Shown here: positions 1 through 64,000 of the stretch, piece after piece
How the letters are laid out: each line of letters begins with the position of its first letter
Numbering within the stretch: position 1 is the first letter of the stretch
Assembly: GCF_048403405.1 (NCBI RefSeq)
Contig: NZ_CP183129.1
Direction: 5' to 3' (one strand)
Source: Escherichia coli
Lineage (GTDB): Bacteria; Pseudomonadota; Gammaproteobacteria; Enterobacterales; Enterobacteriaceae
DNA length: 64,000 nucleotides
The notes under the pieces: generated by a model
The model's database searches: none
What the model saw: the letters and a program-made list of their open reading frames with translations, nothing else
What the model was told of the DNA's origin: nothing
Made by a program: the position numbers and the translations under genes

Positions 1-620
1 CGAATCGGACCGGTTACATCGCGCATTAAGCGCCAGCCAAAAATAAGCGCAATACCGATACAAAACAGCATCATCACGCTGGAAATAAAGATCTCTTTAT
101 ATTGCTGCAAGCGAACCGATTTAAGATCCAGCTCCAGCGCAATATATCCCAGCATATTTTGACTATTTTTGGCATCGCTACTGGGCGATTCGTCGGGGGA
201 GTAACTCTCAGAAATAATCGGCGTGCGGAGGATCATAATATCGCCGTCACGAGTGACAGTGAGCTGGCGAGGAAACGGCACGTTGCTGCCGAGCTGCATT
301 GATGAAGGATCAAGATGAAAATTGGAGGTGACAAAGAGTCGGTTATTTTCATCATAAACCGAAATCGCGCGAACAATATCGGAATGGCGACGATGCAGTA
401 CGCTTATTAACTGACCGATAGATTCGCGATTTTGCAGGCTCATGCCATATTCAGTAGAAACTGCAAGCGGCTCAATAATGCTGGCTCCGGCATCTTCCAG
501 TTGACGCTGCAAGTCGTTATAGCGATGCACAACGAAAAAGATACTCAGCAATAAACCAATAAGGACGGTCGGTGCCAGGATCAGAATCATCATGCGTGCG
601 CGCAGGCTGTAGTTGGTCAT
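1..620 (-). CDS. barA: Sensor histidine kinase BarA, N-terminal part; gene continues beyond the window start
   Basis: Reverse-strand frame from ATG (complement at about 618-620) reads [38 protein letters not shown]... and stays open to position 1; absent from ORF track because truncated by the window edge. Confidence 0.85.
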
Positions 621-676
621 GGAGTTCCGTTATGGGACAATTAAGGTCACACTGTTAAATTGAGAAAGTCTCGCCA

Positions 677-1978
677 ATGGCGCAATTCTACTCTGCAAAA
701 CGACGCACGACGACGCGTCAGATCATAACTGTTTCAGTCAACGACCTCGACTCTTTTGGTCAGGGCGTGGCACGACATAACGGCAAAGCGTTATTTATTC
801 CTGGATTACTGCCACAGGAAAACGCGGAAGTTACTGTTACTGAAGATAAAAAACAGTACGCCCGCGCTAAAGTCGTGCGCCGGTTAAGCGATAGCCCGGA
901 ACGCGAAACGCCACGCTGCCCTCATTTTGGCGTATGCGGTGGCTGTCAGCAACAACACGCCAGCGTGGATTTACAGCAGCGAAGCAAAAGTGCGGCACTC
1001 GCCCGATTAATGAAACACGAAGTCTCTGAAGTGATCGCCGATGTTCCCTGGGGCTATCGCCGTCGCGCGCGTTTAAGTTTGAACTACTTACCGAAAACAC
1101 AGCAACTTCAGATGGGGTTTCGCAAAGCGGGCTCCAGTGACATTGTCGACGTTAAACAATGCCCCATTTTAGTGCCCCAACTTGAAGCATTGCTGCCCAA
1201 AGTCAGGGCATGCCTGGACAGCTTACAAGCTATGCGCCATCTTGGTCATGTTGAACTGGTACAGGCAACCAGCGGCACGCTGATGATTTTGCGCCATACC
1301 GCACCGCTAAGTTCGGCTGATCGCGAAAAACTGGAACGCTTTTCGCATTCTGAAGGCCTGGATCTGTATCTCGCCCCCGATAGTGAGATACTCGAAACCG
1401 TCGCTGGTGAGATGCCCTGGTATGACTCAAACAGGTTGCGCTTAACTTTTAGCCCGCGCGATTTTATTCAGGTCAATGCGGGTGTGAACCAAAAAATGGT
1501 AGCGCGTGCGTTGGAATGGCTGGATGTGCAACCTGAAGATCGCGTACTGGATTTGTTCTGCGGTATGGGCAACTTTACACTGCCATTAGCGACACAAGCT
1601 GCCAGTGTGGTGGGTGTAGAAGGTGTTCCGGCGCTGGTGGAAAAAGGCCAGCAGAATGCGCGTCTTAATGGCTTACACAATGTGACGTTTTATCACGAAA
1701 ATCTTGAAGAAGATGTCACAAAGCAGCCGTGGGCGAAAAACGGCTTCGATAAAGTGTTGCTGGACCCGGCGCGAGCAGGTGCCGCAGGTGTTATGCAGCA
1801 AATTATAAAACTGGAACCTATTCGTATAGTTTATGTATCCTGTAACCCTGCAACGCTGGCTCGGGATAGCGAAGCGTTATTAAAAGCAGGATATACCATT
1901 GCGCGACTGGCGATGCTGGATATGTTCCCACACACGGGACATCTGGAATCGATGGTACTTTTCTCGCGCGTTAAATAG
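677..1978 (+). CDS. rlmD: 23S rRNA m5U1939 methyltransferase RlmD (RumA)
   Basis: 433-aa ORF; Cys cluster [11 protein letters not shown] and SAM-methyltransferase core ([14 protein letters not shown]); divergent from barA. Confidence 0.93.
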
Positions 1979-2025
1979 TTGCGATTTGCCGATTTCGGCA
2001 GGTCTGGTCCCTAAAGGAGAGGACG

Positions 2026-4260
2026 ATGGTTGCGGTAAGAAGTGCACATATCAATAAGGCTGGTGAATTTGATCCGGAAAAATGGATCGCAAGTCTGGGT
2101 ATTACCAGCCAGAAGTCGTGTGAGTGCTTAGCCGAAACCTGGGCGTATTGTCTGCAACAGACGCAGGGGCATCCGGATGCCAGTCTGTTATTGTGGCGTG
2201 GTGTTGAGATGGTGGAGATCCTCTCGACATTAAGTATGGACATTGACACGCTGCGGGCGGCGCTGCTGTTCCCTCTGGCGGATGCCAACGTAGTCAGCGA
2301 AGATGTGCTGCGTGAGTGCGTCGGTAAGTCGGTCGTTAACCTTATTCACGGCGTGCGTGATATGGCGGCGATCCGCCAGCTGAAAGCGACGCATACCGAT
2401 TCTGTTTCCTCCGAACAGGTCGATAACGTTCGCCGGATGTTATTGGCGATGGTCGATGATTTTCGCTGCGTGGTCATCAAACTGGCAGAGCGTATTGCTC
2501 ATCTGCGCGAAGTAAAAGACGCGCCGGAAGATGAACGCGTACTGGCGGCAAAAGAGTGCACCAATATCTACGCGCCGTTGGCGAACCGTCTTGGGATTGG
2601 ACAACTGAAATGGGAGCTGGAAGATTACTGCTTCCGTTATCTCCACCCGACCGAATACAAACGCATCGCAAAACTGCTGCATGAACGCCGTCTCGACCGC
2701 GAACACTATATCGAAGAGTTTGTCGGCCATCTGCGCGCTGAGATGAAAGCTGAAGGCGTTAAAGCTGAAGTGTATGGTCGACCGAAACACATCTACAGCA
2801 TCTGGCGCAAAATGCAGAAAAAGAACCTCGCCTTCGATGAGCTGTTTGATGTGCGTGCGGTACGTATTGTCGCCGAGCGTTTACAGGATTGCTATGCCGC
2901 ACTGGGGATAGTGCACACTCACTATCGCCACCTGCCGGATGAGTTTGACGATTACGTCGCTAACCCGAAACCAAACGGTTATCAGTCTATTCATACCGTG
3001 GTTCTGGGGCCGGGTGGCAAAACCGTTGAGATCCAAATCCGCACTAAACAGATGCATGAAGATGCAGAGTTGGGTGTTGCTGCGCACTGGAAATATAAAG
3101 AGGGCGCGGCAGCTGGCGGCGCACGTTCGGGACATGAAGACCGGATTGCCTGGCTGCGTAAACTGATTGCGTGGCAGGAAGAGATGGCTGATTCCGGCGA
3201 AATGCTCGACGAAGTACGTAGCCAGGTCTTTGACGACCGGGTGTACGTCTTTACGCCGAAAGGTGATGTCGTTGATTTGCCTGCGGGATCAACACCGCTG
3301 GACTTCGCTTACCACATCCACAGTGATGTCGGACACCGCTGCATCGGGGCAAAAATTGGCGGGCGCATTGTGCCGTTCACCTACCAGCTGCAGATGGGCG
3401 ACCAGATTGAAATTATCACCCAGAAACAGCCGAACCCCAGCCGTGACTGGTTAAACCCAAACCTCGGTTACGTCACAACCAGCCGTGGGCGTTCGAAAAT
3501 TCACGCCTGGTTCCGTAAACAGGACCGTGACAAAAACATTCTGGCTGGGCGGCAAATCCTTGACGACGAGCTGGAACATCTGGGGATCAGCCTGAAAGAA
3601 GCAGAAAAACATCTGCTGCCGCGTTACAACTTCAATGATGTCGACGAGTTGCTGGCGGCAATTGGTGGCGGGGATATCCGTCTCAATCAGATGGTGAACT
3701 TCCTGCAATCGCAATTTAATAAGCCGAGTGCCGAAGAGCAGGATGCCGCCGCGCTGAAGCAACTTCAGCAAAAAAGCTATACGCCGCAAAACCGCAGTAA
3801 AGATAACGGTCGTGTGGTGGTAGAAGGTGTCGGTAACCTGATGCACCACATCGCGCGCTGCTGCCAGCCGATTCCTGGAGATGAGATTGTCGGCTTCATT
3901 ACCCAGGGGCGCGGTATTTCAGTGCATCGTGCAGACTGTGAGCAACTGGCGGAACTGCGCTCCCATGCGCCAGAACGCATTGTTGACGCGGTATGGGGCG
4001 AGAGCTACTCCGCCGGATATTCGCTGGTGGTCCGGGTGATGGCCAATGATCGCAGTGGATTATTGCGTGATATCACGACCATTCTTGCCAACGAGAAGGT
4101 GAACGTGCTTGGCGTTGCCAGCCGTAGCGACACTAAACAGCAACTGGCGACTATCGACATGACCATTGAGATTTACAATCTGCAAGTGCTGGGCCGCGTG
4201 CTGGGTAAACTCAATCAGGTGCCGGATGTTATCGACGCGCGTCGGTTGCACGGGAGTTAG
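2026..4260 (+). CDS. relA: GTP pyrophosphokinase / (p)ppGpp synthetase I RelA
   Basis: 744-aa ORF with RelA/SpoT-type synthetase region and C-terminal regulatory domains; sits between rlmD and mazE. Confidence 0.96.
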   Translation: MVAVRSAHINKAGEFDPEKWIASLGITSQKSCECLAETWAYCLQQTQGHPDASLLLWRGVEMVEILSTLSMDIDTLRAALLFPLADANVVSEDVLRECVGKSVVNLIHGVRDMAAIRQLKATHTDSVSSEQVDNVRRMLLAMVDDFRCVVIKLAERIAHLREVKDAPEDERVLAAKECTNIYAPLANRLGIGQLKWELEDYCFRYLHPTEYKRIAKLLHERRLDREHYIEEFVGHLRAEMKAEGVKAEVYGRPKHIYSIWRKMQKKNLAFDELFDVRAVRIVAERLQDCYAALGIVHTHYRHLPDEFDDYVANPKPNGYQSIHTVVLGPGGKTVEIQIRTKQMHEDAELGVAAHWKYKEGAAAGGARSGHEDRIAWLRKLIAWQEEMADSGEMLDEVRSQVFDDRVYVFTPKGDVVDLPAGSTPLDFAYHIHSDVGHRCIGAKIGGRIVPFTYQLQMGDQIEIITQKQPNPSRDWLNPNLGYVTTSRGRSKIHAWFRKQDRDKNILAGRQILDDELEHLGISLKEAEKHLLPRYNFNDVDELLAAIGGGDIRLNQMVNFLQSQFNKPSAEEQDAAALKQLQQKSYTPQNRSKDNGRVVVEGVGNLMHHIARCCQPIPGDEIVGFITQGRGISVHRADCEQLAELRSHAPERIVDAVWGESYSAGYSLVVRVMANDRSGLLRDITTILANEKVNVLGVASRSDTKQQLATIDMTIEIYNLQVLGRVLGKLNQVPDVIDARRLHGS

Positions 4261-4276
4261 GCCGAAATTAGCTCGT

Positions 4277-4320
4277 ATCTACAATGTAGATTGATATATA
4301 CTGTATCTACATATGATAGC
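4277..4320. promoter_or_regulatory. mazEF promoter/operator region with palindromes
   Basis: Inverted repeat ATCTACA-A-TGTAGAT (about 4277-4291) followed by a related TACTGTATCTACATAT element, 20-60 nt upstream of the mazE ATG at 4338. Confidence 0.5.
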
Positions 4321-4337
4321 GGTTTGAGGAAAGGGTT

Positions 4338-4586
4338 ATGATCCACAGTAGCGTAAAGCGTTGGGGAAATTCACCGGCGGTGCGGATCCCGGCTACGTTA
4401 ATGCAGGCGCTCAATCTGAATATTGATGATGAAGTGAAGATTGACCTGGTGGATGGCAAATTAATTATTGAGCCAGTGCGTAAAGAGCCCGTATTTACGC
4501 TTGCTGAACTGGTCAACGACATCACGCCGGAAAACCTCCACGAGAATATCGACTGGGGAGAGCCGAAAGATAAGGAAGTCTGGTAA
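4338..4586 (+). CDS. mazE: Antitoxin MazE (type II TA)
   Basis: 82-aa [21 protein letters not shown]...; stop overlaps the mazF start. Confidence 0.95.
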
Positions 4587-4921
4587 TGGTAAGCCGATAC
4601 GTACCCGATATGGGCGATCTGATTTGGGTTGATTTTGACCCGACAAAAGGTAGCGAGCAAGCTGGACATCGTCCGGCTGTTGTCCTGAGTCCGTTCATGT
4701 ACAACAACAAAACAGGTATGTGTCTGTGTGTTCCTTGTACAACGCAATCAAAAGGATATCCGTTCGAAGTTGTTTTATCCGGTCAGGAACGTGATGGCGT
4801 AGCGTTAGCTGATCAGGTAAAAAGTATCGCCTGGCGGGCAAGAGGAGCAACGAAGAAAGGAACAGTTGCCCCAGAGGAATTACAACTCATTAAAGCCAAA
4901 ATTAACGTACTGATTGGGTAG
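4586..4921 (+). CDS. mazF: Endoribonuclease toxin MazF (PemK/MazF family)
   Basis: 111-aa ORF immediately following and overlapping mazE. Confidence 0.95.
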   Translation: MVSRYVPDMGDLIWVDFDPTKGSEQAGHRPAVVLSPFMYNNKTGMCLCVPCTTQSKGYPFEVVLSGQERDGVALADQVKSIAWRARGATKKGTVAPEELQLIKAKINVLIG

Positions 4922-4992
4922 GTGTTACTAACTCACTTCTATTCTGGTCACAGGTTTCCACCTGACAGACCCGCAATTTTCAGGACATTCTA

Positions 4993-5784
4993 ATGAATCA
5001 AATCGACCGTTTGCTCACTATTATGCAGCGCCTGCGCGATCCGGAAAACGGCTGCCCGTGGGATAAAGAGCAGACATTTGCCACCATTGCGCCTTACACC
5101 CTTGAAGAAACCTACGAGGTGCTGGACGCCATCGCCCGTGAAGATTTTGACGATCTTCGCGGTGAACTGGGCGATCTGCTATTCCAGGTGGTGTTTTACG
5201 CGCAAATGGCTCAGGAAGAAGGGCGCTTTGACTTTAATGATATTTGCGCTGCTATTAGCGATAAATTAGAACGTCGCCATCCGCATGTTTTTGCTGACAG
5301 TTCTGCCGAAAACAGTAGTGAAGTGCTTGCCCGTTGGGAGCAAATTAAAACCGAAGAGCGCGCGCAGAAAGCGCAGCATTCGGCGCTGGACGATATTCCT
5401 CGTAGTTTACCGGCTTTAATGCGTGCGCAAAAAATCCAGAAACGTTGCGCCAACGTTGGCTTCGACTGGACGACGCTTGGTCCGGTAGTCGATAAAGTCT
5501 ACGAAGAGATCGACGAGGTGATGTACGAGGCGCGGCAGGCTGTTGTCGACCAGGCTAAACTGGAGGAGGAAATGGGTGACCTGCTGTTTGCCACGGTCAA
5601 TCTGGCTCGTCATTTAGGGACAAAAGCGGAAATCGCATTGCAAAAAGCGAACGAAAAATTCGAGCGTCGTTTTCGCGAAGTGGAGCGTATTGTTGCCGCG
5701 CGTGGACTGGAAATGACAGGTGTTGACCTCGAAACAATGGAAGAAGTCTGGCAACAGGTAAAACGGCAGGAAATTGATCTCTAA
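4993..5784 (+). CDS. mazG: Nucleoside triphosphate pyrophosphohydrolase MazG
   Basis: 263-aa ORF with duplicated MazG-like halves; third gene of the mazEFG operon. Confidence 0.93.
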   Translation: MNQIDRLLTIMQRLRDPENGCPWDKEQTFATIAPYTLEETYEVLDAIAREDFDDLRGELGDLLFQVVFYAQMAQEEGRFDFNDICAAISDKLERRHPHVFADSSAENSSEVLARWEQIKTEERAQKAQHSALDDIPRSLPALMRAQKIQKRCANVGFDWTTLGPVVDKVYEEIDEVMYEARQAVVDQAKLEEEMGDLLFATVNLARHLGTKAEIALQKANEKFERRFREVERIVAARGLEMTGVDLETMEEVWQQVKRQEIDL

Positions 5785-5996
5785 GGGAATTACGTGGTCA
5801 AGCGCGATTTGTGTCATTTTTTAAATGACAAGCGCTTGATTTGCGTCAAAAACATTTACCCCAAAGGGGCTATTTTCTCACTCCTGATTTCAATAGTGCG
5901 CTGGCGAAGAGGAGGGATAATGAAAGTTTGTGGCACAGGTCATGTTCGGGTATACTGCTTTCCCGTCCTGGTTATTCCATCGTCTTTTCAACCTAA

Positions 5997-7649
<1,653 letters not shown>

Positions 7650-7668
7650 GTAAAAAAGTTAGAACGGC

Positions 7669-7700
7669 AACGCGTACCCTGGGTACGCGTTGTTTGTCTG
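7669..7700 (+). terminator. Hairpin downstream of pyrG (probable partial terminator before eno)
   Basis: Palindrome AACGCGTACCC-T-GGGTACGCGTT at about 7669-7691 followed by GTTTGTCT; 20 nt after the pyrG stop. Confidence 0.5.
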
Positions 7701-7721
7701 GAGTTTCAGTTTAACTAGTGA

Positions 7722-9035
<1,314 letters not shown>

Positions 9036-9054
9036 GTCTGACTTTATCTGATTT

Positions 9055-9086
9055 AAAAATGCCAGCCTTCGGGCTGGCATTTTTTA
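9055..9086. terminator. Bidirectional rho-independent terminator between convergent eno and ygcG
   Basis: AAAAATGCCAGCC-TTCG-GGCTGGCATTTTTT: 9-bp GC-rich stem flanked by an A-run and a T-run. Confidence 0.8.
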
Positions 9087-9094
9087 TGGTTGAG

Positions 9095-9967
9095 TTACCA
9101 GCGACCGGACGCGCCGCCACCGCCAGAAGAACCGCCCCCGCCGCTAAATCCGCCGCCACTTGAGCCGCCACCGGAACCGCTGTTGTCTGAATGATAACTT
9201 CTACCAGATGCTTTTTTCTGAAGTACACATAAACAGGTAAAGACCATAATGGTGGTGAAAGTAAAAAAGAAGAAAAATACAGCAATGGAAAAAGTTTTAT
9301 CGGAGAACAGGAATAAATCTAAAAGATAGATTGCTGAAATACAGACACTGCTTTTACATGCGCGACAAAAATTACTGCCTTGATGAAAAAACCAGAAAGG
9401 GAAGAACATCACTGCAAATACCCAAAAAATAGCAAAGTAGTAATGATCGCTGGAAGACGCTGATTCACTTTCTGAAGGATTAGCCGAATATTGGTGTTGT
9501 GAAGTGAGTTGGTTATTCAAAGCGATTATAGCTAACTCTAATCCCTTAGCTAATTTTTGTTGTTTAAATGCGGGTATCATGTTGCTACGGATGATATCTC
9601 CAGCCAGAGCATCGGTTACCTTTTCTTCCAGCCCATAACCTACCTGGATGCGGACAGTACGATCCGACCAGGCAACAATGATCAGTATCCCATCATTGCG
9701 TTTGGCATCTCCTAAACGCCAATTGTTAAAAACCCTTGTAGCATATTGTTCAATTGTCTCGTCTTTGGTTGTGGGAATAATTAATACAGCAATTTGTACT
9801 TGGGTATTATTGAAAATAGATTCTAACTTCCGCGTCAGTTCTTTCTTTTCTTGTGAGTTTAAGCTACTCGTAAGATCCGTAACTTGTTGCTGTAATTGTG
9901 GGACAATAGTTGGTTGGGCTGCAACAAAGGAACACACGAATGTGAATATTAGTATGAAATAGCGCAT
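9095..9967 (-). CDS. ygcG: TPM-domain membrane protein YgcG with Gly/Ser-rich C-terminal tail
   Basis: Signal-like N-terminus [18 protein letters not shown], hydrophobic segment and GGGSSGGG tail; internal Met chosen as start (ORF track gives 9095..10012). Confidence 0.8.
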
Positions 9968-10260
9968 TATAAATGTCCCATTAAAGCTGGATAAATAAAT
10001 TGACGGCGACATCGGTAATTTGAGATTCGTTATAATTAAAAACGAACACAGAAAAAATAAGTATAATTTTGGTGAATGTTTTTGACATGATTAAATCCAT
10101 TTGCTTTATTTATTTCTGACATAATACGTTACTCCCTTTTATTATTAACGATCTGTTTCTCATTTTTCTTTAAACCTGCCTGTAACAGAATGTTAATAAG
10201 ACATGATTGTTGCGGCAGGATCTGCAATAATTAACAATTATCCACTTCACAGAGAATGCT

Positions 10261-10932
10261 ATGCAGTACCCGATTAACGAGATGTTCCAGACCCTGCAAG
10301 GTGAGGGTTACTTTACCGGCGTCCCCGCCATTTTTATTCGTTTACAGGGATGCCCGGTTGGCTGTGCCTGGTGCGACACCAAACACACCTGGGAAAAGCT
10401 TGAGGATCGGGAAGTCTCCCTTTTCAGCATTCTGGCGAAGACCAAAGAGAGTGATAAGTGGGGGGCGGCGAGCAGTGAAGACTTGCTGGCTGTCATTGGT
10501 CGCCAGGGATACACCGCGCGGCATGTGGTGATTACGGGTGGTGAGCCTTGCATTCATGATTTGCTGCCACTGACTGACCTGCTCGAAAAGAACGGTTTTA
10601 GCTGCCAGATCGAAACCAGTGGTACTCATGAAGTACGCTGCACACCGAATACCTGGGTTACCGTATCGCCAAAGCTGAACATGCGCGGCGGCTATGAAGT
10701 GTTGTCACAGGCACTGGAGCGAGCCAACGAAATCAAGCATCCAGTGGGACGCGTGCGTGATATTGAAGCACTGGATGAACTACTGGCAACACTGACCGAT
10801 GATAAACCGCGAGTCATTGCGCTGCAGCCGATTAGCCAAAAGGAAGATGCTACTCGTTTATGTATCGATACGTGCATTGCGCGCAACTGGCGTTTGTCGA
10901 TGCAAACACATAAATATTTAAATATTGCCTGA
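10261..10932 (+). CDS. queE: 7-carboxy-7-deazaguanine synthase QueE (radical SAM)
   Basis: 223-aa ORF MQYPINEMFQTLQGEGYFTGVPAIFIRLQGCPVGCAWCDTKH with radical-SAM Cys motif. Confidence 0.92.
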   Translation: MQYPINEMFQTLQGEGYFTGVPAIFIRLQGCPVGCAWCDTKHTWEKLEDREVSLFSILAKTKESDKWGAASSEDLLAVIGRQGYTARHVVITGGEPCIHDLLPLTDLLEKNGFSCQIETSGTHEVRCTPNTWVTVSPKLNMRGGYEVLSQALERANEIKHPVGRVRDIEALDELLATLTDDKPRVIALQPISQKEDATRLCIDTCIARNWRLSMQTHKYLNIA

Positions 10933-11169
10933 TTAAACATTTATAAGCGTTATAAATGGGTGGAACCTGTAAAGACTTCTACTCATTTATATTCTTTGTC
11001 GCCTCTAAAAAACCTCCATTTTGCCCATCCTGGACTAATCATTATCATTTTCTACAAATTCTGTGGTGTTAATTTTTCGTTGGAGTGAAAATTATTGCGG
11101 TGAAATTTGGTAGATTTTAGTTTGAATAGAGTTATTTTAAATATTTATCTTTTTAATCAATGGATTAAA

Positions 11170-11270
11170 TGCTCTTTAACATAATGGATGTGTTGTTTGT
11201 GTGATCCTGTAAAGTTGGTAGATTGTGACTGGCTTAAAAAATCATTAATTAATAATAGGTTATGTTTAGA
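11170..11270 (+). promoter_or_regulatory. CRISPR leader (AT-rich) of the queE-proximal array
   Basis: AT-rich sequence directly upstream of repeat 1; contains GTTGGTAGATTGT (about 11214-11226) 57 nt before the first repeat, the same motif and spacing as upstream of the cas2-proximal array. Confidence 0.7.
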
Positions 11271-12031
11271 GTGTTCCCCGCGCCAGCGGGGATAAACCGC
11301 GTTCAGCGTTGCTGGGCTGCGCAATGGACTGGTGTTCCCCGCGCCAGCGGGGATAAACCGCGGAGTTTTCACGGAACGCACAGCGAATTATGGTGTTCCC
11401 CGCGCCAGCGGGGATAAACCGCCGATAAATTTTCGCCCCGTTTCCAGCGCCGCGTGTTCCCCGCGCCAGCGGGGATAAACCGTTCAAACTGTAGGGATCG
11501 GCAATGGTGCCGAAGTGTTCCCCGCGCCAGCGGGGATAAACCGGGGCATTAGAATAACTTAAATGGAAAAAGAAAGTGTTCCCCGCGCCAGCGGGGATAA
11601 ACCGTCAGCCAGCACATAATTTTTATAGTCAGTATTGTGTTCCCCGCGCCAGCGGGGATAAACCGAAAGAGGTTATCGAGCGATATAACGCGTCCATGTG
11701 TTCCCCGCGCCAGCGGGGATAAACCGGTGCCTGGCGTCCATCTATTCACATGCCGCGCGTGTTCCCCGCGCCAGCGGGGATAAACCGTATTGGCGACGAT
11801 GGCATACCAGGACTACTCCGTGTTCCCCGCGCCAGCGGGGATAAACCGGCTCAGCGTCTGCTCTGGTGCCTCGCCCGTGAGTGTTCCCCGCGCCAGCGGG
11901 GATAAACCGGACCGTTACGGGCGCGTTCTTGGACTTGTTGAGTGTTCCCCACATCAGCGGGGATAAACCGGACACAGAGCGCCGCTATAGCGCCTATGCC
12001 AAGAGTTTCCCGCACCAGCGGGAATAAACCA
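11271..12031 (+). CRISPR. CRISPR array (CRISPR2.1-like): 13 repeats, 12 spacers of 32 nt
   Basis: 29-nt repeat GTGTTCCCCGCGCCAGCGGGGATAAACCG at 61-nt period starting 11271, 11332, 11393 ... 12003; repeat 12 degenerate (CCCCACATCAGCGGGG), terminal repeat 13 degenerate (GAGTTTCCCGCACCAGCGGGAATAAACCA). Frame anchored on ORF-track entries that translate repeats as RFIPAGAGNT/GLSPLARGT. Confidence 0.97.
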
Positions 12032-12485
12032 CCATATAACCCGTTATCTCTTTCTCAAGTTTTTATATTAGCTGTACTTGTAATAAGCAACATATCCACG
12101 TAACACCTCATGTTCAAAATAGTTCTCCATGTCAGAGAAGTTCACAATTATCGATACAAAAAATTAAATTTAATCAAAGTGTTATTTGTATGATTCTTAA
12201 ATCGTTAAGAAATTTTAATCTATTATTTTTTTAATATTGAATTAATGCCTGTTAATTTTTTCTTTAGAATAACAGTGTGTTTTTTAAGCTTGTTATTCAT
12301 TGATTAAGTAATAAATCTGGAAGTTTGTCTTTGTTTTGAGGCTAATGAGTGGTTTTACATAACCGTCTCTATAGGCTGTTGATGAATAGTTCTTATGAAT
12401 AAAGATATCCAGTTCATACTTTAAATGAAAATTGATAAAGTACGGTTTGCGTTGTCTTTTATTCTAAAGACATCGAGTGTAGTTA

Positions 12486-12624
12486 ATATTCCTTGTAAAA
12501 ACAGGGATAAACCGAACTAGTTAAAGTTTTTATTATGTTCCCTGCATCAGCGGGGATAAACCGGACTTGTTATCATTTTTTAAGTTGTCGAACTTATGTT
12601 CCCCACGTCAGCGGGGATAACCAT
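12486..12624 (+). CRISPR. Degenerate CRISPR remnant (CRISPR2.2-3-like), about 3 decayed repeat units
   Basis: Repeat-like units ending ACAGGGATAAACCG (12501-12514), ATGTTCCCTGCATCAGCGGGGATAAACCG (12535-12563) and ATGTTCCCCACGTCAGCGGGGATAACCA (12596-12623), separated from the main array by about 450 bp of AT-rich DNA. Confidence 0.7.
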
Positions 12625-12669
12625 TCAGGTATGTTCAGGCCGGGCAGTTTCCCGCCCGGTCTTCCTCAC

Positions 12670-14148
12670 TTACGCATTCGACCAGCTCTGGATCGAATCC
12701 GCATTCCCCAATTCCCCATGCATCACTTCATACGATTTTTTCAGGATTACATCAGTATGTTTGGTTAACTCCTTGAAAATGCCTTTATTCATCGCGTTGT
12801 AGCGTTTGGCGTTGCTCTCAACAGGCATAAAGATATCTTTCACGCGAACCATTTTGTCGACAGCCGTTGCGTAATCCGGGTATAGCCCCAGACCTACCGC
12901 CGTATTAATCGCTGCCCCCAGGCTTGCACAACCATTAATGGCGTTACGGCGTGCCGGAAGGTTGAACACGTCGGCAAAAATCTGCATAAACAGATCGCTG
13001 TTCGAACCGCCGCCAGTAATGATCACATGCTTTGCAAAGTGATTCATTTCATTACACATATTGTCGTAATTGTTCTTCAGCGTCAGCGCCACGCTTTCCA
13101 GTATCGAACGATATATCCATGCGTAATCCATGCTGGAATCAAAGCCAATCATAATCCCGCGTTTGTACGGTTCCCACGGATTGGTCAGCCAGTCCAGCAC
13201 CGTCATCAGACCATTACAGCCTGGCGGCACACAAGACGCTTTTTTGTTGAGCAAATCTTCCGGTGAAAGATCCTGTGCTTTGGCATCCTGAATTAACGAC
13301 TCGCCTAACATGTCGCGTAGCCAGCTCACCGTCCACATGCCTTTGCGAATACCGTAACCTTCATACAGCAAGGTTTGCGGAATAGAAGACATAATCGGCC
13401 AGTACGCTACCGGATCTTTCGGTAGTAATTTGCCGTTCATCATCAACGCGATGTAAGTGCCAAGAGAAATTACCGCAGTTTCATCATCCAGTAACCCGGC
13501 TCCCAGTGCTTCTACCGGTTTATCACTGGTGGTACAAACAACCGGCAGCCCAGCCGGGAAATGTGTCGCCAGCGCGGCTTGAGGAGTGATATGCCCAAGA
13601 ACAGTGCCCGGCATTTGCACATCAAACAGCATATGACGGGGGATATTAAACTTCTCCATGACTGCGGCATCTTCACTCCATGCCCAGGTCTTATAATCCA
13701 CCGGCCACTGACCAAAATAGTTGGCGATATTGTCTTTAAACTCGCCGGTTAAGCGATGCGTCAGATAACCCGAAAAAGAGGTGACATATGCCACGTCAGG
13801 ATTCGTATGTTCGTAAGGGCGTGTAACGCGTGCATCCTGCCAGCTAATCAACGGCGCAGCTGGCGTGCCATCGGCTTTCAATAACGCACGGCAGCAACGG
13901 ATGGATCCCAGACCAATACCGACAATATCTTCTTTATTTCCGGCAAACTGACTCATCAAATCGTGACCGGCAAAGCATAATGATGCCCATAAATCGTCGT
14001 CAGGATGTTCTGCGGTATCGGCATCTGGCGTGTGCATCGGCTGCAATAAGCCTTTGCCTTCGCAAACCACATTACCTTCCAGATCGTACATCACCACTTT
14101 TGTGCTCTGACTTCCACCATCAATCCCTATGATGTATTTTTTCGACAT
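12670..14148 (-). CDS. ygcE: FGGY-family carbohydrate kinase YgcE
   Basis: 492-aa ORF MSKKYIIGIDGGSQSTKVVMYDLEG... typical of FGGY sugar kinase N-terminus. Confidence 0.9.
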   Translation of the reverse strand: MSKKYIIGIDGGSQSTKVVMYDLEGNVVCEGKGLLQPMHTPDADTAEHPDDDLWASLCFAGHDLMSQFAGNKEDIVGIGLGSIRCCRALLKADGTPAAPLISWQDARVTRPYEHTNPDVAYVTSFSGYLTHRLTGEFKDNIANYFGQWPVDYKTWAWSEDAAVMEKFNIPRHMLFDVQMPGTVLGHITPQAALATHFPAGLPVVCTTSDKPVEALGAGLLDDETAVISLGTYIALMMNGKLLPKDPVAYWPIMSSIPQTLLYEGYGIRKGMWTVSWLRDMLGESLIQDAKAQDLSPEDLLNKKASCVPPGCNGLMTVLDWLTNPWEPYKRGIMIGFDSSMDYAWIYRSILESVALTLKNNYDNMCNEMNHFAKHVIITGGGSNSDLFMQIFADVFNLPARRNAINGCASLGAAINTAVGLGLYPDYATAVDKMVRVKDIFMPVESNAKRYNAMNKGIFKELTKHTDVILKKSYEVMHGELGNADSIQSWSNA

Positions 14149-14174
14149 GATTTTTCTCCTGTAATTTTCTGGAC

Positions 14175-15452
14175 TTACTTGCTGCTAGCCATAGCAGGGG
14201 CGCTATCAGCAGTACGAATTTTTTGGAACAGCAAAAAGGTAAAGACGATCACCATGGCAAGCGCCGCCATGCCCATCAGCCACATATTGCGGTAGGCTTC
14301 TGCAGCGGGCAGGGTGTCTTGCCAGTAGCCGATAATCGGGTAAACGAAGACATCCGGCAGGAATCCAATCACCGAACAAATACCTACCGTGGTGCCCATA
14401 ATGTAAGACGGTGTTCTCGCTTCGCCAGGGCAGGCCCAGTACAGCCCGCGTGAGGCGTAACAGGTGAATCCCAGCAGTAAAATCAGGCCAATCCCCATCG
14501 CGACCGATTGCGGGTTAGAGTTCGTGACGAGCAGGGCAGTTAACGCCAGCAAGCCGAGTACGGAAAGGATTTGGATCACGCGGGTAGGGGATTTCACTTT
14601 GCTGTAGGTGGAGATAATGCCACCAAGTGGGCCGCACAGTGCGCGGAAGATTTTGTTGATCACAATCCCCATGTAGCTCGCCGCCACCAGCGACATGCCG
14701 TACATTTCGGTCAGATAGTTGGTGGAGTAACTCAGAATGGCGTAGATGGTGAAGACACCAAAAATCACCATGCTGCAATACCAGGTGGTGCTGATGCGCA
14801 AAACAGCCAGGATGTCGCTAAGCTGGAATGACTGTTTTTCTTCGTTATTGGTATTGCGCAGGTTGTTGTTATCGCTAACAAAAAACCAACACAAAATGCC
14901 CAGCAGAATGTAAACCACACTATAGATAATAATGACCGTTTTCAGGCTGGCGCTGTCATCCGGTGCAAAGCGAGAAAAGACCCACATGGTAAACACCGCC
15001 AGCGACATTACACCGACGCCGCGCAGCCCTTCCATCCAGCCCATAATTTTCCCTTGCTCGCTATGATCGCCCAGCAACGAGGCGGCTTTAATCGACACCG
15101 ACCACAGCATTAAAATCGTCGTTATCGCAAAGGCGACCTGAATACAGAGCATTACCCACAGCGGTGGATATGTTGCCATTAACAGACCCAGTAATCCGGT
15201 AATGATCATCGCGGAAGTAATCATTTTGCGGTGTGAAAATTTATCGGCAATAACGCCGCTGGGGGCATAAAGAATAATAGCCGCAATACCAAAGGTACTC
15301 ATTATTAAACCTATCTCGGTATTGCTGAATCCCATAAATTTCGCCATGGGAATTTGATAAATATAACGTAAATAAGCCAGGTCGAAACTAACGCCGCCGC
15401 TAAAACTAATTATCGCGAGGGTTATCCAACGGCGATATGAGTTGTGTTGCAT
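14175..15452 (-). CDS. yqcE: MFS transporter YqcE
   Basis: 425-aa polytopic hydrophobic ORF upstream of and co-oriented with ygcE. Confidence 0.88.
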   Translation of the reverse strand: MQHNSYRRWITLAIISFSGGVSFDLAYLRYIYQIPMAKFMGFSNTEIGLIMSTFGIAAIILYAPSGVIADKFSHRKMITSAMIITGLLGLLMATYPPLWVMLCIQVAFAITTILMLWSVSIKAASLLGDHSEQGKIMGWMEGLRGVGVMSLAVFTMWVFSRFAPDDSASLKTVIIIYSVVYILLGILCWFFVSDNNNLRNTNNEEKQSFQLSDILAVLRISTTWYCSMVIFGVFTIYAILSYSTNYLTEMYGMSLVAASYMGIVINKIFRALCGPLGGIISTYSKVKSPTRVIQILSVLGLLALTALLVTNSNPQSVAMGIGLILLLGFTCYASRGLYWACPGEARTPSYIMGTTVGICSVIGFLPDVFVYPIIGYWQDTLPAAEAYRNMWLMGMAALAMVIVFTFLLFQKIRTADSAPAMASSK

Positions 15453-15626
15453 ATCGTATTCCCATTTGTAATAGACAAAAAAAGAGAAAAGTAAGCCGCC
15501 CTTTCAGGTGGATTACTTTTCTCAGGTCTCTAGTAATTGCAATAAGAAATAACATGGAAAGTAGTGGTGTTGTGTGAGAGTAATCACGCTTCTGCTTTTT
15601 AAAATTATTTGACAATTCGAATATCA

Positions 15627-15648
15627 CACTGTGATTACGATCACATTA
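15627..15648. promoter_or_regulatory. Candidate CRP site in the yqcE/ygcW divergent region
   Basis: TGTGA-TTACGA-TCACA at about 15630-15645 matches the CRP core consensus TGTGA-N6-TCACA. Confidence 0.55.
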
Positions 15649-15697
15649 GCGATTATGCCCTTATGATAAAAATTATCTCCAGTTACCAGAGATAATG

Positions 15698-15744
15698 AGA
15701 AAGGTAACTTCCCTCTCGCGGGGGAAGTTACCTTTCTTTTTTTG
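15698..15744 (+). terminator. Leader terminator/attenuator hairpin immediately upstream of the ygcW RBS
   Basis: AAAGGTAACTTCCC-TCTCGCGG-GGGAAGTTACCTTT (14-bp perfect stem) followed by CTTTTTTTG; upstream AGTTACC (15681-15687) is complementary to GGTAACT in the left arm, a possible antiterminator alternative. Confidence 0.65.
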
Positions 15745-15767
15745 CCTTACGGAAATTGGAGCTAACT

Positions 15768-16553
15768 ATGTCAATCGAATCTCTCAATGCGTTCTCAATG
15801 GATTTTTTCTCCCTGAAAGGTAAAACCGCAATTGTTACCGGCGGGAATAGCGGTTTAGGCCAGGCATTTGCCATGGCGCTGGCCAAAGCAGGCGCAAATA
15901 TCTTTATTCCAAGCTTCGTTAAAGATAACGGCGAAACAAAGGAAATGATTGAAAAACAGGGTGTTGAGGTGGACTTCATGCAGGTGGATATCACCGCAGA
16001 AGGCGCGCCGCAGAAGATAATCGCCGCCTGTTGCGAACGTTTCGGTACCGTCGATATTCTGATTAACAATGCCGGTATTTGTAAGCTGAATAAGGTGCTG
16101 GACTTCGGTCGTGCCGACTGGGACCCGATGATTGATGTGAACCTGACCGCCGCATTCGAGTTAAGCTATGAAGCTGCAAAAATTATGATCCCGCAGAAAA
16201 GCGGTAAAATCATTAATATCTGTTCATTATTCTCTTACTTAGGTGGACAATGGTCACCTGCATATTCTGCCACTAAACATGCTCTTGCCGGGTTCACCAA
16301 AGCTTATTGTGATGAACTAGGTCAATATAATATTCAGGTAAATGGTATTGCTCCGGGATATTACGCTACCGATATCACTCTGGCGACCCGTAGTAATCCA
16401 GAAACTAACCAGCGCGTTCTTGATCATATTCCGGCAAACCGTTGGGGCGATACTCAGGATTTAATGGGCGCAGCCGTATTCCTCGCAAGTCCGGCATCGA
16501 ATTATGTCAACGGACATTTATTAGTGGTTGATGGCGGTTATTTAGTGCGCTAA
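15768..16553 (+). CDS. ygcW: Short-chain dehydrogenase/reductase YgcW
   Basis: SDR fold TGGNSGLG; ATG at 15768 with GGAG RBS preferred over the TTG start at 15756 in the ORF track. Confidence 0.9.
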   Translation: MSIESLNAFSMDFFSLKGKTAIVTGGNSGLGQAFAMALAKAGANIFIPSFVKDNGETKEMIEKQGVEVDFMQVDITAEGAPQKIIAACCERFGTVDILINNAGICKLNKVLDFGRADWDPMIDVNLTAAFELSYEAAKIMIPQKSGKIINICSLFSYLGGQWSPAYSATKHALAGFTKAYCDELGQYNIQVNGIAPGYYATDITLATRSNPETNQRVLDHIPANRWGDTQDLMGAAVFLASPASNYVNGHLLVVDGGYLVR

Positions 16554-16622
16554 TCCATAACGGTGGTTTCTGTTTTCTCTTATTAATGATTATTCCATTT
16601 TTATTATCAGGAAGGAATTACT

Positions 16623-18077
16623 ATGTCTTTATCTCGCGCAGCGATTGTCGACCAGCTAAAGGAAATTGTTGGTGCAGATCGCGTAATTACCGATGAAACA
16701 GTATTAAAGAAGAACAGTATTGACCGTTTTCGCAAATTTCCGGATATTCATGGCATTTATACTTTGCCGATTCCGGCAGCGGTCGTAAAACTCGGTTCCA
16801 CAGAACAAGTATCCCGTGTGCTGAATTTTATGAATGCGCACAAAATTAACGGTGTGCCGCGTACCGGTGCTTCCGCTACCGAAGGTGGGCTGGAAACCGT
16901 TGTGGAAAACTCGGTGGTGCTCGACGGCTCTGCCATGAATCAAATCATTAATATTGATATTGAGAATATGCAGGCCACGGCGCAATGCGGAGTTCCGCTG
17001 GAAGTGCTGGAAAACGCGTTGCGTGAAAAAGGTTACACCACGGGGCATTCTCCGCAGTCAAAGCCGCTGGCGCAGATGGGCGGCCTGGTAGCAACCCGCA
17101 GTATCGGGCAGTTCTCCACACTCTACGGCGCAATCGAAGATATGGTCGTTGGTCTGGAAGCAGTATTGGCTGATGGCACCGTAACACGCATTAAAAACGT
17201 ACCACGCCGCGCGGCAGGCCCGGACATTCGTCACATCATCATCGGCAACGAAGGTGCATTGTGCTATATCACTGAAGTAACAGTGAAAATCTTTAAGTTC
17301 ACCCCGGAAAACAACCTCTTCTACGGCTATATCCTGGAAGACATGAAAACCGGCTTCAACATCCTGCGTGAAATCATGGTGGAAGGGTATCGTCCGTCGA
17401 TCGCTCGTTTGTATGACGCTGAAGATGGCACCCAACACTTCACCCATTTTGCCGACGGAAAATGCGTGCTGATCTTTATGGCTGAAGGTAACCCTCGCAT
17501 TGCGAAGGCGACGGGCGAAGGGATTGCTGAAATCGTGGCACGTTACCCGCAATGCCAGCGAGTGGACAGCAAGCTGATCGAAACCTGGTTTAACAACCTG
17601 AACTGGGGACCGGATAAAGTAGCTGCCGAACGTGTGCAGATCCTCAAAACCGGCAACATGGGCTTTACCACCGAAGTGTCCGGCTGCTGGAGCTGCATTC
17701 ACGAAATCTACGAAAGCGTTATTAACCGTATTCGTACCGAGTTCCCGCACGCCGACGACATCACCATGCTGGGCGGTCACTCCTCTCATAGCTATCAGAA
17801 CGGCACCAACATGTACTTCGTCTACGACTACAACGTCGTTGACTGTAAGCCGGAAGAGGAAATCGACAAGTACCACAATCCGCTCAACAAAATCATCTGC
17901 GAAGAAACCATTCGCCTCGGTGGTTCGATGGTGCACCACCACGGCATTGGTAAACATCGCGTTCACTGGAGCAAGCTGGAACACGGCAGCGCGTGGGCGT
18001 TGCTGGAAGGGCTGAAAAAGCAGTTCGATCCTAACGGCATTATGAATACGGGTACTATCTATCCGATTGAAAAATAA
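16623..18077 (+). CDS. ygcU: FAD-linked oxidase YgcU (GlcD / alkyl-DHAP synthase-like)
   Basis: 484-aa ORF with FAD-binding PCMH-type domain features. Confidence 0.88.
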   Translation: MSLSRAAIVDQLKEIVGADRVITDETVLKKNSIDRFRKFPDIHGIYTLPIPAAVVKLGSTEQVSRVLNFMNAHKINGVPRTGASATEGGLETVVENSVVLDGSAMNQIINIDIENMQATAQCGVPLEVLENALREKGYTTGHSPQSKPLAQMGGLVATRSIGQFSTLYGAIEDMVVGLEAVLADGTVTRIKNVPRRAAGPDIRHIIIGNEGALCYITEVTVKIFKFTPENNLFYGYILEDMKTGFNILREIMVEGYRPSIARLYDAEDGTQHFTHFADGKCVLIFMAEGNPRIAKATGEGIAEIVARYPQCQRVDSKLIETWFNNLNWGPDKVAAERVQILKTGNMGFTTEVSGCWSCIHEIYESVINRIRTEFPHADDITMLGGHSSHSYQNGTNMYFVYDYNVVDCKPEEEIDKYHNPLNKIICEETIRLGGSMVHHHGIGKHRVHWSKLEHGSAWALLEGLKKQFDPNGIMNTGTIYPIEK

Positions 18078-18118
18078 TGTGTCAGGCAGCGTTCCGCGAT
18101 GACGGAGCGTTGCCTTTT

Positions 18119-18149
18119 CGGCTTCTCAGGCGAGAAGCCGTTCTTATTA
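18119..18149 (+). terminator. Hairpin between ygcU and ygcS (candidate internal attenuator)
   Basis: CGGCTTCTC-AGGC-GAGAAGCCG (9-bp stem) followed by TTCTTATTA, about 40 nt after the ygcU stop and 20 nt before the ygcS ATG. Confidence 0.45.
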
Positions 18150-18170
18150 CCGGACAATGAAGGGGTAAAG

Positions 18171-19508
18171 ATGAACACTTCACCGGTGCGAATGGATGAT
18201 TTACCGCTTAACCGTTTTCACTGTCGAATTGCTGCGCTCACTTTCGGCGCACACCTGACCGACGGTTATGTTCTCGGCGTCATTGGTTACGCCATTATTC
18301 AGCTTACGCCCGCCATGCAACTGACGCCGTTAATGGCGGGAATGATTGGCGGCTCGGCGCTCCTTGGTTTGTTTCTTGGCAGCCTGGTTCTTGGATGGAT
18401 CTCCGACCATATTGGTCGGCAAAAAATCTTCACCTTCAGCTTTTTGCTGATTACGCTCGCTTCGTTTTTACAATATTTTGCCACCACGCCAGAGCATCTT
18501 ATAGGACTACGCATTTTGATTGGCATTGGTCTGGGAGGCGATTACTCAGTAGGTCACACTTTGCTGGCTGAATTTTCTCCGCGCCGCCATCGCGGTGTTT
18601 TGCTGGGCGCATTCAGTGTGGTGTGGACCGTAGGCTATGTGCTGGCAAGTATTGCCGGACATCACTTTATTACCGAAAGCCCGGAGGCCTGGCGCTGGCT
18701 GCTGGCATCAGCGGCGTTACCAGCCTTGCTGATTACGCTGCTACGTTGGGGAACGCCAGAATCGCCACGCTGGCTACTGCGCCAGGGGCGTTTTGCAGAA
18801 GCTCACGCTATCGTGCATCGCTACTTTGGTCCCCATGTTTTACTGGGCGATGAAGTGGCAACGGCGACCCATAAACACATCAAAACCTTGTTCTCTTCGC
18901 GCTACTGGCGGCGCACGGCGTTTAACAGCGTCTTCTTTGTCTGCCTCGTAATCCCATGGTTTGTGATTTACACCTGGCTGCCAACTATCGCGCAAACTAT
19001 TGGTCTGGAAGATGCGCTGACAGCTAGCCTGATGCTTAATGCGTTGTTAATTGTGGGCGCGCTGCTGGGATTAGTTCTGACGCACCTGCTGGCACATCGC
19101 AAATTTTTGCTGGGAAGTTTTTTGCTGCTGGCGGCAACGCTGGTAGTGATGGCCTGTTTGCCTTCCGGTAGTTCATTAACGCTGCTGCTTTTTGTTCTCT
19201 TCAGCACCACCATTTCGGCAGTCAGTAATCTGGTGGGCATTTTGCCTGCGGAAAGTTTTCCTACTGACATTCGCTCGCTGGGCGTCGGTTTTGCCACCGC
19301 CATGAGTCGGTTGGGCGCGGCAGTAAGTACGGGCCTGCTGCCGTGGGTGCTGGCGCAGTGGGGAATGCAAGTCACCTTATTGCTCCTGGCGGCAGTGTTG
19401 TTGGTTGGTTTTGTCGTGACCTGGCTATGGGCACCAGAAACCAAAGCACTCCCGCTGGTGGCGGCGGGAAATGTAGGAGGTGCGAATGAACATTCTGTTA
19501 GCGTTTAA
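18171..19508 (+). CDS. ygcS: MFS transporter YgcS
   Basis: Polytopic membrane ORF; internal ATG at 18171 (MNTSPVRMDD...) chosen over the ORF-track start at 18099. Confidence 0.88.
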   Translation: MNTSPVRMDDLPLNRFHCRIAALTFGAHLTDGYVLGVIGYAIIQLTPAMQLTPLMAGMIGGSALLGLFLGSLVLGWISDHIGRQKIFTFSFLLITLASFLQYFATTPEHLIGLRILIGIGLGGDYSVGHTLLAEFSPRRHRGVLLGAFSVVWTVGYVLASIAGHHFITESPEAWRWLLASAALPALLITLLRWGTPESPRWLLRQGRFAEAHAIVHRYFGPHVLLGDEVATATHKHIKTLFSSRYWRRTAFNSVFFVCLVIPWFVIYTWLPTIAQTIGLEDALTASLMLNALLIVGALLGLVLTHLLAHRKFLLGSFLLLAATLVVMACLPSGSSLTLLLFVLFSTTISAVSNLVGILPAESFPTDIRSLGVGFATAMSRLGAAVSTGLLPWVLAQWGMQVTLLLLAAVLLVGFVVTWLWAPETKALPLVAAGNVGGANEHSVSV

Positions 19509-20265
19509 AGCCGAACCGGATGCCGGAATGCTGGCGGAAAAAGAGTGGCAGGCGGCGGCTCAGGGTAATAGCGGACCGGATGTTTCGCTTCTGCTAAGTT
19601 TACTCGGTGCTGATGAACAGGCTGCCGCCGCGCTGCTGTTGGCGCAGAGAAAAAACGGTACGTCGATGTCTTTAACCGCGTTGAGCATGGGGAATGAACG
19701 GGCGTTGCACTGGCTGCGCTATCTCATGGCTCTTGGGTTTGAGGAAGCTGTATTGCTGGAGACGGCGGCAGATCTGCGCTTTGCGCCGGAATTTGTCGCT
19801 CGCCATATTGCCGAATGGCAGCGTCAGAATCCGCTGGATCTGATAATTACCGGCTGCCAAAGCAGCGAAGGGCAGAATGGGCAAACGCCATTTTTGCTGG
19901 CGGAAATGCTGGGCTGGCCCTGCTTCACCCAGGTGGAGCGTTTCACTCTCGACGCGCCGTTTATCACCCTCGAACAGCGTACTGAACATGGGCTGCGCTG
20001 TTGCCGGGTTCGCTTGCCTGCGGTGATTGCCGTGCGTCAGTGTGGTGAAGTGGCCTTGCCAGTACCGGGAATGCGCCAGCGAATGGCTGCGGGGAAAGCA
20101 GCAATTATCCGTAAAACTGTTGCTGCCGAATCGCCAGCGATGCAGTGTCGGCAACTGGCAAGAGCAGAGCAACGACGCGGAGCGACGCTGATTGATGGGC
20201 AAACGGTAGCAGAAAAAGCGCAAAAGCTATGGCAGGACTATTTACGCCAAAGGATGCAGCCATGA
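19486..20265 (+). CDS. ygcR: Electron-transfer flavoprotein beta-subunit-like protein YgcR
   Basis: ORF MNILLAFKAEPDAGML... ETF-beta/FixA-like; start trimmed from the ORF-track 19480. Confidence 0.85.
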   Translation: MNILLAFKAEPDAGMLAEKEWQAAAQGNSGPDVSLLLSLLGADEQAAAALLLAQRKNGTSMSLTALSMGNERALHWLRYLMALGFEEAVLLETAADLRFAPEFVARHIAEWQRQNPLDLIITGCQSSEGQNGQTPFLLAEMLGWPCFTQVERFTLDAPFITLEQRTEHGLRCCRVRLPAVIAVRQCGEVALPVPGMRQRMAAGKAAIIRKTVAAESPAMQCRQLARAEQRRGATLIDGQTVAEKAQKLWQDYLRQRMQP

Positions 20266-21122
20266 ATATCGCAATTGTGACAATAAATCAGGAGAATGCC
20301 GCAATAGCGAGCTGGCTGGCAGAACAGGATTTCAGCGGTTGTACCCTGGCACACTGGCAGATTGAACCTCAGCCCGCTGTGGCGGAACAGGTACTGGATG
20401 CGCTGGTGGAACAGTGGCAGCGAACGCCTGCGGACGTTGTTATCTTTCCGCCGGGAACGTTTGGCGATGAACTGTCGACCCGGCTGGCCTGGCGTTTACA
20501 TGGTGCAAGCATCTGCCAGGTGACTTCGTTAGATATTCCAACCGTAAGCGTGCGCAAATCCCACTGGGGAAATGCGCTAACGGCGACGCTGCAAACAGAA
20601 AAACGCCTGCTATGCCTTTCCCTGGCGCGTCAGGCGGGAGCAGCGAAAAACGCCACGTTGCCCTCTGGTATGCAGCAACTGAACATTGTCCCAGGTGCGC
20701 TTCCCGACTGGCTGGTTAGCATAGAGAATCTGAAAAATGTTAGCCGCGACCCATTAGCTGAAGCCAGACGGGTGCTGGTGGTGGGGCAGGGCGGAGAGGC
20801 AGATAACCAGGAAATCGCTATGCTGGCAGAAAAGCTGGGAGCCGAAGTGGGCTACAGTCGGGCGCGAGTGATGAACGGTGGCGTTGATGCTGAAAAAGTG
20901 ATTGGTATTTCCGGACATCTGCTGGCACCTGAGGTGTGCATTGTTGTTGGCGCTTCCGGCGCAGCAGCGTTAATGGCGGGCGTACGCAATAGCAAGTTTG
21001 TGGTGGCGATTAATCATGACGCCAGCGCGGCGGTATTTTCACAGGCAGATGTTGGCGTGGTTGATGACTGGAAAGCGGTGCTGGAGGCACTGGTGACAAA
21101 CATTCACGCAGATTGCCAATAA
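20262..21122 (+). CDS. ygcQ: Electron-transfer flavoprotein alpha-subunit-like protein YgcQ
   Basis: ORF MNIAIVTINQENAAIASWLAEQ... ETF-alpha/FixB-like; overlaps the ygcR stop. Confidence 0.85.
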   Translation: MNIAIVTINQENAAIASWLAEQDFSGCTLAHWQIEPQPAVAEQVLDALVEQWQRTPADVVIFPPGTFGDELSTRLAWRLHGASICQVTSLDIPTVSVRKSHWGNALTATLQTEKRLLCLSLARQAGAAKNATLPSGMQQLNIVPGALPDWLVSIENLKNVSRDPLAEARRVLVVGQGGEADNQEIAMLAEKLGAEVGYSRARVMNGGVDAEKVIGISGHLLAPEVCIVVGASGAAALMAGVRNSKFVVAINHDASAAVFSQADVGVVDDWKAVLEALVTNIHADCQ

Positions 21123-21125
21123 CGT

Positions 21126-21238
21126 GTTGCCGGATGATCCTGCCGATGGTTCTGGGCTGGGGATTTGTAAGCCTGATAAGACGCGTCAAGCGTCGTATCA
21201 GGCGCTGAATGTCGGATGTGGCGTGCAGCCTACAAATC
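21126..21238. repeat. REP/BIME-type extragenic palindromes between convergent ygcQ and ygcP
   Basis: GCCTGATAAGACGCGTCAAGCGTCGTATCAGGCG and GTCGGATGTGGCGTGCAGCCTACA match the enterobacterial REP pattern. Confidence 0.7.
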
Positions 21239-21268
21239 ACACAAATTCAATTCGTTACGATTATCCCG

Positions 21269-21844
21269 TCAAAGCAATTTTTTCGCTAGCGTCCAGACCC
21301 CGGTATTCGTGGTGGAAAGCGCCACAACACCCGCGTTAATCGCATTACGCGCATCTTCTTCATCGCACACCAGCCCGCCGGCAATCAGCGGTTGGCGGAT
21401 TTTCTCCGTCACCCAGCCCAGCACTTTGGGCATACAGCCTGGCAGGATCTCAATACAATCCGGATTCGATTGCGCAACTTGCTTATCAATGTTGTGAAAC
21501 GAAATCGAATCAACAATAAACAGGCGATGAATACAGAAAAAACCTTCCGCTCTTGCTGCTTTCAGCATCGATGCTTTCGTGCTGATAATGCCGTCCGCCT
21601 CAGTCACCAGTTTCAAAAACTGAATCACCACTTCTTTATTTGACGCGCCTTCCAGCAAATCAACATGAATAAAAGCATATTTTCCGGCGTTCTTAATCTT
21701 TTTAACGATATTACTGATGGTGCAGATATTGCCGTACAACACGGAAATAAACTGGCATTCAGAGTCGATTGCCAGTTGCAGGCTGGCATTATCTTTAACG
21801 GCAGCAATCACCGGATTCTGGCGGAGCAGGTGTAAGAGGGGCAT
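21269..21844 (-). CDS. ygcP: GlpP-family glycerol-3-phosphate-responsive antiterminator-like protein YgcP
   Basis: 191-aa ORF MPLLHLLRQNPVIAAVKDNASLQLAIDSECQFISVLYG... Confidence 0.8.
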   Translation of the reverse strand: MPLLHLLRQNPVIAAVKDNASLQLAIDSECQFISVLYGNICTISNIVKKIKNAGKYAFIHVDLLEGASNKEVVIQFLKLVTEADGIISTKASMLKAARAEGFFCIHRLFIVDSISFHNIDKQVAQSNPDCIEILPGCMPKVLGWVTEKIRQPLIAGGLVCDEEDARNAINAGVVALSTTNTGVWTLAKKLL

Positions 21845-21860
21845 AAATTATCCTTATTAT

Positions 21861-22121
21861 TTATCCAAAACGGTAGGTGATGCCGAATCCGGAAGGCGGA
21901 TAGCGCCACTGTTGTAGTGTTGATTCGTCGCACAGCAAACGGCAGGTGCCACACTCCAGGCAGCCGCGATAATCAACGCGTAAGTCACCTTCCGGTGTGA
22001 GCGAAAAAAGACCAGCCGGACAAGCGTTAATCAACCGTTGTACCGTCTGACGCTCAACGGAGTCAGCCGGAACAATGTGCGGCGCATCGGCAACGCGCCA
22101 GAGATTACGGGCTACAGACAT
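21861..22121 (-). CDS. ygcO: FixX-like ferredoxin YgcO
   Basis: Cys motif CLECGTCRLLC; internal Met (MSVARNLWR...) chosen as start. Confidence 0.8.
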   Translation of the reverse strand: MSVARNLWRVADAPHIVPADSVERQTVQRLINACPAGLFSLTPEGDLRVDYRGCLECGTCRLLCDESTLQQWRYPPSGFGITYRFG

Positions 22122-23383
22122 CGCAGACTCCTGATAACATCGCCCGCCAGATGCCACAGGCCGTGACGACGTAAATGACGCCAGAATAACTGGCGCAGCG
22201 GTGGAACAGGTTTATCACCCTGATCCCATAAATCACGGGAAATATCCTGCATTAACGCAGGCCATGCACGGTACCATCCAGGGCGTTGCAAAAGCGCCGG
22301 AACATGCTGATAACGTTGTAGAACATCCCATAGCAGGCTGCGCTCTATGTTGTGATGATAAAGCGCAAACAGATTTTGCGGCTCGCGGTGCTGGCAGGCG
22401 CTTATCAGCGTTTGTGCCGCCGCCTGCGCGCCAGTCAGCGCCATATCCATGCCGCGCACGGAAATTCCGGTATTGACGCAACTGCGCAACGCATCGCCCA
22501 GCAGCAGCCAGCCGTTACCGGCGTATTGCACCGGCATACTGTGCAAGCCACCTTCTGGCACCAGATGCGCACCATACTCCAGTGATTCCGTGTTTTTGAT
22601 AAGCGGGCGCACTGCCGGATGCGTTTTAAAGCGAGCCAGCAGCTCGCTTGCCGGAACACGACTTTGCGTAAGGGAAGAGAGCGGGCAAACAATCCCTAAC
22701 GAGAGCGTTTGTTGATTAGTATAAAGAAATGTGCCGCCGGGTAAGTCATCACAGATCCTGCCGCTGAACAGCAACGCTGCGCCTTCGTTATTCTCCAGAT
22801 GAAAACGTTCTTCAATAGCGGATGTTTCCAGCGACAGCACTTCTTTGATCCCCAACGCCATCGCTTCGCCAGCAGGACGAGTCACTAACCCGTGACGTTC
22901 AGCCAGGACGCTGTTGGCACCTTCTGCCAGCACCACATAACGGGCGCGGAGAATATCGTCACCACAAATGACACCACACACCCTGCCGTTTTCTTCATAC
23001 AGCGCATCCACCGTCGCACCAGGGATGCATTCGACACCTTCTTTTTCGGCTTCGGCAACCAGCCACGGATCGAACCGTGCACGTAATACGCTCCAGGATT
23101 CACCGCCGGGCTGTAAGCTGGAAAACGTCGTTGCGCCATCCGGCGTTAACAGGGAAAGGCTTTCGTGAGTGATGCGTCGTTCAAGAGGCGCGGTCAGATG
23201 AAATTGTGGGAGGAGTTCCGCGAGCGCATGGGTGTATAAACGCCCGCCGGAAAGGTTTTTACTGCCGGGAATTTCAGCTCGTTCCAGTAACAGAACGGAC
23301 AAACCTGCCCGCGCGCAGCGTAAAGCACAAGCGGTGCCTGCTATACCCGCACCAATAATAATAATGTCGCAGTCGTCTTCCAT
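22112..23383 (-). CDS. ygcN: FixC-like FAD-dependent oxidoreductase YgcN (ETF-quinone oxidoreductase family)
   Basis: N-terminal dinucleotide-binding motif DIIIIGAGIAGTACA; start set at MEDDCD... Confidence 0.85.
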   Translation of the reverse strand: MEDDCDIIIIGAGIAGTACALRCARAGLSVLLLERAEIPGSKNLSGGRLYTHALAELLPQFHLTAPLERRITHESLSLLTPDGATTFSSLQPGGESWSVLRARFDPWLVAEAEKEGVECIPGATVDALYEENGRVCGVICGDDILRARYVVLAEGANSVLAERHGLVTRPAGEAMALGIKEVLSLETSAIEERFHLENNEGAALLFSGRICDDLPGGTFLYTNQQTLSLGIVCPLSSLTQSRVPASELLARFKTHPAVRPLIKNTESLEYGAHLVPEGGLHSMPVQYAGNGWLLLGDALRSCVNTGISVRGMDMALTGAQAAAQTLISACQHREPQNLFALYHHNIERSLLWDVLQRYQHVPALLQRPGWYRAWPALMQDISRDLWDQGDKPVPPLRQLFWRHLRRHGLWHLAGDVIRSLRCL

Positions 23384-23460
23384 GTCGTGCCCCATATATC
23401 CAGAGCGCAACACCCTAACATAGCGTTACTTAAGGGAAATTGACCGCCGACACACTCTTA

Positions 23461-23826
23461 TCATTCGCCGCGATAGATGCAACCTGCGGTGCAGGTTTCT
23501 TTCACCATAACCGCACTTAACAGCGGAACAACCGGTTTAACCTGATCCCAAATCCATTTTGCTAAAACCTCGCTGGTCGGGTTTTCCAGGCCAGGAATAT
23601 CATTGAGATAATAGTGATCGAGGCGCTCGTAGGTTGGCTTAAACGCCGCTTTTAGTTCAGCGAAATCGATAATCCAGCCCGTATGCGGATCGACTTCCCC
23701 GGTAATTTCCAGTCGCACCATAAAGGAATGCCCGTGCAGGCGACCACATTTATGCCCTTCCGGGACGTGTGGTAAGCGGTGAGCGGCTTCGAAGGTGAAA
23801 TCTTTAAATAACGTGGTGGACATCAT
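23461..23826 (-). CDS. queD: 6-carboxy-5,6,7,8-tetrahydropterin synthase QueD
   Basis: [35 protein letters not shown]... ; internal Met start chosen over the ORF-track 23910. Confidence 0.92.
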
Positions 23827-24141
23827 AATTTCTCTACATGACGATAAAACCGCCGTAGAGTACCGGAAAGGCTGTTTTTTCGCATTATCTAAAACGACTT
23901 TGTTGCGCAAAATCGCTGATTTATCTTAATGATTGGCTAAATTCATTTGTTTTTCATTGGGTTGGTTAATCTGTTTTGTTGTTAAAGACTATTGCTAAAA
24001 CAGGTTAGTCGATTTGGTTATTAGTTATCGCTATCCCGTCTTTAATCCACACCGTTCACCCCGTTAACCTTACCTTCTCTTCTGTTTTATGGGCGCTGAC
24101 AGGGCGCAGAAACAGCTTTGCTTACTGGAACATAACGACGC
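23827..24141. promoter_or_regulatory. Upstream regulatory region of cysJIH (expected CysB-dependent promoter)
   Basis: 315-bp AT-rich non-coding region upstream of cysJ; assignment rests on known cys-regulon biology, no individual site mapped here. Confidence 0.4.
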
Positions 24142-25941
24142 ATGACGACACAGGTCCCACCTTCCGCGTTGCTTCCGTTGAACCCGGAGCAACTGGCACG
24201 CCTTCAGGCGGCCACGACCGATTTAACTCCCACCCAGCTTGCCTGGGTTTCTGGCTATTTCTGGGGCGTGCTCAACCAGCAGCCTGCTGCGCTTGCAGCG
24301 ACGCCAGCGCCCGCCGCAGAAATGCCGGGTATAACTATTATCTCTGCTTCGCAAACCGGCAATGCGCGCCGGATTGCTGAAGCATTACGCGATGATTTAT
24401 TGACGGCAAAACTGAACGTTAAGCTGGTGAACGCGGGCGACTATAAATTCAAACAAATCGCCAGCGAAAAACTGCTTATCGTGGTGACGTCAACGCAAGG
24501 GGAAGGGGAACCGCCGGAAGAAGCCGTCGCGCTGCATAAGTTCCTGTTCTCCAAAAAAGCGCCGAAGCTGGAAAACACCGCGTTTGCCGTGTTTAGCCTC
24601 GGCGATAGTTCTTATGAATTTTTCTGCCAGTCCGGGAAAGATTTTGACAGTAAGCTGGCGGAACTGGGCGGTGAACGCCTGCTCGACCGTGTCGATGCCG
24701 ACGTTGAATACCAGGCTGCTGCCAGCGAGTGGCGCGCCCGCGTGGTTGATGCGCTTAAATCGCGTGCGCCTGTCGCGGCACCTTCGCAATCCGTCGCTAC
24801 TGGCGCGGTAAATGAAATCCACACCAGCCCGTACAGCAAAGACGCGCCGCTGGTGGCGAGCCTCTCTGTTAACCAGAAAATTACCGGGCGTAACTCTGAA
24901 AAAGACGTTCGCCATATCGAAATTGACTTAGGTGACTCGGGCCTGCGTTACCAGCCGGGTGACGCGCTGGGTGTCTGGTATCAGAACGATCCGGCACTGG
25001 TGAAAGAACTTGTCGAACTGCTGTGGCTGAAAGGTGATGAACCTGTCACCGTTGAGGGCAAAACCCTGCCGCTGAACGAAGCGCTACAGTGGCACTTCGA
25101 ACTGACCGTCAACACCGCCAACATTGTTGAGAACTATGCCACGCTTACCCGCAGCGAAACGCTGCTGCCGCTGGTGGGCGATAAAGCGAAGTTACAGCAT
25201 TACGCCGCGACGACGCCGATTGTCGACATGGTGCGTTTCTCTCCGGCGCAACTGGATGCCGAAGCGCTGATTAACCTGCTGCGCCCGCTGACCCCGCGCC
25301 TGTATTCCATCGCCTCCTCGCAGGCGGAAGTCGAGAACGAAGTACACGTCACCGTTGGCGTGGTGCGTTACGACGTGGAAGGCCGCGCCCGTGCCGGTGG
25401 TGCCTCCAGCTTCCTCGCGGACCGCGTGGAAGAAGAGGGCGAAGTCCGCGTCTTTATCGAACATAACGATAACTTCCGCCTGCCAGCCAATCCGGAAACC
25501 CCGGTGATTATGATTGGCCCAGGCACCGGCATCGCGCCGTTCCGCGCCTTTATGCAGCAGCGCGCTGCTGACGAAGCGCCGGGGAAAAACTGGCTGTTCT
25601 TTGGCAACCCGCACTTTACGGAAGATTTCCTCTACCAGGTGGAGTGGCAGCGCTACGTCAAAGAGGGCGTGCTGACGCGTATCGATCTCGCCTGGTCGCG
25701 CGATCAAAAAGAAAAAGTTTACGTACAAGACAAACTGCGCGAACAGGGCGCGGAGCTGTGGCGCTGGATCAATGACGGTGCCCACATTTATGTCTGCGGC
25801 GACGCTAATCGCATGGCGAAAGACGTTGAGCAGGCACTTCTGGAAGTGATTGCCGAATTTGGTGGCATGGACACCGAAGCGGCGGATGAATTTTTAAGTG
25901 AGCTGCGCGTAGAGCGCCGTTATCAGCGAGATGTCTACTAA
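24142..25941 (+). CDS. cysJ: Sulfite reductase [NADPH] flavoprotein alpha subunit
   Basis: 599-aa ORF with flavodoxin-like and FAD/NADPH-binding halves. Confidence 0.96.
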
Positions 25942-27653
25942 TGAGCGAAAAACATCCAGGGCCTTTAGTGGTCGAAGGAAAACTGACAGACGCCGAGCGC
26001 ATGAAGCTTGAAAGCAACTACCTGCGCGGCACCATTGCGGAAGATTTAAACGACGGCCTGACCGGTGGTTTTAAGGGCGACAACTTCCTGCTGATCCGCT
26101 TCCACGGCATGTATCAGCAGGATGACCGCGACATCCGCGCCGAACGTGCTGAACAGAAGCTGGAGCCACGTCATGCAATGCTGTTGCGCTGTCGTCTGCC
26201 GGGTGGGGTTATTACCACCAAACAGTGGCAGGCGATCGATAAATTTGCCGGTGAAAACACCATCTATGGCAGCATTCGCCTGACCAACCGCCAGACGTTT
26301 CAGTTCCACGGCATTCTGAAAAAGAACGTCAAACCGGTGCACCAGATGCTGCACTCGGTCGGTCTTGATGCGCTGGCGACTGCTAACGACATGAACCGTA
26401 ACGTACTCTGCACCTCGAACCCTTACGAGTCGCAGCTGCACGCGGAAGCCTATGAATGGGCGAAGAAAATCTCTGAACATCTGCTGCCGCGTACCCGCGC
26501 GTATGCGGAGATCTGGCTCGATCAGGAAAAAGTCGCCACCACCGATGAAGAACCGATCCTCGGTCAGACTTATTTGCCGCGTAAATTCAAAACCACGGTA
26601 GTGATCCCGCCGCAGAACGATATCGATCTGCACGCCAACGACATGAACTTCGTGGCGATCGCCGAAAACGGCAAGTTGGTGGGCTTTAACCTGCTGGTGG
26701 GCGGTGGGCTTTCTATCGAACACGGCAACAAGAAAACCTACGCCCGCACGGCGAGTGAGTTTGGTTATCTGCCGCTGGAGCATACGCTGGCGGTGGCAGA
26801 AGCCGTCGTGACGACTCAGCGCGACTGGGGTAACCGTACCGATCGTAAAAATGCCAAAACCAAATACACGCTGGAGCGCGTGGGAGTTGAGACGTTTAAA
26901 GCGGAAGTGGAGCGTCGCGCGGGGATCAAATTTGAACCGATCCGTCCATATGAGTTCACCGGACGCGGCGATCGTATTGGTTGGGTTAAGGGCATTGATG
27001 ATAACTGGCACCTGACGCTGTTTATCGAAAATGGTCGCATCCTTGATTATCCGGGGCGTCCGCTGAAAACTGGCCTGCTGGAGATCGCGAAGATCCACAA
27101 AGGTGATTTCCGCATTACGGCGAACCAGAATCTGATCATCGCCGGTGTGCCGGAAAGCGAGAAAGCGAAGATCGAGAAGATCGCCAAAGAGAGCGGGTTA
27201 ATGAATGCCGTCACGCCGCAGCGTGAAAACTCAATGGCCTGCGTGTCATTCCCGACTTGCCCGCTGGCGATGGCCGAAGCCGAGCGTTTCCTGCCGTCTT
27301 TTATCGACAACATCGATAATTTAATGGCGAAACATGGTGTCAGCGATGAGCATATCGTGATGCGTGTAACAGGCTGCCCGAACGGTTGTGGTCGCGCGAT
27401 GCTGGCGGAAGTGGGCCTGGTGGGTAAAGCGCCGGGTCGCTACAACCTGCATCTTGGCGGCAACCGCATTGGGACACGTATCCCACGGATGTATAAAGAA
27501 AACATCACCGAGCCGGAAATCCTGGCGTCGCTTGATGAACTGATAGGGCGCTGGGCGAAAGAGCGCGAAGCGGGTGAAGGCTTCGGCGACTTTACGGTGC
27601 GTGCGGGCATCATTCGCCCGGTGCTCGATCCGGCGCGCGATTTGTGGGATTAA
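25941..27653 (+). CDS. cysI: Sulfite reductase [NADPH] hemoprotein beta subunit
   Basis: 570-aa ORF; C-terminal Cys cluster (TGCPNGC) of siroheme/Fe-S sulfite reductases; 1-nt overlap with cysJ. Confidence 0.96.
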
Positions 27654-27663
27654 CCATCAGCCC

Positions 27664-27708
27664 GGTCTTGTAGGCCTGATAAGACGCGTGAGCGTCGCAT
27701 CAGGCAAG
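27664..27708. repeat. REP element between cysI and cysH
   Basis: GTAGGCCTGATAAGACGCGTGAGCGTCGCATCAGGC palindromic REP pattern. Confidence 0.75.
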
Positions 27709-27726
27709 GCAAACAGTGAGGAATCT

Positions 27727-28461
27727 ATGTCCAAACTCGATCTAAACGCCCTGAACGAACTGCCGAAGGTAGATCGCATTCTGGCGCTGGCGGAAACTAA
27801 CGCCGAACTGGAAAAACTGGACGCTGAAGGCCGCGTTGCTTGGGCGCTGGATAATCTGCCCGGTGAATATGTACTTTCTTCTAGCTTTGGCATTCAGGCG
27901 GCGGTGAGCCTGCATCTGGTGAATCATATTCGCCCGGATATTCCAGTGATCCTCACCGATACCGGTTATCTGTTCCCGGAAACCTACCGCTTTATTGACG
28001 AGTTAACGGACAAACTCAAGCTCAACCTGAAAGTGTACCGTGCTACCGAAAGCGCGGCCTGGCAGGAAGCACGCTACGGCAAACTGTGGGAACAGGGCGT
28101 TGAAGGCATTGAAAAGTACAATGACATCAACAAAGTCGAACCGATGAACCGGGCGCTGAAAGAACTTAACGCGCAAACCTGGTTTGCTGGCCTGCGCCGT
28201 GAACAATCCGGCAGCCGCGCCAATTTACCGGTGCTGGCAATTCAGCGTGGCGTATTTAAAGTGCTGCCGATTATCGACTGGGATAACCGAACTATTTATC
28301 AGTACCTGCAAAAACATGGCCTGAAATATCACCCATTATGGGACGAAGGATATTTATCGGTGGGCGATACCCATACAACCCGTAAATGGGAACCCGGCAT
28401 GGCGGAAGAAGAAACGCGTTTCTTTGGCTTAAAAAGGGAATGTGGGTTACACGAAGGGTAA
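27727..28461 (+). CDS. cysH: Phosphoadenosine phosphosulfate (PAPS) reductase
   Basis: [31 protein letters not shown]...; internal ATG chosen because the ORF-track start (27574) would read through the REP element. Confidence 0.95.
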
Positions 28462-28478
28462 ATATTGCCGGATAAATT

Positions 28479-28518
28479 AAACGCCTCTGTCAGAAATGAT
28501 GGGGGCGTTTTTATTTTG
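28479..28518 (+). terminator. Terminator-like hairpin after cysH
   Basis: ACGCCTC...GGGGGCGT stem followed by TTTTTATTTT. Confidence 0.5.
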
Positions 28519-28725
28519 CGAGCAGCATTCCGGCATTTAAAGGTGAACATCGCAGGGAGAATTAACAGGTATAGAATGGAGTTGGGTGCTTGAGGCTGTC
28601 TGGCGTTAAGCATTCGCGAGGTTCCAGATGGACAAAAGCCCCAGGCGATATTTCTATCAACCTGAGGCCAGCGTTCGAACCTAAGCAATTCGAATGTTAG
28701 TCTCTTCTTTGCAGGGAGGCAAGAC

Positions 28726-28878
28726 ATGCTGACAAAATATGCCCTTGTGGCAATCATCGTACTGTGTTGTACAGTACTGGGATTCACGCTGATGGTAGGC
28801 GACTCGTTGTGTGAGTTGAGTATCAGAGAACGTGGTATGGAGTTTAAGGCAGTTCTCGCTTACGAATCGAAGAAGTAG
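28726..28878 (+). CDS. Hok/Gef-family type I toxin (50 aa), not in ORF track
   Basis: ATG at 28726 preceded by AGGGAGG RBS; translation [50 protein letters not shown] has the Hok-family TM helix and C-terminal ...AYES.K signature; frame anchored against the antisense ORF 28681..28935. Confidence 0.8.
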
Positions 28879-29115
28879 CCACCACGCGGGGGTAAAACCC
28901 CGCGTATTGGATTGTGATGGTTTGGTCTCCTGCACCCTTTTTTAATTTATATTGTTTATGTAAATATTATGCCTATGTTTATTATTCATATATATTACGG
29001 ATGAAAATTATTTGATTATTCATAATGTAAATATTTTATTGAACGATATATATCACAGATAATTTTTAATATATGCGTAAATATCCTTTAAGTTTTACTG
29101 AAGGATAAAAACATT

Positions 29116-31773
29116 GTGACTTTCTTTGATTTCTGGGGAAAAACCCGACGTGGCGAGAAAGAGGGTGGTGACGACTATCACCTTCTTTGCTGGCATTCGC
29201 TGGATGTAGCCGCGATGGGCTATTTAATGGTTAAAAGCAATTGCTTCGGGCTGGCTGACTATTTTCGTCAACTAGGTTTCGCTGATACGGAGCAGGCAGC
29301 ACAATTTTTCGCCTGGTTGCTGTGCTGGCACGATACTGGAAAATTTGCCCGCTCTTTTCAGCAACTTTACCTGCACCCGCAACTCAAGGTTCCGGAAAGC
29401 TCTAGAAAAAATTACGAAAAAATCTCTCATTCAACGCTGGGTTACTGGTTGTGGCACCATTATTTAAGTGAATGCGAAGAATTGCTTCCTTCATCTTCAC
29501 TCTCTCCGCGCAAACTTAAACGGGTGATAGAGATGTGGATGCCCATGACTACCGGGCATCATGGTCGCCCGCCTGACCGTATGGATGAACTGGATAATTT
29601 TCTGCCTGAAGACAAAGCCGCCGCGCGAGATTTTCTCCTTGTAATCAAGGCACTGTTTCCTCTCATCGAGATCCCCGCATTCTGGGATGATGACGATGGC
29701 GTTGAACTTTTAAAACAACTTTCCTGGTATATCTCTGCAACTGTCGTACTTGCAGACTGGACGGGATCGTCAACGCGATTTTTTCCACGCGTCGCGCAGG
29801 CAATGGATATTGAAGATTACTGGCAGAAGGCTTTAGTTCAGGCTCAAAACGCATTAACCGTCTTTCCTCCAAAAGCACAAACCGCGCCTTTCACCGGAAT
29901 TAATACGCTGTTTCCTTTTATTGAGCACCCGACACCGTTACAGCAAAAGGTGCTGGATCTGGATATCAGCCAGCCTGGGCCACAGTTATTTATTCTGGAG
30001 GATGTGACTGGCGCAGGTAAAACAGAAGCGGCGCTTATCCTGGCCCACAGGTTGATGGCTGCGGGGAAAGCACAGGGTTTGTTTTTTGGCCTGCCAACAA
30101 TGGCAACGGCCAATGCCATGTACGATCGGCTGGTAAAAACCTGGCTTGCTTTCTATTCGCCAGAATCCCGCCCCAGCCTGGTGCTGGCACACAGTGCCCG
30201 CACATTAATGGACCGCTTTAATGAATCACTCTGGTCCGGTGATTTAGTCGGGTCAGAAGAACCGGATGAACAAGCGTTCAGTCAGGGATGTGCGGCCTGG
30301 TTTGCCGACAGTAACAAGAAGGCGTTGCTGGCTGAAATTGGCGTCGGCACGCTGGATCAGGCGATGATGGCGGTGATGCCGTTTAAACATAATAATCTGC
30401 GGCTTCTGGGACTGAGTAACAAAATCCTGCTGGCTGATGAGATCCATGCCTGTGACGCTTACATGTCGTGCATTCTTGAAGGATTGATTGAGCGGCAGGC
30501 GCGTGGCGGAAACAGCGTTATTTTGCTTTCTGCCACGTTATCTCAACAGCAGCGCGACAAACTCGTTGCTGCCTTTGCGCGTGGTGCAGAGGGTCAGCAA
30601 GAAGCTCCGTTCCTGGAAAAGGATGATTACCCCTGGCTGACGCACGTTACGAAATCGGATGTGCATTCACACCGGGTAGCAACGCGCAAAGACGTTGAGC
30701 GTAGCGTGAGCGTGGGTTGGCTTCATAGCGAACAAGAGTGTATTGCGCGTATCGAATCGGCGGTAAGTCAGGGGAAATGCATCGCCTGGATCCGGAATTC
30801 TGTCGATGATGCTATTAAAGTTCATCGTCAGTTGCTTGCCCGCGGCGTCATTCCTGCTTCCAGCCTTTCTCTGTTTCATAGCCGCTTTGCTTTTAGCGAT
30901 CGCCAGCGAATTGAAACGGAAACGCTGGCACGCTTCGGTAAAGAAGATAGCTCACAGCGTGCCGGAAAAGTCCTCATTTGTACTCAGGTCTTAGAGTCGA
31001 GCGTTGATTGCGATATGGACGAAATGATTTCCGACCTGGCCCCTGTTGATTTGCTGATCCAGCGAGCGGGGCGATTACAGCGGCATATCCGCGATATTAA
31101 TGGTCAGTTAAAGCGTGACGGAAAAGACGAGCGTTCTCCTCCTGAATTGCTGATTCTGGCCCCCGTCTGGGACGACGCTCCAGGTGACGAATGGTTCGGC
31201 AGTGCCATGCGTAACAGTGCATATGTCTATCCCGATCATGGACGAATCTGGCTGACGCAGCGTGTACTGCGTGAGCAAGGCGCGATTCAAATGCCACACG
31301 CAGCCCGCCTTCTTATTGAATCAGTCTACGGTGAGGACGTGGTAATGCCGGAAGGATTTGCCCGCAGCGAGCAGGAACAAGTGGGCAAATATTACTGCGA
31401 TCGCGCAATGGCTAAAAAGTTTGTGCTGAACTTCAGGCCCGGCTATGCCGCCAATATCAACGATTACCTCCCGGAAAAGCTGTCGACACGTCTGGCTGAG
31501 GAGTCTGTTTCCCTGTGGCTGGCTACCTGTATTGACGGTGTGGTGAAGCCTTATGCCACCGGTGCTCACGCATGGGAAATGAGCGTTGTCAGAGTGCGTC
31601 GAAGCTGGTGGAAAAAACATTGCGATGAGTTTTCTTTACTGGAAGGGGAAGCGTTCAGGCAGTGGTGCGTTGAACAGCGGCAAGATCCGGAGATGGCAAA
31701 TGTGATTTTAGTTACCGATGACGAAAGTTGCGGGTATTCGGCTAGGGAGGGATTGATTGGTAAGGTTGATTGA
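29116..31773 (+). CDS. cas3: Cas3 HD nuclease/helicase (type I-E)
   Basis: 885-aa ORF, GTG start; HD motif (WHDTGK), Walker A (GAGKTEAA) and DEIHA helicase motif. Confidence 0.93.
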   Translation: MTFFDFWGKTRRGEKEGGDDYHLLCWHSLDVAAMGYLMVKSNCFGLADYFRQLGFADTEQAAQFFAWLLCWHDTGKFARSFQQLYLHPQLKVPESSRKNYEKISHSTLGYWLWHHYLSECEELLPSSSLSPRKLKRVIEMWMPMTTGHHGRPPDRMDELDNFLPEDKAAARDFLLVIKALFPLIEIPAFWDDDDGVELLKQLSWYISATVVLADWTGSSTRFFPRVAQAMDIEDYWQKALVQAQNALTVFPPKAQTAPFTGINTLFPFIEHPTPLQQKVLDLDISQPGPQLFILEDVTGAGKTEAALILAHRLMAAGKAQGLFFGLPTMATANAMYDRLVKTWLAFYSPESRPSLVLAHSARTLMDRFNESLWSGDLVGSEEPDEQAFSQGCAAWFADSNKKALLAEIGVGTLDQAMMAVMPFKHNNLRLLGLSNKILLADEIHACDAYMSCILEGLIERQARGGNSVILLSATLSQQQRDKLVAAFARGAEGQQEAPFLEKDDYPWLTHVTKSDVHSHRVATRKDVERSVSVGWLHSEQECIARIESAVSQGKCIAWIRNSVDDAIKVHRQLLARGVIPASSLSLFHSRFAFSDRQRIETETLARFGKEDSSQRAGKVLICTQVLESSVDCDMDEMISDLAPVDLLIQRAGRLQRHIRDINGQLKRDGKDERSPPELLILAPVWDDAPGDEWFGSAMRNSAYVYPDHGRIWLTQRVLREQGAIQMPHAARLLIESVYGEDVVMPEGFARSEQEQVGKYYCDRAMAKKFVLNFRPGYAANINDYLPEKLSTRLAEESVSLWLATCIDGVVKPYATGAHAWEMSVVRVRRSWWKKHCDEFSLLEGEAFRQWCVEQRQDPEMANVILVTDDESCGYSAREGLIGKVD

Positions 31774-31798
31774 GATGCCCTGGAGTCGGAGGACTCCA

Positions 31799-31889
31799 GG
31801 GCCTATCCCCGCTGACGCGGGGAACGGAATAACAGAGTAACAGGAGCTACCTCTTACTGCTGGTTTATCCCTACGTTAATAGGGAAGAA
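31799..31889 (-). repeat. Two degenerate CRISPR-repeat-like units in inverted orientation in the cas3-cse1 intergenic region
   Basis: 31799-31827 GGGCCTATCCCCGCTGACGCGGGGAACGG matches the reverse complement of the repeat at 23/29 positions; 31861-31889 TGGTTTATCCCTACGTTAATAGGGAAGAA matches at 17/29 and keeps a CCCTA/TAGGG stem; start-to-start spacing 62 nt. Confidence 0.6.
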
Positions 31890-32238
31890 GGGAGTATAGC
31901 ATCTACTGAGATGAATTTGTTTTGATATTTAATGTGAACTTCCTCTTACTGCCTTTACATTTTTCTATGCGAGGAGTAATCTTTGCTCAGTTTGGGAGAG
32001 TTGAGTTTTTTTTACCCAAATATAGGCTCTGGATACAGGACTGATTGGTTATTCCAGAGTATGAGAATTATGTAAGAGGGTTGTACCATGGAAGAAAAGA
32101 CCTCCCGCTGTAAACGACTGTTTTGTCGACTAATGGTTCGTTTTGGTAAAAGGTTGTCAGTTAGTTTTCAGTTATCGGTTAACTAAAGGTTTAAGGGATG
32201 ACAAATGCCATGGAAGGTGATTTTAATAAGGAATAGTT

Positions 32239-33801
32239 ATGTACCCTACTAGTTTAATTACTTCCCCGTGGTTGCCTGTTCGTTTCAAAGACGGAACGAC
32301 AGGCAAGCTGGCGCCAGTCGATCTGGCTGATGAAAATGTTGTCGATATCGCTGCGCCTCGGGCAGATCTCCAGGGGGCGGCATGGCAGTTTTTGCTGGGA
32401 CTATTACAAACCAGCTTCGCGCCAAAAGATCAACGTCGTTGGGATGACATCTGGGAAGACGGACTGGAAGCTGAAAAGCTACGGGAAGCATTGCTGTCAT
32501 TAGACCATGCTTTCCAGTTCGGGCCAGATTCACCTTCATTTATGCAGGATTTTGAGGCGCTCACGGGAGATAAAGTTCCGGTCGCTTCGCTACTGCCTGA
32601 GATTCCCGGCGTTCAAACAACAAAGTTTAATAAAGACCACTTTATCAAGCGTGGTGTAACGGAACACCTGTGCCCACAGTGTTCTGCACTAGCCTTGTTC
32701 TCTCTACAGTTAAATGCACCGTCAGGCGGCAAAGGCTATCGCACCGGTTTACGCGGCGGTGGGCCGATGACGACTCTCATTGAATTACAGGAATATCAGG
32801 GCAATCAACAAACACCCTTGTGGCGCAAACTGTGGCTCAACGTGATGCCGCAGGATGAAGCCGACTTACCGCTACCCAAAAAATTTGACGATCTGATTTT
32901 CCCCTGGCTAGGCCCGACGCGTACCAGCGAACTGGCCGGTGCGGTGGTAACCCATGATCAGGTCAATAAACTCCAGGCGTACTGGGGAATGCCGCGGCGT
33001 ATACGTATTGATTTTAATACCACGACAGTCGGCAACTGCGATATTTGCGACGAGCAGAACGACGCGCTCCTGAGCCTGATGACGACCAAAAATTACGGTG
33101 CCAATTATGCCATGTGGCAGCATCCCTTAACGCCTTACCGTGTACCACTTAAAGAGGGTGGCGAGTTTTACTCCGTTAAACCACAACCGGGCGGTTTAAT
33201 CTGGCGCGACTGGTTAGGCCTTATCGAAACGGGTAAATCAGAAAACAATACGGAACTTCCCGCGCTGGTGGTGAAACTCTTTAATGCCAGCAGTCTGAAA
33301 CAGGCAAAAGTGGGCCTATGGGGATTTGGTTATGATTTTGACAACATGAAAGCGCGCTGTTGGTACGAACACCATTTCCCGCTACTGCTCAATAAAAAAG
33401 AAGGCCAGATACCGAAGCTGCGGCTGGCTGCGCAAACGGCTTCACGGATTCTGAGTCTGTTACGGAGTGCATTGAAAGAAGCATGGTTCTCCGATCCAAA
33501 AGGTGCAAGGGGTGATTTCAGTTTTGTGGATATCGACTTCTGGAACAAAACTCAGCATCGCTTCCTGAGGTTAGTGCGCCAAATTGAAGAAGGTCAGGAT
33601 GCGGATGAATTACTCGGCAAATGGCAAAAGGAAATTTGGTTATTCGCGCGTCAGGATTTTGACGAGCGTGTATTCACTAATCCTTATGAGCCCGTTGATT
33701 TGAAACGCGTCATGACCGCGCGCAAGAAATATTTTACAACATCGGCGGAGAAGCAAAGTGCTAAAGCCGCCAGGGAGAAAAAGCAGGAGGCTGCTGAATG
33801 A
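32239..33801 (+). CDS. casA: Cse1 / CasA, large subunit of Cascade (type I-E)
   Basis: 520-aa ORF first in the Cascade operon; divergent from the K-12 CasA sequence as I recall it. Confidence 0.85.
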   Translation: MYPTSLITSPWLPVRFKDGTTGKLAPVDLADENVVDIAAPRADLQGAAWQFLLGLLQTSFAPKDQRRWDDIWEDGLEAEKLREALLSLDHAFQFGPDSPSFMQDFEALTGDKVPVASLLPEIPGVQTTKFNKDHFIKRGVTEHLCPQCSALALFSLQLNAPSGGKGYRTGLRGGGPMTTLIELQEYQGNQQTPLWRKLWLNVMPQDEADLPLPKKFDDLIFPWLGPTRTSELAGAVVTHDQVNKLQAYWGMPRRIRIDFNTTTVGNCDICDEQNDALLSLMTTKNYGANYAMWQHPLTPYRVPLKEGGEFYSVKPQPGGLIWRDWLGLIETGKSENNTELPALVVKLFNASSLKQAKVGLWGFGYDFDNMKARCWYEHHFPLLLNKKEGQIPKLRLAAQTASRILSLLRSALKEAWFSDPKGARGDFSFVDIDFWNKTQHRFLRLVRQIEEGQDADELLGKWQKEIWLFARQDFDERVFTNPYEPVDLKRVMTARKKYFTTSAEKQSAKAAREKKQEAAE

Positions 33802-34334
33802 GTATTGTAAAAGAGGAGCACAAAGCCACGCTGCGTAAATGGCACGAAGAGTTGCAGGAAAAACGCGGCAATCGTGCCAGTCTGCGGCGTAGCACAACGG
33901 TTAATGATGTTTGTCTGTCAGAAGGGTTTCGTTCTCTGCTGATGCAGACCCACACGTTGTGGAAAATTGAATCACAGGAGTGGCGTTTTACCGCACTGGC
34001 ACTGGTTGCCGCCGTTGCCGCCAATGTAAAAGCCATTGATGAACGGCAGCCTTTTGCCGCGCAGTTGGCGGCGGTAATGTCTGAGGGGCGTTTTACTCGC
34101 CTGTCGGCAGTCAAAACGCCGGATGAATTACTGCGCCAGTTACGTCGCGCGGTCAAATTATTAAATGGTTCCGTCAATCTTATCTCTTTGGCAGACGATA
34201 TTTTCCGCTGGTGCCAGGAGAGCGACGATCTGCTCAATCATCACCGCCGCCAGCAGCGGCCAACAGAATTTATCCGTATCCGCTGGGCGCTGGAATATTA
34301 CCAGGCTGGCGACGCCGATAACGAACAAAATTAA
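33798..34334 (+). CDS. casB: Cse2 / CasB, small subunit of Cascade
   Basis: 178-aa ORF overlapping the casA stop by 4 nt. Confidence 0.85.
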   Translation: MSIVKEEHKATLRKWHEELQEKRGNRASLRRSTTVNDVCLSEGFRSLLMQTHTLWKIESQEWRFTALALVAAVAANVKAIDERQPFAAQLAAVMSEGRFTRLSAVKTPDELLRQLRRAVKLLNGSVNLISLADDIFRWCQESDDLLNHHRRQQRPTEFIRIRWALEYYQAGDADNEQN

Positions 34335-34348
34335 TAAAGGACTATCTC

Positions 34349-35404
34349 ATGACGACATTTATTCAGCTTCATTTGTTAACCGCTTACCCTGCTGCCAACC
34401 TTAACCGTGATGACACCGGTGCGCCAAAAACTGTGGTACTGGGTGGAGCAACGCGTCTGCGCGTTTCCTCACAAAGTCTGAAACGTGCGTGGCGCACTTC
34501 TGCACTTTTTGAACAGGCACTGGCGGGCCATATTGGTATTCGCAGTGGGCGTATTGCGCGTGAGGCGGCAACTATCCTGATTGAGAAAGGCATCGAAGAG
34601 AAAAAAGCCATCGAATGGGCGGCAAAAATTGCGGATTATCTTGGGAAAGCTAAAAACGACAAAAAACCAAAAGATCCGCTCACTAACGCCGAAACTGAAC
34701 AGCTAGTCCATATCAGCCCGGCAGAATTTGACGCCGTAAAAGCGCTGGCCCATCAACTGGCCGAAGAAAAGCGCGCGCCAAAAGAGGAAGATCTCGCTTT
34801 GTTACGTAAAGATCGCATGGCGGTAGATATCGCTATGTTTGGTCGTATGCTGGCGAATAAACCCGAATTTAATGTTGAAGCCGCCTGCCAGGTCGCGCAT
34901 GCATTTGGTGTCAGTGAAACGATTGTCGAAGATGATTTTTTCACCGCCGTTGATGATTTGCGCCAGGCTTCTGAAGATGCCGGTGCCGGGCATCTCGGAG
35001 AAACCGGATTCGGTTCAGCACTTTTCTACACCTATATCTGCATTGATAAAGATCTGCTGGTCGAAAACCTCGGCGGTGACGAAGCGTTAGCTAATCAGAC
35101 CATACGCGCCTTTACGGAAGCTGCGCTTAAAGTCTCCCCCACCGGTAAACAAAACAGTTTTGCCAGCCGTGCCTACGCCTCCTGGGCGCTGGCAGAAAAA
35201 GGCACCGAACAACCGCGTTCTCTGGCGGCGGCTTTCTATGAACCCATTAATGGCACCCGTCAGTTAGATGTGGCGGTGCAGCGTATTACAACGCTTCGCG
35301 AAAATATGAATACGGTCTACGAACAGAAGACCGAATGCACAAGTTTTGACGTGATGAACAAACAGGGAAGCATGAAGGACGTGCTGGACTTTATCTGCGC
35401 GTAA
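34349..35404 (+). CDS. casC: Cas7e / CasC, Cascade backbone subunit
   Basis: 351-aa ORF MTTFIQLHLLTAYPAANLNRDDTGAPKTVVLGGATRLRVSSQSLKRAWR, same N-terminal pattern as E. coli CasC. Confidence 0.92.
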   Translation: MTTFIQLHLLTAYPAANLNRDDTGAPKTVVLGGATRLRVSSQSLKRAWRTSALFEQALAGHIGIRSGRIAREAATILIEKGIEEKKAIEWAAKIADYLGKAKNDKKPKDPLTNAETEQLVHISPAEFDAVKALAHQLAEEKRAPKEEDLALLRKDRMAVDIAMFGRMLANKPEFNVEAACQVAHAFGVSETIVEDDFFTAVDDLRQASEDAGAGHLGETGFGSALFYTYICIDKDLLVENLGGDEALANQTIRAFTEAALKVSPTGKQNSFASRAYASWALAEKGTEQPRSLAAAFYEPINGTRQLDVAVQRITTLRENMNTVYEQKTECTSFDVMNKQGSMKDVLDFICA

Positions 35405-35414
35405 GGGGCGGCTT

Positions 35415-36161
35415 ATGAGCCAATATCTGATTTTTCAGCTTCATGGGCCGATGGCATCCTGGGGCGTCGATGCCCCCGGTGAAGTGCGTCATACCCATGA
35501 ACTGCCTTCGCGCTCAGCATTGCTGGGGCTGCTGGCTGCCGGGGTAGGGATTCGGCGTGATGATACCGAACGCTTAAACGCGTTTAATCGCCACTATTCA
35601 CTGGTGGTTTGCGCCAGCCGTAACCCGCGCTGGGCACGGGATTATCACACGGTCCAGATGCCAAAAGAGGTGCGTAAAGCGCGTTATTTCAGCCGTCGCG
35701 AAGAGTTGAGCGACCCTGATCTTCTGAGCGCGATTATCTCCCGGCGCGACTACTACACCGATGCCTGGTGGATGGTGGCGGTGGCAACAACAGCCGATGC
35801 GCCTTACAGCCTCGAACAGTTGCAGGAAGGTTTACGCCATCCGGTTTTTCCGCTTTATCTGGGGAGAAAAAGTCATCCGCTGGCGTTACCACTTGCGCCG
35901 TTACTGCTCGAAGGCAACGCGTCTGATGTCTTACGTAACGCATACCAACAGTATCAGGATCGTTTCCACGAACTGAAAGTCTCACTCCCGAAACTTCAGG
36001 ATGAATGCTGGTGGGAAGGGGAGCACGATGGCCTGGTCGCGAGCAAAATATTACGCCGCCGGGATGTTCCTTTAAATCGTCAGCAGTGGCTGTTTGGGGA
36101 ACGCACCGTCAATCAGGGGCCGTGGCTCAGCAAGGAGAAACCATGTACCTCTCAAGAATAA
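35415..36161 (+). CDS. casD: Cas5e / CasD
   Basis: 248-aa ORF MSQYLIFQLHGPMASWG..., Cas5 N-terminal signature. Confidence 0.9.
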   Translation: MSQYLIFQLHGPMASWGVDAPGEVRHTHELPSRSALLGLLAAGVGIRRDDTERLNAFNRHYSLVVCASRNPRWARDYHTVQMPKEVRKARYFSRREELSDPDLLSAIISRRDYYTDAWWMVAVATTADAPYSLEQLQEGLRHPVFPLYLGRKSHPLALPLAPLLLEGNASDVLRNAYQQYQDRFHELKVSLPKLQDECWWEGEHDGLVASKILRRRDVPLNRQQWLFGERTVNQGPWLSKEKPCTSQE

Positions 36162-36789
36162 CCTTACATACCGGCCAGCTTTCGCCTGCGCAGTTGCTGC
36201 ATCTGGTGGATCGCGGTGAATATGTGATGCATCAGTGGCTGTGGGATCTTTTCCCCGGCGGCAAAGAAAGGCAATTTCTTTATCGTCGGGAAGAACTCCA
36301 GGGGGCGTTTCGCTTTTTTGTCCTGTCGCAGGAACGCCCGGCGGAAAGTGATATTTTCACCATCGAATGCCGACCATTTGCGCCAGAGTTGCGTACCGGA
36401 CAATCCCTTTGTTTCAACCTGCAGGCGAATCCAACAATTTGTAAAGCGGGCAAACGCCACGACTTGCTGATGGAGGCGAAACGGCAGGTGAGGGGGCAGG
36501 TGGAAGGAAGTGATGTCTGGTTGCATCAACAACAGGCTGCGCTGGACTGGCTGGCAGCGCAGGGGGAGAGAAGCGGTTTTACACTGCTGGATACTTCGGT
36601 TGATGCCTACCGACAACAGCAACTGCGGCGGGAAAACTCCCGGCAACTGATCCAGTTCAGTAGCGTGGATTATACGGGGATGCTTACGGTCACCGATCCT
36701 AGGTTATTTCTGCAACGTCTCAGTCAGGGGTATGGCAAAAGCCGGGCGTTCGGTTGTGGTCTGATGCTGATCAAACCCGGAGCAGAGGC

Positions 36790-36793
<4 letters not shown>
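36143..36793 (+). CDS. casE: Cas6e / CasE, crRNA-processing endoribonuclease
   Basis: Internal ATG at 36143 with AAGGAG RBS gives MYLSRITLHTG...; C-terminal G-rich loop GCGLMLIKP; overlaps casD end. Confidence 0.9.
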
Positions 36794-38003
<1,210 letters not shown>

Positions 38004-38099
38004 GTTATCCGTTCTTTAAAAATAAGGAAATGTTTGAATTTAGTTGGTAGATTGTTGATGTGAAATAAAGTTGTTTAAAAACAGATATGTATGCTTAGT
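38004..38099 (+). promoter_or_regulatory. CRISPR leader of the cas2-proximal array
   Basis: AT-rich 96 bp between cas2 and repeat 1; GTTGGTAGATTGT at about 38044-38056, 57 nt before the first repeat. Confidence 0.75.
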
Positions 38100-38496
38100 G
38101 TGTTCCCCGCGCCAGCGGGGATAAACCGAATACGCAACAGTGTTTTTATTGACAACACCGGTGTTCCCCGCGCCAGCGGGGATAAACCGGCAACGCCAGT
38201 AAATCAGACCAACGGCGCTGGGTGTTCCCCGCGCCAGCGGGGATAAACCGCGTTGTTTTGCCGGGTCGGGTGAATATATCGTAGTGTTCCCCGCGCCAGC
38301 GGGGATAAACCGGCCAGATTTCCAGTTCACTGGTCTTCGCGGCAAGTGTTCCCCGCGCCAGCGGGGATAAACCGAATGAGAGCTGACAGGTGTATGTCAT
38401 CAGTACGTGTTCCCCGCACCAGCGGGGATAAACCGTAATATTAGACTAATGTTTTTTTGTTGAGTTCGTGTTCCCCGCGCCAGCGGGGAACTCCCA
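38100..38496 (+). CRISPR. CRISPR array (CRISPR I, cas-adjacent): 7 repeats, 6 spacers (32-33 nt)
   Basis: Repeat GTGTTCCCCGCGCCAGCGGGGATAAACCG at 38100, 38161, 38222, 38284, 38346, 38407 (one G-to-A change) and a truncated terminal repeat at 38468 (GTGTTCCCCGCGCCAGCGGGGAACTCCCA). Confidence 0.97.
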
Positions 38497-38515
38497 GCTC
38501 TCATTTTCAAACCCA

Positions 38516-39553
38516 TCAAGACGCCTTCGCCAGCTCCTTCACCAGCGGTAGCATTATCCGCATAACGTCACGGCAGCGACGTTCTATTCTTCCAGGAAGT
38601 GCCTTATCAATATGTTGTTGATTATCCAGTCTTACGTCATGCCAGCTATTTCCCGCAGGGAATGCAGCTGTTTTTGCGCGTTGCTGATAACCATCCTTAT
38701 TCCCAAGATTCCAATTTGTTGCTTCTACCGAAAGTACGGCAATACCGGCTTTGTCGAAAACTTCGGCATCATTACAACAGCCAGTACCCTTCGGATAATT
38801 TTTATTCAAACCCGGATTGGTCGTTGCGGCAATTCCATGACTACGCGCAATTGCCAGCGCCCTGTCGCGCGTTAATTTCCTTACTGCTTCAGGGGTTTTT
38901 ACACCGCTGTTGAAATACAATTTATCGCCAACAATTAAGTTATCGAGATTAATCACCAGCAGCGTATTTTTCTTTTCGGTGTCACTCATCCGCTTGAGTA
39001 AATTCTCAGCGCCTAATTTCCCTTCCTCTTCGCCGCTGGTCGCCACAAATCGAATACCATACTCGGTAGGCGTATTTTTCAGGCGTTCTGCCAGTTCCAG
39101 CATGACACCTAAACCTGCAGCGTTATCATCCATTCCTTGTAACGTCAGTCCGCCGAGATTGGCATCGGCGTCAGCATCGCTCAGCGGGGCGTAAGTATCC
39201 AGATGCGCCATAATGATGATCTGCTGCGGCGCTTTGCCTTCATGAGCGGCAATCACCGTACTTCCCGTCACGTTATGCCAGCTCTTGCGATTATCGCGGG
39301 CGGTATAAATATACCGACTATTAAATGTCCGAATATCACTGCGATAACCCATTTGCTGAAACTGTTGGCGAATATAATCGGCAGATAACATTTCTGCAGG
39401 AGTTCCGGTCATGCGTCCCGGAAAGAAAGTAGCAATATGTCGTGCCTGGGTATTAGCAAAATCGCCAGGTTTAGGTGACGAGGCGTGTACGGGGAGAATA
39501 AAGCATACGCCGAGCGCCAGGGCAGCGGTACGGTGGCGCAATGCGGAAAACAT
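38516..39553 (-). CDS. iap: Alkaline phosphatase isozyme conversion aminopeptidase Iap
   Basis: 345-aa secreted M28-family peptidase-like ORF directly flanking the array. Confidence 0.88.
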   Translation of the reverse strand: MFSALRHRTAALALGVCFILPVHASSPKPGDFANTQARHIATFFPGRMTGTPAEMLSADYIRQQFQQMGYRSDIRTFNSRYIYTARDNRKSWHNVTGSTVIAAHEGKAPQQIIIMAHLDTYAPLSDADADANLGGLTLQGMDDNAAGLGVMLELAERLKNTPTEYGIRFVATSGEEEGKLGAENLLKRMSDTEKKNTLLVINLDNLIVGDKLYFNSGVKTPEAVRKLTRDRALAIARSHGIAATTNPGLNKNYPKGTGCCNDAEVFDKAGIAVLSVEATNWNLGNKDGYQQRAKTAAFPAGNSWHDVRLDNQQHIDKALPGRIERRCRDVMRIMLPLVKELAKAS

Positions 39554-39804
39554 AGTGAGTCCTTAAATACCATGCAAATTTTTTTACCGCCATAGTATGA
39601 AACTGCCGCTGCGCTAAAACAATTTCAAATCTTCCTAAACGCCCGAAATCCGGTGCCTTAAGCACTTTTTGATATTAGCTTTGCCAAATCGTTATTCCGT
39701 TAAGGAACTACTCATTCTAATTGGTAATTTCATTCGTTCTCTTACGCTCCCTATAGTCGAAACATCTGATGGCAAGAAAATAGCGGTATTGCAAAGGAAC
39801 GGTT
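39554..39804. promoter_or_regulatory. Upstream regulatory region of cysDNC (expected CysB-dependent promoter)
   Basis: Non-coding region between divergent iap and cysD; assignment from known regulon biology only. Confidence 0.4.
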
Positions 39805-40713
39805 ATGGATCAAAAACGACTTACTCACCTGCGGCAACTGGAGGCGGAAAGCATCCATATTATTCGCGAGGTGGCGGCAGAATTCTCAAATCCGGTGATG
39901 CTCTACTCTATCGGTAAAGATTCCAGTGTCATGCTGCATCTGGCGCGCAAGGCGTTTTATCCAGGTACGCTGCCTTTCCCGTTGCTGCATGTCGATACCG
40001 GCTGGAAATTCCGCGAGATGTATGAGTTCCGCGATCGTACTGCTAAAGCCTACGGCTGCGAGCTGCTGGTGCATAAAAACCCGGAAGGCGTGGCGATGGG
40101 GATTAATCCATTCATACACGGCAGCGCGAAACATACCGATATTATGAAAACTGAAGGCCTGAAACAGGCCCTGAACAAATACGGTTTTGATGCCGCCTTC
40201 GGTGGTGCGCGCCGTGACGAAGAAAAATCCCGCGCTAAAGAGCGAATCTACTCTTTCCGTGACCGCTTCCATCGCTGGGATCCGAAAAATCAGCGCCCGG
40301 AGCTGTGGCACAACTACAACGGGCAAATTAACAAAGGTGAAAGCATCCGCGTCTTCCCGCTCTCTAACTGGACCGAGCAGGATATCTGGCAATACATCTG
40401 GCTGGAAAATATCGACATTGTGCCGCTGTATCTCGCTGCGGAACGTCCGGTTCTGGAACGCGACGGTATGTTGATGATGATTGATGACAACCGTATCGAC
40501 CTGCAACCGGGCGAAGTGATTAAAAAACGGATGGTGCGTTTCCGTACGCTGGGCTGCTGGCCGCTGACCGGTGCGGTGGAGTCAAATGCACAAACACTGC
40601 CGGAAATCATCGAAGAGATGCTGGTTTCCACCACCAGTGAACGTCAGGGCCGCGTGATTGACCGCGACCAGGCGGGGTCTATGGAGCTGAAAAAACGTCA
40701 GGGGTATTTTTAA
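39805..40713 (+). CDS. cysD: Sulfate adenylyltransferase subunit 2
   Basis: 302-aa PAPS-reductase-fold ORF. Confidence 0.96.
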
Positions 40714-40714
40714 G

Positions 40715-42142
40715 ATGAACACCGCACTTGCACAACAAATCGCCAATGAAGGCGGCGTCGAAGCCTGGATGATTGCGCAACAACATAAAAGCCTGCTGCG
40801 TTTTCTGACCTGTGGTAGCGTCGATGACGGCAAAAGTACCCTGATTGGTCGCCTGCTGCACGATACCCGCCAAATCTACGAAGATCAGCTCTCATCGCTG
40901 CATAACGACAGTAAACGTCACGGCACCCAGGGCGAAAAACTGGATTTGGCGTTGCTGGTGGATGGCCTGCAAGCTGAGCGCGAACAGGGCATCACTATTG
41001 ATGTGGCTTACCGTTATTTCTCTACCGAGAAGCGTAAATTTATTATCGCCGACACCCCAGGGCACGAGCAGTACACCCGCAATATGGCGACTGGCGCATC
41101 GACATGTGAACTGGCGATCTTACTGATCGATGCCCGTAAAGGCGTGCTCGATCAAACCCGTCGTCACAGTTTTATCTCCACACTGTTGGGGATCAAACAT
41201 CTGGTCGTGGCGATCAACAAAATGGATCTGGTGGATTACAGTGAAGAGACGTTCACCCGTATTCGTGAAGATTATCTGACCTTTGCCGGGCAGCTGCCGG
41301 GTAATCTGGATATCCGCTTTGTGCCGCTCTCCGCACTGGAAGGCGACAACGTGGCTTCGCAAAGTGAAAGTATGCCGTGGTACAGCGGTCCGACACTGCT
41401 CGAAGTGCTGGAAACCGTGGAGATCCAGCGAGTGGTGGATGCTCAGCCAATGCGCTTCCCGGTGCAGTACGTTAATCGCCCGAATCTCGATTTTCGTGGC
41501 TACGCCGGAACGCTGGCATCCGGTCGCGTGGAAGTCGGGCAACGTGTCAAAGTGCTGCCCTCTGGTGTGGAATCAAACGTCGCGCGGATCGTGACTTTTG
41601 ATGGCGATCGCGAAGAAGCCTTTGCCGGAGAAGCGATCACCCTGGTGCTGACGGATGAGATCGACATCAGCCGTGGCGATCTGCTGCTGGCGGCAGACGA
41701 AGCGTTACCAGCTGTGCAGAGCGCGTCGGTGGATGTGGTATGGATGGCGGAACAGCCGCTTTCCCCGGGCCAGAGTTACGACATCAAAATTGCCGGTAAG
41801 AAGACGCGTGCTCGTGTTGATGGCATTCGTTATCAGGTTGATATTAATAACCTTACCCAACGCGAAGTTGAAAACCTGCCGCTGAACGGCATCGGCCTGG
41901 TGGATCTCACTTTTGACGAGCCACTGGTGTTAGATCGTTATCAGCAAAATCCGGTTACCGGTGGGCTGATTTTTATCGATCGCCTTAGCAATGTGACCGT
42001 GGGTGCCGGTATGGTGCACGAGCCAGTTAGCCAGGCAACTGCTGCGCCATCTGAATTCAGTGCATTCGAACTGGAATTGAATGCTCTGGTTCGTCGCCAC
42101 TTTCCGCACTGGGGCGCGCGCGATTTGCTGGGGGATAAATAA
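40715..42142 (+). CDS. cysN: Sulfate adenylyltransferase subunit 1 (GTPase)
   Basis: 475-aa ORF with G-domain motifs GSVDDGKST and DTPGH. Confidence 0.96.
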
Positions 42143-42747
42143 TGGCGCTGCATGACGAAAACGTCGTCTGGCATAGCCATCCGGTCACTGTGCAACAACG
42201 CGAGCTACACCACGGTCATCGTGGTGTAGTGCTGTGGTTTACCGGCCTCTCCGGGTCCGGTAAATCAACGGTCGCCGGGGCGCTGGAGGAGGCATTACAT
42301 AAACTCGGCGTCAGTACGTATCTGCTGGATGGCGACAATGTTCGCTACGGATTATGCAGCGATCTCGGTTTTAGCGATGCCGATCGTAAAGAGAATATCC
42401 GTCGCGTCGGTGAAGTGGCGAATTTGATGGTTGAAGCCGGACTGGTAGTGCTGACCGCATTTATCTCGCCACACCGCGCCGAACGCCAGATGGTTCGCGA
42501 ACGCGTAGGAGAAGGGCGCTTTATCGAAGTGTTTGTCGATACGCCGCTGGCGATTTGCGAAGCCCGCGATCCAAAAGGCTTATATAAGAAAGCGCGTGCC
42601 GGTGAACTGCGCAACTTTACGGGAATAGATTCCGTTTACGAAGCGCCTGAATCGGCAGAAATTCATCTCAATGGTGAACAATTAGTAACAAATTTGGTAC
42701 AGCAATTATTAGATCTGTTGAGACAGAACGATATTATCAGATCCTGA
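42142..42747 (+). CDS. cysC: Adenylyl-sulfate kinase
   Basis: 201-aa ORF with P-loop GLSGSGKST. Confidence 0.96.
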
Positions 42748-42796
42748 GACACCACCGGGTTTCCATGCCCGGTTCGTCAAAGTAACAGGATCAAAT

Positions 42797-43120
42797 ATGC
42801 GTAATAGCCATAACATTACACTAACAAATAACGACAGCCTTACTGAGGATGAAGAAACCACATGGTCACTGCCTGGTGCCGTGGTCGGTTTTATCTCCTG
42901 GTTATTTGCGCTGGCGATGCCGATGTTGATTTATGGCTCTAACACGCTGTTCTTCTTTATCTACACCTGGCCTTTCTTTCTGGCGCTGATGCCCGTCGCG
43001 GTAGTGGTGGGGATTGCGCTGCATTCATTGATGGACGGAAAGCTACGCTACAGTATTGTTTTCACCCTGGTGACAGTAGGCATTATGTTTGGCGCACTGT
43101 TTATGTGGCTACTGGGCTAA
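42797..43120 (+). CDS. ygbE: Inner membrane protein YgbE
   Basis: 107-aa hydrophobic ORF in the conserved position between cysC and ftsB. Confidence 0.8.
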   Translation: MRNSHNITLTNNDSLTEDEETTWSLPGAVVGFISWLFALAMPMLIYGSNTLFFFIYTWPFFLALMPVAVVVGIALHSLMDGKLRYSIVFTLVTVGIMFGALFMWLLG

Positions 43121-43313
43121 TTTGTACTTTCCCGTCTCCTCTGTTCATAATTCAAACCGTAACTAATAATGAGATTATGTTCTGCACGCCCTGGGTATAC
43201 GTAACAATGGACAAATGTGGTACATTTGCCCGCGTTGTCGCGGTATCCCCAACAGAGGATGTAGAGTCGTCTTCGGATGCATGGGATGATGATGCCGTTT
43301 TTCAGGGGGCAGG

Positions 43314-43625
43314 ATGGGTAAACTAACGCTGCTGTTGCTGGCTATTCTGGTCTGGCTACAGTATTCGCTGTGGTTCGGTAAGAACGGTATACATGACTAT
43401 ACCCGCGTCAATGATGATGTGGCGGCACAGCAAGCTACAAACGCGAAACTTAAAGCGCGAAACGATCAACTTTTTGCCGAAATTGACGATCTCAATGGCG
43501 GCCAGGAGGCGCTCGAAGAGCGTGCGCGTAATGAACTCAGCATGACCAGGCCGGGCGAAACTTTTTATCGTCTGGTGCCTGACGCGTCGAAGCGCGCACA
43601 GTCTGCGGGGCAAAACAATCGATAA
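43314..43625 (+). CDS. ftsB: Cell division protein FtsB
   Basis: 103-aa ORF with N-terminal TM segment and coiled-coil region. Confidence 0.92.
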
Positions 43626-43643
43626 ATCAGCCCAGGAATTAAC

Positions 43644-44354
43644 ATGGCAACCACTCATTTGGATGTTTGCGCCGTGGTTCCGGCGGCCGGATTTGGCCGT
43701 CGAATGCAAACGGAATGTCCTAAGCAATATCTCTCAATCGGTAATCAAACCATTCTTGAACACTCGGTGCATGCGCTGCTGGCGCATCCCCGGGTGAAAC
43801 ATGTCGTCATTGCCATAAGTCCTGGCGATAGCCGTTTTGCACAACTTCCTCTGGCGAATCATCCGCAAATCACCGTTGTAGATGGCGGTGATGAGCGTGC
43901 CGATTCCGTGCTGGCAGGTCTGAAAGCCGCTGGCGACGCGCAGTGGGTATTGGTGCATGACGCCGCTCGTCCTTGTCTGCATCAGGATGACCTCGCGCGA
44001 TTGTTGGCGTTGAGCGAAACCAGCCGCACGGGGGGGATCCTCGCCGCACCAGTGCGCGATACTATGAAACGTGCCGAACCGGGCAAAAATGCCATTGCTC
44101 ATACCGTTGATCGCAACGGCTTATGGCACGCGCTGACGCCGCAATTTTTCCCTCGTGAGCTGTTACATGACTGTCTGACGCGCGCTCTAAATGAAGGCGC
44201 GACTATTACCGACGAAGCCTCGGCGCTGGAATATTGCGGATTTCATCCGCAGTTGGTCGAAGGCCGCGCGGATAACATTAAAGTCACGCGCCCGGAAGAT
44301 TTGGCACTGGCCGAGTTTTACCTCACCCGAACCATCCATCAGGAGAATACATAA
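43644..44354 (+). CDS. ispD: 2-C-methyl-D-erythritol 4-phosphate cytidylyltransferase
   Basis: 236-aa [25 protein letters not shown]... Confidence 0.95.
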
Positions 44355-44833
44355 TGCGAATTGGACACGGTTTTGACGTACACGCCTTTGGCGGTGAAGG
44401 CCCAATTATCATTGGTGGCGTACGCATTCCTTACGAAAAAGGATTGCTGGCGCATTCTGATGGCGACGTGGCGCTCCATGCGTTGACCGATGCATTGCTT
44501 GGCGCGGCGGCGCTGGGGGATATCGGCAAGCTGTTCCCGGATACCGATCCGGCATTTAAAGGTGCCGACAGCCGCGAGCTGCTACGCGAAGCCTGGCGTC
44601 GTATTCAGGCGAAGGGTTATACCCTGGGCAACGTCGATGTCACTATCATCGCTCAGGCACCGAAGATGTTGCCGCACATTCCACAAATGCGCGTGTTTAT
44701 TGCCGAAGATCTCGGCTGCCATATGGATGATGTTAACGTGAAAGCCACTACTACGGAAAAACTGGGATTTACCGGACGTGGGGAAGGGATTGCCTGTGAA
44801 GCGGTGGCGCTACTCATTAAGGCAACAAAATGA
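44354..44833 (+). CDS. ispF: 2-C-methyl-D-erythritol 2,4-cyclodiphosphate synthase
   Basis: 159-aa [17 protein letters not shown]... Confidence 0.96.
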
Positions 44834-45859
44834 TTGAGTTTGATAATCTCACTTACCTCCACGGTAAACCGCAAGGCACCGGGCTGCTGAAAGCCAATCC
44901 GGAAGACTTTGTGGTGGTGGAAGATTTGGGCTTTGAGCCTGATGGTGAAGGTGAGCATATTCTGGTTAGAATCCTCAAAAACGGCTGCAATACTCGTTTT
45001 GTGGCGGATGCACTGGCGAAATTCCTGAAAATTCATGCCCGTGAAGTCAGCTTCGCTGGGCAAAAAGACAAACATGCTGTTACGGAACAGTGGTTATGCG
45101 CTCGCGTGCCGGGCAAGGAAATGCCCGATCTGAGCGCCTTTCAACTGGAAGGCTGCCAGGTGCTGGAGTATGCGCGGCACAAGCGCAAGCTGCGTTTAGG
45201 CGCGCTGAAAGGTAACGCCTTTACCTTGGTACTACGCGAAGTGAGCAATCGCGATGACGTTGAACAACGTCTGATCGATATTTGCGTAAAAGGTGTACCG
45301 AACTACTTCGGTGCCCAACGTTTTGGGATTGGCGGTAGCAACTTGCAGGGCGCGCTGCGCTGGGCGCAAACCAATACTCCGGTGCGCGATCGCAATAAAC
45401 GGAGTTTTTGGTTGTCGGCAGCCCGCAGTGCGTTGTTTAATCAGATTGTTGCTGAGCGCCTCAAAAAAGCAGACGTTAATCAAGTTGTTGACGGCGATGC
45501 GCTACAATTAGCCGGACGTGGTAGCTGGTTTGTCGCAACCACCGAAGAACTGGCGGAATTACAGCGTCGCGTCAACGATAAAGAGCTAATGATAACCGCC
45601 GCATTGCCGGGCAGTGGCGAATGGGGAACTCAGCGTGAAGCGTTGGCATTCGAACAAGCAGCTGTCGCCGCAGAAACTGAATTACAAGCCTTACTGGTGC
45701 GCGAAAAAGTTGAAGCCGCGCGCAGAGCGATGCTGCTGTATCCGCAACAATTAAGCTGGAACTGGTGGGATGACGTCACCGTAGAAATCCGTTTCTGGCT
45801 TCCGGCGGGAAGTTTTGCAACCAGCGTTGTCAGGGAACTTATCAACACAACAGGTGATT

Positions 45860-45879
<20 letters not shown>
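44830..45879 (+). CDS. truD: tRNA pseudouridine13 synthase TruD
   Basis: 349-aa ORF overlapping the ispF stop. Confidence 0.93.
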
Positions 45880-47241
<1,362 letters not shown>

Positions 47242-47380
47242 AACGTGAGGAAATACCTGGATTTTTCCTGGTTATTTTGCCGCAGGTCAGCGTATCGTGA
47301 ACATCTTTTCCAGTGTTCAGTATGGTGCCTTGCACGGTAATTATGTCACTGGTTATTAACCAATTTTTCCTGGGGGATAA

Positions 47381-48520
47381 ATGAGCGCGGGAAGCCCAAA
47401 ATTCACCGTTCGCCGCATTGCGGCTTTGTCACTGGTTTCGCTATGGCTGGCAGGCTGTTCTGACACTTCAAATCCACCGGCACCGGTCAGCTCCGTTAAT
47501 GGCAATGCGCCTGCAAATACCAATTCTGGTATGTTGATTACGCCGCCGCCGAAAATGGGAACGACGTCTACAGCGCAGCAACCGCAAATTCAGCCGGTAC
47601 AGCAGCCACAAATTCAGGCTACTCAACAACCGCAAATCCAGCCAGTACAGCCAGTAGCTCAGCAGCCGGTACAGATGGAAAACGGACGCATCGTCTACAA
47701 CCGTCAGTATGGGAACATTCCGAAAGGCAGTTATAGCGGCAGTACCTATACCGTGAAAAAAGGCGACACACTTTTCTATATCGCCTGGATTACTGGCAAC
47801 GATTTCCGTGACCTTGCTCAGCGCAACAATATTCAGGCACCATACGCGCTGAACGTCGGTCAGACCTTACAGGTGGGTAATGCTTCCGGTACGCCAATCA
47901 CTGGCGGAAATGCCATTACCCAGGCCGACGCAGCAGAGCAAGGAGTTGTGATCAAGCCTGCACAAAATTCCACCGTTGCTGTTGCGTCGCAACCGACAAT
48001 TACGTATTCTGAGTCTTCGGGTGAACAGAGTGCTAACAAAATGTTGCCGAACAACAAGCCAACTGCGACCACGGTCACAGCGCCTGTAACGGTACCAACA
48101 GCAAGCACAACCGAGCCGACTGTCAGCAGTACATCAACCAGTACGCCTATCTCCACCTGGCGCTGGCCGACTGAGGGCAAAGTGATCGAAACCTTTGGCG
48201 CTTCTGAGGGGGGCAACAAGGGGATTGATATCGCAGGCAGCAAAGGACAGGCAATTATCGCGACCGCAGATGGCCGCGTTGTTTATGCCGGTAACGCGCT
48301 GCGCGGCTACGGTAATCTGATTATCATCAAACATAATGATGATTACCTGAGTGCCTACGCCCATAACGACACAATGCTGGTCCGGGAACAACAAGAAGTG
48401 AAGGCGGGGCAAAAAATAGCAACCATGGGTAGCACCGGAACCAGTTCAACACGCTTGCATTTTGAAATTCGTTACAAGGGGAAATCCGTAAACCCGCTGC
48501 GTTATTTGCCGCAGCGATAA
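47381..48520 (+). CDS. nlpD: Murein hydrolase activator lipoprotein NlpD (LysM + M23-like)
   Basis: 379-aa ORF with lipobox LAGC, Q/P-rich repeats, LysM and C-terminal M23-like domain. Confidence 0.94.
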
Positions 48521-48582
48521 ATCGGCGGAACCAGGCTTTTGCTTGAATGTTCCGTCAAGGGATCACGGGTAGGAGCCACCTT

Positions 48583-49575
48583 ATGAGTCAGAATACGCTG
48601 AAAGTTCATGATTTAAATGAAGATGCGGAATTTGATGAGAACGGAGTTGAGGTTTTTGACGAAAAGGCCTTAGTAGAAGAGGAACCCAGTGATAACGATT
48701 TGGCCGAAGAGGAACTGTTATCGCAGGGAGCCACACAGCGTGTGCTGGACGCGACTCAGCTTTACCTTGGTGAGATTGGTTATTCACCACTGTTAACGGC
48801 CGAAGAAGAAGTTTATTTTGCGCGTCGCGCACTGCGTGGAGATGTTGCCTCCCGCCGCCGGATGATCGAGAGTAACTTGCGTCTGGTGGTAAAAATTGCC
48901 CGCCGTTATGGCAATCGTGGTCTGGCGTTGCTGGACCTGATCGAAGAGGGCAACCTGGGGCTGATCCGCGCGGTAGAGAAGTTTGACCCGGAACGTGGTT
49001 TCCGCTTCTCAACATACGCAACCTGGTGGATTCGCCAGACGATCGAACGGGCGATTATGAACCAAACCCGTACTATTCGTTTGCCTATTCACATCGTAAA
49101 GGAGCTGAACGTTTACCTGCGAACCGCACGCGAGTTGTCCCATAAACTGGACCACGAACCAAGTGCGGAAGAGATCGCAGAGCAACTGGATAAGCCAGTT
49201 GATGACGTCAGCCGTATGCTTCGTCTTAACGAGCGCATTACCTCGGTAGACACCCCGCTGGGTGGTGATTCCGAAAAAGCGTTGCTGGACATCCTGGCCG
49301 ATGAAAAAGAGAACGGTCCGGAAGATACCACGCAAGATGACGATATGAAGCAGAGCATCGTCAAATGGCTGTTCGAGCTGAACGCCAAACAGCGTGAAGT
49401 ACTGGCACGTCGATTCGGTTTGCTGGGGTACGAAGCGGCAACATTGGAAGATGTAGGTCGTGAAATTGGCCTCACCCGTGAACGTGTTCGCCAGATTCAG
49501 GTTGAAGGCCTGCGCCGTTTGCGCGAAATCCTGCAAACGCAGGGGCTGAATATCGAAGCGCTGTTCCGCGAGTAA
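48583..49575 (+). CDS. rpoS: RNA polymerase sigma factor RpoS (sigma-38)
   Basis: Start at ATG 48583 ([17 protein letters not shown]...) with AGGAG RBS; ORF-track start 48547 is an upstream extension. Confidence 0.97.
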
Positions 49576-49593
49576 GTAAGCATCTGTCAGAAA

Positions 49594-49627
49594 GGCCAGT
49601 CTCAAGCGAGGCTGGCCTTTTTCTTTT
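49594..49627. terminator. rpoS rho-independent terminator (likely bidirectional)
   Basis: GGCCAGTCTC-AAGC-GAGGCTGGCC stem followed by TTTTTCTTTT; a REP-like sequence follows at about 49631-49694. Confidence 0.8.
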
Positions 49628-49694
49628 GGTTGGGGAGCCGGTGTGTTTGTGGGCTGGATAAGCCGCAATAGCGTCTCATCCGGCAATTTGCACC

Positions 49695-50102
49695 CTATGT
49701 GTTCATCATCTTGCGCACTAGCTGCATAAACAGCTCCTGCTCTTCTCCACTCAAACGCCCCAAAAATTCCTCATCCACGCTGTCACCTATCGGTATCGCC
49801 GCAGCAAGTATCTTTTCGCCTTCGGCAGTCAGCCAGACAAAGCGTCGCCGCTTGTCAGCGGCGTCATGTTCACGTCTGACTAAGCCACGATTTTCCATTC
49901 TTGCCAACATTTCTGCCAGCGTTGCTTTGGTGCTGACGGCTGCTTCCATCAGTGCCACCTGTTCGATACCAGGTTTATCAGCAATGGCGCGCATCACCGC
50001 GTACTGTGGTTTGGTCAGATCAGGTAACTCGTGCTGCCAGCGGGCCGTGTGTTGCTGAAAAAGCTGTCGTAACTGATGGAACGCTTTATTTCGTAACGCC
50101 AT
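49695..50102 (-). CDS. MarR/SlyA-family transcriptional regulator
   Basis: 135-aa ORF with winged-helix MarR pattern; divergent from the decarboxylase genes. Confidence 0.8.
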   Translation of the reverse strand: MALRNKAFHQLRQLFQQHTARWQHELPDLTKPQYAVMRAIADKPGIEQVALMEAAVSTKATLAEMLARMENRGLVRREHDAADKRRRFVWLTAEGEKILAAAIPIGDSVDEEFLGRLSGEEQELFMQLVRKMMNT

Positions 50103-50218
50103 GTAAACTCCGGGCTAATTCTCTGTCGCTATCATAGCGGTTTTTCAGTGACGAAGAAGATGTTGTTACTTTTCAATCCTTGCCGCTGTGGAAATGAAGG
50201 AGTATGTTAATAATAACG

Positions 50219-50230
50219 TTCGTATACGAA
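50219..50230. promoter_or_regulatory. Perfect 12-bp palindrome TTCGTATACGAA, candidate MarR-type operator
   Basis: Lies 19 nt upstream of the UbiX-like ATG (50249) in the divergent intergenic region. Confidence 0.45.
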
Positions 50231-50248
50231 CAATTAAGAGAGTAAGCA

Positions 50249-50842
50249 ATGAAACTGATCGTCGGGATGACAGGGGCTACCGGTGCGCCTCTTGGTGTGG
50301 CATTACTGCAAGCGCTGCGGGAGATGCCGAATGTCGAGACTCATCTGGTGATGTCGAAGTGGGCGAAAACCACTATTGAACTGGAAACGCCTTACAGCGC
50401 TCGCGATGTTGCCGCCCTCGCAGACTTCAGCCATAACCCGGCGGATCAGGCGGCGACTATCTCTTCCGGCTCCTTTCGTACCGACGGCATGATCGTTATT
50501 CCATGCAGTATGAAAACGCTCGCCGGTATCCGCGCTGGTTACGCCGATGGCCTGGTGGGGCGCGCGGCGGACGTCGTGCTCAAAGAAGGCCGCAAACTGG
50601 TGCTGGTGCCGCGTGAAATGCCGCTTAGCACAATCCATCTCGAAAATATGCTCGCACTTTCGCGCATGGGCGTGGCGATGGTGCCGCCGATGCCTGCCTT
50701 TTATAACCATCCCGAAACGGTAGATGACATTGTCCACCACGTGGTAGCCCGCGTGCTGGATCAATTTGGCCTCGAACATCCTCACGCCAGGCGCTGGCAA
50801 GGATTGCCGCAGGCCCGGAATTTTTCTCAGGAGAATGAATAA
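50249..50842 (+). CDS. ecdB: UbiX/Pad1-family flavin prenyltransferase (EcdB/VdcB/KpdB-like)
   Basis: 197-aa ORF MKLIVGMTGATGAPLGVALLQALR... typical UbiX N-terminus. Confidence 0.88.
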   Translation: MKLIVGMTGATGAPLGVALLQALREMPNVETHLVMSKWAKTTIELETPYSARDVAALADFSHNPADQAATISSGSFRTDGMIVIPCSMKTLAGIRAGYADGLVGRAADVVLKEGRKLVLVPREMPLSTIHLENMLALSRMGVAMVPPMPAFYNHPETVDDIVHHVVARVLDQFGLEHPHARRWQGLPQARNFSQENE

Positions 50843-52269
50843 TGGCATTTGATGATTTACGCAGCTTTTTACAGGCGCTTGATGACCACGGCCAGTTACT
50901 GAAAATCAGCGAAGAGGTGAACGCGGAACCGGATCTGGCAGCCGCAGCCAACGCCACCGGGCGTATCGGCGACGGCGCGCCCGCGCTTTGGTTTGATAAT
51001 ATTCGCGGCTTTATCGATGCCCGCGTGGCAATGAACACCATCGGTTCCTGGCAGAACCACGCGATTTCCCTCGGCCTGCCGCCAAACACCCCGGTTAAAA
51101 AACAGATTGATGAGTTTATCCGCCGCTGGGATAACTTCCCCATTACCCCGGAGCGCCGCGCCAATCCAGCCTGGGCGCAGAACACCGTCGATGGCGACGA
51201 GATCAACCTGTTCGATATTCTGCCGCTGTTTCGTTTAAACGACGGTGATGGCGGTTTCTATCTCGATAAAGCGTGCGTGGTTTCCCGCGATCCGCTCGAC
51301 CCGGATAACTTCGGCAAGCAGAACGTCGGCATCTACCGCATGGAAGTGAAGGGCAAACGTAAGCTCGGCCTGCAACCGGTGCCGATGCACGATATCGCTC
51401 TGCATCTGCATAAAGCGGAAGAACGCGGTGAAGATCTGCCGATTGCCATCACCCTGGGTAACGATCCGAACATCACCCTGATGGGCGCCACGCCGCTGAA
51501 ATACGATCAGTCTGAGTACGAAATGGCGGGCGCGCTGCGCGAAAGCCCGTACCCGATCGCCACCGCCCCGCTGACCGGTTTTGATGTGCCGTGGGGCTCG
51601 GAAGTGATCCTCGAAGGGGTTATCGAAAGTCGTAAACGTGAGATTGAAGGGCCGTTCGGTGAGTTTACCGGCCACTACTCCGGCGGGCGTAACATGACCG
51701 TGGTGCGTATCGATAAAGTCTCTTACCGTACCAAACCGATTTTCGAATCGCTCTATCTTGGTATGCCGTGGACCGAAATCGACTACCTGATGGGGCCTGC
51801 CACCTGCGTGCCGCTGTATCAGCAACTGAAAGCCGAGTTCCCGGAAGTGCAGGCGGTAAACGCCATGTACACCCACGGCCTGTTGGCGATTATCTCCACC
51901 AAAAAACGCTACGGCGGCTTTGCCCGCGCGGTGGGCCTGCGTGCAATGACCACGCCGCACGGTCTGGGCTACGTGAAGATGGTGATTATGGTCGATGAAG
52001 ACGTTGATCCGTTCAACCTGCCGCAGGTGATGTGGGCGCTCTCCTCGAAAGTGAACCCGGCAGGCGACCTGGTGCAGTTGCCAAATATGTCCGTGCTGGA
52101 ACTCGACCCTGGCTCAAGCCCGGCGGGGATCACCGACAAGCTGATTATCGACGCCACCACGCCTGTCGCCCCGGACAACCGTGGTCACTACAGCCAGCCG
52201 GTGGTGGATTTACCGGAAACCAAAGCCTGGGCTGAAAAACTGACCGCTATGCTGGCCGCACGTAAATAA
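50842..52269 (+). CDS. ecdC: UbiD-family (prFMN-dependent) decarboxylase, phenolic-acid decarboxylase C-subunit-like
   Basis: 475-aa UbiD-like ORF translationally coupled to the UbiX-like gene. Confidence 0.85.
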   Translation: MAFDDLRSFLQALDDHGQLLKISEEVNAEPDLAAAANATGRIGDGAPALWFDNIRGFIDARVAMNTIGSWQNHAISLGLPPNTPVKKQIDEFIRRWDNFPITPERRANPAWAQNTVDGDEINLFDILPLFRLNDGDGGFYLDKACVVSRDPLDPDNFGKQNVGIYRMEVKGKRKLGLQPVPMHDIALHLHKAEERGEDLPIAITLGNDPNITLMGATPLKYDQSEYEMAGALRESPYPIATAPLTGFDVPWGSEVILEGVIESRKREIEGPFGEFTGHYSGGRNMTVVRIDKVSYRTKPIFESLYLGMPWTEIDYLMGPATCVPLYQQLKAEFPEVQAVNAMYTHGLLAIISTKKRYGGFARAVGLRAMTTPHGLGYVKMVIMVDEDVDPFNLPQVMWALSSKVNPAGDLVQLPNMSVLELDPGSSPAGITDKLIIDATTPVAPDNRGHYSQPVVDLPETKAWAEKLTAMLAARK

Positions 52270-52279
52270 GGAGAACAAG

Positions 52280-52516
52280 ATGATTTGTCCACGTTGTGCT
52301 GATGAACAGATTGAAGTGATGGCGAAATCGCCGGTAAAAGATGTCTGGACAGTCTATCAGTGCCAGCATTGCCTCTATACCTGGCGCGATACCGAACCGC
52401 TTCGCCGCACCAGCCGCGAACATTACCCGGAAGCGTTTCGTATGACGCAGAAAGACATTGATGACGCGCCAATGGTGCCGAGCATTCCGCCGCTGCTGGC
52501 GGAAGGTAAGCGCTAA
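52280..52516 (+). CDS. ecdD: Small zinc-ribbon subunit of phenolic-acid decarboxylase (YclD/VdcD-like)
   Basis: 78-aa ORF with CPRC...CQHC motif directly after the UbiD-like gene. Confidence 0.75.
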   Translation: MICPRCADEQIEVMAKSPVKDVWTVYQCQHCLYTWRDTEPLRRTSREHYPEAFRMTQKDIDDAPMVPSIPPLLAEGKR

Positions 52517-52550
52517 ATAAAAGGTCCGATGCCCATCGGACCTTTTTATT
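52517..52550. terminator. Bidirectional terminator between ecdD and ygbN
   Basis: AAAAGGTCCGAT-GCCC-ATCGGACCTTTTTATT. Confidence 0.8.
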
Positions 52551-52554
52551 AAGG

Positions 52555-53919
52555 TCAAATTACCGCCCATACGCACCAGGTAATTAAGAATCCGGTAAAA
52601 CCGAGAATGGTCGTTAACACTGTCCAGGTTTTCAGACCGTCTGCTACCGACAACCCCAGATATTTGGTCACAATCCAGAACCCTGAGTCATTAATATGTG
52701 ACGCGCCAAGCCCACCAAAGCAGGCTGCCAGCGTCACCAATACGCACTGAATCGGATTCAATCCCATCACCGCTTCTGAGAGTAACCCGCCGGTTGTCAG
52801 GATTGCTACGGTTGCTGACCCCTGCGATGCACGCAGCGCCAGTGAAATAATAAATGCGGCTGGTAACAGAGGCAGGTCAATCATTTGTAGCATGTTGGCA
52901 AGGGCTTTGCCGACGCCCGATTCCACCAGCACTTTGCCAAATACCCCTCCAGCACCAGTAACCAAAATCACTACCGCCGCGGTGGGAAGGGCTGAGCCCA
53001 TAATGTCGCTGGTGTGTTGTAAGCTCCAGCCGCGACGTAAAGCCAATAACCAGAATGCCAGCACCAGCGCAATCATTAGAGCTACCATTGGTGAGCCGAT
53101 CAGCTGTAGCGTACCAAGCAGGGGATGCGAAGGCGGCATCAGTGTTGCGGAAACCGTACCCGCCATGATAATCGCGATAGGAATAACAATTAGCGAGGTG
53201 ACCAGCGCGACGCCCGGTGGATTTATTTTATCGCTTAATTTTGTCGCGCCTTCCTCACTGGCCGGAGCCAGTTGCATCTGTTCCAGTACTTCCACCGACA
53301 TCGCATATTGGCACTTATTGATTATTTTCGCTGCAAAGTAGCCAACAATCCCTACGGGAATAGAAATCGCAATACCGATGATGGTTAGCCAGCCGATGTC
53401 TGCGTGGAGTAACCCCGCTGCGGCGACAGGGCCTGGATGCGGCGGTACCGCCACATGAACAGTTAGCATGATTCCAGCGACAGGCAGGCCAAATTTGAGT
53501 GGCGATATTTTGGCAACCTTGGCAAAACCGTAAATGATTGGCGCAAGAATAATAAAGCCGACATCAAAGAAGACGGGAATACCGAGGAAGAACGCTGCCA
53601 GAGTCAGCGCAGCGATAGTTCGTTTGTCACCTAACTTGCGACTGAAATAATTAGCCAGTGACTCTGCACCACCAGAGTGTTCGATCATACGCCCCAGCAT
53701 AGCGCCCAGACCAATAATAATAGTGACGGAACCAAGCACACCGCCCATCCCGGCGATCATCACTTTACCCACTTCGCCCGCCGGTATACCCGCCGCAAGT
53801 GCGACTAACAGGCTGACGAGGAGCAGAGCAACGAATGGTTGTACCTTTGCCTTGATGACCAGCAGCAACAGCATGATTACGCCAGTTAACGCAATGCATA
53901 ACAATGTAATTGTGGACAT
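52555..53919 (-). CDS. ygbN: GntP-family permease YgbN
   Basis: 454-aa polytopic membrane ORF. Confidence 0.88.
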   Translation of the reverse strand: MSTITLLCIALTGVIMLLLLVIKAKVQPFVALLLVSLLVALAAGIPAGEVGKVMIAGMGGVLGSVTIIIGLGAMLGRMIEHSGGAESLANYFSRKLGDKRTIAALTLAAFFLGIPVFFDVGFIILAPIIYGFAKVAKISPLKFGLPVAGIMLTVHVAVPPHPGPVAAAGLLHADIGWLTIIGIAISIPVGIVGYFAAKIINKCQYAMSVEVLEQMQLAPASEEGATKLSDKINPPGVALVTSLIVIPIAIIMAGTVSATLMPPSHPLLGTLQLIGSPMVALMIALVLAFWLLALRRGWSLQHTSDIMGSALPTAAVVILVTGAGGVFGKVLVESGVGKALANMLQMIDLPLLPAAFIISLALRASQGSATVAILTTGGLLSEAVMGLNPIQCVLVTLAACFGGLGASHINDSGFWIVTKYLGLSVADGLKTWTVLTTILGFTGFLITWCVWAVI

Positions 53920-54007
53920 GGGAAACCCTGTCTGAAAGTTATAGTTAACCTACCCCATCCGTAGATGGGGGGATGTATGGGTACGTTGTAATTAGGGATT
54001 TAACGAA

Positions 54008-54784
54008 TTAGCGCCAGGCGTCAAACCAGCCCAGCCCTTCTTCGGTGAGGCCACGAGGTTTATATTCACAACCGATCCAGCCCTGATATCCCACCTCATC
54101 GAACAGGCGGAACAGCCACGGATAGTTGATTTCTCCATCGTCCGGTTCATGTCGATCAGGTAGTCCGGCAATTTGTACGTGCGCATATTTCCCGGCGTAG
54201 TCGCGGATTAAATGCGTCAGGTTGCCATCTACTTTTTGCGCATGAAAAGTATCTAGTTGAATAAACACGTTATCTCGCGCAACTTCTTCAACAATAGCCA
54301 GTGCCTGATACTGGCTGGAGAAGAGATAATGAGGCTTAACGCCGGGGCTGAGTGCTTCAACTAATATTCGCTTGCCGTGTGGCGCAAAGCGGTCGGCAGC
54401 GTAGCGGAGATTATCGATAAATACTGCCCTGTACCGTTCAGCATCTTCGCCAGCGGGCACGACGCCTGCCATCACATGGACTTGTTCACAATTGAGCGCC
54501 AATGCATATTCCAGTGCCAGGTCGATGTCTGCGTGTGCTTCGTGCTCACGTCCGGGAAGGGCGGATAATCCCCATTCCCCCGCATTAATATCTCCGGGAG
54601 CGGTATTGAACAGCGCCAGTGTCAGATGGTTTTGCTCCAGTTGCTTTTGGATTTGCAGGGTGGAGTAGTCATAGGGAAACAGAAATTCCACAGCATCGAA
54701 CCCGGCTTTTCGCGCTGCGGCGAAGCGTTCAATAAAAGGCACTTCGGTGAACATCATGGATAAATTAGCTGCAAAACGAGGCAT
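54008..54784 (-). CDS. ygbM: Xylose-isomerase-like TIM-barrel isomerase YgbM (2-oxo-tetronate isomerase OtnI)
   Basis: 258-aa ORF, hydroxypyruvate-isomerase-like. Confidence 0.85.
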
Positions 54785-54788
54785 TGCA

Positions 54789-55427
54789 TTAACTCCTTAA
54801 TTCCGCAATTTCACCTGCGGTCAGATAACGGATCGGGCGGTCACCGAGAATAAAAATCAGCTTTGCCGTTTCCTCCAGCTCTTCCATATTGTTGGCGGCT
54901 TCTTGCAGGCTTTCACCGCAAACCACTGGGCCATGATTTGCCAGTAAAAAAGCCTGATTGTCTGCTGCCAGTTCCGCCAGATCCTGTGCGATGCGTTTAT
55001 CGCCCGGTCGGTAATAAGGCACCAGCGGGACATTTCCCATCCGCATCACCACGTATGGTGTGAACGGACGAATAACGTTGCTGCTGTCCAGCCCTTGCAG
55101 GCAGGAAAGCGCCGTCGACCATGTGCTGTGCAAATGCACCACCGCTTTACAGCGCGGATTGTTGCGATACAGCGCCAGATGAAAGAGCACCTCTTTCGAG
55201 GGTTTGTCACCACTTAACCATTCGCCATCCGCGGCGACTTTGGAAAGCCGCTGCGGATCGAGATTGCCCAGGCATGAACCTGTCGGTGTCGCCAGTAAAT
55301 TCCCGTCAGGTAAAAGCAGCGACAAATTGCCAGCCGAACCGGTTGCATAGCCGCGCTGAAAGAATGAACTGGCAATCCGCGTCATCTCCTCTCGCAAAGA
55401 CTGCTCTACTTTTGCGAAATCGCTCAT
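54789..55427 (-). CDS. ygbL: Class II aldolase/adducin-family protein YgbL (OtnC-like decarboxylase)
   Basis: 212-aa ORF of the class II aldolase fold. Confidence 0.85.
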
Positions 55428-56686
55428 GATAAAAACTCTCTTTGGGCTCGTGAAAAAAAGGCTTCATCACCGAAGTTGCCAGATTTAAGGGCGAGTGAGA
55501 CAGGTTTATCCAGTGCGTTTACCCACGGCACGCCGGGAGAAATGGTTGGGCCAATATGAAACCCTTTTATTCCCAGGCTCTGTGTGACTACGCCGGAGGT
55601 CTCACCGCCTGCGACAATAAAGCGTGTCACGCCTTCCGCTGCTAACCGCGCCGCTAGTTGAGAAAACAGTGTTTCTACTGCCTGACTGGCTTTATGTGCA
55701 CCGTATTGCTGTTGAATTGCTGCCAATGCGTCAGTGCTGGCAGTGGCAAAAACCAGTGGAGCAAGTACACTTTCCTGGCCCAGAACCCACTCTGCCAGTT
55801 CGTGTGCATAAGCGGCCAGAGTTTCAATTGAGAGGCAGCGTGCCACATCAACTTCACGGGCTGGTGCAATTTGACGGTAATGTGCTACCTGGCAGTTGGT
55901 CATTTGAGAGCATGAACCGGAGAGCACTACGCCGCGCCCAGCGAGCGGATGCCCTGCTTTGCGAGCCTGGTTACCGTTTTCTTGCGCCCACTGCCGGGCA
56001 AGGCCAATCGCCAGACCAGAACCGCCCGTTACCAGTGGGGTATCGCGCAAGGCTTCTCCCTGAATTTCCAGATGGTGTTCGGTCAGCGCATCAAGCACCG
56101 CGTAGCGGTAGCCCTCTTGCTGTAAGCGAGCCAGCTCTTGACGAACGGCATCCACACCTTGTTCGAAAACATGTGCCGAAACGACGCCGCAGCGCCCTGT
56201 GGATTGCGCTTCAACCAGACGGGGAAGATAGCTGTCGGTCATGGGATTTACCGGGTGATGGCGCATCCCGGATTCGGCCAGCAGTTGATTCATTACGAAC
56301 AAATACCCCTGATAAACCGTACGTCCGTTGACCGGCAGGGCCGGAGAGAAGACCGTAAACGGCGTGTCGAGAGCATCCATTAATGCATCGGTAACCGGGC
56401 CGATATTACCTTTCGCCGAACTGTCGAAAGTAGAGCAGTATTTGAAATAGATCTGTTTGCAACCTTGCTGTTGCAACCAGCTCAGTGCCGCCAGCGATTG
56501 CTGTGTGGCTTCAACCACCGGACAGGAACGCGTTTTCAGGCTGATCACCAGTGCGTCGATTGCTTCCGGCATTTTACCTGTTGGAACACCGTTAATTTGT
56601 ACCGTTGGTAGACCGTTTTCCACCAGAAAACTGGCGATATCCGTCGCGCCGGTAAAATCATCGGCGATAACGCCAATCTTGATCAT
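55424..56686 (-). CDS. ygbK: Four-carbon acid-sugar kinase YgbK (OtnK, DUF1537 family)
   Basis: 420-aa ORF MIKIGVIADDFTGATDIASFL... Confidence 0.85.
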   Translation of the reverse strand: MIKIGVIADDFTGATDIASFLVENGLPTVQINGVPTGKMPEAIDALVISLKTRSCPVVEATQQSLAALSWLQQQGCKQIYFKYCSTFDSSAKGNIGPVTDALMDALDTPFTVFSPALPVNGRTVYQGYLFVMNQLLAESGMRHHPVNPMTDSYLPRLVEAQSTGRCGVVSAHVFEQGVDAVRQELARLQQEGYRYAVLDALTEHHLEIQGEALRDTPLVTGGSGLAIGLARQWAQENGNQARKAGHPLAGRGVVLSGSCSQMTNCQVAHYRQIAPAREVDVARCLSIETLAAYAHELAEWVLGQESVLAPLVFATASTDALAAIQQQYGAHKASQAVETLFSQLAARLAAEGVTRFIVAGGETSGVVTQSLGIKGFHIGPTISPGVPWVNALDKPVSLALKSGNFGDEAFFSRAQREFLS

Positions 56687-57591
56687 GATTTCGCTCCCGG
56701 TAGAGTGATGCCAGAGAAAATCTTGATAACTGCGCTATCGTCTTCTTTCCCGTAACCCGCGTTACTGGCGCTGGTGAACATATTCAATGCTGTTGAGGCC
56801 AATGGCAGCGGGAAGTGCAGGGCTTTGGCTGTATCGGCAACCAGACCAAGATCCTTAACAAAAATATCGACGGCTGAATGCGGGGTGTAATCGCCATCCA
56901 CCACATGACGCATCCGGTTTTCGAACATCCAGGAATTTCCGGCGGCATTGGTCACGACGTCATACATCACATCCAGCGGGATCCCCGCACGGGCTGCAAG
57001 TGCCATCGCTTCGGCTCCGGCAGCAATATGTACGCCCGCTAACAACTGGTGAATAATTTTTACGGTCGAACCTAGTCCCGGTTCTGCACCTATGCGATAA
57101 ACTTTTCCGGCAACGGCTTCCAGCACGGGTGCCAGTCGTTCAAAGGCAATATCGCTACCGGAGGCCATGACAGTCATTTCACCGTTAGCGGCTTTTACTG
57201 CACCACCAGAAACTGGCGCATCCAGCATTTCCAGATCGAATCCAGCCAGAGCGGTAGCAATTTCTTGCGCATCAGCACTAGCGATAGTGGAAGAAACCAT
57301 TACTGCCGTACCGGGTTTCAGATGTTGTGCAACGCCTGTTTCACCAAACAGCACCTGTTTAACCTGGGCCGCATTGACCACCAGCACCAGCAGAGCGTCC
57401 AGTTTTTCGGCAAACGTCGCGGCGTTATCAGAAACCCCGCAAGCACCTGCCTCTTTCAACGTAGCGCAGGCATTGCTGTTCAGGTCTGCGCCCCAGGTAG
57501 AAAGACCTGCGCGGACACATGACAGTGCTGCTCCCATTCCCATTGACCCTAAGCCAACGATACCGACATGAAACTCAGATCCCGTTTTCAT
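56683..57591 (-). CDS. ygbJ: NAD-dependent 3-hydroxyisobutyrate-dehydrogenase-family enzyme YgbJ (L-threonate dehydrogenase-like)
   Basis: 302-aa ORF with Rossmann motif VGIVGLGSMGMG. Confidence 0.88.
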   Translation of the reverse strand: MKTGSEFHVGIVGLGSMGMGAALSCVRAGLSTWGADLNSNACATLKEAGACGVSDNAATFAEKLDALLVLVVNAAQVKQVLFGETGVAQHLKPGTAVMVSSTIASADAQEIATALAGFDLEMLDAPVSGGAVKAANGEMTVMASGSDIAFERLAPVLEAVAGKVYRIGAEPGLGSTVKIIHQLLAGVHIAAGAEAMALAARAGIPLDVMYDVVTNAAGNSWMFENRMRHVVDGDYTPHSAVDIFVKDLGLVADTAKALHFPLPLASTALNMFTSASNAGYGKEDDSAVIKIFSGITLPGAKS

Positions 57592-57786
57592 CTGCTCTCC
57601 TTGTTAATTTAAGTGATGTTTTGTTTGATATTGTGAATATAGGCGCTGGAAGATAACGATATGGTGAGCTGATTCACAAAAATTAACATTGTGTGTTATT
57701 TTATGTGAACTAAGCGTTAGTTGCGCCGCGCACGTTTCGCAGGCAAATAGCGTAGAATGTCAGCAGGACAAAGGAAGGAGCAAAAG

Positions 57787-58554
57787 TTGATACCCGTAGA
57801 GCGTCGCCAAATCATCCTTGAGATGGTAGCTGAAAAAGGCATTGTCAGTATTGCTGAACTAACGGACAGAATGAATGTGTCACATATGACCATTCGTCGG
57901 GATTTACAAAAACTGGAGCAGCAGGGAGCCGTTGTGCTGGTGTCCGGAGGCGTCCAGTCTCCGGGACGCGTGGCGCATGAACCTTCTCATCAGGTAAAAA
58001 CTGCGCTGGCAATGACGCAAAAAGCGGCTATTGGCAAGCTGGCGGCAAGTCTTGTTCAGCCGGGAAGTTGTATCTATCTGGATGCGGGAACGACCACGCT
58101 AGCGATAGCACAGCATCTGATTCACATGGAGTCACTGACTGTGGTCACAAACGATTTCGTTATTGCGGACTACTTGCTCGACAACAGTAATTGCACAATT
58201 ATTCACACTGGCGGTGCAGTGTGTCGGGAAAACCGTTCCTGTGTCGGGGAAGCCGCTGCGACCATGCTGCGCAGCCTGATGATTGATCAGGCTTTTATTT
58301 CTGCATCGTCATGGAGTGTGCGGGGGATTTCTACGCCAGCGGAAGATAAAGTCACGGTGAAACGGGCGATTGCCAGTGCCAGCCGCCAGCGAGTTTTGGT
58401 CTGTGATGCGACGAAATATGGTCAGGTGGCGACATGGCTGGCGTTACCATTAAGCGAGTTTGATCAGATTATTACAGACGACGGTTTGCCGGAGAGTGCC
58501 AGTCGCGCGCTGGCGAAGCAGGATCTCTCTTTGCTGGTAGCGAAAAATGAATAA
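57787..58554 (+). CDS. ygbI: DeoR-family transcriptional regulator YgbI
   Basis: N-terminal HTH and C-terminal sugar-phosphate sensor domain; start provisionally at TTG 57787 (ORF track 57757). Confidence 0.8.
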   Translation: MIPVERRQIILEMVAEKGIVSIAELTDRMNVSHMTIRRDLQKLEQQGAVVLVSGGVQSPGRVAHEPSHQVKTALAMTQKAAIGKLAASLVQPGSCIYLDAGTTTLAIAQHLIHMESLTVVTNDFVIADYLLDNSNCTIIHTGGAVCRENRSCVGEAAATMLRSLMIDQAFISASSWSVRGISTPAEDKVTVKRAIASASRQRVLVCDATKYGQVATWLALPLSEFDQIITDDGLPESASRALAKQDLSLLVAKNE

Positions 58555-58577
58555 TGGCCTGCAATAACACCGGGTTA

Positions 58578-58603
58578 CTCATGCTTCACAGAAGAAGCAT
58601 GAG
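58578..58603. terminator. Hairpin between convergent ygbI and pphB
   Basis: CTCATGCTTC-ACAGAA-GAAGCATGAG, 10-bp perfect stem. Confidence 0.6.
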
Positions 58604-58604
58604 A

Positions 58605-59261
58605 CTACTTTATTTTATAAAATGACAGCCGCCCGCTTTTCGGCGATCCGGTATCAATATAAATCTGGTTTGCGAGCGTCTGAATGTTATCAAACATCAT
58701 ATGTCCAAATATAAAATAATCAGCGCCGTTTATTTGTTGTAACTCGCCATTAAGCGATTTCTGCACACGATCAACAGGCCAGAGTAGTTCTCTCTCCGCT
58801 ATTTCTTTGCCAAAGAGATATTCATTCCCCGGATAATCTGCATGTGCGATGACATATTTTATTATGTCGTTAGTGATTTCAATAATATGTGGAAGGCGAT
58901 GAAATTTCAGCAACAGATTTATTGCTTCTTGTTGTTCCGTCTCATTTAATTCAAAGAACCAGTCGCCGCCGCTGGCAAGCCACATATTTCCATCGCCAGT
59001 TTCGAATGCATCAAGCGCCATCGCTTCATGGTTGCCTTTAACCGATGTAAACCAGGGCTGGTTTAACAGGCGTAGTACGTTAAGACTCTCCGGCCCACGA
59101 TCAATATTATCGCCGACAGAAATAAGTAAGTCGGTTTCAGGGAAAAAAGAGAGTTGATGTAAGCGGGATTGTAATAATTGATAGTCACCATGAATATCAC
59201 CAACGGCCCATATATAACGATAGTGATGGGCATTAATTTTTTGATAGCGTGTAGATGGCAT
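58605..59261 (-). CDS. pphB: Serine/threonine protein phosphatase 2
   Basis: 218-aa calcineurin-like metallophosphoesterase (GDIHGD, GNHE motifs). Confidence 0.92.
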   Translation of the reverse strand: MPSTRYQKINAHHYRYIWAVGDIHGDYQLLQSRLHQLSFFPETDLLISVGDNIDRGPESLNVLRLLNQPWFTSVKGNHEAMALDAFETGDGNMWLASGGDWFFELNETEQQEAINLLLKFHRLPHIIEITNDIIKYVIAHADYPGNEYLFGKEIAERELLWPVDRVQKSLNGELQQINGADYFIFGHMMFDNIQTLANQIYIDTGSPKSGRLSFYKIK

Positions 59262-59332
59262 GGTTTTACCCTGTAAAATAAGATTTCCTATTATACAGGG
59301 TGTTTTTATTTGATTCGTCAGTTGTCGTTAAT

Positions 59333-59361
59333 ATTCCCGATAGCAAAAGACTATCGGGAAT
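59333..59361. terminator. Perfect 11-bp inverted repeat directly downstream of mutS
   Basis: ATTCCCGATAG-CAAAAGA-CTATCGGGAAT a few nt past the mutS stop. Confidence 0.5.
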
Positions 59362-59366
59362 TGTTA

Positions 59367-61928
59367 TTACACCAGACTCTTCAAGCGATAAATCCACTCC
59401 AGCGCCTGACGCGGAGTCAGTGAATCCGGGTCGAGGTTTTCCAGTGCCTCGACCGCAGGCGAAGTTTCTTCTGGTACGGACAGCAAAGACATCTGCGTGC
59501 CATCTACCTGCGTCGCGGCGGCATTCGGCGAAATGCTCTCCAGCTCACGCAGTTTCTGCCGCGCGCGTTTGATCACCTCTTTTGGCACGCCCGCAAGGGC
59601 TGCAACCGCCAGGCCGTAGCTTTTGCTCGCCGCGCCATCCTGCACGCTGTGCATAAAGGCAATGGTGTCGCCGTGCTCCAGTGCATCGAGATGCACGTTG
59701 GCGACGCCTTCCATTTTCTCCGGTAACTGGGTCAGCTCGAAATAGTGGGTGGCAAACAACGTCAACGCTTTAATCTTATTCGCCAGATTTTCCGCGCACG
59801 CCCACGCCAGCGACAGACCATCGTAAGTGGACGTCCCGCGCCCAATCTCATCCATCAGTACCAGACTGTACTCGGTGGCGTTATGTAAAATATTGGCGGT
59901 TTCGGTCATTTCCACCATAAAGGTTGAACGCCCGGATGCCAGATCATCCGCTGCCCCTACGCGGGTAAAGATGCGATCGATAGGTCCAATCTCGACTTTT
60001 TGTGCCGGTACATAGCTGCCGATGTAGGCCATCAGCGCAATCAGTGCGGTCTGGCGCATATAGGTACTTTTACCGCCCATATTCGGACCGGTAATGATCA
60101 ACATGCGACGCTGCGGCGACAGGTTCAGCGGGTTGGCGATAAACGGCTCATTCAGCACCTGTTCAACCACCGGATGGCGGCCTTCGGTGATGCGAATACC
60201 CGGTTTATCAATAAAGGTCGGGCAGGTGTAGTTCAGGGTATAGGCCCGTTCCGCCAGGTTCACCAGCACGTCGAGTTCCGCCAGTGCGCTCGCGCTCTGT
60301 TGCAACGCTTCCAGATGCGGCAACAGCAGGTCGAACAGCTCTTCATAAAGCTGTTTTTCCAGTGCCAGTGCTTTGCCTTTTGAAGTGAGAACTTTGTCTT
60401 CGTACTCTTTTAGCTCTGGAATAATGTAGCGCTCGGCGTTTTTCAGCGTCTGGCGACGCATGTAATTGATGGGTGCCAGATGGCTTTGTCCACGGCTGAT
60501 CTGAATGTAATAACCATGAACCGCGTTAAAGCCGACTTTCAGGGTGTCCAGGCCAGTACGTTCACGCTCGCGGACTTCCAGACGCTCCAGATAATCGGTC
60601 GCGCCGTCAGCCAGCGCGCGCCACTCATCCAGCTCTTCGTTATAGCCCGGTGCGATAACACCACCGTCGCGTACCAGCACCGGCGGTGTGTCGATGATTG
60701 CTCGCTCCAGCAGATCGCGCAGCTCGGCAAACTCGCCCATTTTTTCACGCAGCGCCTGTACCGGAGCGCTATCGACATTTTCTAACTGCGCGCGCAGCTC
60801 CGGCAGTTGCTGGAAAGCGTGACGCATACGGGCCAGATCGCGTGGGCGAGCAGTTCGTAAAGCCAGACGCGCCAGAATACGTTCCAGGTCGCCGACCTGA
60901 CGCAGTACCGGCTGCAGCTCGGCGGTGAAATCCTGCAATGCGCCAATAGTTTGCTGGCGCTCAAGCAAGACGCGGGTATCGCGCACTGGCATATGCAGCC
61001 AGCGTTTCAGCATACGGCTGCCCATCGGCGTGACGGTGCAGTCGAGCACAGAAGCCAGCGTATTTTCCGCACCGCCCGCCAGGTTCTGGGTAATTTCCAG
61101 GTTACGACGCGTCGCGGCATCCATAATGATGCTGTCCTGCTCACGTTCCATGGTGATAGAACGAATATGCGGCAGGGTCGTGCGTTGAGTATCTTTCGCA
61201 TACTGCAACAGACAACCGGCAGCACAAAGTCCGCGCGGCGCGTTCTCGACGCCAAAACCGACCAGATCGCGGGTGCCAAATTGCAGATTCAACTGCTGGC
61301 GCGCGGTGTCGATTTCAAACTCCCACAGCGGGCGACGGCGCAGTCCGCGACGACCTTCAATCAGCGACATCTCGGCGAAATTTTCTGCATACAACAGCTC
61401 TGCCGGATTAGTGCGTTGCAGCTCTGCCGCCATCGTTTCGCGGTCAGCCGGTTCGCTCAGGCGAAAACGACCGGAACTGATATCCAGCGTCGCGTAGCCG
61501 AAACCTTTGCTGTCCTGCCAGATAGCCGCCAGCAGGTTATCCTGACGCTCCTGCAACAGCGCTTCATCGCTGATGGTGCCCGGCGTAACGATACGCACAA
61601 CTTTGCGCTCAACCGGACCTTTGCTGGTCGCCGGATCGCCAATTTGTTCGCAGATGGCAACGGACTCGCCCTGATTCACCAGTTTGGCGAGGTAGTTTTC
61701 CACCGCATGGTAGGGGATCCCCGCCATCGGGATCGGCTCTCCCGCCGAAGCACCGCGTTTGGTCAGTGAAATATCCAGCAGTTGCGACGCGCGTTTTGCG
61801 TCGTCATAAAACAGTTCATAAAAATCACCCATCCGGTAAAACAGCAGGATCTCGGGATGCTGGGCTTTCAGCTTGAGATATTGCTGCATCATGGGCGTAT
61901 GGGCATCGAAATTTTCTATTGCACTCAT
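59367..61928 (-). CDS. mutS: DNA mismatch repair protein MutS
   Basis: 853-aa [29 protein letters not shown]... with Walker [10 protein letters not shown]. Confidence 0.98.
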
Positions 61929-62168
61929 GGGGTTATGTCCGGTTCCCTGATATTAAATGGGGTGTGATGGTTTTTATTTTCGTTGTAATCACATAAGGCG
62001 CACATGATACCGGAGTTAATCATTTCAGGGGAAGAAGCGAACGGCGAGTTCTTGATGCTGGTTCCGGGAAAGATGCTGTTTTGCAGCTTTTGCGTGATGC
62101 TTATGAAGCAAGTACGCAAAATTGTATCGGTTGGCTAACCCTTCTTCTTTAGAGTCATAGTGCCCTTT

Positions 62169-62197
62169 AAGATTAAGTTGTAATATAAATGCATCTT
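62169..62197. promoter_or_regulatory. NsrR-like inverted repeat upstream of ygbA
   Basis: AAGATTAAGTT-N7-AAATGCATCTT resembles the NsrR operator; about 18 nt upstream of the ygbA ATG. Confidence 0.5.
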
Positions 62198-62214
62198 AAT
62201 GAGATGGAGGCAGC

Positions 62215-62559
62215 ATGTCCGGCAAGCGTATCTCTCGTGAAAAACTGACGATTAAAAAAATGATCGATCTTTATCAAGCGAAATGCCCGCAGGCGTCAGC
62301 GGAGCCGGAGCATTATGAGGCGTTGTTTACTTACGCGCAAAAGCGGCTGGATAAATGTGTGTTCGGCGAAGAGAAACCAGCCTGTAAGCAGTGTCCGGTG
62401 CACTGTTACCAGCCTGCAAAGCGTGAAGAGATGAAACAGATTATGCGTTGGGCTGGGCCGCGAATGCTGTGGCGTCATCCGATCTTAACCGTGCGTCATC
62501 TCATCGATGACAAGCGTCCGGTGCCGGAGTTGCCAGAAAAATATCGTCCAAAGAAATAA
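62215..62559 (+). CDS. ygbA: YgbA (nitrosative-stress-induced small protein)
   Basis: 114-aa Cys-containing ORF divergent from mutS. Confidence 0.85.
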   Translation: MSGKRISREKLTIKKMIDLYQAKCPQASAEPEHYEALFTYAQKRLDKCVFGEEKPACKQCPVHCYQPAKREEMKQIMRWAGPRMLWRHPILTVRHLIDDKRPVPELPEKYRPKK

Positions 62560-62597
62560 ATCTGCCGGAGAGCCATACTCTCCGGCAAATAAGGCGC

Positions 62598-63026
62598 TTA
62601 CGCTTTGGTGGCAATCAGGATGGCTGATGCTTTGATCAATGCAATAACGCGCGAGCCAGTGGTGAGTTTCATTTCATCCTGACTTTCATTTGTTACCACT
62701 GCCACAATTTCAAAACCCGCATCCGTTTTGATATGGACAGTGGCGTTCACTGCGCCTTCGGTGATTGTCGACACGCTGCCAGCAAACTGGTTGCGAGCAG
62801 AGAATTTCAGTCCACAGTCTTCCGTTGCCAGCGTTACCCACGGGGCTTTAATCAGGGCAATCGCTTCTTTCCCTTTCGCCAGACCCAGCGCTTGCTGGCT
62901 GCTGTGAGTCACAATTGCCACCAGCTTTGCACCACCTGCCAGCGTCAGTTCTACTTCATCATTCACAGCGCCCATTGCTACTGCGCTAACTGTTCCGGTT
63001 AATTGATTTCTTGCTGAAACTGCCAT
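62598..63026 (-). CDS. Tandem-TOBE (Mop-like) molybdate/tungstate-binding protein
   Basis: Two roughly 68-aa repeats with the TOBE pattern (...RNQLTGTV...ELTLAGGAKLVAIVT... and ...RNQFAGSV...HIKTDAGFEIVAVVT...); start set at internal ATG with GGAGG RBS. Confidence 0.75.
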   Translation of the reverse strand: MAVSARNQLTGTVSAVAMGAVNDEVELTLAGGAKLVAIVTHSSQQALGLAKGKEAIALIKAPWVTLATEDCGLKFSARNQFAGSVSTITEGAVNATVHIKTDAGFEIVAVVTNESQDEMKLTTGSRVIALIKASAILIATKA

Positions 63027-63070
63027 ACTGCCTCCTTTCATTGAATGTTGATCGAGTATAACCACATCTG

Positions 63071-64000
63071 TTAAATCAATGCCGATTTATCAATTCCCAG
63101 TCGCTTCATCCGTGACAGCAGAGTCGTGCGTTTCAGCCCCAGACGTTGCGCAGCGCCTTTAGGCCCGGCAACCACGCCGTTAGTTTCTTTCAGCACGCGA
63201 ACAATCAACTGATATTCATCTTCGCCCTCCTGGGCGACAACCGTTGCGGCAGGCGGCGTTTCAGGCTCCGGTAAAGCAATATCTGGCAATGACAGCTGCA
63301 GCACGTTGCCGCGTGTTAGCAATACCGCGCGCTCGATGACGTTTTCCAGCTCACGCACGTTGCCCGGCCATTCCATGTTGCTCAGGATGCGCAGCGTCTC
63401 GGCAGGAATGCTGTCGATATTGCGCCCCAGACGACGGGCAATTTTGAAGGTAAAGGCTTTCGCCAGCAGCGGAATATCTTCCGGACGCTCGCGTAGTGGC
63501 GGCAGGTGGATCGGGAATACATTCAGGCGGTAATAGAGATCGCTACGGAACTCACGGTCGGCGACCATTTTTTTCAGATCGCGGTTAGTCGCGGCAATTA
63601 AACGCACGTCCGTCTGAATGATTTTGTTGCTGCCGAGACGTTCAAACTCCTGTTCCTGTAATACACGCAGCAACTTCGGCTGTAACTCCAGTGGCATATC
63701 GCCCACTTCGTCGAGGAACAGGGAGCTTTTATCCGCCAGTTCAAAACGACCAATGCGCTGGGCGCTGGCACCGGTAAAAGCCCCACGCTCATGACCAAAC
63801 AGATCGCTCTCCAGCAATCCGGCAGGCATCGCCGCGCAGTTCATTTTTACCATGCGGCGATTATTACGCCCACTGAGATTATGGATCGCGCGGGCAATCA
63901 GCTCTTTACCCGTGCCAGTTTCACCGAGGATCAGCACGGTACTGTCACTTTGCGCCACCATTTCAACTTGTTTAAGCACGCTGTACATGGCTTCGCTGCG
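63071..64000 (-). CDS. fhlA: Formate hydrogenlyase transcriptional activator FhlA, C-terminal part; gene continues beyond the window end
   Basis: Sigma-54 activator AAA+ domain (GETGTGKELIARAIH, GAFTGA) and C-terminal HTH; frame open to position 64000. Confidence 0.85.
   Translation of the reverse strand, partial: RSEAMYSVLKQVEMVAQSDSTVLILGETGTGKELIARAIHNLSGRNNRRMVKMNCAAMPAGLLESDLFGHERGAFTGASAQRIGRFELADKSSLFLDEVGDMPLELQPKLLRVLQEQEFERLGSNKIIQTDVRLIAATNRDLKKMVADREFRSDLYYRLNVFPIHLPPLRERPEDIPLLAKAFTFKIARRLGRNIDSIPAETLRILSNMEWPGNVRELENVIERAVLLTRGNVLQLSLPDIALPEPETPPAATVVAQEGEDEYQLIVRVLKETNGVVAGPKGAAQRLGLKRTTLLSRMKRLGIDKSALI

Follow-up and report, generated by a model that had tools for sequence, protein, structure and literature searches.

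Why should two CRISPR arrays that lie 27 kb apart in Escherichia coli carry the same 13 bases at the same distance upstream of their first repeat, and what would those bases do there? We addressed this question in a 64,000-nt stretch of DNA (hereafter, the window), which contains a queE-proximal array (array 1; 11271–12031, + strand) of 13 repeats with a 61-nt period, the final two degenerate, and a cas2-proximal array (array 2; 38100–38496, + strand) of seven repeats, the final one truncated after GGGGA. The repeat in both arrays is GTGTTCCCCGCGCCAGCGGGGATAAACCG, read on the + strand. All degenerate or truncated repeats occur at the high-coordinate ends, at 11942 and 12003 in array 1 and at 38468 in array 2, in agreement with the original prediction, which had placed them distally. 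Its assignment of the leaders to the low-coordinate ends is likewise borne out by the forward canonical repeat, by these degenerate distal repeats and by the leader, IHF site and motif, all of which lie upstream. Two of the repeat-to-repeat spacings in array 2 (38222–38407) are 62 rather than 61 nt, corresponding to 33-nt spacers. A vestigial third array in the same orientation, resembling K-12 CRISPR2.2, was found at 12501–12624, where a 5′-truncated repeat and two degenerate repeats adjoin a YgcE-like gene.

The layout of the locus is that of E. coli K-12, in which CRISPR I sits beside cas2 and CRISPR II beside queE. Array 1 lies between queE (10261–10932; NCBIfam QueE) and the gene for a YgcE-like sugar kinase (12670–14148; NCBIfam), an order syntenic with K-12 CRISPR II. 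The window also encodes a complete type I-E operon of eight intact genes (cas3-cse1-cse2-cas7-cas5-cas6e-cas1-cas2; NCBIfam), in which the integrase genes cas1 and cas2 occupy 36799–38003 on the + strand (cas2 at 37710–38003) and match the models for Cas1e (TIGR03638, E=3e-114) and Cas2e (TIGR01873, E=3e-39; NCBIfam). Cas3 and Cse1/CasA (29116–33801) pass the general type I-E models and fall below the K-12-specific NCBIfam equivalog cut-offs (424 versus 569 bits and 98 versus 576 bits), and these low K-12-specific scores therefore point to a non-K-12 variant of the I-E operon, though its Cas1 is 86% identical to that of K-12. A sok antitoxin RNA (Rfam RF01794, 111.7 bits) was detected just upstream of cas3 (28584–28741, + strand), at the place where sokX lies in K-12, and the Rfam search returned no RNA family at either leader. 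The queE–CRISPR intergenic allele of the window (10700–11300) is rare, being found at 100% identity in 6 of 5,426 complete E. coli genomes, with nearly all other complete genomes carrying a region that is 90–95% identical.

Exact copies of the shared 13-mer, GTTGGTAGATTGT, were located on the + strand at 11214–11226 and 38043–38055, with no third exact copy in the 64 kb. With repeat 1 beginning at 11271 in array 1 and at 38100 in array 2, both copies span -57 to -45. The claim that the 13-mer is common to both leaders and starts 57 nt before repeat 1 in each was upheld by this exact recount; the coordinates first proposed were correct for the queE-proximal copy, but those for the cas2-proximal copy (38044–38056) were one base too high. 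Only two relatives with two mismatches were found in the 64 kb, at 11106–11118 and 56604–56616. Pairwise comparison of the leaders, ungapped from repeat 1, confirmed that the motif aligns in register at equal spacing, with 14 of 14 positions identical in -58 to -45 as against 30 of 86 (35%) in the remainder of -100 to -1, the latter being roughly what chance would give for such AT-rich sequence. An in-register exact run of at least 13 bases was obtained in 3 of 200,000 shuffles.

Compared with published leaders, as the original prediction had proposed, the position of this block is that of an element already described in the type I-E leader of E. coli. In that system a conserved block spans -44 to -59 and the IHF site -9 to -35, and CBS2 (-46 to -57) was the sole block upstream of the IHF site whose 12-bp mutation abolished acquisition in vivo (Yoganand et al., PMC5224486). 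Only the central 4 bp of CBS2 were essential, namely GTGG at -50 to -53, termed the "integrase anchoring site" (IAS). IHF binding and bending were intact in mutants of CBS2 or of its central 4 bp, and both kinds of mutation abolished acquisition in vivo, the Cas1-2/IHF supershift and in vitro integration with purified proteins (PMC5224486). Reviews refer to the element as the "upstream recognition motif" or as upstream elements at -50 to -55, and one describes the IHF bend as carrying the elements at -50 to -55 to Cas1-Cas2 bound at the junction (PMC10011333).

We confirmed the numbering convention on K-12 CRISPR I, where GTTGGTGGGTTGT lies at -57 to -45 and GTGG at -53 to -50. Set against the published -46 to -57, the -57 to -45 of the window's motif therefore equates the 13-mer with CBS2 plus one base and makes GTAG its core, at 11218–11221 (-53 to -50) in the queE-proximal leader and at 38047–38050 in the cas2-proximal leader. 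The K-12 CRISPR II motif is identical to the window's sequence, GTAG included. Relative to the E. coli IAS/CBS2 (PMC5224486), the distance to the leader–repeat junction (-57 to -45, core -53 to -50), the conserved block, the host species and the type of Cas1-Cas2 are all the same, and an IHF site lies before the repeat, well matched at array 2 and weak at array 1; the difference lies in the core, GTAG in the window versus GTGG in the tested BL21/K-12 CRISPR 2.1 leader. No IAS-like motif was found upstream of the vestigial array at 12501–12624, which thus serves as an internal negative control. We put at about 0.9 the probability that the 13-mer common to both leaders serves as the upstream recognition element for Cas1-Cas2 in type I-E (CBS2 including the 4-bp IAS). 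As such, GTTGGTAGATTGT is an already published element, and its detection here is the rediscovery of a well-characterized site.

The conservation of leaders in other species supports this identification. Using Cas2 alone as the probe, we collected 80 loci, one genome per species, of which 72 had a cas2-proximal array; these yielded 71 distinct leaders, aligned on repeat 1 only, from Enterobacterales, Gilliamella, Shewanella, Pseudomonas, Methylophaga and others. By information content, the strongest conserved block in the 71 leaders was -56 to -45, with the consensus TTGGT[A/G]GA.TTT and conservation of 100% at G-53, 92% at T-52, 90% at G-54 and 86% at G-50. Further information peaks corresponded to the IHF core (C-18, 96%; A-17, 97%; T-10, 97%) and the TTAGA junction. 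With A at -51 in the majority (59%) of the 71 leaders, GTAG represents a normal variant of the tested GTGG. Of 76 leaders, 60 carry GGTRG at -54 and four others carry it at -53. When the window was scored with a PWM from other species' leaders, the cas2-proximal block was the best position (17.0) and the queE-proximal block was among the top three (15.5), both above the median of the training set (14.9). The window's three leader copies, at 38043, 11214 and 11106, took the first three places among ~128,000 positions. Within E. coli, nine alleles of the queE–CRISPR intergenic region differ at 54 of 321 positions (17%), and the array-1 block is invariant across all nine. Among the same alleles, a 33-nt stretch at 11172–11204 (CTCTTTAACATAATGGATGTGTTGTTTGTGTGA) is variable only at its last base; it covers approximately -95, where a review puts the CRISPR-2 transcription start (PMC10011333).

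Published E. coli work indicates how the block would operate at these two leaders. IHF would occupy the leader from approximately -35 to -9 and bend the DNA by ~120–180 degrees, which would return the DNA around -50 to -57 onto the Cas1-Cas2 integrase at the leader–repeat junction. Contact with the motif would then stabilize the complex and make the leader side of repeat 1 the target of the first nucleophilic attack, so that new spacers would enter at the leader-proximal end only. A motif that has to reach Cas1 over a fixed IHF bend would be held at a set distance from repeat 1, and this geometry would thus account for the same motif offset in two otherwise unrelated leaders 27 kb apart. E. 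coli encodes IHF. The intasome of phage lambda attP, in which IHF bends hand arm-type sites to Int, follows the same logic of a sequence-specific IHF bend that delivers a distant short motif to a recombinase at the strand-transfer site, but its proteins and motifs are unlike those of the CRISPR leader and the likeness is an analogy only. For the window's own leaders, we infer from the literature that Cas1-Cas2 would contact the block and need it for integration. The intact elements, together with the intact cas1 and cas2 genes, suggest that both leaders are functional, as had been proposed.

The two leaders differ in how well they match the proximal IHF site that this mechanism calls for, with a canonical site confirmed at array 2 and a weak one at array 1. 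At array 2, the core AAACAGATATGTA (38079–38091, + strand; -21 to -9) falls within the published -9 to -35 region and keeps the profile-conserved C-18, A-17, T-10 and A-9. An IHF PWM built from 68 leaders over the 21 nt from -25 to -5 (38075–38095 in array 2, which contains the core) scored this site at 14.9 (median of the training leaders, 15.4), a value that the window reaches nowhere else. At array 1, the proximal IHF region (11236–11262, + strand; -35 to -9) holds a core in the canonical register, TAATAATAGGTTA at 11250–11262, with T at -18, a position held by C in 96% of leaders; the core scored 0.1 on the PWM versus the median of 15.4, ranking 4 of 68 (bottom 6%). All nine E. coli alleles share this core without change, K-12 CRISPR II has it too, and it is probably the one used. 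By analogy with the identical K-12 CRISPR II leader, we assume that folding of the queE-proximal leader would be IHF dependent. An alternative register 10 nt upstream of the canonical core, AATCATTAATTAA at 11240–11252 (-31 to -19), matches the IHF consensus at 11 of 13 positions and is equally imperfect; we do not prefer it, as its key C is polymorphic in two E. coli alleles and the published geometry would break.

Of the competing explanations for the shared block, the one that survives best holds that it is a promoter or transcription-start element for pre-crRNA, with TAGATT as the -10 hexamer, or a regulator site, rather than an integration element. TAGATT agrees with TATAAT at four of six positions, including A2 and T6, and the K-12 CRISPR-1 transcription start lies ~50 nt upstream of repeat 1, near the motif; however, the CRISPR-2 start lies at about -95, so that the arrays share no start site at the motif (PMC10011333). 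In approximately 40% of leaders, including K-12 CRISPR I, G at -51 (TGGRTT) abolishes the resemblance to a -10 hexamer without shifting the register, and a consensus scan for sigma-70-like promoters on the + strand found none that covers the motif in the two leaders. Moreover, mutation of CBS2 blocks integration in vitro with only purified Cas1-2 and IHF, where transcription is irrelevant (PMC5224486). We consider a purely transcriptional role very unlikely, and a dual role in promotion and integration possible.

Slighter still is the prospect that the block is a functionless remnant of a duplicated leader, retained through common descent. The two arrays do have the same repeat, and a profile of the cas2 3′ end and leader (38 species, repeat excluded) aligned by nhmmer to the array-1 leader over 116 nt (E=5.8e-7), which makes common leader ancestry plausible. 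Neutral decay, however, would not leave complete identity in the block against 35% elsewhere, nor would it preserve one register for the block in different orders of Gammaproteobacteria or leave it invariant among E. coli alleles that have diverged around it. Chance, finally, is excluded: leaders are ~73% A+T, short shared words are common in such low-complexity DNA and, once shuffled, 200-nt leaders shared a longest substring of 8.4 nt on average (maximum 15), but in-register runs of at least 13 bases were almost absent from the shuffles, the exact 13-mer is confined to two leaders in 64 kb and 71 other leaders conserve the block as well.

With the shared 13-mer taken as the Cas1-Cas2 recognition element, we turn to the sequence upstream of it, where a related motif about 100 bp further on had been noted at the first array only. 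This motif, TTTGGTAGATTTT, lies at 11106–11118 on the + strand, 108 nt upstream of the array-1 motif and with its GG at -162. Its PWM score of 16.4 is the second best of 128k window positions, only the R position among its 13 columns differs across the nine E. coli alleles, as compared with 15 of 40 columns in its flanks, and 14 of the 15 distinct E. coli-type alleles among the metagenome matches listed keep it. Its restriction to the first array holds for the 13-mer at up to two mismatches but not for the core, as array 2 has the counterpart CCGGTGGATTTGG at 37947–37959 (+ strand; GG at -151), within cas2 codons P80-V81-D82-L83.

Each distal motif is followed by a second, perfect IHF consensus. 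In array 1 this is AATCAATGGATTA (11155–11167, + strand), followed by CTCTTTAA at 11172–11179; in array 2 it is AATCAATAAGTTA (37995–38007, + strand), which overlaps the cas2 stop codon (38001–38003) and is followed by TTCTTTAA at 38012–38019. Both leaders can thus be written as GGT[A/G]GATT, a perfect WATCAANNNNTTR 46 nt on (counted from GG) and then [C/T]TCTTTAA. The distal IHF site of array 1 has three variable columns in the nine E. coli alleles, two of which are N positions. Across 76 leaders, the distal consensus was found at -93 in 26, at -105 in nine and at -116 in two, both of the E. coli queE type, and 39 leaders besides the window's are counted as having the element at one of these positions; in most loci that have it, a second GGTRG occurs correspondingly at -139, -151 or -162. 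K-12 CRISPR I has the same distal layout, its distal site carrying one mismatch. The ~11-nt steps between the positions of the distal consensus (-93, -105 and -116) may reflect helical phasing, with a second fold made by IHF. Compared with the commonest class of leader, ~11 nt in array 2 and ~22 nt in array 1 are inserted between the distal module and the IAS. The regions concerned (38025–38041 and 11185–11212) carry insertions whose lengths approximate whole helical turns.

At array 2 the distal motif falls in coding sequence, and codon usage there is unusually uniform. In the 40 loci whose cas2 ends AAT CAR TRR, which carry the distal IHF consensus, the P80 codon is CCG in 39 (entropy 0.17 bit) and the V81 codon is GTA or GTG in all 40, while other conserved Ala, Thr, Ser, Gly, Arg, Leu, Val and Pro codons in the same group have entropies of ~1–2.4 bits and the P93 codon is never CCG. 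In 39 other loci, which lack the distal site, P80 is spread about evenly over the four codons (CCG in 13 of 39; 1.95 bits), and fewer than 85% of these loci have Val at position 81. This pattern suggests constraint at the DNA level on synonymous sites of cas2 codons 80–82. Taken at face value, the putative second module of cas2-proximal arrays would lie within the last 55 nt of cas2, and its equivalent at the orphan queE-proximal array would be non-coding.

We also considered 11100–11170 as a decayed cas2 3′ end, but did not adopt this reading, the in-frame translation having only 5 of 19 identities to the Cas2 C-terminus. In the array-1 leader the nhmmer alignment covers the stretch between the distal IHF site and the junction and falls short of the upstream motif, and with the weak 5/19 match this means that homology by descent with cas2 is not established.

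In the metagenome scan, the matches listed were mostly E. coli alleles, with one independent orphan-leader lineage among them. This lineage comprises an orphan type I-E array downstream of a LysR-family regulator gene on four contigs (L167, L177, L202 and L205). Its leader carries the distal IHF consensus, CTCTTTAA and, at -54, GGTAGATT (the IAS), and in the L202 type it has only a partial GGTGAAAT at the offset of the second motif (-46 from the distal IHF site). Another contig (JAEWTL010000035.1) bears the label "MAG: Bacillota bacterium"; its Cas2 shares 98% identity with that of the window, its leader and repeat are of the Escherichia type, and it probably comes from an enterobacterium and was assigned to the wrong bin.

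A structural precedent for a leader with two such modules exists in type I-F, where two IHF sites and two inverted-repeat motifs are folded by Cas1-2/3 (bioRxiv 10.1101/2023.05.26.542337). Like that leader, those of the window have an additional IHF consensus, distal and perfect, and a second motif, 100–165 nt from the repeat; unlike the I-F inverted repeats, the I-E motifs are direct copies of GGTRGAT, and the integrase has no Cas3 fusion. The same preprint states that E. coli I-E "relies on one IHF" and attributes multiple IHF sites and motifs to "some I-E" leaders, citing a 2021 survey (bioRxiv 10.1101/2023.05.26.542337); the distal module may therefore already have been catalogued there. 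In published E. coli assays, 60–69 bp of leader were enough (PMC5224486), and the distal module is therefore at most modulatory, with a contribution that would be quantitative. Our tentative proposal, which we regard as improbable on present indications, is that E. coli I-E leaders, commonly portrayed with a single IHF site and a single motif ~50 bp upstream, carry a conserved second module (GGTRGAT, IHF consensus and CTCTTTAA) whose IHF-mediated fold would tune integration at native levels of Cas1-Cas2.

Together, these results give GTTGGTAGATTGT a value at the level of annotation, identifying the probable Cas1-Cas2 docking site and fixing the orientation of both arrays, and they indicate that neither leader has lost the element that leader-proximal spacer insertion requires. 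As a lead the distal module is modest, and it is the only part of the locus that might repay experiment. Were it functional, part of the CRISPR leader would overlap the end of cas2, and the "60-bp minimal leader" used to study adaptation in E. coli would lack a layer of regulation that is conserved.

Follow-up and report, generated by a model that had tools for sequence, protein, structure and literature searches.

In type I-E adaptation, each new spacer arrives with a copy of the leader-proximal repeat, and the endoribonuclease Cas6e cleaves every repeat after position 21, on the 3′ side of the hairpin's base. Divergence at the far ends of such arrays has been described on two scales: across 4,418 arrays, terminal I-E repeats carry 28.6 mutations per 1,000 nt versus 5.3 for internal repeats (Mitrofanov 2026, PMC12839519), and in E. 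coli a degenerate terminal 'anchor' repeat is known from CRISPR2.1 (Almendros 2014, PMC3903273, citing Diez-Villasenor 2010). In the published naming, CRISPR2.1 is the array on the iap side, and CRISPR2.2 and CRISPR2.3 lie between ygcE and queE/ygcF (PMC3903273).

We analysed the leader-distal repeats of two arrays within a 64,000-nt stretch of E. coli DNA, which we call the window. A sequence-only reading of this DNA had proposed that the distal repeats of both arrays carry related substitutions, chief among them a G-to-A change at repeat position 12 (G12A), and that these loop-proximal changes could alter Cas6e processing of the oldest spacers. We found a standard E. coli type I-E locus, in which the degeneracy of leader-distal repeats is an already known feature and not a new one. 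The three repeats that carry the change are most probably inherited relics at the leader-distal ends, rather than a coordinated or functional modification.

Two arrays in a standard type I-E locus

The ORF map and similarity searches assigned the window to the E. coli chromosome. Its plus-strand gene order runs queE (ORF 10261–10932), a 13-repeat array, a degenerate mini-array, ygcE (12670–14148, minus strand), cysJIH, the cas operon, a 7-repeat array and iap (minus strand). The type I-E cas operon (29116–38003, plus strand) is complete, with cas3, cse1, cse2, cas7, cas5, cas6e, cas1 and cas2. Each of the eight Cas ORFs exceeded the curated cut-off of one or more general type I-E or core Cas NCBIfam models, and Cas3 and Cse1 did not reach those of two other equivalog models for Cas3/Cse1 (PRK09694 and PRK09693). 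cas6e (36143–36793, plus strand, with an approximate start) matched TIGR01907 casE_Cse3 at 284 bits; the match covers profile positions 1–207 of 208 and begins at residue 47 of ORF 36005–36793. Cas1 and Cas2 have the lengths seen in TUM14771 and not those seen in DH5a; the model scores and these lengths suggest the I-E1 variant of PMC3903273.

We mapped repeats with a mismatch-tolerant pattern scan for the consensus GTGTTCCCCGCGCCAGCGGGGATAAACCG, which also sets the position numbers used throughout. Tandem Repeats Finder reported the cas-side array only in part and missed the queE-side array, because the spacers are unrelated to one another, and an Rfam search of 11000–12800 found no CRISPR repeat family, its single sub-threshold match being attributable to chance. 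A promoter and terminator scan around the queE-side array returned background-level, uninformative signals.

The queE-side array, CRISPR2.3 (11271–12031, plus strand), consists of 13 repeats and 12 spacers of 32 nt with a 61-nt period, and RefSeq annotates a CRISPR at the homologous queE–ygcE stretch of other E. coli genomes. Ahead of it, between the queE ORF and the first repeat, lies an intergenic region with the leader (10933–11270, plus strand), of which the last ~170 nt are AT-rich; the sequence upstream of the first repeat is the same in APEC O1. The cas-side array, CRISPR2.1 (38100–38496, plus strand), contains 7 repeats separated by 6 spacers, of which two are 33 nt long, with a 61–62-nt period, and its AT-rich leader (38004–38099, plus strand) extends from the cas2 stop to the first repeat. 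An identical cas-side array in TUM14771 is annotated there as a CRISPR between cas2e and iap. The leader role of both AT-rich stretches is taken from PMC3903273. According to the ORF map and the homologous RefSeq loci, both arrays occupy their standard E. coli places, cas2–array–iap and queE(ygcF)–array–ygcE, and they show the hallmarks of type I-E arrays: 29-nt repeats with unique 32–33-nt spacers, a repeat hairpin, an adjacent complete cas operon and the expected chromosomal place.

Because both arrays lie on the plus strand downstream of AT-rich leaders, the flagged repeats are leader-distal and the oldest in their arrays, and the repeat map bore out their distal placement at both loci. Repeats 1–11 of the queE-side array and the first five of the cas-side array match the consensus exactly, and variant repeats are confined to the last two of each array.

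The mini-array, CRISPR2.2 (12535–12624, plus strand; named after PMC3903273), comprises two degenerate repeats around one 32-nt spacer. Repeat a (12535–12563, plus strand) carries G1A, C9T, G12A and C13T (GCATCA), and repeat b (12596–12624, plus strand) carries G1A, G10A, C13T and an altered 3′ end, with the loop region ACGTCA. The spacer and repeat a are present in every examined strain that keeps CRISPR2.2 as a separate element, one strain having C9A in place of C9T in repeat a. Considered as a regulatory guide, the CRISPR2.2 spacer gave only 8-nt seed matches within the window, a chance-level result.

Separately, a cas intergenic region holds two degenerate repeats around a spacer-sized sequence on the minus strand (31799–31891), a layout that fits CreR/cr-like elements: a repeat-like stretch (31891–31861), a 33-nt spacer (31860–31828) and a second, palindromic repeat-like stretch (31827–31799). 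The candidate spacer matches minus-strand positions 31920–31952 over 11 consecutive bases and at 15 of the first 17, with AAG in front. A partial seed match with a correct PAM upstream of an effector operon is the pattern described in PMC10120712 and bioRxiv 10.1101/2023.03.10.532045, and we regard 31799–31891 as a candidate for a putative CreR/cr-like regulatory mini-array. The minus-strand palindrome at 31799–31827 goes beyond the account given by the sequence-only reading, as do the CRISPR2.2 variants, the lost consensus of the last cas-side repeat and a C6T/G21A pair in the last queE-side repeat, the last two of which are described below.

Histories of the variant repeats

The penultimate queE-side repeat, R12 (11942–11970, plus strand; GTGTTCCCCACATCAGCGGGGATAAACCG), carries G10A, G12A and C13T, which give the loop region ACATCA and produce the 'CACATC' reported earlier, and the terminal repeat, R13 (12003–12031, plus strand; GAGTTTCCCGCACCAGCGGGAATAAACCA), carries T2A, C6T, G12A, G21A and G29A. 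On the cas side, the penultimate repeat R6 (38407–38435, plus strand) has G12A only, and the terminal repeat R7 (38468–38496, plus strand) is chimeric, with consensus positions 1–22 followed by an ACTCCCA tail. Our mismatch-tolerant scan recovered every base that had been reported in R12, R13 and R6. The queE-side array thus steps from no substitutions in repeats 1–11 to three in R12 and five in R13, and apart from T2A, a GTG/GAG polymorphism at position 2, all eight substitutions in R12, R13 and R6 are G-to-A or C-to-T. The sequence-only reading had allowed that the changes might be sequence-reading errors, but the same variant bases are found in complete genomes that were sequenced independently: R12 and R13 are identical in MS 69-1 and 4621, the cas-side array is identical in TUM14771, and exact R13 (as a 30-mer) is found in 9 of 5,426 genomes. 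Sequencing or assembly error is accordingly so improbable that we set it aside.

From the sequences and their distribution over genomes, we infer the following course of events. With only the first repeat being copied, at the leader end, distal repeats would never be renewed, and deletions between identical repeats would remove internal units while tending to spare the ends. Distal repeats would thereby keep old alleles and accumulate GC-to-AT transitions, and these changes would gather in the 4-nt loop and leave the Cas6e-bound 7-bp stem undisturbed, which would be why the G12A site recurs. R13 would have taken its G12A from a widespread haplotype and later acquired C6T and G21A, and R12 would be a leftover alternative allele (ACGTCA) that later acquired G12A.

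For R13, the comparison of terminal repeats is informative. G29A is present in every CRISPR2.3 terminal repeat examined; K-12 and BL21-derived strains have T2A and G29A only, and extra changes appear in O104:H4 (C11T), an O157-like strain (C17T) and DSM 101139 (A24G). The terminal repeat of E166 has T2A, G12A and G29A after a different last spacer. The GAG...GCACCA form occurs in 307 of 5,426 genomes and, in APEC O1 (B2), is the leader-proximal repeat of a fused CRISPR2.2-3. CFT073 has the form with C6T alone, a U–G wobble, and a route to the U–A pair of R13 through such a wobble is plausible from these sequences. At ≥99% match, the R12–S12–R13 block, which includes the last spacer S12, was found in 7 of the 5,426 complete genomes. 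Among the nine genomes with exact R13, O169:H41 has it after a different last spacer, and in VCSW7 the whole array is R1–S12–R13. Since it occurs with different spacers and in a one-spacer array, R13 is a conserved terminal repeat older than its upstream spacers, and the conservation independent of upstream spacers that characterizes an anchor repeat is seen in O169:H41 and VCSW7.

Such conservation raises the question of whether divergent distal repeats are selected as anchors, their low homology blocking deletion of the whole array while the hairpin is kept for the last crRNA. The anchor idea has been proposed for E. coli (PMC3903273) and terminal mutations have been tied to spacer retention (PMC12839519), and R13 has features that would suit an anchor: its longest run of identity to the consensus is 8 bases, it persists across arrays with different spacers, including the single-spacer array, and in the predicted fold its stem is maintained by a compensating pair. 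However, survivorship without selection gives the same pattern, R6 and R12 still share 16–17 consecutive bases with the consensus, and the cas-side array has itself lost the species-wide anchor spacer through the joining of a normal repeat to the anchor repeat, an event that anchors therefore fail to prevent. We consider selection for anchoring possible, though somewhat unlikely.

The product of that join is R7, in which the hairpin is that of the consensus and the consensus is lost beyond position 22. Its ACTCCCA tail is that of the species-wide degenerate iap-side repeat, as seen by comparison with K-12/DH5a, C288, W150 and strain 572, in each of which the cas-side array ends ...GGCGCACTGGATGCGATGATGGATATCACTTG-GAGTTCCCCGCCCCTGCGGTAGAACTCCCA. 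This tandem GGCGCACTGGATGCGATGATGGATATCACTTG-GAGTTCCCCGCCCCTGCGGTAGAACTCCCA array end has been described previously (PMC3903273).

R12 has a different background. TUM14771 has the same S11 and S12 spacers, and the repeat between them, GTGTTCCCCACGTCAGCGGGGATAAACCG, carries G10A and C13T and no G12A. The resulting ACGTCA allele is present in 122 of the 5,426 genomes at a median of 4 copies, and it has been copied through successive acquisitions, because the five leader-proximal repeats of E166 all carry it. To judge from these genomes, R12 is a relic of the circulating ACGTCA allele that recently gained G12A, and not a decayed consensus. We had also considered plain gradual decay of R12 from the consensus; ACGTCA at that position in TUM14771 rules it out.

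R6 has yet another background, and its spacer context is unrelated to that of R12 and R13. Its 29-mer (GTG...GCACCA...CCG) is found in 84 of the 5,426 genomes, including BL21; BL21 and other B strains carry it as the fourth of five CRISPR2.1 repeats, after an unrelated spacer; on this comparison, the G12A of R6 appears to be a separate single event. The substitutions of the two arrays are therefore only partly related. All three repeats have G12A, but their histories appear to differ: the G12A of R13 belongs to a terminal-repeat haplotype found in hundreds of genomes, that of R12 is a recent addition on the ACGTCA allele, and that of R6 sits among unrelated spacers.

Sister strains differ in their internal spacers. 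The window lacks the sequence beginning ACAGCATGAGCG..., which is present in MS 69-1, 4621 and TUM14771, and TUM14771 lacks the third spacer of the window, whereas the distal block is kept in all four. An intact distal block with varying internal spacers is consistent with loss of units between identical repeats, with the divergent end left in place.

Predicted hairpins as Cas6e substrates

We compared the predicted RNA folds of the consensus and variant repeats. The consensus is predicted to form a 7-bp stem (U5–A22 to C11–G16) with the loop G12-C13-C14-A15, followed by AUAAACCG, at −15.1 kcal/mol; seven pairs and a four-base loop are the published dimensions of the repeat hairpin (PMC5965381). 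The predicted minimum-energy fold was the canonical hairpin for every variant repeat, with a continuous seven-pair stem in R6 and R13 and six pairs plus an A–C mismatch in R12. G12A is the first base of the 4-nt loop (positions 12–15), and in R6 it changes the loop only, at a predicted −14.3 kcal/mol and hence a cost of 0.8 kcal/mol. R12 is predicted at −8.9 kcal/mol, with a 1×1 A–C mismatch caused by G10A.

R13, at a predicted −11.9 kcal/mol, retains all seven pairs, including U6–A21. Its C6T and G21A fall on the two partners of the bottom stem pair and compensate each other, turning C–G into U–A. In the R13 background, G21A alone is predicted at −7.4 kcal/mol with loss of the bottom pair, and C6T alone at −11.4 kcal/mol with the pair retained as a U–G wobble. 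The probability of obtaining such a compensating pair by chance is ~0.006–0.014, and the compensation suggests either that selection preserved the hairpin or that the palindrome templated its own correction.

At the cut site, G21 followed by A22 is present in R12, R6 and R7, and R13 has A21. Structural work on Cse3 reportedly found G21 at the cut site to be required. Because Cas6e cuts after position 21, two crRNAs are shaped by R12, that of S11 at its 3′ end and that of S12 at its 5′ end. R13 determines how the S12 crRNA ends on its 3′ side, and on the cas side R6 bears in the same way on the crRNAs of S5 (3′ end) and S6 (5′ end). Searches of phage and plasmid collections with these four distal spacers (S11 and S12 on the queE side, S5 and S6 on the cas side) returned no significant match. 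A single plasmid match to one of them, at 28 of 32 bases and E = 0.5, was taken as noise.

These features could be read as impaired binding or cleavage by Cas6e, such that S11, S12, S5 and S6 are under-produced as crRNAs and effectively retired. R12 has an A–C mismatch in the upper stem and a predicted loss of ~6 kcal/mol, R13 has A in place of G21, immediately 5′ of the cut site, and the lack of significant phage or plasmid matches to the four spacers would fit obsolete memory; moreover, a single nucleotide change in a repeat is stated, with reference to earlier work, to be able to abolish both Cas6e binding and cleavage (PMC11317134). Against impaired processing, the change common to the three repeats lies in the loop and is nearly neutral in the predicted fold, and G12A-type variants persist at internal positions of long Citrobacter and Klebsiella arrays. 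The ACGTCA allele, which has the same G10A mismatch, stayed leader-proximal through at least four acquisitions in E166 and is spread over the 122 genomes noted above. The second change in R13 restores a pair, although loss of function would lead one to expect the reverse, and the 3′ handle is mostly dispensable for Cascade loading in vitro (PMC4288178). We judge impaired processing an unlikely explanation.

G12A itself should be neutral for crRNA production, because it occupies a loop position, costs a predicted 0.8 kcal/mol and persists inside long arrays; the proposal that it alters Cas6e processing finds no support, given its place as the first loop base, this small cost and its internal and leader-proximal occurrences elsewhere. 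A literature search combining Cas6e with tetraloop found nothing. Should the stem changes in R12 and R13 have an effect, it would reach only the crRNAs of the two oldest queE-side spacers, and if R12 or R13 did block Cas6e, only these two spacers, neither with a known target, would be silenced. A processing effect would also be hard to see under standard conditions, because E. coli I-E expression is reported to be under H-NS and LeuO control (PMC5965381).

Recurrence of G12A and comparison with known arrays

G12A and its neighbours recur well beyond the window. In K-12 CRISPR2.1, repeat 11 has C13T and C14T and repeat 13 has G12A and C13T (GCATCA), and repeat 4 of BL21 CRISPR2.1 has G12A. A cross-species scan, with a single genome for each species, identified A12 variants in the reference genomes of six other species, some at internal positions: Erwinia mallotivora, Citrobacter sedlakii (consensus loop region GCGTCA), Mixta theicola, Serratia sp. 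DD3, Citrobacter portucalensis (repeat 25 of at least 33) and Klebsiella spallanzanii (repeat 11 of 16). We also tallied incidental variants that had not been searched for, leaving out the three repeats of the window, the position-2 GTG/GAG polymorphism and position 29. In this small sample, from loci picked by flank or repeat similarity and not at random, the loop positions hold 12 of 25 variants versus an expectation of 4 in 27 sites (P ~9e-5). Other loop alleles are propagated as well, O169:H41 having C14G in six leader-proximal repeats. Because of this excess and this propagation, the loop appears to be the most variable part of the repeat, with G12A a common outcome, and the bias may reflect weaker constraint on the loop or more rapid C-to-T change where the loop is exposed.

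In a stronger form of the latter idea, the loop would be a mutational hot spot whose cytosines deaminate faster when repeat DNA extrudes as a hairpin. G12A would then be a C-to-T change in the bottom-strand loop, C13T and C14T would be the same change in the top-strand loop, and C6T/G21A could come from templated correction in a quasi-palindrome rather than from selection. We find a hot spot of this kind doubtful. If it were real, CRISPR repeats would be a natural reporter of hairpin-driven mutagenesis, and terminal repeats would be under opposing pressures, retention of the Cas6e hairpin versus lost homology to their neighbours.

How surprising the shared change is depends on how common it is. 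If G12A makes up 8–20% of variants, a share taken from the incidental sample, and events are independent, the nominal chance of finding it in each of the three variant repeats is 0.005–0.06, a post hoc figure for events that are not equivalent, the G12A of R13 being old and that of R12 recent. This low nominal chance is one argument for the spread of G12A by short-patch gene conversion or recombination, from R13 or the GCATCA repeat of CRISPR2.2 into R12, or from array to array. R12 gained its A12 61 bp from the A12 of R13 and ~600 bp from the GCATCA repeat, it reads as a mosaic of both CRISPR2.2 repeats, and recombination within E. coli arrays is documented (PMC3903273; PMC4524480). Yet a conversion tract would have to copy position 12 without position 10 or 6 of the donor and so span only 1–5 nt, the flanking spacers have nothing in common, and G12A arises in many unrelated contexts and in species without such a donor. 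We consider spread by conversion quite improbable.

Several observations nonetheless sit uneasily with the interpretation of the variants as inherited relics. The jump from eleven perfect repeats to R12 with its three substitutions is unlike gradual decay, so that this interpretation requires R12 to be a relic allele that became joined to a younger block. The low chance of the C6T/G21A pair argues for constraint or templated mutation acting on the terminal repeat rather than free decay, and the low chance of three G12A changes may leave a small role for some dependence between the events, for example through short-patch conversion.

The variant repeats serve as reliable markers of lineage, R13 with the last spacer marking ~9 complete genomes, and they illustrate that a substitution common to two arrays need not imply a common function. 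They also amount to a small natural experiment on the tolerance of type I-E repeats, in which GCACCA, GCGTCA, GCGCGA and the mismatch allele ACGTCA all persist and the last three of these four have been seen copied through successive acquisitions. Tolerated alleles of this sort could guide the design of non-identical repeats for synthetic arrays.

Like known degenerate terminal repeats, the variants of the window are leader-distal, more divergent than internal repeats and conserved either with the oldest spacers or regardless of spacers. Unlike the published E. coli anchor (GAGTTCCCCGCCCCTGCGGTAGAACTCCCA, on the iap side and mostly lost here), R13 lies on the queE side and has an intact, compensated hairpin. 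The arrays share their loci, 29-nt repeat family, layout and distal loop variants with the type I-E arrays of K-12 and BL21, and differ from them in their spacers, in R12 and R13 sequences that are rare (about 7–9 of 5,426 genomes) and in a cas operon that is apparently the non-K-12 variant. As Cas6e substrates, all variant repeats retain, in the predicted folds, the stem-loop with AUAAACC after it, whereas R12 departs from the standard substrate by an internal A–C mismatch and R13 by a bottom U–A pair in place of C–G, with A instead of G before the cut site.

Variation within the queE-side array and CRISPR2.2

Variant repeats occur at the leader end of CRISPR2.3, the queE-side array, in other strains. 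In E. coli O169:H41 (L029 552-885), six leader-end repeats carry C14G (loop region GCGCGA; changes are numbered on the 29-nt consensus repeat, and the loop region spans positions 10-15), and five leader-end repeats of E. coli E166 (L007 514-786) carry G10A together with C13T (ACGTCA). Loop or stem alleles are being propagated at the leader end in these strains, and acquisition therefore copies variant repeats faithfully. Spacer content also differs among sister strains: an internal spacer of MS 69-1, 4621 and TUM14771, ACAGCATGAGCGTAATCAGTTGCGATTCCATC, is absent from the window at the repeat at 11637-11665 (region 11605-11697), and the third spacer of the window's array (11422-11453) is missing in TUM14771. 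Internal units of the queE-side array appear and disappear between perfect repeats, and the distal block, its oldest, leader-distal end, stays.

The CRISPR2.2 mini-array (12535-12624) has a 32-nt spacer that is identical in all examined E. coli carrying this mini-array as an element of its own. Its repeat a is likewise constant in those E. coli, with one strain having C9A instead of C9T, and its repeat b differs among strains (GCGTCA, ACGTCA or GCGCCA). No seed-plus-PAM target for the CRISPR2.2 spacer was found within the window.

The end of the cas-side array

The cas-side array, CRISPR2.1, ends in a chimeric terminal repeat (within 38468-38520) that joins consensus positions 1-22 to an ACTCCCA tail, the same tail as that of the species-wide degenerate iap-side repeat, or 'anchor'. 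The spacer GGCGCACTGGATGCGATGATGGATATCACTTG is absent from the window; among the strains compared, K-12 and all others outside this lineage keep it before the degenerate repeat. The chimeric end has the look of a join left by a deletion that ran from a normal repeat into the anchor repeat. Matches of at least 99% to this end occur in only 8 genomes. Two of the six spacers in this array (38251-38283 and 38313-38345) are 33 nt long instead of 32 nt.

Repeats outside the arrays

Tandem Repeats Finder returned two short tandem repeats of 24-nt period, at 47579-47643 (2.7 copies) and 56571-56617 (2.0 copies), which lie within apparent coding regions and bear no relation to the CRISPR loci.

The minus strand of the cas3-cse1 intergenic region (31799-31955) carries a degenerate mini-array that runs antisense to the cas genes. 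Its parts are a first repeat-like element (31891-31861) ending in ATAAACCA, a 33-nt spacer (31860-31828) and, at 31827-31799, another repeat-like element, which keeps an intact hairpin and has the loop region GCGTCA. A site at 31952-31920, ~290 bp upstream of cse1 and preceded by AAG, the type I-E PAM, matches the spacer at its first 11 bases and at 15 of its first 17. The mini-array and the partly matching site fit the published pattern of autoregulation by CreR or cr-like RNAs (PMC10120712; bioRxiv 10.1101/2023.03.10.532045). Experimental demonstration of that pattern concerns Salmonella I-E; for E. coli I-E it is a prediction.

What the first reader, a model, noticed from the sequence alone, without database searches (positions are those of the whole stretch)
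12032..12624. Decayed second array adjacent to ygcE
Beyond the degenerate terminal repeat of the main array, about 450 bp of AT-rich DNA is followed by three decayed repeat units (one with a 20-nt rather than 32-nt spacer). This looks like a leader-plus-array relic, implying this locus once held more than one array or suffered internal deletion.
Basis: seen in the sequence. Interest (0 to 1): 0.3.

Follow-up and report, generated by a model that had tools for sequence, protein, structure and literature searches.

The report
Known E. coli mini-array CRISPR2.2
This is CRISPR2.2, the small frozen CRISPR array that most E. coli carry next to ygcE and that has been described since 2010, so the finding is real but ordinary; the one twist is that the worn-looking repeats are among the best-conserved non-coding bases in the neighbourhood.

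Summary
After the 13-repeat array (11271-12031) come 454 bp of 27.5% G+C DNA. Three type I-E repeat-like units follow: A 12486-12514 (19/29), B 12535-12563 (25/29) and C 12596-12624 (23/29). Their spacers are 20 and 32 nt. ygcE ends 46 nt further on.

[quoted passage not shown] K-12 has the same architecture, and about 4,036 of 5,426 complete genomes carry it.

Added here:
- Unit C is the ancestral terminal repeat. E. albertii, E. whittamii and a B2 E. coli run from leader 2.3 straight into it.
- The AT-rich interval has no detectable homologue in any known leader, plasmid or phage. Its position matches a published H-NS-bound "promoter island".
- Its 5' end holds one or two further vestigial repeats.
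- CRISPR2.2 is not decaying neutrally. It differs by 3.3% between K-12 and a species-level Escherichia lineage, against 29% at ygcE four-fold sites.
- The spacers have no protospacers.

Verdict: already known, low interest. The "own leader" idea is neither shown nor excluded.

The parts
10933..11270 (+). Leader 2.3: AT-rich (29% G+C) sequence between the queE/ygcF stop codon and the first repeat of the main array.
   Evidence: Conserved across Escherichia: K-12 vs E69 5.9% different, K-12 vs E. albertii 6.5%. Named leader 2.3 in PMC3903273.
11271..12031 (+). CRISPR2.3 array: 13 repeats of 29 nt at a 61-nt period. Eleven are perfect; the last two are degenerate (11942 at 26/29, 12003 at 24/29). 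Twelve spacers.
   Evidence: NCBI's annotation pipeline (PGAP) marks the homologous array as 'CRISPR' in other genomes and stops exactly at its last repeat.
12032..12485 (.). AT-rich interval of 454 bp (27.5% G+C) separating CRISPR2.3 from CRISPR2.2. No ORF of 30 aa or more lies wholly inside it, and it has no terminal inverted repeats. By position it corresponds to the H-NS-bound 'promoter island' 2901670_347 of K-12.
   Evidence: No homologue in leaders, other enterobacterial loci, true plasmids or phages. PMC3661553 Table 1, mapped using the K-12 coordinates. The 5' two-thirds evolve at about the neutral rate.
12064..12092 (+). Position of vestigial repeat 'T3'. It is recognisable only in the divergent Escherichia lineage E69, exactly 32 nt after that strain's last good repeat (TCGTTCCCTGTATCAGCAATAAATAACAT, 16/29 to the consensus, 18/29 to unit B). 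It is eroded beyond recognition in the window.
12120..12148 (+). Vestigial repeat 'T4', TAGTTCTCCATGTCAGAGAAGTTCACAAT. It scores 16/29 here and 17/29 in K-12, and starts exactly 6 x 61 nt upstream of unit A. It is polymorphic among E. coli strains.
   Evidence: 0.5% of 2,000 dinucleotide shuffles of the K-12 interval reach 17/29, and 3.3% reach the window's 16/29. One search shows the polymorphism.
12341..12485 (+). Repeat-proximal part of the interval. It is more conserved than the rest: 6.9% segregating sites, against 28% in 12032-12340.
12486..12514 (+). CRISPR2.2 unit A, 19/29. The hairpin is kept through T-A, T-A and T.G replacements. The 3' handle ATAAACCG is intact.
   Evidence: Identical in all 8 E. 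coli sampled and in E69.
12515..12534 (+). Spacer 1, 20 nt, AACTAGTTAAAGTTTTTATT.
   Evidence: Only chance-level 20-mer hits in viral contigs, without an AWG motif upstream.
12535..12563 (+). CRISPR2.2 unit B, 25/29. Hairpin intact with one G.U pair.
12564..12595 (+). Spacer 2, 32 nt, GACTTGTTATCATTTTTTAAGTTGTCGAACTT.
   Evidence: No protospacer in phages, plasmids or viral contigs; the only exact hits are the E. coli locus itself.
12596..12624 (+). CRISPR2.2 unit C, 23/29 here and 24/29 in K-12. It has the degenerate 3' end ATAACCAT. It is the ancestral terminal repeat of the whole CRISPR-II locus.
   Evidence: The same terminal repeat and flank end the single arrays of E. albertii, E. whittamii, Escherichia sp. 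MOD1-EC7003 and the B2 strain MS7163.
12640..12659 (.). G+C-rich hairpin CCGGGCAGTTTCCCGCCCGG between unit C and the ygcE stop codon. Probably the ygcE terminator.
   Evidence: Read directly from the sequence. Conserved in all Escherichia loci examined.
12670..14148 (-). ygcE, an FGGY-family carbohydrate kinase, transcribed towards the arrays.
   Evidence: RefSeq annotation.
29116..38003 (+). Complete type I-E cas operon: cas3, cse1, cse2, cas7, cas5, cas6e, cas1, cas2.
38100..38496 (+). CRISPR2.1 array: 7 repeats, the last truncated, in the same orientation as CRISPR2.3 and CRISPR2.2.

Best explanation
The feature is CRISPR2.2, the small ygcE-proximal array of the E. coli type I-E CRISPR-II locus (ygcE-ygcF/queE). 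A 0.45-kb AT-rich, H-NS-bound interval separates it from the active array, CRISPR2.3.

It has three variant repeats and two fixed spacers. It is frozen: no spacer is gained or lost. The likely reason is that new spacers enter only at a working leader-first-repeat junction, and here the first repeat (A) is the most aberrant unit, with no recognisable integration leader beside it (inferred). Unit C is the original terminal repeat of the locus.

The two-array layout is old, being shared with an Escherichia lineage as distant in ygcE as E. albertii. Single arrays in B2 strains and other Escherichia species are best read as fusions by recombination between an upstream repeat and unit C (inferred).

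Shown: identity, architecture, distribution, invariance, absence of protospacers. Inferred: why it is frozen, and the direction of the one-array/two-array change.
For: Architecture and chance tests.

Literature. [quoted passage not shown] PMC3903273: CRISPR2.2 and CRISPR2.3 are separated by 0.5 kb between ygcE and ygcF, with leaders described only for 2.1 and 2.3. PMC10910852: a 0.5-kb AT-rich sequence splits CRISPR2. PMC3737337: K-12, O157 and BL21 all carry CRISPR2.2.

Same layout in K-12, 138/139 identical.

Population. The 638-bp region is present in 4,123 of 5,426 complete genomes. CRISPR2.2 alone is present in 4,036, at >=99% identity in 2,834 and below 95% in 3.

Outgroups. E. albertii, E. 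whittamii, Escherichia sp. MOD1-EC7003 and the B2 strain MS7163 have leader 2.3 followed by 1-3 repeats ending in a C-type repeat. That repeat starts G(A/G)G, like upstream repeats, rather than AT, like the 2.2 units, which is the hybrid expected from repeat-repeat recombination. Lineage E69 (ygcE 92.6% identical in nucleotides) has both arrays and the interval, with a 49-nt A/B deletion.

H-NS: PMC3661553 Table 1.

No protospacers.
Against: A truly inert fossil should drift, and it does not. K-12 vs E69 differ at 3/90 sites in CRISPR2.2, against 64/218 four-fold sites in ygcE (p = 4e-8) and 29/190 in the immediate non-coding flanks (p = 0.002). Polymorphism is reduced in proportion: 3.6% segregating sites against 34%. 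Some constraint, or a mutational or recombinational peculiarity, therefore acts on it, and the 'frozen fossil' account does not explain this.

The direction of change between one and two arrays was not tested on a species tree.

Transcription and processing were not examined.
Confidence: 0.85

Rival explanations
1. One reading: CRISPR2.2 is the remnant of a self-contained second CRISPR locus. The AT-rich interval, or its last ~150-340 nt, is that locus's former leader. CRISPR2.3 is a separate array with its own decayed tail.
For: The interval sits upstream of unit A in the correct orientation and has leader-like composition (27.5% G+C, against 26-29% in the two leaders). Its repeat-proximal 145 nt are far more conserved than the distal part, as in real leaders. 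CRISPR2.3 has its own eroding tail (T1, T2, then vestiges T3 and T4) before the non-repeat DNA begins. Units A, B and C share a private 'AT' start not seen in CRISPR2.3 or in outgroup repeats, as if copied from one template repeat. One + strand IHF-consensus site lies in each of the three AT-rich regions.
Against: No similarity beyond shuffles to leader 2.3 or to either leader 2.1 type. No promoter-like site in the proximal 300 nt by a simple scan. The IHF match is more than 300 nt from unit A. The first repeat is the most degenerate unit, the opposite of an active array. The spacers have never varied. The papers read here name no leader 2.2.
Confidence: 0.35
2. Split-array model: one ancestral CRISPR-II array (leader 2.3 ... 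unit C) was cut in two when about 0.35-0.45 kb of foreign AT-rich DNA was inserted into its distal part. CRISPR2.2 is simply the old tail of that array.
For: PMC10910852 describes it this way. All single-array Escherichia loci end in the same C-type repeat and flank. In K-12 and E69 the last CRISPR2.3 repeat is almost perfect (28/29 and 29/29 to the A-type repeat GAGTTCCCCGCGCCAGCGGGGATAAACCG), unlike a normal degenerate terminal repeat. The interval is an H-NS-bound promoter island, a class the authors associate with horizontally acquired DNA. T4 and unit A are exactly 6 x 61 nt apart.
Against: No donor sequence was found in plasmids, phages or other enterobacterial loci. There are no terminal inverted repeats or IS/MITE hallmarks. 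There is no 61-nt periodic repeat signal across the central 337 nt. The two-array state occurs in a lineage as divergent as E. albertii, so single arrays need not be ancestral.
Confidence: 0.35
3. CRISPR2.2, with about 145 nt upstream, is a functional element kept by purifying selection. Candidates are a fixed crRNA carrying spacer 2, a stack of hairpins acting as a transcription boundary or 3'-end stabiliser between the converging CRISPR2.3 and yqcE-ygcE transcripts, or an H-NS/IHF architectural site.
For: Divergence and polymorphism are both cut about nine-fold relative to ygcE four-fold sites and 2-5-fold relative to the immediate flanks, with sharp edges at unit A. It is as conserved as the working leader 2.3 (5.9% between K-12 and E69). 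The proportional drop in both measures argues against a recent sweep or introgression. Hairpins are preserved in A and B, and in C in K-12. The 5' handles ATAAACCG of A and B are intact, so Cas6e processing of a spacer-2 crRNA is conceivable. Vestiges T3 and T4 a few hundred nt away did decay.
Against: Only one divergent lineage (E69) and eight E. coli strains were compared. Short recombination patches at repeats cannot be excluded. About a quarter of complete genomes, including the B2 strain and three other Escherichia species examined, lack A, B and both spacers. No target for either spacer was found, including in the three E. coli chromosomes filed in the plasmid database, whose only match at that sensitivity was the locus itself. 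Promoter islands are reported to be transcriptionally silenced. The 31-aa ORF 12425-12520 is not conserved as a protein.
Confidence: 0.3
4. Chance resemblance: the three units are not repeat-derived.
For: Unit A alone (19/29) is matched by one unrelated site in the window.
Against: B and C score 25 and 23 of 29, against a background maximum of 19 over 128,000 positions. Spacing, orientation and hairpin register all fit. The same units occur in about 4,000 genomes.
Confidence: 0.01

Closest known systems
CRISPR2.2 of E. coli K-12 and most E. coli (CRISPR-II locus, ygcE-ygcF; nomenclature attributed to Diez-Villasenor et al. 2010 in PMC4489801 and PMC3903273)
   Same: Same place, orientation and architecture: A, a 20-nt spacer, B, a 32-nt spacer, C. 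It lies 454 bp from CRISPR2.3 and 46 nt from the ygcE stop. 138 of 139 nt are identical to K-12.
   Different: Only strain-level single-base changes. Here unit C has G10>A, which breaks one stem pair. The last CRISPR2.3 repeat carries a compensated C6-G21 to T-A change.
CRISPR2.2-3, the single fused array of some E. coli (e.g. B2 strain MS7163) and of E. albertii and E. whittamii
   Same: Same leader 2.3 and the same terminal repeat with its ygcE-side flank (...GGGGATAACCAT | TCAGGTATGTTCAGG).
   Different: Those loci lack the AT-rich interval, units A and B, and both fixed spacers. Their terminal repeat starts G(A/G)G rather than AT.
Active type I-E arrays CRISPR2.1 and CRISPR2.3
   Same: Same repeat family, 29-nt length, hairpin and 61-nt period. 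They are in the same window, in the same orientation as a complete cas operon.
   Different: Active arrays have perfect repeats, strain-specific spacers and a defined leader with promoter and integration signals. CRISPR2.2 has variant repeats, one short spacer, no turnover and no demonstrable leader.
H-NS-bound 'promoter islands' of E. coli K-12 (PMC3661553)
   Same: The AT-rich interval coincides by position with island 2901670_347 (ygcE/queE), listed as H-NS-bound in all the ChIP studies that paper compiled.
   Different: That class is defined by the density of predicted start sites, not by CRISPR context. The mapping assumes the paper used U00096.2 coordinates (my own knowledge: a shift of about +1,977 bp to NC_000913.3).

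Membership tests
CRISPR2.2 array of the E. coli CRISPR-II locus | Lies between ygcE and ygcF/queE, at the ygcE end | tested here: met
   queE 10261-10932, ygcE 12670-14148; units at 12486-12624.
CRISPR2.2 array of the E. coli CRISPR-II locus | Three repeats and two spacers that do not vary between strains | tested here: met
   Three units with spacers of 20 and 32 nt. Present in 4,036 genomes; >=99% identical in 2,834 and below 95% in 3. Definition from PMC4489801.
CRISPR2.2 array of the E. coli CRISPR-II locus | Separated from CRISPR2.3 by about 0.5 kb of AT-rich DNA | tested here: met
   454 bp at 27.5% G+C. PMC3903273 and PMC10910852.
Type I-E (cluster 2) CRISPR array in general | Direct repeats of 29 nt matching the family consensus above chance | tested here: met
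   B 25/29 and C 23/29, against a background maximum of 19. A is 19/29, supported by register and hairpin.
Type I-E (cluster 2) CRISPR array in general | Palindromic stem-loop (7 bp, 4-nt loop) in each repeat | tested here: met
   A and B fold in the consensus register. C does so in K-12; in this window one pair (A10 x C17) is broken.
Type I-E (cluster 2) CRISPR array in general | Uniform 32-33-nt spacers (61-nt period) | tested here: inconclusive
   B to C is 61 nt; A to B is 49 nt, giving a 20-nt spacer.
Type I-E (cluster 2) CRISPR array in general | Adjacent leader with promoter and integration signals | tested here: inconclusive
   The upstream DNA is AT-rich and its proximal 145 nt are conserved. 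There is no similarity to known leaders and no proximal promoter or IHF match. The homology test lacks power, because leaders 2.1 and 2.3 do not match each other either.
Type I-E (cluster 2) CRISPR array in general | Spacers derived from mobile elements, with turnover between strains | tested here: not met
   No protospacers. Spacers are fixed across the species and in lineage E69. It is therefore filed as an inactive array, not an active one.
Type I-E (cluster 2) CRISPR array in general | Transcribed and cut by Cas6e into crRNA | not testable with these tools
   Needs RNA data. Rfam gave no match in the region.

The most novel reading that the evidence does not exclude
CRISPR2.2 and the ~145 nt upstream of it are not a decaying relic. 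They would be an element held by purifying selection since before E. coli split from other Escherichia lineages, serving a role other than adaptive immunity. Candidates are one fixed crRNA (spacer 2, with intact handle and hairpins), or a hairpin/H-NS boundary that insulates ygcE from CRISPR2.3 read-through.
Probability: 0.25. Interest if true: 0.5.

Novelty: already known. Interest (0 to 1): 0.18.

Why it matters
As a finding it adds nothing new. CRISPR2.2 has been described since 2010 and is used as a fixed landmark in E. coli CRISPR typing. It does matter for annotation: NCBI's pipeline and the K-12 reference record leave it unmarked, so sequence-only readers will keep rediscovering it.

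One point has wider interest. A set of worn-looking repeats and two target-less spacers has stayed nearly unchanged while neighbouring non-coding DNA and synonymous sites diverged 15-30%. If that reflects selection, it would be a case of a CRISPR remnant put to a non-immune use in the best-studied bacterium.

Tried and rejected
1. Leader homology. Local alignments of the interval against leader 2.3, the window's leader 2.1 and K-12's leader 2.1 gave z = 3.7, 0.4 and not significant. The best hit (11133-11179 vs 12211-12255) did not exceed the best shuffle and is not collinear with the repeat ends. blastn with word size 7 and nhmmer against the masked window and 31 enterobacterial loci found nothing.

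2. Origin of the interval. No match in phages. In the plasmid database the only matches were three E. coli chromosomes mis-filed as plasmids. No terminal inverted repeats.

3. Idea that the whole interval is an eroded array. A scan for a 61-nt period, tolerant of C>T and G>A changes, found only the peak at 12120. Rejected for the central 337 nt.

4. Small protein. The ORF 12425-12520 (31 aa) shows three synonymous changes between the window and K-12. Against E69 it has mostly non-synonymous changes, and the 49-nt deletion shifts its end. Rejected.

5. Protospacers. Spacer 2 gave E >= 0.3 in phages, and the only exact hits were self-hits. Spacer 1 gave two 20-mer hits in metagenomic viral contigs without an AWG motif, about the number expected by chance (my own estimate).

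6. Rfam at gathering and at E <= 1 thresholds: nothing relevant.

7. IHF consensus. The interval's hit (12172) is too far from unit A to mean much, with a chance probability of about 0.07 (my own estimate).

8. The simple promoter/terminator scan was no better than shuffles.

9. A search for E69-like alleles among complete E. coli genomes found none.

10. The primary paper (Diez-Villasenor 2010) is not held in the library, so its content is cited second-hand.

Full report
**What is there**

The window is E. coli, 100% identical to strain MS 69-1 over the region. The gene order is eno (7737-9035), ygcG, queE/ygcF (10261-10932, +), a 338-bp AT-rich leader, an array of 13 repeats (11271-12031), the reported stretch, then ygcE (12670-14148, minus strand).

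Eleven of the 13 repeats are perfect copies of GTGTTCCCCGCGCCAGCGGGGATAAACCG. The last two score 26/29 and 24/29.

The stretch 12032-12485 is 454 bp at 27.5% G+C. Three same-strand units follow:
- A, 12486-12514, 19/29.
- B, 12535-12563, 25/29.
- C, 12596-12624, 23/29.

Their spacers are 20 and 32 nt.

A complete type I-E cas operon (29116-38003) and the CRISPR2.1 array (38100-38496) lie downstream in the same orientation.

**Is it more than chance?**

I scored every position of both strands against the consensus. Non-CRISPR sequence never exceeds 19/29, except for one 23/29 site that is itself a repeat relic (see "Noticed in passing"). B and C are therefore unambiguous.

A only ties the background maximum, but three things support it:
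- It sits 49 nt before B, in the same orientation.
- It ends in an exact GGGATAAACCG.
- It folds into the same 7-bp stem and 4-nt loop, in the same register, as the consensus (-7.9 kcal/mol, z = -2.9). Two stem pairs are changed on both sides (C-G to T-A) and one to T.G.

**What it is**

The literature names it:
[quoted passage not shown] - PMC3737337: K-12, O157:H7 and BL21-AI all carry CRISPR2.2.

K-12 MG1655 has exactly this layout, with 138 of 139 nt identical. In NC_000913.3 it lies at 2,903,420-2,903,558.

The 638-bp region is present at >=80% coverage in 4,123 of 5,426 complete E. coli genomes.

Neither NCBI's annotation pipeline nor the K-12 reference record annotates it. The pipeline's CRISPR feature stops at the last CRISPR2.3 repeat in every genome I opened.

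**Relatives outside E. coli**

I scanned one genome per bacterial species with YgcE. Repeats next to ygcE occur only in Escherichia.
- E. albertii: leader 2.3 plus three repeats.
- E. whittamii: leader 2.3 plus a single repeat.
- Escherichia sp. MOD1-EC7003: three repeats plus a truncated one.
- B2 strain MS7163: leader 2.3 plus two repeats.

In every case the last repeat is the C type with the same flank (...GGGGATAACCAT | TCAGGTATGTTCAGG), and there is no AT-rich interval. Unit C is therefore the ancestral terminal repeat of the locus.

One further record (L033, labelled E. coli; ygcE about 92% identical in nucleotides) has no leader and no repeats at all.

One record, "E. coli E69", is as distant in ygcE (92.6% nucleotide identity) as E. 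albertii (93.0%). It has both arrays and a homologous but much diverged interval. Its CRISPR2.2 reads A, spacer 2, C. That is the product of a 49-nt deletion between the identical 3' ends of A and B.

The two-array state is therefore old. The terminal repeats of the single arrays start G(A/G)G, like upstream repeats, whereas A, B and C start AT. This is what recombination between an upstream repeat and unit C would produce. I take the fusions to be secondary, but I did not test this on a species tree.

**Is the interval a leader?**

Composition and position fit. Sequence does not.
- No similarity beyond shuffles to leader 2.3, the window's leader 2.1 or K-12's leader 2.1.
- No match in 31 enterobacterial loci.
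- No match in phages. In the plasmid database the only matches are mis-filed E. coli chromosomes.

This test has little power, because leaders 2.1 and 2.3 do not match each other by the same test. Touchon and Rocha also noted that they are very different.

The interval has no ORF of 30 aa or more wholly inside it and no IS or MITE ends.

By position it corresponds to the "promoter island" 2901670_347 (ygcE/queE) of PMC3661553. That paper lists it as H-NS-bound in all the ChIP studies it compiled and describes the class as transcriptionally suppressed. The mapping assumes U00096.2 coordinates.

**New details**

1. The 5' end of the interval still contains array debris.
   - In E69 a unit TCGTTCCCTGTATCAGCAATAAATAACAT sits exactly 32 nt after the last good repeat. 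It scores 16/29 to the consensus and 18/29 to unit B.
   - In E. coli a unit at 12120-12148 scores 16/29 (17/29 in K-12). Only 0.5% of 2,000 dinucleotide shuffles of the K-12 interval reach 17/29.
   - That unit starts exactly 6 x 61 nt before unit A.
   - The remaining 337 nt show no 61-nt periodicity.

2. CRISPR2.2 is not drifting.

| Segment | Segregating sites, 8 E. coli strains | K-12 vs E69 difference |
|---|---|---|
| ygcE four-fold sites | 34% | 29% |
| Interval 12032-12340 | 28% | 20-33% |
| Interval 12341-12485 | 6.9% | 15% |
| CRISPR2.2 (12486-12624) | 3.6% | 3.3% (3/90) |
| Gap between unit C and ygcE | 17.8% | 16% |

   - For the K-12 vs E69 comparison, Fisher's test gives p = 4e-8 against four-fold sites and p = 0.002 against the immediate flanks.
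   - The working leader 2.3 differs by 5.9% between K-12 and E69.
   - Across the population, 2,834 genomes are >=99% identical to the window over CRISPR2.2. Only 8 are over the whole 638 bp.
   - Polymorphism and divergence fall together. That fits a lower local substitution rate (constraint) better than a sweep or an introgression.
   - The sample is small, and short recombination patches at repeats cannot be excluded.

**Spacers**

Spacer 2 has no protospacer in 50,697 phage records, 72,556 plasmid records or 2.9 million viral contigs. The exact hits are the E. coli locus itself, mislabelled as a plasmid or as viral.

Spacer 1 gives two 20-mer hits with no AWG motif upstream, about what chance would give by my own estimate.

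**Conclusion**

The finding is real. It is the already described CRISPR2.2.

"Leader" is unproven. "Decayed" hides the fact that the sequence is frozen and unusually well conserved.

I rate it already known and of low interest. There is a modest open question: why does it not decay?

Noticed in passing
window 31799-31872, minus strand (cas3-cse1 intergenic region 31774-32238): An inverted mini-relic lies just after the cas3 stop codon. It has a partial repeat end (GTAGGGATAAACCAG), about 32 nt of spacer-like DNA, then a 23/29 repeat (CCGTTCCCCGCGTCAGCGGGGATAGGCCC) abutting the cas3 terminator hairpin. The 465-bp intergenic region occurs in only 6 of 5,426 complete E. coli genomes. Eight more share just the repeat-bearing 52-56 nt within two other long intergenic variants. 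One O55:H7 strain with a related cse1-cse2 (93% identical), the only other such strain opened, has a 97-bp spacer region without it.
   Followed up: partly
window 12003-12031: In this strain the last CRISPR2.3 repeat carries a compensated stem change relative to the other strains (C6-G21 to T6-A21), plus a change in the loop. The hairpin is kept at -11.9 kcal/mol.
   Followed up: partly
window 11942-11970 and 12596-12624: The penultimate CRISPR2.3 repeat and unit C both carry G10>A (CCCCAC...) in this strain, which breaks the same stem pair. Other strains have G at this position in unit C. This could be gene conversion between repeats.
   Followed up: no
window 12670-14148 (ygcE): ygcE is unusually diverse within E. 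coli. The window and K-12 differ at 15% of four-fold sites, and 34% of those sites segregate among eight strains. The adjacent intergenic DNA differs far less between the same pair of strains, which suggests a mosaic recombination history.
   Followed up: partly
window 28584-28741 (+): Rfam sok antitoxin RNA (111.7 bits), with a small minus-strand ORF region at 28329-28787. This is a hok/sok-type toxin-antitoxin locus just upstream of cas3.
   Followed up: no
window 38222-38407: Two CRISPR2.1 units have a 62-nt period (33-nt spacers). The terminal repeat at 38468 is truncated (…GGGGAACTCCC).
   Followed up: no
L091 (IMGVR_UViG_2531839665_000019); PLSDB records NZ_OL790696.1, NZ_CP141089.1, NZ_CP134663.1: Database artefacts. 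An IMG/VR 'viral' contig contains the chromosomal CRISPR-II locus. Three 4.8-4.9-Mb E. coli chromosomes are filed as plasmids. Both produce false 'protospacer' hits for these spacers.
   Followed up: yes
L033 (NZ_JAATUR010000008.1), between queE and ygcE: An Escherichia record labelled E. coli (ygcE about 92% identical) has only about 110 nt of unrelated AT-rich DNA between queE and the ygcE terminator. It has no leader and no repeats.
   Followed up: partly
window 11155-11167, 12172-12184, 37995-38007 (+): A perfect IHF consensus (WATCARNNNNTTR) lies on the array strand in each of the three AT-rich regions upstream of arrays. There are 13 matches in the whole window against 4.5 expected.
   Followed up: partly

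Follow-up and report, generated by a model that had tools for sequence, protein, structure and literature searches.

The ygc cluster of Escherichia coli raises two questions, namely which compound its enzymes would process and how its genes are switched on. The cluster, written ygcE-yqcE / ygcWUSRQ / ygcNOP, was analysed within a stretch of 64,000 nucleotides (the window), in which it lies between a type I-E CRISPR array and queD. With a probability of about 0.6 for the scheme as a whole, we propose that its genes form a single inducible regulon for the catabolism of a small hydroxylated compound. The CRP sites and leader pair of the control region, the conservation of the core across phyla, the active-site assignment of YgcU and the betaine/MttB context in other phyla are new here.

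Gene content of the locus

The genes and their flanks are listed below, with the Pfam domains or other evidence in brackets.

11269-12035: type I-E CRISPR array, its degenerate repeats reaching 12628, which leaves 42 nt to the ygcE stop
12670..14148, minus strand: ygcE, FGGY-family kinase, 492 aa (ORF; FGGY_N and FGGY_C), second gene of the yqcE-ygcE operon
14175..15452, minus strand: yqcE, MFS transporter, 425 aa (MFS_1)
15768..16553, plus strand: ygcW, SDR dehydrogenase, 261 aa, KduD / gluconate-5-dehydrogenase-like (adh_short)
16623..18077, plus strand: ygcU, FAD-linked flavoenzyme, predicted alkyl-DHAP-synthase type, 484 aa (FAD_binding_4 and FAD-oxidase_C)
18099..19508, plus strand: ygcS, transporter of the MFS sugar-porter / metabolite:H+ symporter type, 469 aa (Sugar_tr)
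18119..18140, plus strand: hairpin CGGCUUCUCAGGCGAGAAGCCG (terminator-like scan, sequence), downstream of the ygcU stop and ahead of the candidate start of a shorter ygcS
19486..20265, plus strand: ygcR, ETF beta subunit (ETF), overlapping the ygcS end by 23 nt
20262..21122, plus strand: ygcQ, ETF alpha subunit, 286 aa (ETF_alpha), overlapping ygcR by 4 nt
21269..21844, minus strand: ygcP, GlpP-family antiterminator protein, 191 aa (G3P_antiterm), third gene of ygcNOP
21861..22121, minus strand: ygcO, FixX-like ferredoxin, 86 aa (FixX model, Cys pattern)
22112..23383, minus strand: ygcN, FixC-like ETF-quinone oxidoreductase, 423 aa (ETFQO_UQ-bd and DAO)
23461-23823, minus strand: queD (ORF and RefSeq name)

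The ten genes named in the earlier sequence-only reading are all intact ORFs at positions 12670-23383 (ORF list, sequence match), its domain list agrees with Pfam gene by gene, with only a weak Fer4 match for ygcO, and the CRISPR array and queD flank the cluster as described. E. coli MS 69-1 has the segment with 100% identity, and its RefSeq names there are ygcE, yqcE, ygcW, ygcU, ygcS, ygcR, ygcQ, ygcP, ygcO and ygcN. Of 5426 complete E. coli genomes, 5425 gave a match to the segment, and in 5061 the match covered at least 80% of its length.

Calling the cluster uncharacterised was fair, since none of the ten proteins scored at the curated cut-off of any NCBIfam equivalog. The top named families of YgcE, XylB (142 bits) and LsrK (139 bits), have cut-offs far above these scores (380 and 528), and its nearest solved structure is the AI-2 kinase 5ya0, with glycerol kinases next. 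YgcW scored 350.1 bits against the KduD model PRK06935, slightly short of the cut-off of 369. YqcE weakly matched the D-galactonate / anion:cation symporter subfamily (71 bits, cut-off 395), and every subfamily match of YgcS was below cut-off; translation from a second ATG at 18171 would shorten YgcS to 445 aa. The closest solved chain for YgcR was the canonical Paracoccus ETF beta 1efp_B (E = 6e-12), and those for YgcQ were human ETF alpha 1efv (7e-23) and LctC 7qh2_A (2e-21). YgcN reached 382 and 365 bits with FixC-type subfamilies, short of their cut-offs, and matched the solved FixC 7koe_C with E = 6e-57. The YgcO translation shows the Cys pattern CPAG...CLECGTCRLLC, and its scores of 84 bits against the FixX model (cut-off 166) and 20.3 bits against Fer4 (Pfam cut-off 27) remained below threshold. 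YgcP matched G3P_antiterm over its full length (E = 1.4e-62) and has a solved homologue, 3kts (E = 1e-27).

Conserved core and accessory electron-transfer genes

Among 87 loci bearing YgcU, an SDR gene was present in 80, an FGGY kinase in 73, ETF alpha in 64, ETF beta in 61, yqcE in 48 and ygcS in 43, the last restricted to Enterobacterales. The conserved core of the cluster is YgcW-YgcE-YgcU, together with YgcP, and both the core and its leader-type control unit recur in bacteria of several other phyla. Between E. coli and these phyla, YgcW is 63-82% and YgcU 65-76% identical. The dN/dS values, which are rough because dS is saturated, were 0.01-0.03 for ygcW (about 0.02), ygcU, ygcP and ygcE, similar to those of neighbouring housekeeping genes, about 0.12 for ygcR and 0.2-0.3 for ygcQ, the fastest-evolving gene in the cluster. 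Outside Enterobacterales, the neighbours of the core include MttB methyltransferases and betaine transporters of the BCCT and OpuC types.

The ETF and FixC genes evolve fast. In related loci the ETF genes lie directly 3' of ygcU, in many cases with the stop codon of one gene overlapping the start codon of the next, and in anaerobes the order U-ETFbeta-ETFalpha-second oxidase is conserved in 19 loci. Complete clusters lacking any ETF were found in Pantoea/Erwinia, Halobacillus, SAR324 and Saccharopolyspora, and the FixC gene accompanies the cluster in Enterobacterales only. The genes of the ETF/FixCX module attributed to the cluster by the sequence-only reading are thus present, but the module is the least conserved part of the cluster and not its defining part. 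The complete clusters without ETF suggest that YgcU is not strictly ETF-dependent, or that it may do no net redox chemistry; alkyl-DHAP synthase (AGPS) is a redox-neutral enzyme.

Leader elements and CRP sites

Two sister leaders, one per divergent operon, were found immediately 5' of ygcW and yqcE, together with two CRP sites between them:

15465..15543, minus strand: yqcE leader element (covariance-model match 64.7 bits, E = 7e-12; fold z-score -3.9)
15573..15588: predicted second CRP-like site TGTGAGAGTAATCACG, one mismatch (pattern search), with its centre about 41.5 nt 5' of the yqcE leader element start
15630..15645: CRP site TGTGATTACGATCACA, perfect consensus, with its centre about 41.5 nt 5' of the ygcW leader element start
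15676..15757, plus strand: ygcW leader element (terminator scan; covariance-model match 64.8 bits, E = 6e-12)

In each leader, a short antiterminator helix encloses a purine-rich box (AGAG..GAGAAARG) and is in competition with a strong terminator. In the ygcW leader, the strands AGUUACC (15681-15687) and GGUAACU (15703-15709) enclose the box AGAGAUAAUGAGAAA, the 19-bp terminator occupies 15697-15738, the U run behind it extends to 15743, and the fold energy is -47.4 kcal/mol (z-score -7.8). In the yqcE leader, AAUUACU (15538-15532) and AGUAAU (15517-15512) enclose AGAGACCUGAGAAA, the terminator (15523-15484) is followed by a U7 run (15483-15477), and the 3' end lies about 12 nt short of the yqcE start codon.

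The covariance model recovered 113 leader copies (E < 1e-6) in 62 loci of Proteobacteria, Bacillota and Actinomycetes. In the antiterminator helix 94% of cells were paired, whereas sliding the partner left at most 54% paired, and none of 500 shuffles reached its covariation score; pair 7-38 is GC 74 times and AU 35 times and pair 12-33 UA 78 times and CG 25 times, counts that overstate independent events, as many copies come from related Enterobacterales. The terminator helix was 90.8% paired, with changes on both sides in 14 of its 19 pairs. The ygcP gene and the leader occurred together in 57 loci and were both missing from 22, while the element alone was found in five (four being truncated contigs) and the gene alone in one. 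The same layout is seen in the B. subtilis glpD 5' UTR, where GGUCC-UGAGAUGAG-GAGAGACC leads into a terminator (PMC9604022 Table S4) and which is the proven GlpP target.

The site TGTGATTACGATCACA is the sole zero-mismatch CRP match in the window. Its sequence is CRP-bound in vivo in ETEC by ChIP (PMC4287617) and in vitro with a Kd of about 1.7 nM (PMC12871828); published ChIP and footprinting place CRP on the yqcE-ygcW intergenic region, and yqcE-ygcE was classed as Crp-activated (PMC8085971). Since each leader is preceded by a CRP site whose centre lies about 41.5 nt away, both divergent promoters appear to be cAMP-CRP-dependent, the promoter and transcription-start positions being deduced from this spacing. 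Both CRP sites and both leaders are kept across genera.

A CRP-bound control region and strong purifying selection on the core genes bear out the description of a catabolic cluster. Absence of co-regulation is contradicted for seven of the ten genes by the common leader and CRP sites. Within the window the model matched the yqcE and ygcW leaders only, with no copy at ygcNOP, and therefore the FixCX genes may be regulated differently.

Active site of YgcU and the proposed pathway

The nearest solved relative of YgcU is AGPS (4bby, E = 3e-40), with glycolate oxidase (5e-26) and LctD (5e-22) behind. Its family-invariant residues R262, Y398 and H438-H440 align with AGPS R419, Y578 and H615-617, and in entry 4bca, engineered as Y578F, the residue that departs from the wild type is exactly the one aligned to Y398. 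Judged by these residues, YgcU is an alkyl-DHAP-synthase-type flavoenzyme, with the catalytic Arg/Tyr/His-His-His and without the metal site of D-lactate-type dehydrogenases; the second oxidase of anaerobes, unlike YgcU, carries their EHG and HxxDxHxH motif.

A kinase and a GlpP-like regulator point to a phosphorylated intermediate, and this part of the earlier proposal of a phosphorylated sugar or polyol stood. The words sugar or polyol are too generic in view of the AGPS-type YgcU and the betaine/MttB context elsewhere. We infer that the substrate would be a small terminal diol from which a DHAP-like ketose phosphate is made. The diol would enter through the MFS carriers YqcE and/or YgcS and be oxidised to a hydroxyketone by YgcW; the families nearest to YgcW oxidise terminal 1,2-diols at the penultimate hydroxyl. 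YgcE would then phosphorylate the terminal hydroxyl, and YgcU would oxidise the carbon beside the keto group or cleave its substituent. Electrons from YgcU would pass to the translationally coupled ETF YgcRQ and, in Enterobacterales, through YgcN/YgcO to quinone.

Alternative explanations

An ordinary sugar-acid or pentitol/tetritol pathway is unlikely, yet several matches speak for it. YgcW, close to the KduD cut-off, would be a KduD/gluconate-5-dehydrogenase isozyme; YgcE, with XylB and LsrK as top named families, a xylulokinase-like ketose kinase; and YgcU a D-2-hydroxyacid dehydrogenase of the lactate/glycolate type feeding ETF, with YqcE akin to D-galactonate-type anion symporters. The solved lactate dehydrogenase-ETF complex LctD/LctBC is indeed related to YgcU and YgcRQ, and the betaine-type transporters of other phyla would mean a different substrate there. 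However, AGPS leads glycolate oxidase by about 14 orders of E-value, YgcU has the AGPS residues and not the EHG metal motif of the neighbouring second oxidase, and the 63-82% identity of YgcW and YgcU across phyla argues for a single substrate. Furthermore, BCCT, ABC-permease and MTTB genes were found downstream of a ygc-type leader in some loci. Somewhat less probable again is a reversed electron flow, in which YgcNO and YgcRQ deliver electrons to YgcU for reductive removal of a leaving group beside the keto group, and the second oxidase of anaerobes supplies electrons through the shared ETF. Its model is the proposed FixABCX / crotonobetainyl-CoA reductase of carnitine respiration; the fix genes serve carnitine reduction, and YgcN and YgcO are paralogues of FixC and FixX. 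The gene order kept in anaerobes fits such a flow, as does a canonical ETF of Fusobacterium, which is reported to carry electrons from a lactate dehydrogenase to a reductase (PMC12630350). Aerobic clusters without ETF are against it, being more simply explained if oxygen or a housekeeping acceptor takes the YgcU electrons. Nor is the YgcU fold known to carry out reductase chemistry.

The strongly conserved leader with its alternative helices resembles a riboswitch, and it might be a ligand-sensing one, or a plain attenuator, independent of a YgcP that acts elsewhere. This is very improbable given the near-perfect co-occurrence of the leader with ygcP, the lack of a complex aptamer beyond a 6-7 bp helix round the purine box, the match to the protein-dependent glpD design and an Rfam search over the ygcW leader region that returned no family. 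That the cluster is a silent, decaying remnant, functionless in E. coli today, is hardly credible: the quick evolution of the ETF and FixC genes would suit it, and the searchable literature reports no phenotype and, as the sequence-only reading had held, no substrate. Every ORF is intact, though, nearly all E. coli genomes match, W, U, P and E are under strong purifying selection, the two leaders and the two CRP sites persist across genera, and YgcE protein has been detected and the ygcU transcript found induced (PMC8605246, PMC13012123).

Implications for control of the cluster

The control scheme of the proposed regulon has good in silico support, with part of it also backed by published binding data, and its design is that of B. 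subtilis GlpP on the glpD leader. Each transcript would start with a leader ending at a strong intrinsic terminator, which would be avoided when the upstream strand RUUACY pairs with RGUAAY of the terminator 5' arm. YgcP, presumably carrying a phosphorylated pathway intermediate, would bind the helix-enclosed purine-rich box and stabilise the helix, and RNA polymerase would then read through into yqcE-ygcE and ygcW-U-S-R-Q. In the proposed view, activation of this conserved cluster would require both cAMP-CRP and an RNA antiterminator of the GlpP type that acts on the two matching leader terminators.

Gene content and conservation of the ygc cluster

The ygc cluster consists of ten genes, for which the RefSeq names on the matching record were used:

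12670-14148, minus strand, ygcE, FGGY kinase
14175-15452, minus strand, yqcE, MFS transporter
15768-16553, plus strand, ygcW, SDR dehydrogenase
16623-18077, plus strand, ygcU, flavoenzyme of the alkyl-dihydroxyacetonephosphate synthase (AGPS) type
18099-19508, plus strand, ygcS, MFS transporter
19486-20265, plus strand, ygcR, ETF beta
20262-21122, plus strand, ygcQ, ETF alpha
21269-21844, minus strand, ygcP, GlpP-family protein
21861-22121, minus strand, ygcO, FixX-like protein
22112-23383, minus strand, ygcN, FixC-like protein

All ten open reading frames are intact, and over window positions 12000-24000 the sequence shares 100% identity with E. coli MS 69-1. The cluster stretch was matched in 5425 of 5426 complete E. 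coli genomes, in 5061 of them over at least 80% of its length. The gene list of the sequence-only reading was recovered completely, with Pfam supporting every domain it had named, and so was the bracketing of the cluster by a CRISPR array and queD. The type I-E array lies at 11269-12035, with degenerate repeats continuing to 12628, and queD is located after ygcN. The array was not detected by Tandem Repeats Finder and was recovered by a separate repeat search. About 450 nt past the main array there are two or three degenerate repeats (12486-12628); since these end 42 nt from the ygcE stop codon, the decayed end of the array abuts the cluster. The term "uncharacterised" was also borne out, as none of the ten proteins reached an NCBIfam equivalog cut-off. 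The substrate had been called undefined, and in a full-text literature search neither a functional study of the ygc genes nor a paper assigning them a function was found; ygcU was still termed "an additional FAD-binding oxidoreductase" in a 2026 PNAS paper. The earlier observation was thus confirmed as real and its description as accurate.

Several minor features were recorded along the window. A REP-type palindrome, GCCTGATAAGACGCGTCAAGCGTCGTATCAGGC, is located at 21171-21203 between the convergent ends of ygcQ and ygcP and matched the Rfam family naRNA4 weakly, at 28 bits, below its gathering score (59.5). For ygcS, translation could begin either at the annotated ATG (18099), giving 469 aa, or at a second ATG (18171), which follows GGGGTAAAG and would give 445 aa. 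Between them lies a GC-rich 9-bp hairpin (18119-18140), which could be an internal attenuator or processing site separating ygcU from the transporter and ETF genes. According to the RefSeq annotation of the matching record, a small frameshifted ORF lies by ygcG (about 9920-10061), and a hok/gef toxin gene followed by a frameshifted cas3 lies beyond cysH, from 28730 onward.

Of the species genomes scanned, more than 550 contain relatives of YgcU, and the hosts include Enterobacterales, Vibrionaceae, Desulfobacterales, SAR324, Sporomusa, Clostridia, halophilic Bacilli and Saccharopolyspora. The genes accompanying ygcU were counted in 87 loci.

Table. Genes found with ygcU in 87 loci (counts are lower bounds because many contigs are truncated)
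SDR, ygcW type: 80 of 87
FGGY kinase, ygcE type: 73 of 87
ETF alpha: 64 of 87
ETF beta: 61 of 87
ygcP: 56 of 87
YqcE-type MFS transporter: 48 of 87
YgcS-type MFS transporter: 43 of 87, Enterobacterales only
FixC, ygcN type: 36 of 87, Enterobacterales only
Second oxidase, D-lactate-dehydrogenase type: 19 of 87, anaerobes

The minimal complete unit, found in Saccharopolyspora and Halobacillus, is a leader element followed by ygcW, ygcU and ygcE, together with ygcP. ETF genes are absent from the clusters of Halobacillus, Virgibacillus, Alkalihalobacillus, Saccharopolyspora, SAR324 and Pantoea/Erwinia, hosts that are mostly aerobic or plant-associated. Between E. coli and other phyla, identity was 65-76% for YgcU, 63-82% for YgcW, 57-61% for YgcP in most cases (39% in a Eubacterium MAG) and 43-58% for YgcE, and just 26-39% for the ETF subunits. 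In comparison with Citrobacter and Klebsiella, dN/dS was 0.01-0.03 for ygcW, ygcU, ygcP and ygcE, as for queD and queE, and 0.12 for ygcR, 0.2-0.3 for ygcQ and 0.10-0.15 for ygcN, all of these being rough values because dS was saturated. The ETF subunits (19486-21122) and FixC (22112-23383) evolve 5-10 times faster than the neighbouring W, U, P and E genes; YgcQ of E. coli shares 39-59% identity with its Citrobacter and Klebsiella counterparts, compared with 91-94% for YgcU. The dN/dS values and identities of the core genes indicate that the cluster is not decaying and that the electron-transfer module is its most variable part. The sequence-only reading had proposed a catabolic cluster with a phosphorylated intermediate and an undefined substrate, and this outline stands; judged by conservation, the defining core is W-E-U-P and not the ETF/FixCX module that gave that reading its title.

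Leader elements and proposed control of the divergent operons

The yqcE and ygcW genes are divergently oriented and separated by 315 nt, in which the following features were found:

15523-15477, opposite strand, hairpin with U7 directly 5' of yqcE
15573-15588, CRP-like site with one mismatch (pattern search)
15630-15645, CRP site TGTGATTACGATCACA, the only perfect 16-mer consensus in the 64 kb window (pattern search)
15681-15687 and 15703-15709, antiterminator strands AGUUACC and GGUAACU of the ygcW leader
15697-15743, 19-bp GC-rich terminator hairpin with a U run, directly 5' of the ygcW ribosome-binding site

The ygcW leader terminator ends 25 nt ahead of the ygcW ATG, and the leader has a folding energy of -47 kcal/mol (z-score -7.8). 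Both hairpins share the sequence GAGAAARGUAA...UUACYUUUCUY-U7, and each is preceded by RUUACY-AGAG, which repeats the 3' arm of the terminator. A covariance model of the element, comprising antiterminator helix, purine box and terminator, was built from 18 examples and found 113 copies at E < 1e-6 in 62 related loci. In the window, it recovered only the two expected copies (64.8 and 64.7 bits) and none upstream of ygcN or within ygcNOP, which is sensible for an operon encoding the regulator. An Rfam search over 12000-24200 at E <= 1 gave just two weak, irrelevant matches, one of them on the REP element, and no family covering the leader element.

In the 113-copy alignment the terminator helix was paired in 90.8% of cells, with changes on both sides in 14 of its 19 pairs. 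The antiterminator helix, formed by alignment columns 6-12 with 33-39, was paired in 94% of cells, against at most 54% when the partner strand was slid, and its covariation score was reached by none of 500 shuffles. At pair 7-38, 74 sequences have G-C and 35 have A-U, and at pair 12-33, 78 have U-A and 25 have C-G, although the independent changes are fewer than these counts because many of the copies are from related Enterobacterales. Both pair types are present in Bacillota and in Proteobacteria. Column 33 covaries with both its antiterminator and its terminator partner, which is the signature expected of mutually exclusive folds. The purine box enclosed by the antiterminator helix, AGAG-N(3-6)-GAGAAARG, is invariant.

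YgcP matched the G3P_antiterm family (PF04309) over residues 12-184 of 191 (E = 1.4e-62, 210 bits, cut-off 27), and its solved homologues are 3kts (1e-27) and 1vkf. The leader element and ygcP occurred together in 57 loci and were both missing in 22. Five loci carried the element without ygcP, four of them on truncated contigs, and the single locus with ygcP and no element bears a weak 33-bit copy. The B. subtilis glpD leader (PMC9604022, Table S4), when folded here, ran as GGUCC-UGAGAUGAG-GAGAGACC into its terminator, with the same layout as the ygc element. By its fold and distribution the leader element is a predicted conserved GlpP-type antitermination target, and YgcP is probably its trans-acting factor, a reading to which we assign a probability of about 0.8.

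The B. subtilis GlpP system, in which glycerol-3-phosphate-dependent antitermination acts at the leader terminators of glpD, glpFK and glpTQ, is the nearest known counterpart. The regulators belong to the same protein family; a promoter is followed in the 5' UTR by a protein-binding site (for YgcP a predicted one) and an intrinsic terminator; beside a GAGA box rich in purines lies a short strand mimicking the 3' arm of the terminator; a layer of carbon-catabolite control lies on top, through CcpA in B. subtilis and CRP in the ygc cluster; and the presumed effector is made by a kinase of the glycerol-kinase family. The two systems differ in their helix sequences (GUUAC/GUAAC in ygc, GGUC/GACC in B. 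subtilis), in the target genes, which here are not glp genes, in the Gram-negative host, and in the use of one intergenic region for two divergent operons. The founding member of the family senses glycerol-3-phosphate. The kinase gene in the cluster suggests a phosphorylated effector for YgcP, which is unlikely to be glycerol-3-phosphate itself, since the glp genes of E. coli are controlled in another way.

It has been reported that CRP occupies the perfect site in vivo in ETEC, as determined by ChIP (PMC4287617), and that it binds and footprints this site in vitro with an estimated Kd of 1.7 nM (PMC12871828). The Crp-activated class of genes includes yqcE-ygcE (PMC8085971). The centre of each CRP site lies about 41.5 nt ahead of the start of its leader element, a spacing that fits two class II CRP promoters whose transcripts would start at the leader element. 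With YgcP as the trans-acting factor, both E. coli operons would be under joint control of CRP and YgcP-dependent antitermination. Elsewhere in the window, a CRP-like sequence, CGTGATGCGTGTAACA, is found at 27356-27371 inside cysI, upstream of cysH, and is identical to the CRP-bound (cysI)/cysH site of the ETEC ChIP study (PMC4287617).

Enzymes of the core and their inferred chemistry

The nearest solved relative of YgcU is AGPS (4bby, E = 2.8e-40), followed by glycolate oxidase (4.7e-26) and LctD (5e-22). AGPS (4bby, 2uuu) and YgcU both have the FAD_binding_4 plus FAD-oxidase_C fold. The catalytic residues of AGPS, Arg419, Tyr578 and the His615-617 loop, align with R262, Y398 and H438-H440 of YgcU, and these are invariant in ten orthologues from five phyla. 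The PDB entry of the AGPS Y578F mutant differs from the wild type exactly at the residue aligned to Y398. This likeness would imply a substrate resembling dihydroxyacetone phosphate (DHAP) and chemistry at the carbon beside the keto group. YgcU is shorter than AGPS (484 against 658 aa); its residue 60 aligns with AGPS residue 215, and about 155 N-terminal residues of AGPS are absent. Furthermore, YgcU is encoded in a catabolic operon with a kinase and is predicted to be ETF-coupled, whereas AGPS is redox-neutral, biosynthetic and acts on long-chain lipids. The catabolic context and ETF coupling argue against YgcU chemistry identical to the acyl/alkyl exchange of AGPS.

In 2-hydroxyacid dehydrogenases of the GlcD and D-lactate-dehydrogenase type, an EHG motif and paired histidines form the metal site. 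These are not present in YgcU, which has VHHHGIG and a Tyr at the second His position and scored 143 bits against the GlcD model (cut-off 568). The second oxidase in the anaerobes' clusters carries FGHISDNHLHV and TEHGVG, that is, the HxxDxHxH and EHG motifs of the metal-dependent D-2-hydroxyacid dehydrogenase type.

YgcW came nearest of the ten proteins to an equivalog assignment, with 350.1 bits against the KduD model PRK06935 (cut-off 369) and 275.5 against TIGR01832 (cut-off 338.9). KduD and gluconate 5-dehydrogenase, the nearest families of YgcW, oxidise the penultimate hydroxyl of a terminal 1,2-diol. YgcE matched the FGGY N- and C-terminal domains (69.5 and 78.3 bits) and remained below the cut-offs of kinase models with known substrates, namely XylB (142 bits, cut-off 380), LsrK (139, 528), GntK (109, 649) and GlpK (102, 590). 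Among solved structures, AI-2 kinase and glycerol kinases are closest to YgcE. Together with the family of YgcP, the three enzymes point to a route in which a terminal diol would be converted to a hydroxyketone and then to a DHAP-like ketose phosphate, whose carbon adjoining the keto group would be the site of YgcU action. Carnitine, choline, DHPS and erythritol were considered as substrates, and none suits all three enzymes.

A similar logic is known from the erythritol (ery) pathway of Brucella and Rhizobium, in which an FGGY kinase acts on a polyol and a flavoprotein dehydrogenase passes electrons from the phosphorylated product to the respiratory chain. EryB is a GlpD-type enzyme, not of the AGPS type, and the pathway is not known to include an initial SDR reaction, an ETF or control of the GlpP type. 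In one anaerobe (locus L005, 349-5317), the ygc-like core adjoins genes for a 561-aa FAD_binding_4 oxidase, an FGGY kinase and a GlpD-type (DAO plus DAO_C) dehydrogenase, which look like a parallel kinase and flavoprotein polyol module.

The electron-transfer module

The ETF and ETF_alpha domains are encoded by the adjacent genes ygcR and ygcQ, which overlap by 4 nt, and across phyla the ETF genes lie immediately 3' of ygcU, often with overlapping codons. Their best solved matches are the canonical ETFs 1efv and 1efp, at low scores and with all NCBIfam ETF models far below cut-off, and in pairwise scores YgcR and YgcQ are nearer to canonical than to bifurcating ETFs. At the FAD site, the human motifs GASRAAV, GQTG and AIQHLAG are replaced in YgcQ by GYSRARV (SR kept), GISG and AAALMAG. 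YgcN matched the quinone-binding domain PF21162 and the solved FixC 7koe_C of Thermotoga EtfABCX (6e-57). YgcN scored 382 bits against FixC and YgcO 84 bits against FixX, with the Cys motif visible; as both are below the equivalog cut-offs, they are considered paralogues and not FixC and FixX themselves.

Two kinds of known system are comparable. As in E. coli FixABCX (carnitine), YdiQRST and Thermotoga EtfABCX, a four-gene ETF plus FixCX set is tied to one catabolic pathway; in contrast to these, the ygc ETF and FixCX genes are in separate, convergent operons, and the FixCX part is absent from all non-enterobacterial versions of the cluster. As in the lactate dehydrogenase-ETF complex LctBCD of Acetobacterium woodii (7qh2) and in ETF-dependent D-2-hydroxyacid dehydrogenases, a FAD_binding_4 dehydrogenase gene lies beside its own ETF beta/alpha genes, and LctD-YgcU, LctC-YgcQ and LctB-YgcR are detectable homologues. 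However, YgcU has no EHG-type motif and YgcQ no N-terminal ferredoxin domain, and the LctD-like enzyme is the anaerobes' second oxidase, not YgcU. Electrons could in principle run either way between YgcU and the ETF. The adjacency of ygcU to the ETF genes, the canonical ETF scores and the match of YgcN to FixC favour a flow from YgcU through the ETF and YgcN/YgcO to quinone, and the reverse flow, toward YgcU, is less likely.

Neighbouring genes outside Enterobacterales and the possible substrate

Of the 39 non-enterobacterial loci, 27 encode at least one of three kinds of protein no more than 10 kb from the W-E-U core: BCCT transporters, OpuAC-type betaine ABC systems and MttB-family methyltransferases. 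Among the other 12 loci, nine are contigs shorter than 12 kb. The leader element lies directly upstream of five BCCT genes, one ABC permease gene and one MTTB gene, which places these genes in the same regulon and argues against chance neighbourhood. Corrinoid and pterin-binding partner proteins are encoded beside the MttB genes in some of these loci. A trimethylamine methyltransferase of the pyrrolysine type would imply release of trimethylamine; this possibility was rejected because the MTTB reading frames are uninterrupted at full length, and the proteins look like the non-pyrrolysine, quaternary-amine type. Two Bacillota MAGs (loci L078, 10004-14033, and L074, 10004-15538) contain a leader-controlled operon for an MttB homologue, a PanB-like protein, an OpuC-type ABC transporter and a proline-racemase-family protein.

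Genes for a homologue of the formaldehyde-activating enzyme Fae and for an aldo-keto reductase occur in Pantoea-type and SAR324 clusters. They adjoin the transporter gene of the cluster in Pantoea (locus L038, 3261-5420), Erwinia, some Serratia and SAR324 (locus L053, 5033-7387), and the enterobacterial, Pantoea-type versions also include an aldehyde dehydrogenase. These neighbours hint that an aldehyde or formaldehyde is produced. Since YgcW and YgcU are so alike across phyla, a single substrate class is likely, so E. coli may act on a hydroxylated compound of the quaternary-ammonium or zwitterionic kind, or on one similar to it.

A more specific reading, to which we attach a low probability, is that the W-E-U core is an ancient, horizontally spread pathway that acts on a 2,3-dihydroxypropyl ("glyceryl") compound with a quaternary-ammonium or zwitterionic head group and cleaves one of its C-O or C-N bonds; deacylated betaine-lipid head groups and related osmolytes are candidates. 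Through the SDR and the kinase, the glyceryl end would become a 1-substituted DHAP, from which the AGPS-like flavoenzyme, working catabolically and coupled to ETF, would free the head group and leave triose phosphate. Such a compound would need exactly W, E and U and would fit the AGPS relationship. E. coli would perform the same chemistry, with MFS carriers replacing the BCCT/OpuC transporters, and the leader and its GlpP-family protein would form a new, widespread class of protein-dependent RNA switch.

Significance

As read here, the ygc system would combine known kinds of parts, GlpP-type antitermination and an ETF-coupled flavoprotein dehydrogenase. The interpretation is refined in that a testable regulatory mechanism has been formulated, the core is W-E-U-P, and the key enzyme is AGPS-like and linked across phyla to betaine-type uptake and demethylation. 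Ten adjacent genes to which no function is assigned, present in essentially every E. coli, are among the larger orphan operon sets of the best-studied bacterium. The proposed two-input switch, CRP and YgcP acting on an 80-nt leader, offers a handle: fused to a reporter, it would allow candidate compounds to be screened for the inducer, which in turn would point to the substrate. Should the RNA element function in the proposed way, GlpP-type antitermination would be a portable module of Proteobacteria, Bacillota and Actinomycetes and not a glycerol speciality of Bacillota. If YgcU applies alkyl-DHAP-synthase chemistry in catabolism, this would be new chemistry for its flavoenzyme family. The betaine transporters and MttB that accompany the core in marine and gut anaerobes could tie the pathway to methylated-amine turnover.

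Follow-up and report, generated by a model that had tools for sequence, protein, structure and literature searches.

What governs the transcription of the ygc cluster of Escherichia coli, and why does a terminator-like hairpin stand before its gene ygcW? In the window examined here (the whole stretch of DNA that was analysed, 64 kb), ygcW (15768-16553, plus strand) encodes an SDR oxidoreductase and is the first gene of the ygcW-U-S-R-Q operon. Its upstream neighbour yqcE (14175-15452, minus strand), coding for an MFS transporter, is the first gene of the divergent yqcE-ygcE operon, and the hairpin is therefore preceded by no gene on its own strand, as a first-pass annotation of this DNA had stated. 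That annotation had interpreted the region as a transcription attenuator and as a plausible target of YgcP, an RNA-binding antiterminator of the GlpP family.

The annotated genes of the cluster are ygcN, ygcO, ygcP, ygcQ, ygcR, ygcS, ygcU, ygcW, yqcE, and ygcE, among which no second regulator, no DNA-binding regulator and no CAT/PRD protein is found besides ygcP. The latter (21269-21844, minus strand), which encodes the proposed trans-acting antiterminator, lies 5.5 kb from the leaders described below. Its assignment to the GlpP family (PF04309) is borne out by a full-length Pfam match, with residues 12-184 of YgcP covering positions 1-173 of 173 (E = 1.6e-62), and by similarity to the Listeria GlpP structure PDB 3KTS (E = 1.2e-27). 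To our knowledge, few protein-dependent leader antitermination systems have been recognized in E. coli K-12, and RNA recognition by GlpP-family proteins is poorly understood, even in Bacillus.

Two leader elements in the yqcE-ygcW intergenic region

The leader element of ygcW (15678-15743, plus strand), as delimited by covariance model R1, consists of a 5' box, a GAG-rich loop, a terminator hairpin and a U-run, and scores 68.1 bits (E about 4e-11). The terminator hairpin (15697-15738, plus strand) has 19 pairs including G·U in the consensus scan, built on a perfect 14-bp stem core in which AAAGGTAACTTCCC (15700-15713) faces GGGAAGTTACCTTT (15722-15735), and the U-run that follows (15737-15743) is made up of seven T's in the window and of nine in K-12. 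The ygcW ATG (15768) follows the T-run at a distance of 24 nt, which agrees with the hairpin and U-run that the first-pass annotation had placed about 25 nt ahead of the gene. The features of the ygcW leader exceed chance expectation: folding of 15620-15770, a check suggested in the same annotation, gave -50.4 kcal/mol compared with -27.2 +/- 3.3 kcal/mol for shuffled sequences (z = -7.0; 0 of 200 shuffles equal).

The 5' box AGTTACC (15681-15687, plus strand), located at or adjoining the predicted transcription start of ygcW, forms the 5' strand of an antiterminator helix whose 3' strand, GGTAACT (15703-15709), is also a portion of the terminator left arm. Both segments occur at the positions proposed earlier and are able to pair, and because GGTAACT is common to the two structures, antiterminator and terminator are mutually exclusive. 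The intervening purine-rich loop AGAGATAATGAGAAA (15688-15702, plus strand) contains two GAG triplets 8 nt apart, the second at 15697-15699. Its first AGAG (15688-15691) lies outside both helices, with two invariant G's and a nearly invariant second A, and the invariant columns across 44 diverse sequences are G12, G14, G20, A21, G22, and A23. A hairpin slightly upstream, TTATCTC/GAGATAA (15672-15696), was considered and set aside as E. coli-specific and not conserved.

Exactly two true matches to R1 occur in the 64-kb window, both in the yqcE-ygcW intergenic region (68.1 and 69.8 bits). The second one (15477-15541, minus strand; 69.8 bits) is a copy of the same element of about 66 nt, with the layout AATTACT-AGAG-ACCT-GAGAAAAGTAAT, loop, CTTACTTTTCTC and T7, and it leads the divergent yqcE-ygcE operon with a CRP-like site of its own. 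The earlier description was thus accurate for the ygcW leader but incomplete, having missed both the yqcE copy and the second CRP-like site.

Predicted divergent promoters and in vivo RNA 3' ends

The yqcE-ygcW intergenic region probably holds two divergent promoters of the class II CRP-dependent type, as judged from sequence features. A perfect CRP site, TGTGATTACGATCACA (15630-15645), is centred 41.5 bp before position 15679, the approximate start predicted for ygcW, and ends 55 nt before the stem, the distance given in the first-pass annotation. This site coincides with a CRP ChIP-seq peak in ETEC H10407 (PMC4287617), is bound by CRP in vitro with a Kd of 1.7 nM (PMC12871828) and is also predicted by PhyloScan. 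The second, putative CRP-like site, TGTGAGAGTAATCACG (15573-15588), has one mismatch and is centred 41.5 bp before the start predicted for yqcE (minus strand, about 15539), where it may play the corresponding role. The class II assignment would follow from this 41.5-bp distance at both sites, measured to starts that are themselves predicted from conserved extended -10 elements and that correspond to about 2900364(-) and about 2900504(+) in MG1655. For ygcW this element, recognized by sequence inspection, is TGaTAAAAA (15664-15672, plus strand), within a block TG(C/A/T)TAAAAA conserved between genera; for yqcE it is TGTTATTTC (15546-15554, minus strand), which corresponds to the conserved plus-strand block AGAAATAACATG. 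Phylogenetic footprinting across eight genera showed that both motifs, the CRP sites and the -10 regions are kept while the intervening spacers vary, the first CRP site being retained and the second near-invariant. The accessible portion of the Cappable-seq supplement has no entry for a mapped start near 29003xx or 29005xx.

Term-seq data from MG1655 (LB, OD 0.4) include a 3' end at 2900311(-) with 40,640 reads and an intrinsic-terminator score of 15.8, and another at 2900556(+) with 1,557 reads and a score of 11.4, both outside Rho regions and without regulatory-element annotation (PMC7815308). By homology mapping, these correspond to window position 15732 and to position 15487 on the minus strand, inside the 3' arm of each hairpin and 4-6 nt short of the long U-run, so that they probably represent trimmed products rather than exact termination points. 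The presence of Rho-independent 3' ends in both hairpins indicates that both leaders are transcribed and terminated in vivo, and the leaders in turn explain two 3' ends of this published E. coli data set that had so far been orphans. A transcription start downstream of the ygcW hairpin, which would have spoken against attenuation, is at odds with these ends, since they place the hairpin within the transcript (PMC7815308).

Covariation and the balance between the two helices

The proposal of an attenuator layout gains from its conservation across phyla, from the in vivo 3' ends (PMC7815308) and from compensatory changes in both helices, which emerged from the covariation analysis that the first-pass annotation had recommended. 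In the terminator helix, pairing holds in 94% of cells, and changes on both sides are seen at 10 of the 16 pairs. The antiterminator helix, which was left out of the model that built the alignment, is paired in 93% of cells of alignment A5, compared with 15-53% after sliding of the partner columns as a control. Its compensatory changes (35 cells in which A:U replaces G:C, 24 in which C:G replaces U:A) are confined to two variable positions. Alignment column 39 covaries with column 17, its antiterminator partner, as well as with column 100, its terminator partner; pair 7-42 is UG in 18 cells, and the box is separated from AGAG by a spacer whose length varies by 0-4 nt. The two E. coli leaders have unlike sequences (AGTTACC/GGTAACT versus AATTACT/AGTAAT) yet each is self-complementary, which argues for pairing in RNA rather than for a DNA operator.

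The two alternative structures are far from balanced. Calculated energies were -6.4 and -1.4 kcal/mol for the antiterminator, compared with -33.0 and -21.4 kcal/mol for the full leader, and with an antiterminator so much weaker, termination would occur by default and read-through would require a stabilizing factor. The earlier interpretation as an attenuator holds for the layout but had overlooked how weak the 7-bp antiterminator is (-6.4 versus -33.0 kcal/mol).

Distribution of the motif and co-occurrence with YgcP

Taking at least 37.8 bits as a true match, R1 identified 118 copies in the 1.44 Mb scanned in all, namely the two of the window and 116 in 58 of the 80 fetched ygcW-type loci, whereas antisense matches to the hairpins reached at most 33 bits. 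All true matches fall within ygc-type clusters, and the motif as a whole extends over Enterobacteriaceae, Yersiniaceae, Erwiniaceae, Budviciaceae, Vibrio, Clostridia, Negativicutes, Tissierellia, and Bacilli. Firmicutes clusters have two or three copies, located before ygcW, ygcU-R-Q and BCCT transporter genes. Vibrio locus L088 carries two further copies, and in this locus and in L064 the motif precedes the operon containing ygcP; the E. coli ygcP operon, ygcNOP, is separate and has no motif.

The motif was present in every one of the 54 fetched loci with a gene for a YgcP homolog and absent from 21 of the 26 loci without one, a co-occurrence inflated by shared ancestry, with independent gains and losses perhaps amounting to only a handful. 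The five exceptions, with motif but no YgcP in the locus, comprise two truncated contigs, a genome (P0050) with ygcP on another contig, a match at a locus edge and a weak match. Among the fetched loci, R1 found no motif in the YgcP-less ygcW-ygcE-ygcU clusters of Actinomycetota, Desulfobacterota, other Gammaproteobacteria, and Halalkalibacter. The suggestion that YgcP acts on the ygcW leader is thereby supported indirectly but strongly, by the 54/54 co-occurrence, the position of YgcP as sole regulator in the cluster, the multiple motif copies and a layout resembling that of glp leaders; binding of YgcP to this RNA is what we infer from these sequence patterns.

A scan of 15000-16200 against Rfam 15 (E <= 10) returned only generic hairpins, with 11-24 bits versus gathering scores of 40-376, for example miRNA precursors and PyrG_leader (20.8 versus 65). 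Searches of the literature yielded no account of the leader motif or of the circuit, which accords with the view of the first-pass annotation that the circuit is undescribed, and a search on yqcE, ygcE, ygcU, and ygcS gave nothing relevant and mostly false matches. A BLAST search of E. coli genomes in 'distant' mode missed even the paralogous ygcW copy and is therefore uninformative on further targets, and Tandem Repeats Finder detected no array in 11000-12700.

Alternative explanations

The leader might instead be a protein-independent riboswitch in which the 5' hairpin and purine loop bind a metabolite and block the terminator, with YgcP as an enzyme or accessory protein. The unpaired and invariant or nearly invariant AGAG and GAGAAA nucleotides, the mutually exclusive helices, reminiscent of an expression platform, and the multiple motif copies per cluster would be consistent with this possibility. 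An enzymatic YgcP is also conceivable, given that the PF04309 relatives whose structures have been solved (3KTS and 1VKF) are presumably TIM-barrel proteins. However, the aptamer would amount to a 6-7-bp stem with a 14-20-nt loop, which is scant structure for a ligand pocket, the box-AGAG spacer varies by 0-4 nt, and no Rfam family matches. Moreover, the motif is missing from YgcP-less clusters, a pattern unexpected for a sensor of a pathway metabolite, and the founding member of the protein family, GlpP of B. subtilis, is reported to bind glpD leader RNA (Glatz and Rutberg, as cited in PMC9604022 and PMC10573289). We therefore regard a riboswitch of this kind as unlikely. We would likewise be surprised by either of two variants, namely a small riboswitch for a new ligand, the substrate or an intermediate of the ygc pathway, with which TIM-barrel enzymes of the YgcP type merely co-travel, or, as a less radical possibility, abundant leaders of about 54 nt that double as trans-acting sRNAs. 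The abundance of the ygcW leader 3' end in LB (40,640 Term-seq reads) and the resemblance of a hairpin with U-tail to Hfq-binding sRNAs could even mean that the terminated leaders are themselves functional, CRP-dependent trans-acting sRNAs or protein sponges, and that read-through into the operons is incidental. This is quite improbable for an element that always lies directly before the gene opening a ygc unit and in its orientation, distant phyla included, that in Firmicutes also occupies internal positions such as before ygcU, and whose conservation is centred on the switch region rather than on a seed-like single strand. A role as sRNA would be compatible with attenuation.

The inverted repeat AGTTACY...RGTAACT just past the promoter, a typical position for a repressor, could also be taken for a DNA operator of a dimeric factor encoded elsewhere, the hairpins being ordinary constitutive terminators or insulators. 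This is very unlikely in view of the strand specificity of the element, with its U-run always toward the downstream gene, the different half-sites of two copies in the same genome, each internally complementary, and the 0-4-nt variation in spacing between the box and the rest. In addition, the cluster contains no DNA-binding regulator, and the element often shows wobbles of the G·U type, as in the 18 cells with UG at pair 7-42, and only in RNA would these be neutral. Least credible of all is control by translation, either through a ribosome-mediated leader-peptide attenuator or through a CUCC segment that masks the Shine-Dalgarno sequence of ygcW. The minimum-free-energy fold of 15620-15770 does pair CUCCAGUU (15676-15683) with AAUUGGAG at the Shine-Dalgarno sequence, and an AUG lies within the loop at 15695. 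The CUCC/GGAG pairing is kept in close relatives only, though, and CUCC is located at or before the predicted start site, so that CUCCAGUU:AAUUGGAG, probably upstream of the transcript, was discarded as a conserved feature; the leader peptide was dropped likewise, its AUG being missing from the yqcE, Serratia-type, and Firmicutes copies.

Proposed mechanism and implications

The explanation that we favor, and consider likely, is that CRP-activated promoters are followed by YgcP-dependent antitermination at both leaders, in a variant of the Bacillus GlpP system. Each divergent promoter would give rise to a leader of about 65 nt starting at or adjoining the conserved box A(G/A)UUACY. By default, GAGAAARGUAAY and the downstream arm would form a strong intrinsic terminator, and transcription would stop before ygcW and before yqcE. 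Upon induction, YgcP would bind the 5' part of the leader, comprising the box, the unpaired AGAG and the GAGAAA segment, and stabilize the weak 6-7-bp antiterminator AGUUACC:GGUAACU, which occupies the left arm of the terminator. With the terminator blocked, RNA polymerase would continue into both operons, ygcWUSRQ and yqcE-ygcE. The precedent of glycerol-3-phosphate and GlpK in Bacillus makes a phosphorylated product of the FGGY kinase YgcE, a protein that scores below every NCBIfam cut-off, the probable effector; an effector made by YgcE would place transporter and kinase in a positive feedback loop. No glpF, glpK or glpD is present in the cluster, and the effector is therefore probably not glycerol-3-phosphate itself.

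Such a combination of CRP activation and YgcP antitermination, exerted at two divergent leaders, would control the entire ten-gene ygc cluster. The leader is the first candidate for a GlpP-family recognition element to be sharply defined, and as an RNA motif conserved across phyla and absent from Rfam it presents well-defined targets for mutation, namely the AGUUACY box, AGAG, GAGAAA and the covarying pairs. A reporter for leader read-through could be used to screen for the inducer and in this way to find out what the pathway does.

Comparison with known antitermination systems

In its switch, the proposed ygc system resembles BglG, SacY, and LicT acting on their RAT elements (E. coli bgl, B. 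subtilis sac and lic), where a weak antiterminator overlaps the 5' arm of a strong terminator and a protein is needed to tip the balance. However, the protein folds are unrelated, the ygc cluster encodes no CAT/PRD protein, the RNA sequence is different, and PTS-coupled phosphorylation is not expected. HutP and TRAP bind NAG triplets as multimeric rings on 6-11 repeats. The ygc leaders likewise have GAG triplets 6-8 nt apart that adjoin or lie inside the terminator 5' arm, and this arrangement suggests recognition of single-stranded triplets, but with only two triplets per leader and a protein of a different family.

The closest parallel is with B. subtilis GlpP and its glpD, glpFK, and glpTQ leaders. 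In Bacillales genomes with a glycerol-type GlpP, the glpD and glpF leaders share the ygc layout of a 5' AAGTTAATA box, GAG-N5-GAGA and a terminator; their 5'-terminal box is AGTTAMTA-like, and GAG-N5-GAGA continues into the terminator left arm as in ygc. A grammar of AGTTAMT box, GAG-N5-GAGA and terminator, formulated post hoc, gave nine matches, all in leaders, against about 0.8 in shuffled sequences. The ygc box pairs with the terminator left arm and covaries with it, whereas the AAGTTAATA box of the glp leaders has no such complement. Against glpD and glpF leaders of four Bacillales (Priestia, Lysinibacillus, Bacillus sp., and Paenibacillus), R1 scored 7.8-17 bits, similar to ordinary terminators, and this lack of a significant match rules out a single model for both leader types. 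The ygc system also differs in its hosts, which are Gram-negative (E. coli and Vibrio) as well as Firmicutes, and in its genes, which encode an SDR, an FGGY kinase, a GlcD-like flavoenzyme, ETF, and MFS or BCCT transporters. In both systems, nevertheless, a PF04309 regulator is associated with intrinsic terminators in 5' leaders just past the promoter, several leaders would come under joint control, among them those before the transporter and kinase genes from which the effector would arise, and catabolite control is added, through CcpA in Bacillus and through CRP for ygc.

Two leader terminators between ygcW and yqcE

The ygc region is reversed relative to K-12, and the annotation of the homologous region together with the ORF list places yqcE-ygcE on the minus strand (yqcE 14175-15452), ygcW-ygcU-ygcS-ygcR-ygcQ on the plus strand (ygcW ATG at 15768) and a convergent ygcN-ygcO-ygcP operon on the minus strand (ygcP 21269-21844). 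The hairpin 5' of ygcW therefore lies within a 315-bp divergent promoter region, a stretch that matches strain ETEC1738 at 100% identity and K-12-like strains at 96.6%. As the first-pass annotation had stated, no same-strand gene precedes it, the upstream neighbour being yqcE on the opposite strand. The other features proposed for this leader (15678-15743) were also borne out: a perfect 14-bp stem can be read at 15700-15713 and 15722-15735 and grows to 19 pairs (15697-15738) in the consensus scan, seven T follow at 15737-15743, ending 24 nt from the ATG, AGTTACC (15681-15687) is complementary to GGTAACT (15703-15709), and a perfect CRP consensus site, TGTGATTACGATCACA, occupies 15630-15645. 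The recommended folding gave -50.4 kcal/mol against -27.2 +/- 3.3 for shuffled sequences (z = -7), and Rfam had no match to the leader region.

Comparison of the sequences 5' of 80 ygcW orthologs revealed that the hairpin is part of a longer conserved element, (A/G)TTACY, 0 to 4 nt, AGAG, 3 to 5 nt, GAGAAARGTAAY, a variable upper stem and loop, RYTTTCTC and a T-run. A two-strand pattern search of the window uncovered a second copy on the minus strand (15541-15477, TGCAATTACTAGAGACCTGAGAAAAGTAATCCACCTGAAAGGGCGGCTTACTTTTCTCTTTTTTT; U-run 15477-15483), 24 nt from the yqcE ATG; the first-pass annotation had overlooked this copy. A covariance model of the motif (R1), built from an alignment of 44 diverse copies (A3), scored the ygcW and yqcE copies at 68.1 and 69.8 bits and had no further genuine match in the 64-kb window. 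We are highly confident that both window copies are genuine, conserved leader terminators whose action is conditional. The U-runs are shorter in this strain than in K-12 (loci L001 and L085), with 7 versus 9 T for ygcW and 7 versus 8 T for yqcE, a polymorphism that could alter basal termination efficiency from strain to strain.

Mutually exclusive RNA helices

RNAalifold recovered the terminator from the motif alignment, and the suggested covariation analysis, based on a model-derived alignment of 118 copies, found it paired in 94% of cells with both-side changes in 10 of 16 pairs; its lower stem (GAGAAAAG/CTTTTCTC) is nearly invariant, and the upper stem varies freely and covaries. The proposed antiterminator, a helix absent from the model behind this alignment, consists of seven pairs between AGTTACY and RGTAACT and was paired in 93% of cells, versus 15-53% for control columns in which the partner was slid. 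Compensatory changes occurred at two of its positions, from G:C to A:U in 35 cells and from U:A to C:G in 24. Column 39 of the alignment covaries with each of its alternative partners, antiterminator column 17 and terminator column 100, as predicted for mutually exclusive helices. Between the box and the terminator, AGAG has two invariant G residues and an almost invariant second A; such conservation outside both helices suggests a sequence-specific contact.

The antiterminator hairpin is the optimal fold of the nascent 5' part (-6.4 kcal/mol for ygcW and -1.4 for yqcE), against -33.0 and -21.4 kcal/mol for the respective complete leaders. Given this weak antiterminator, the RNA alone should terminate and read-through should require a factor that holds either this hairpin or the terminator's left arm.

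Leader transcripts and promoters

Term-seq 3' ends from MG1655 in LB at OD 0.4 (Adams et al. 2021, eLife, supplementary tables; PMC7815308) include 2900311(-), 38 nt 5' of ygcW (40,640 reads; intrinsic-terminator score 15.8), and 2900556(+), 36 nt 5' of yqcE (1,557 reads; score 11.4). In the MG1655 sequence both fall within hairpin 3' arms (...GAAGUUACC-3' and ...GGCGGCUUACUUUU-3'), 4-6 nt short of the long U-runs, which we interpret as 3' trimming down to the stable stem. It follows that both leaders are made in vivo and that their transcripts stop at the hairpins. The ygcW transcript must then begin 5' of its hairpin, contrary to the start downstream of the hairpin that was named at the outset as a refutation. 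In LB, the ygcW end (locus L085) has ~26 times the reads of the yqcE leader; this ~54-nt, relatively abundant RNA carries no regulatory-element annotation in the PMC7815308 table or in RefSeq. Supplementary file 1 of the same study also lists a 3' end at 2892741(+) with 1,077 reads inside ygcN, which belongs to the operon carrying ygcP.

The CRP site at 15630-15645 was earlier predicted by PhyloScan, coincides with a ChIP-seq peak in ETEC H10407 (PMC4287617) and has an in vitro Kd for CRP of 1.7 nM (PMC12871828). At a distance of 57 bp there is a second CRP-like site (15573-15588; one mismatch); only four matches of this level occur in the whole window. In an intergenic alignment of eight genera, conservation is concentrated in islands that coincide with the two motifs, the two CRP sites and a pair of extended -10-like elements (TGnTAAAAA, plus; TGTTATTTC, minus), separated by spacers that vary. 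Each CRP centre is 41.5 bp from a start that we infer from sequence at ~15679 (+) or ~15539 (-), no more than 1-2 nt from the A(G/A)TTAC box; the Firmicutes box lies 6-7 nt 3' of a TATAAT-like hexamer. The accessible portions of the published data searched contained no mapped start site for either leader.

Distribution and association with YgcP

Across 1.44 Mb scanned, R1 returned 118 true matches (>= 37.8 bits) in the window, which holds two of them, and in 58 of 80 related loci, all within ygc-type clusters; antisense readings of the hairpin scored <= 33 bits. The motif extends through many families of Enterobacterales, where ygcW and yqcE are each preceded by a single copy, and to Firmicutes (Clostridia, Sporomusa, Tissierellia, Cohnella), with two or three copies preceding ygcW(-ygcE), ygcU-ygcR-ygcQ and BCCT-family transporter genes. 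A Vibrio locus fetched via its YgcP homolog (L088) has two copies in a divergent intergenic region (66.9 and 52.6 bits), and there, as in L064, a motif lies 5' of an operon that includes ygcP itself.

YgcP was confirmed as a GlpP-family protein, with PF04309 over its full length (E = 1.6e-62) and a relationship to Listeria GlpP (PDB 3KTS; E = 1.2e-27); the annotation of the homologous region lists no further regulator for the E. coli cluster. Among the 80 loci, at least one motif was present in 54/54 with a YgcP homolog within reach and none in 21/26 without one, counts that are inflated by shared ancestry. Many of the motif-less loci, which include Actinomycetota, Desulfobacterota, other Gammaproteobacteria and Halalkalibacter, still carry the ygcW-ygcE-ygcU enzymes. 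The exceptions are two incomplete contigs (L018, L027), Serratia microhaemolytica with ygcP on another contig (P0050), a match at a locus edge (L060) and a weak match (L049). It is therefore the regulator, and not the enzymes, that the motif tracks, a pattern that persists across phyla and rearrangements, ygcP adjoining ygcE in Serratia and Pantoea and ygcW in several Firmicutes.

Between E. coli and Citrobacter or Klebsiella (loci L007-L029), YgcP is 96-97% and YgcW 95-97% identical, compared with 57-63% for YgcQ and 70-74% for YgcR. YgcP, YgcW and YgcU exceed their neighbours in conservation by a wide margin, and the constraint on YgcP appears unusually strong.

The motif-led BCCT genes of Firmicutes encode betaine/carnitine/choline-type transporters (motifs at L054 7624(-); L059 4454(-), 4707(+); L061 6866(-), 7049(+); L064 9546(-); L080 17834(+)). 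In Vibrio a BCCT gene directly follows ygcP (L088 10715-12286), and in L080 a motif-led unit also codes for a GldA-like glycerol dehydrogenase; these neighbours may be clues to the cluster substrate. Firmicutes also have an internal copy of the motif, located between the ygcE and ygcU genes of the cluster (L055 4470; L063 12390; L059 8714; L061 11443; L064 12394; L054 12526), with a greatly extended upper stem (total length 84-86 nt in 4/6), which suggests a second checkpoint gating the flavoenzyme and ETF genes separately. Two weak or partial copies, L049 9911-9974 from a Buttiauxella MAG (37.8 bits; degenerate U-run, 5' of a solitary ygcW paralog outside any cluster) and L031 3097-3153 (38.4 bits; no 5' box), may be decaying or rearranged leaders.

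A proposed regulatory circuit and its alternatives

Taken together, the evidence makes it fairly likely that CRP would activate transcription of both leaders and that YgcP-dependent antitermination would follow at their terminators, with an effector that is probably a product of the YgcE kinase. A riboswitch acting independently of protein is an unlikely explanation, and trans-acting leader RNAs as the main function are somewhat less likely again. The conserved boxes might instead form a DNA operator, but the E. coli leaders have different boxes that are each self-complementary (AGTTACC/GGTAACT for ygcW; AATTACT/AGTAAT for yqcE), favouring RNA pairing over a shared operator and making this reading very improbable. 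Least probable of all is a leader peptide or Shine-Dalgarno sequestration: CUCCAGUU (15676-15683) can pair with AAUUGGAG (15755-15762), which holds the ygcW Shine-Dalgarno GGAG, but this pairing is confined to E. coli and close relatives, and the region is probably partly 5' of the transcription start. Consistent with the original suggestion of an undescribed circuit, Rfam and the searchable literature yielded no account of the CRP-YgcP circuit or the motif; earlier records were limited to the CRP site and the two 3' ends, which lacked annotation.

Comparison with Bacillus-type GlpP leaders

B. subtilis GlpP, together with glycerol-3-phosphate, reportedly relieves the leader terminators of glpD, glpFK and glpTQ, as summarised in PMC9604022 and PMC10573289. 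Our comparison covered glpP-glpF-glpK-glpD-type loci of four other Bacillales (Priestia, Lysinibacillus, Bacillus sp. and Paenibacillus), whose glpD/glpF leaders read AAGTTAATA, 5 to 9 nt, GGAGAAYNG, GAGAGNCCAC and a terminator. R1 did not detect these leaders (7.8-17 bits), so the ygc and glp leaders are distinct sequence families. What the two families nevertheless have in common is an AGTTAMTA-like box at the 5' end and a pair of GAG(A) elements, spaced ~8 nt apart and continuing into the terminator's left arm; a degenerate pattern, drawn up post hoc and descriptive only, matched 9 times, in leaders of both kinds and nowhere else, versus ~0.8 in shuffles. The ygc box has a complement in the terminator arm, whereas the glp box has none. 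The ygc system would share the logic of Bacillus GlpP, but with a different RNA motif and a different gene set.
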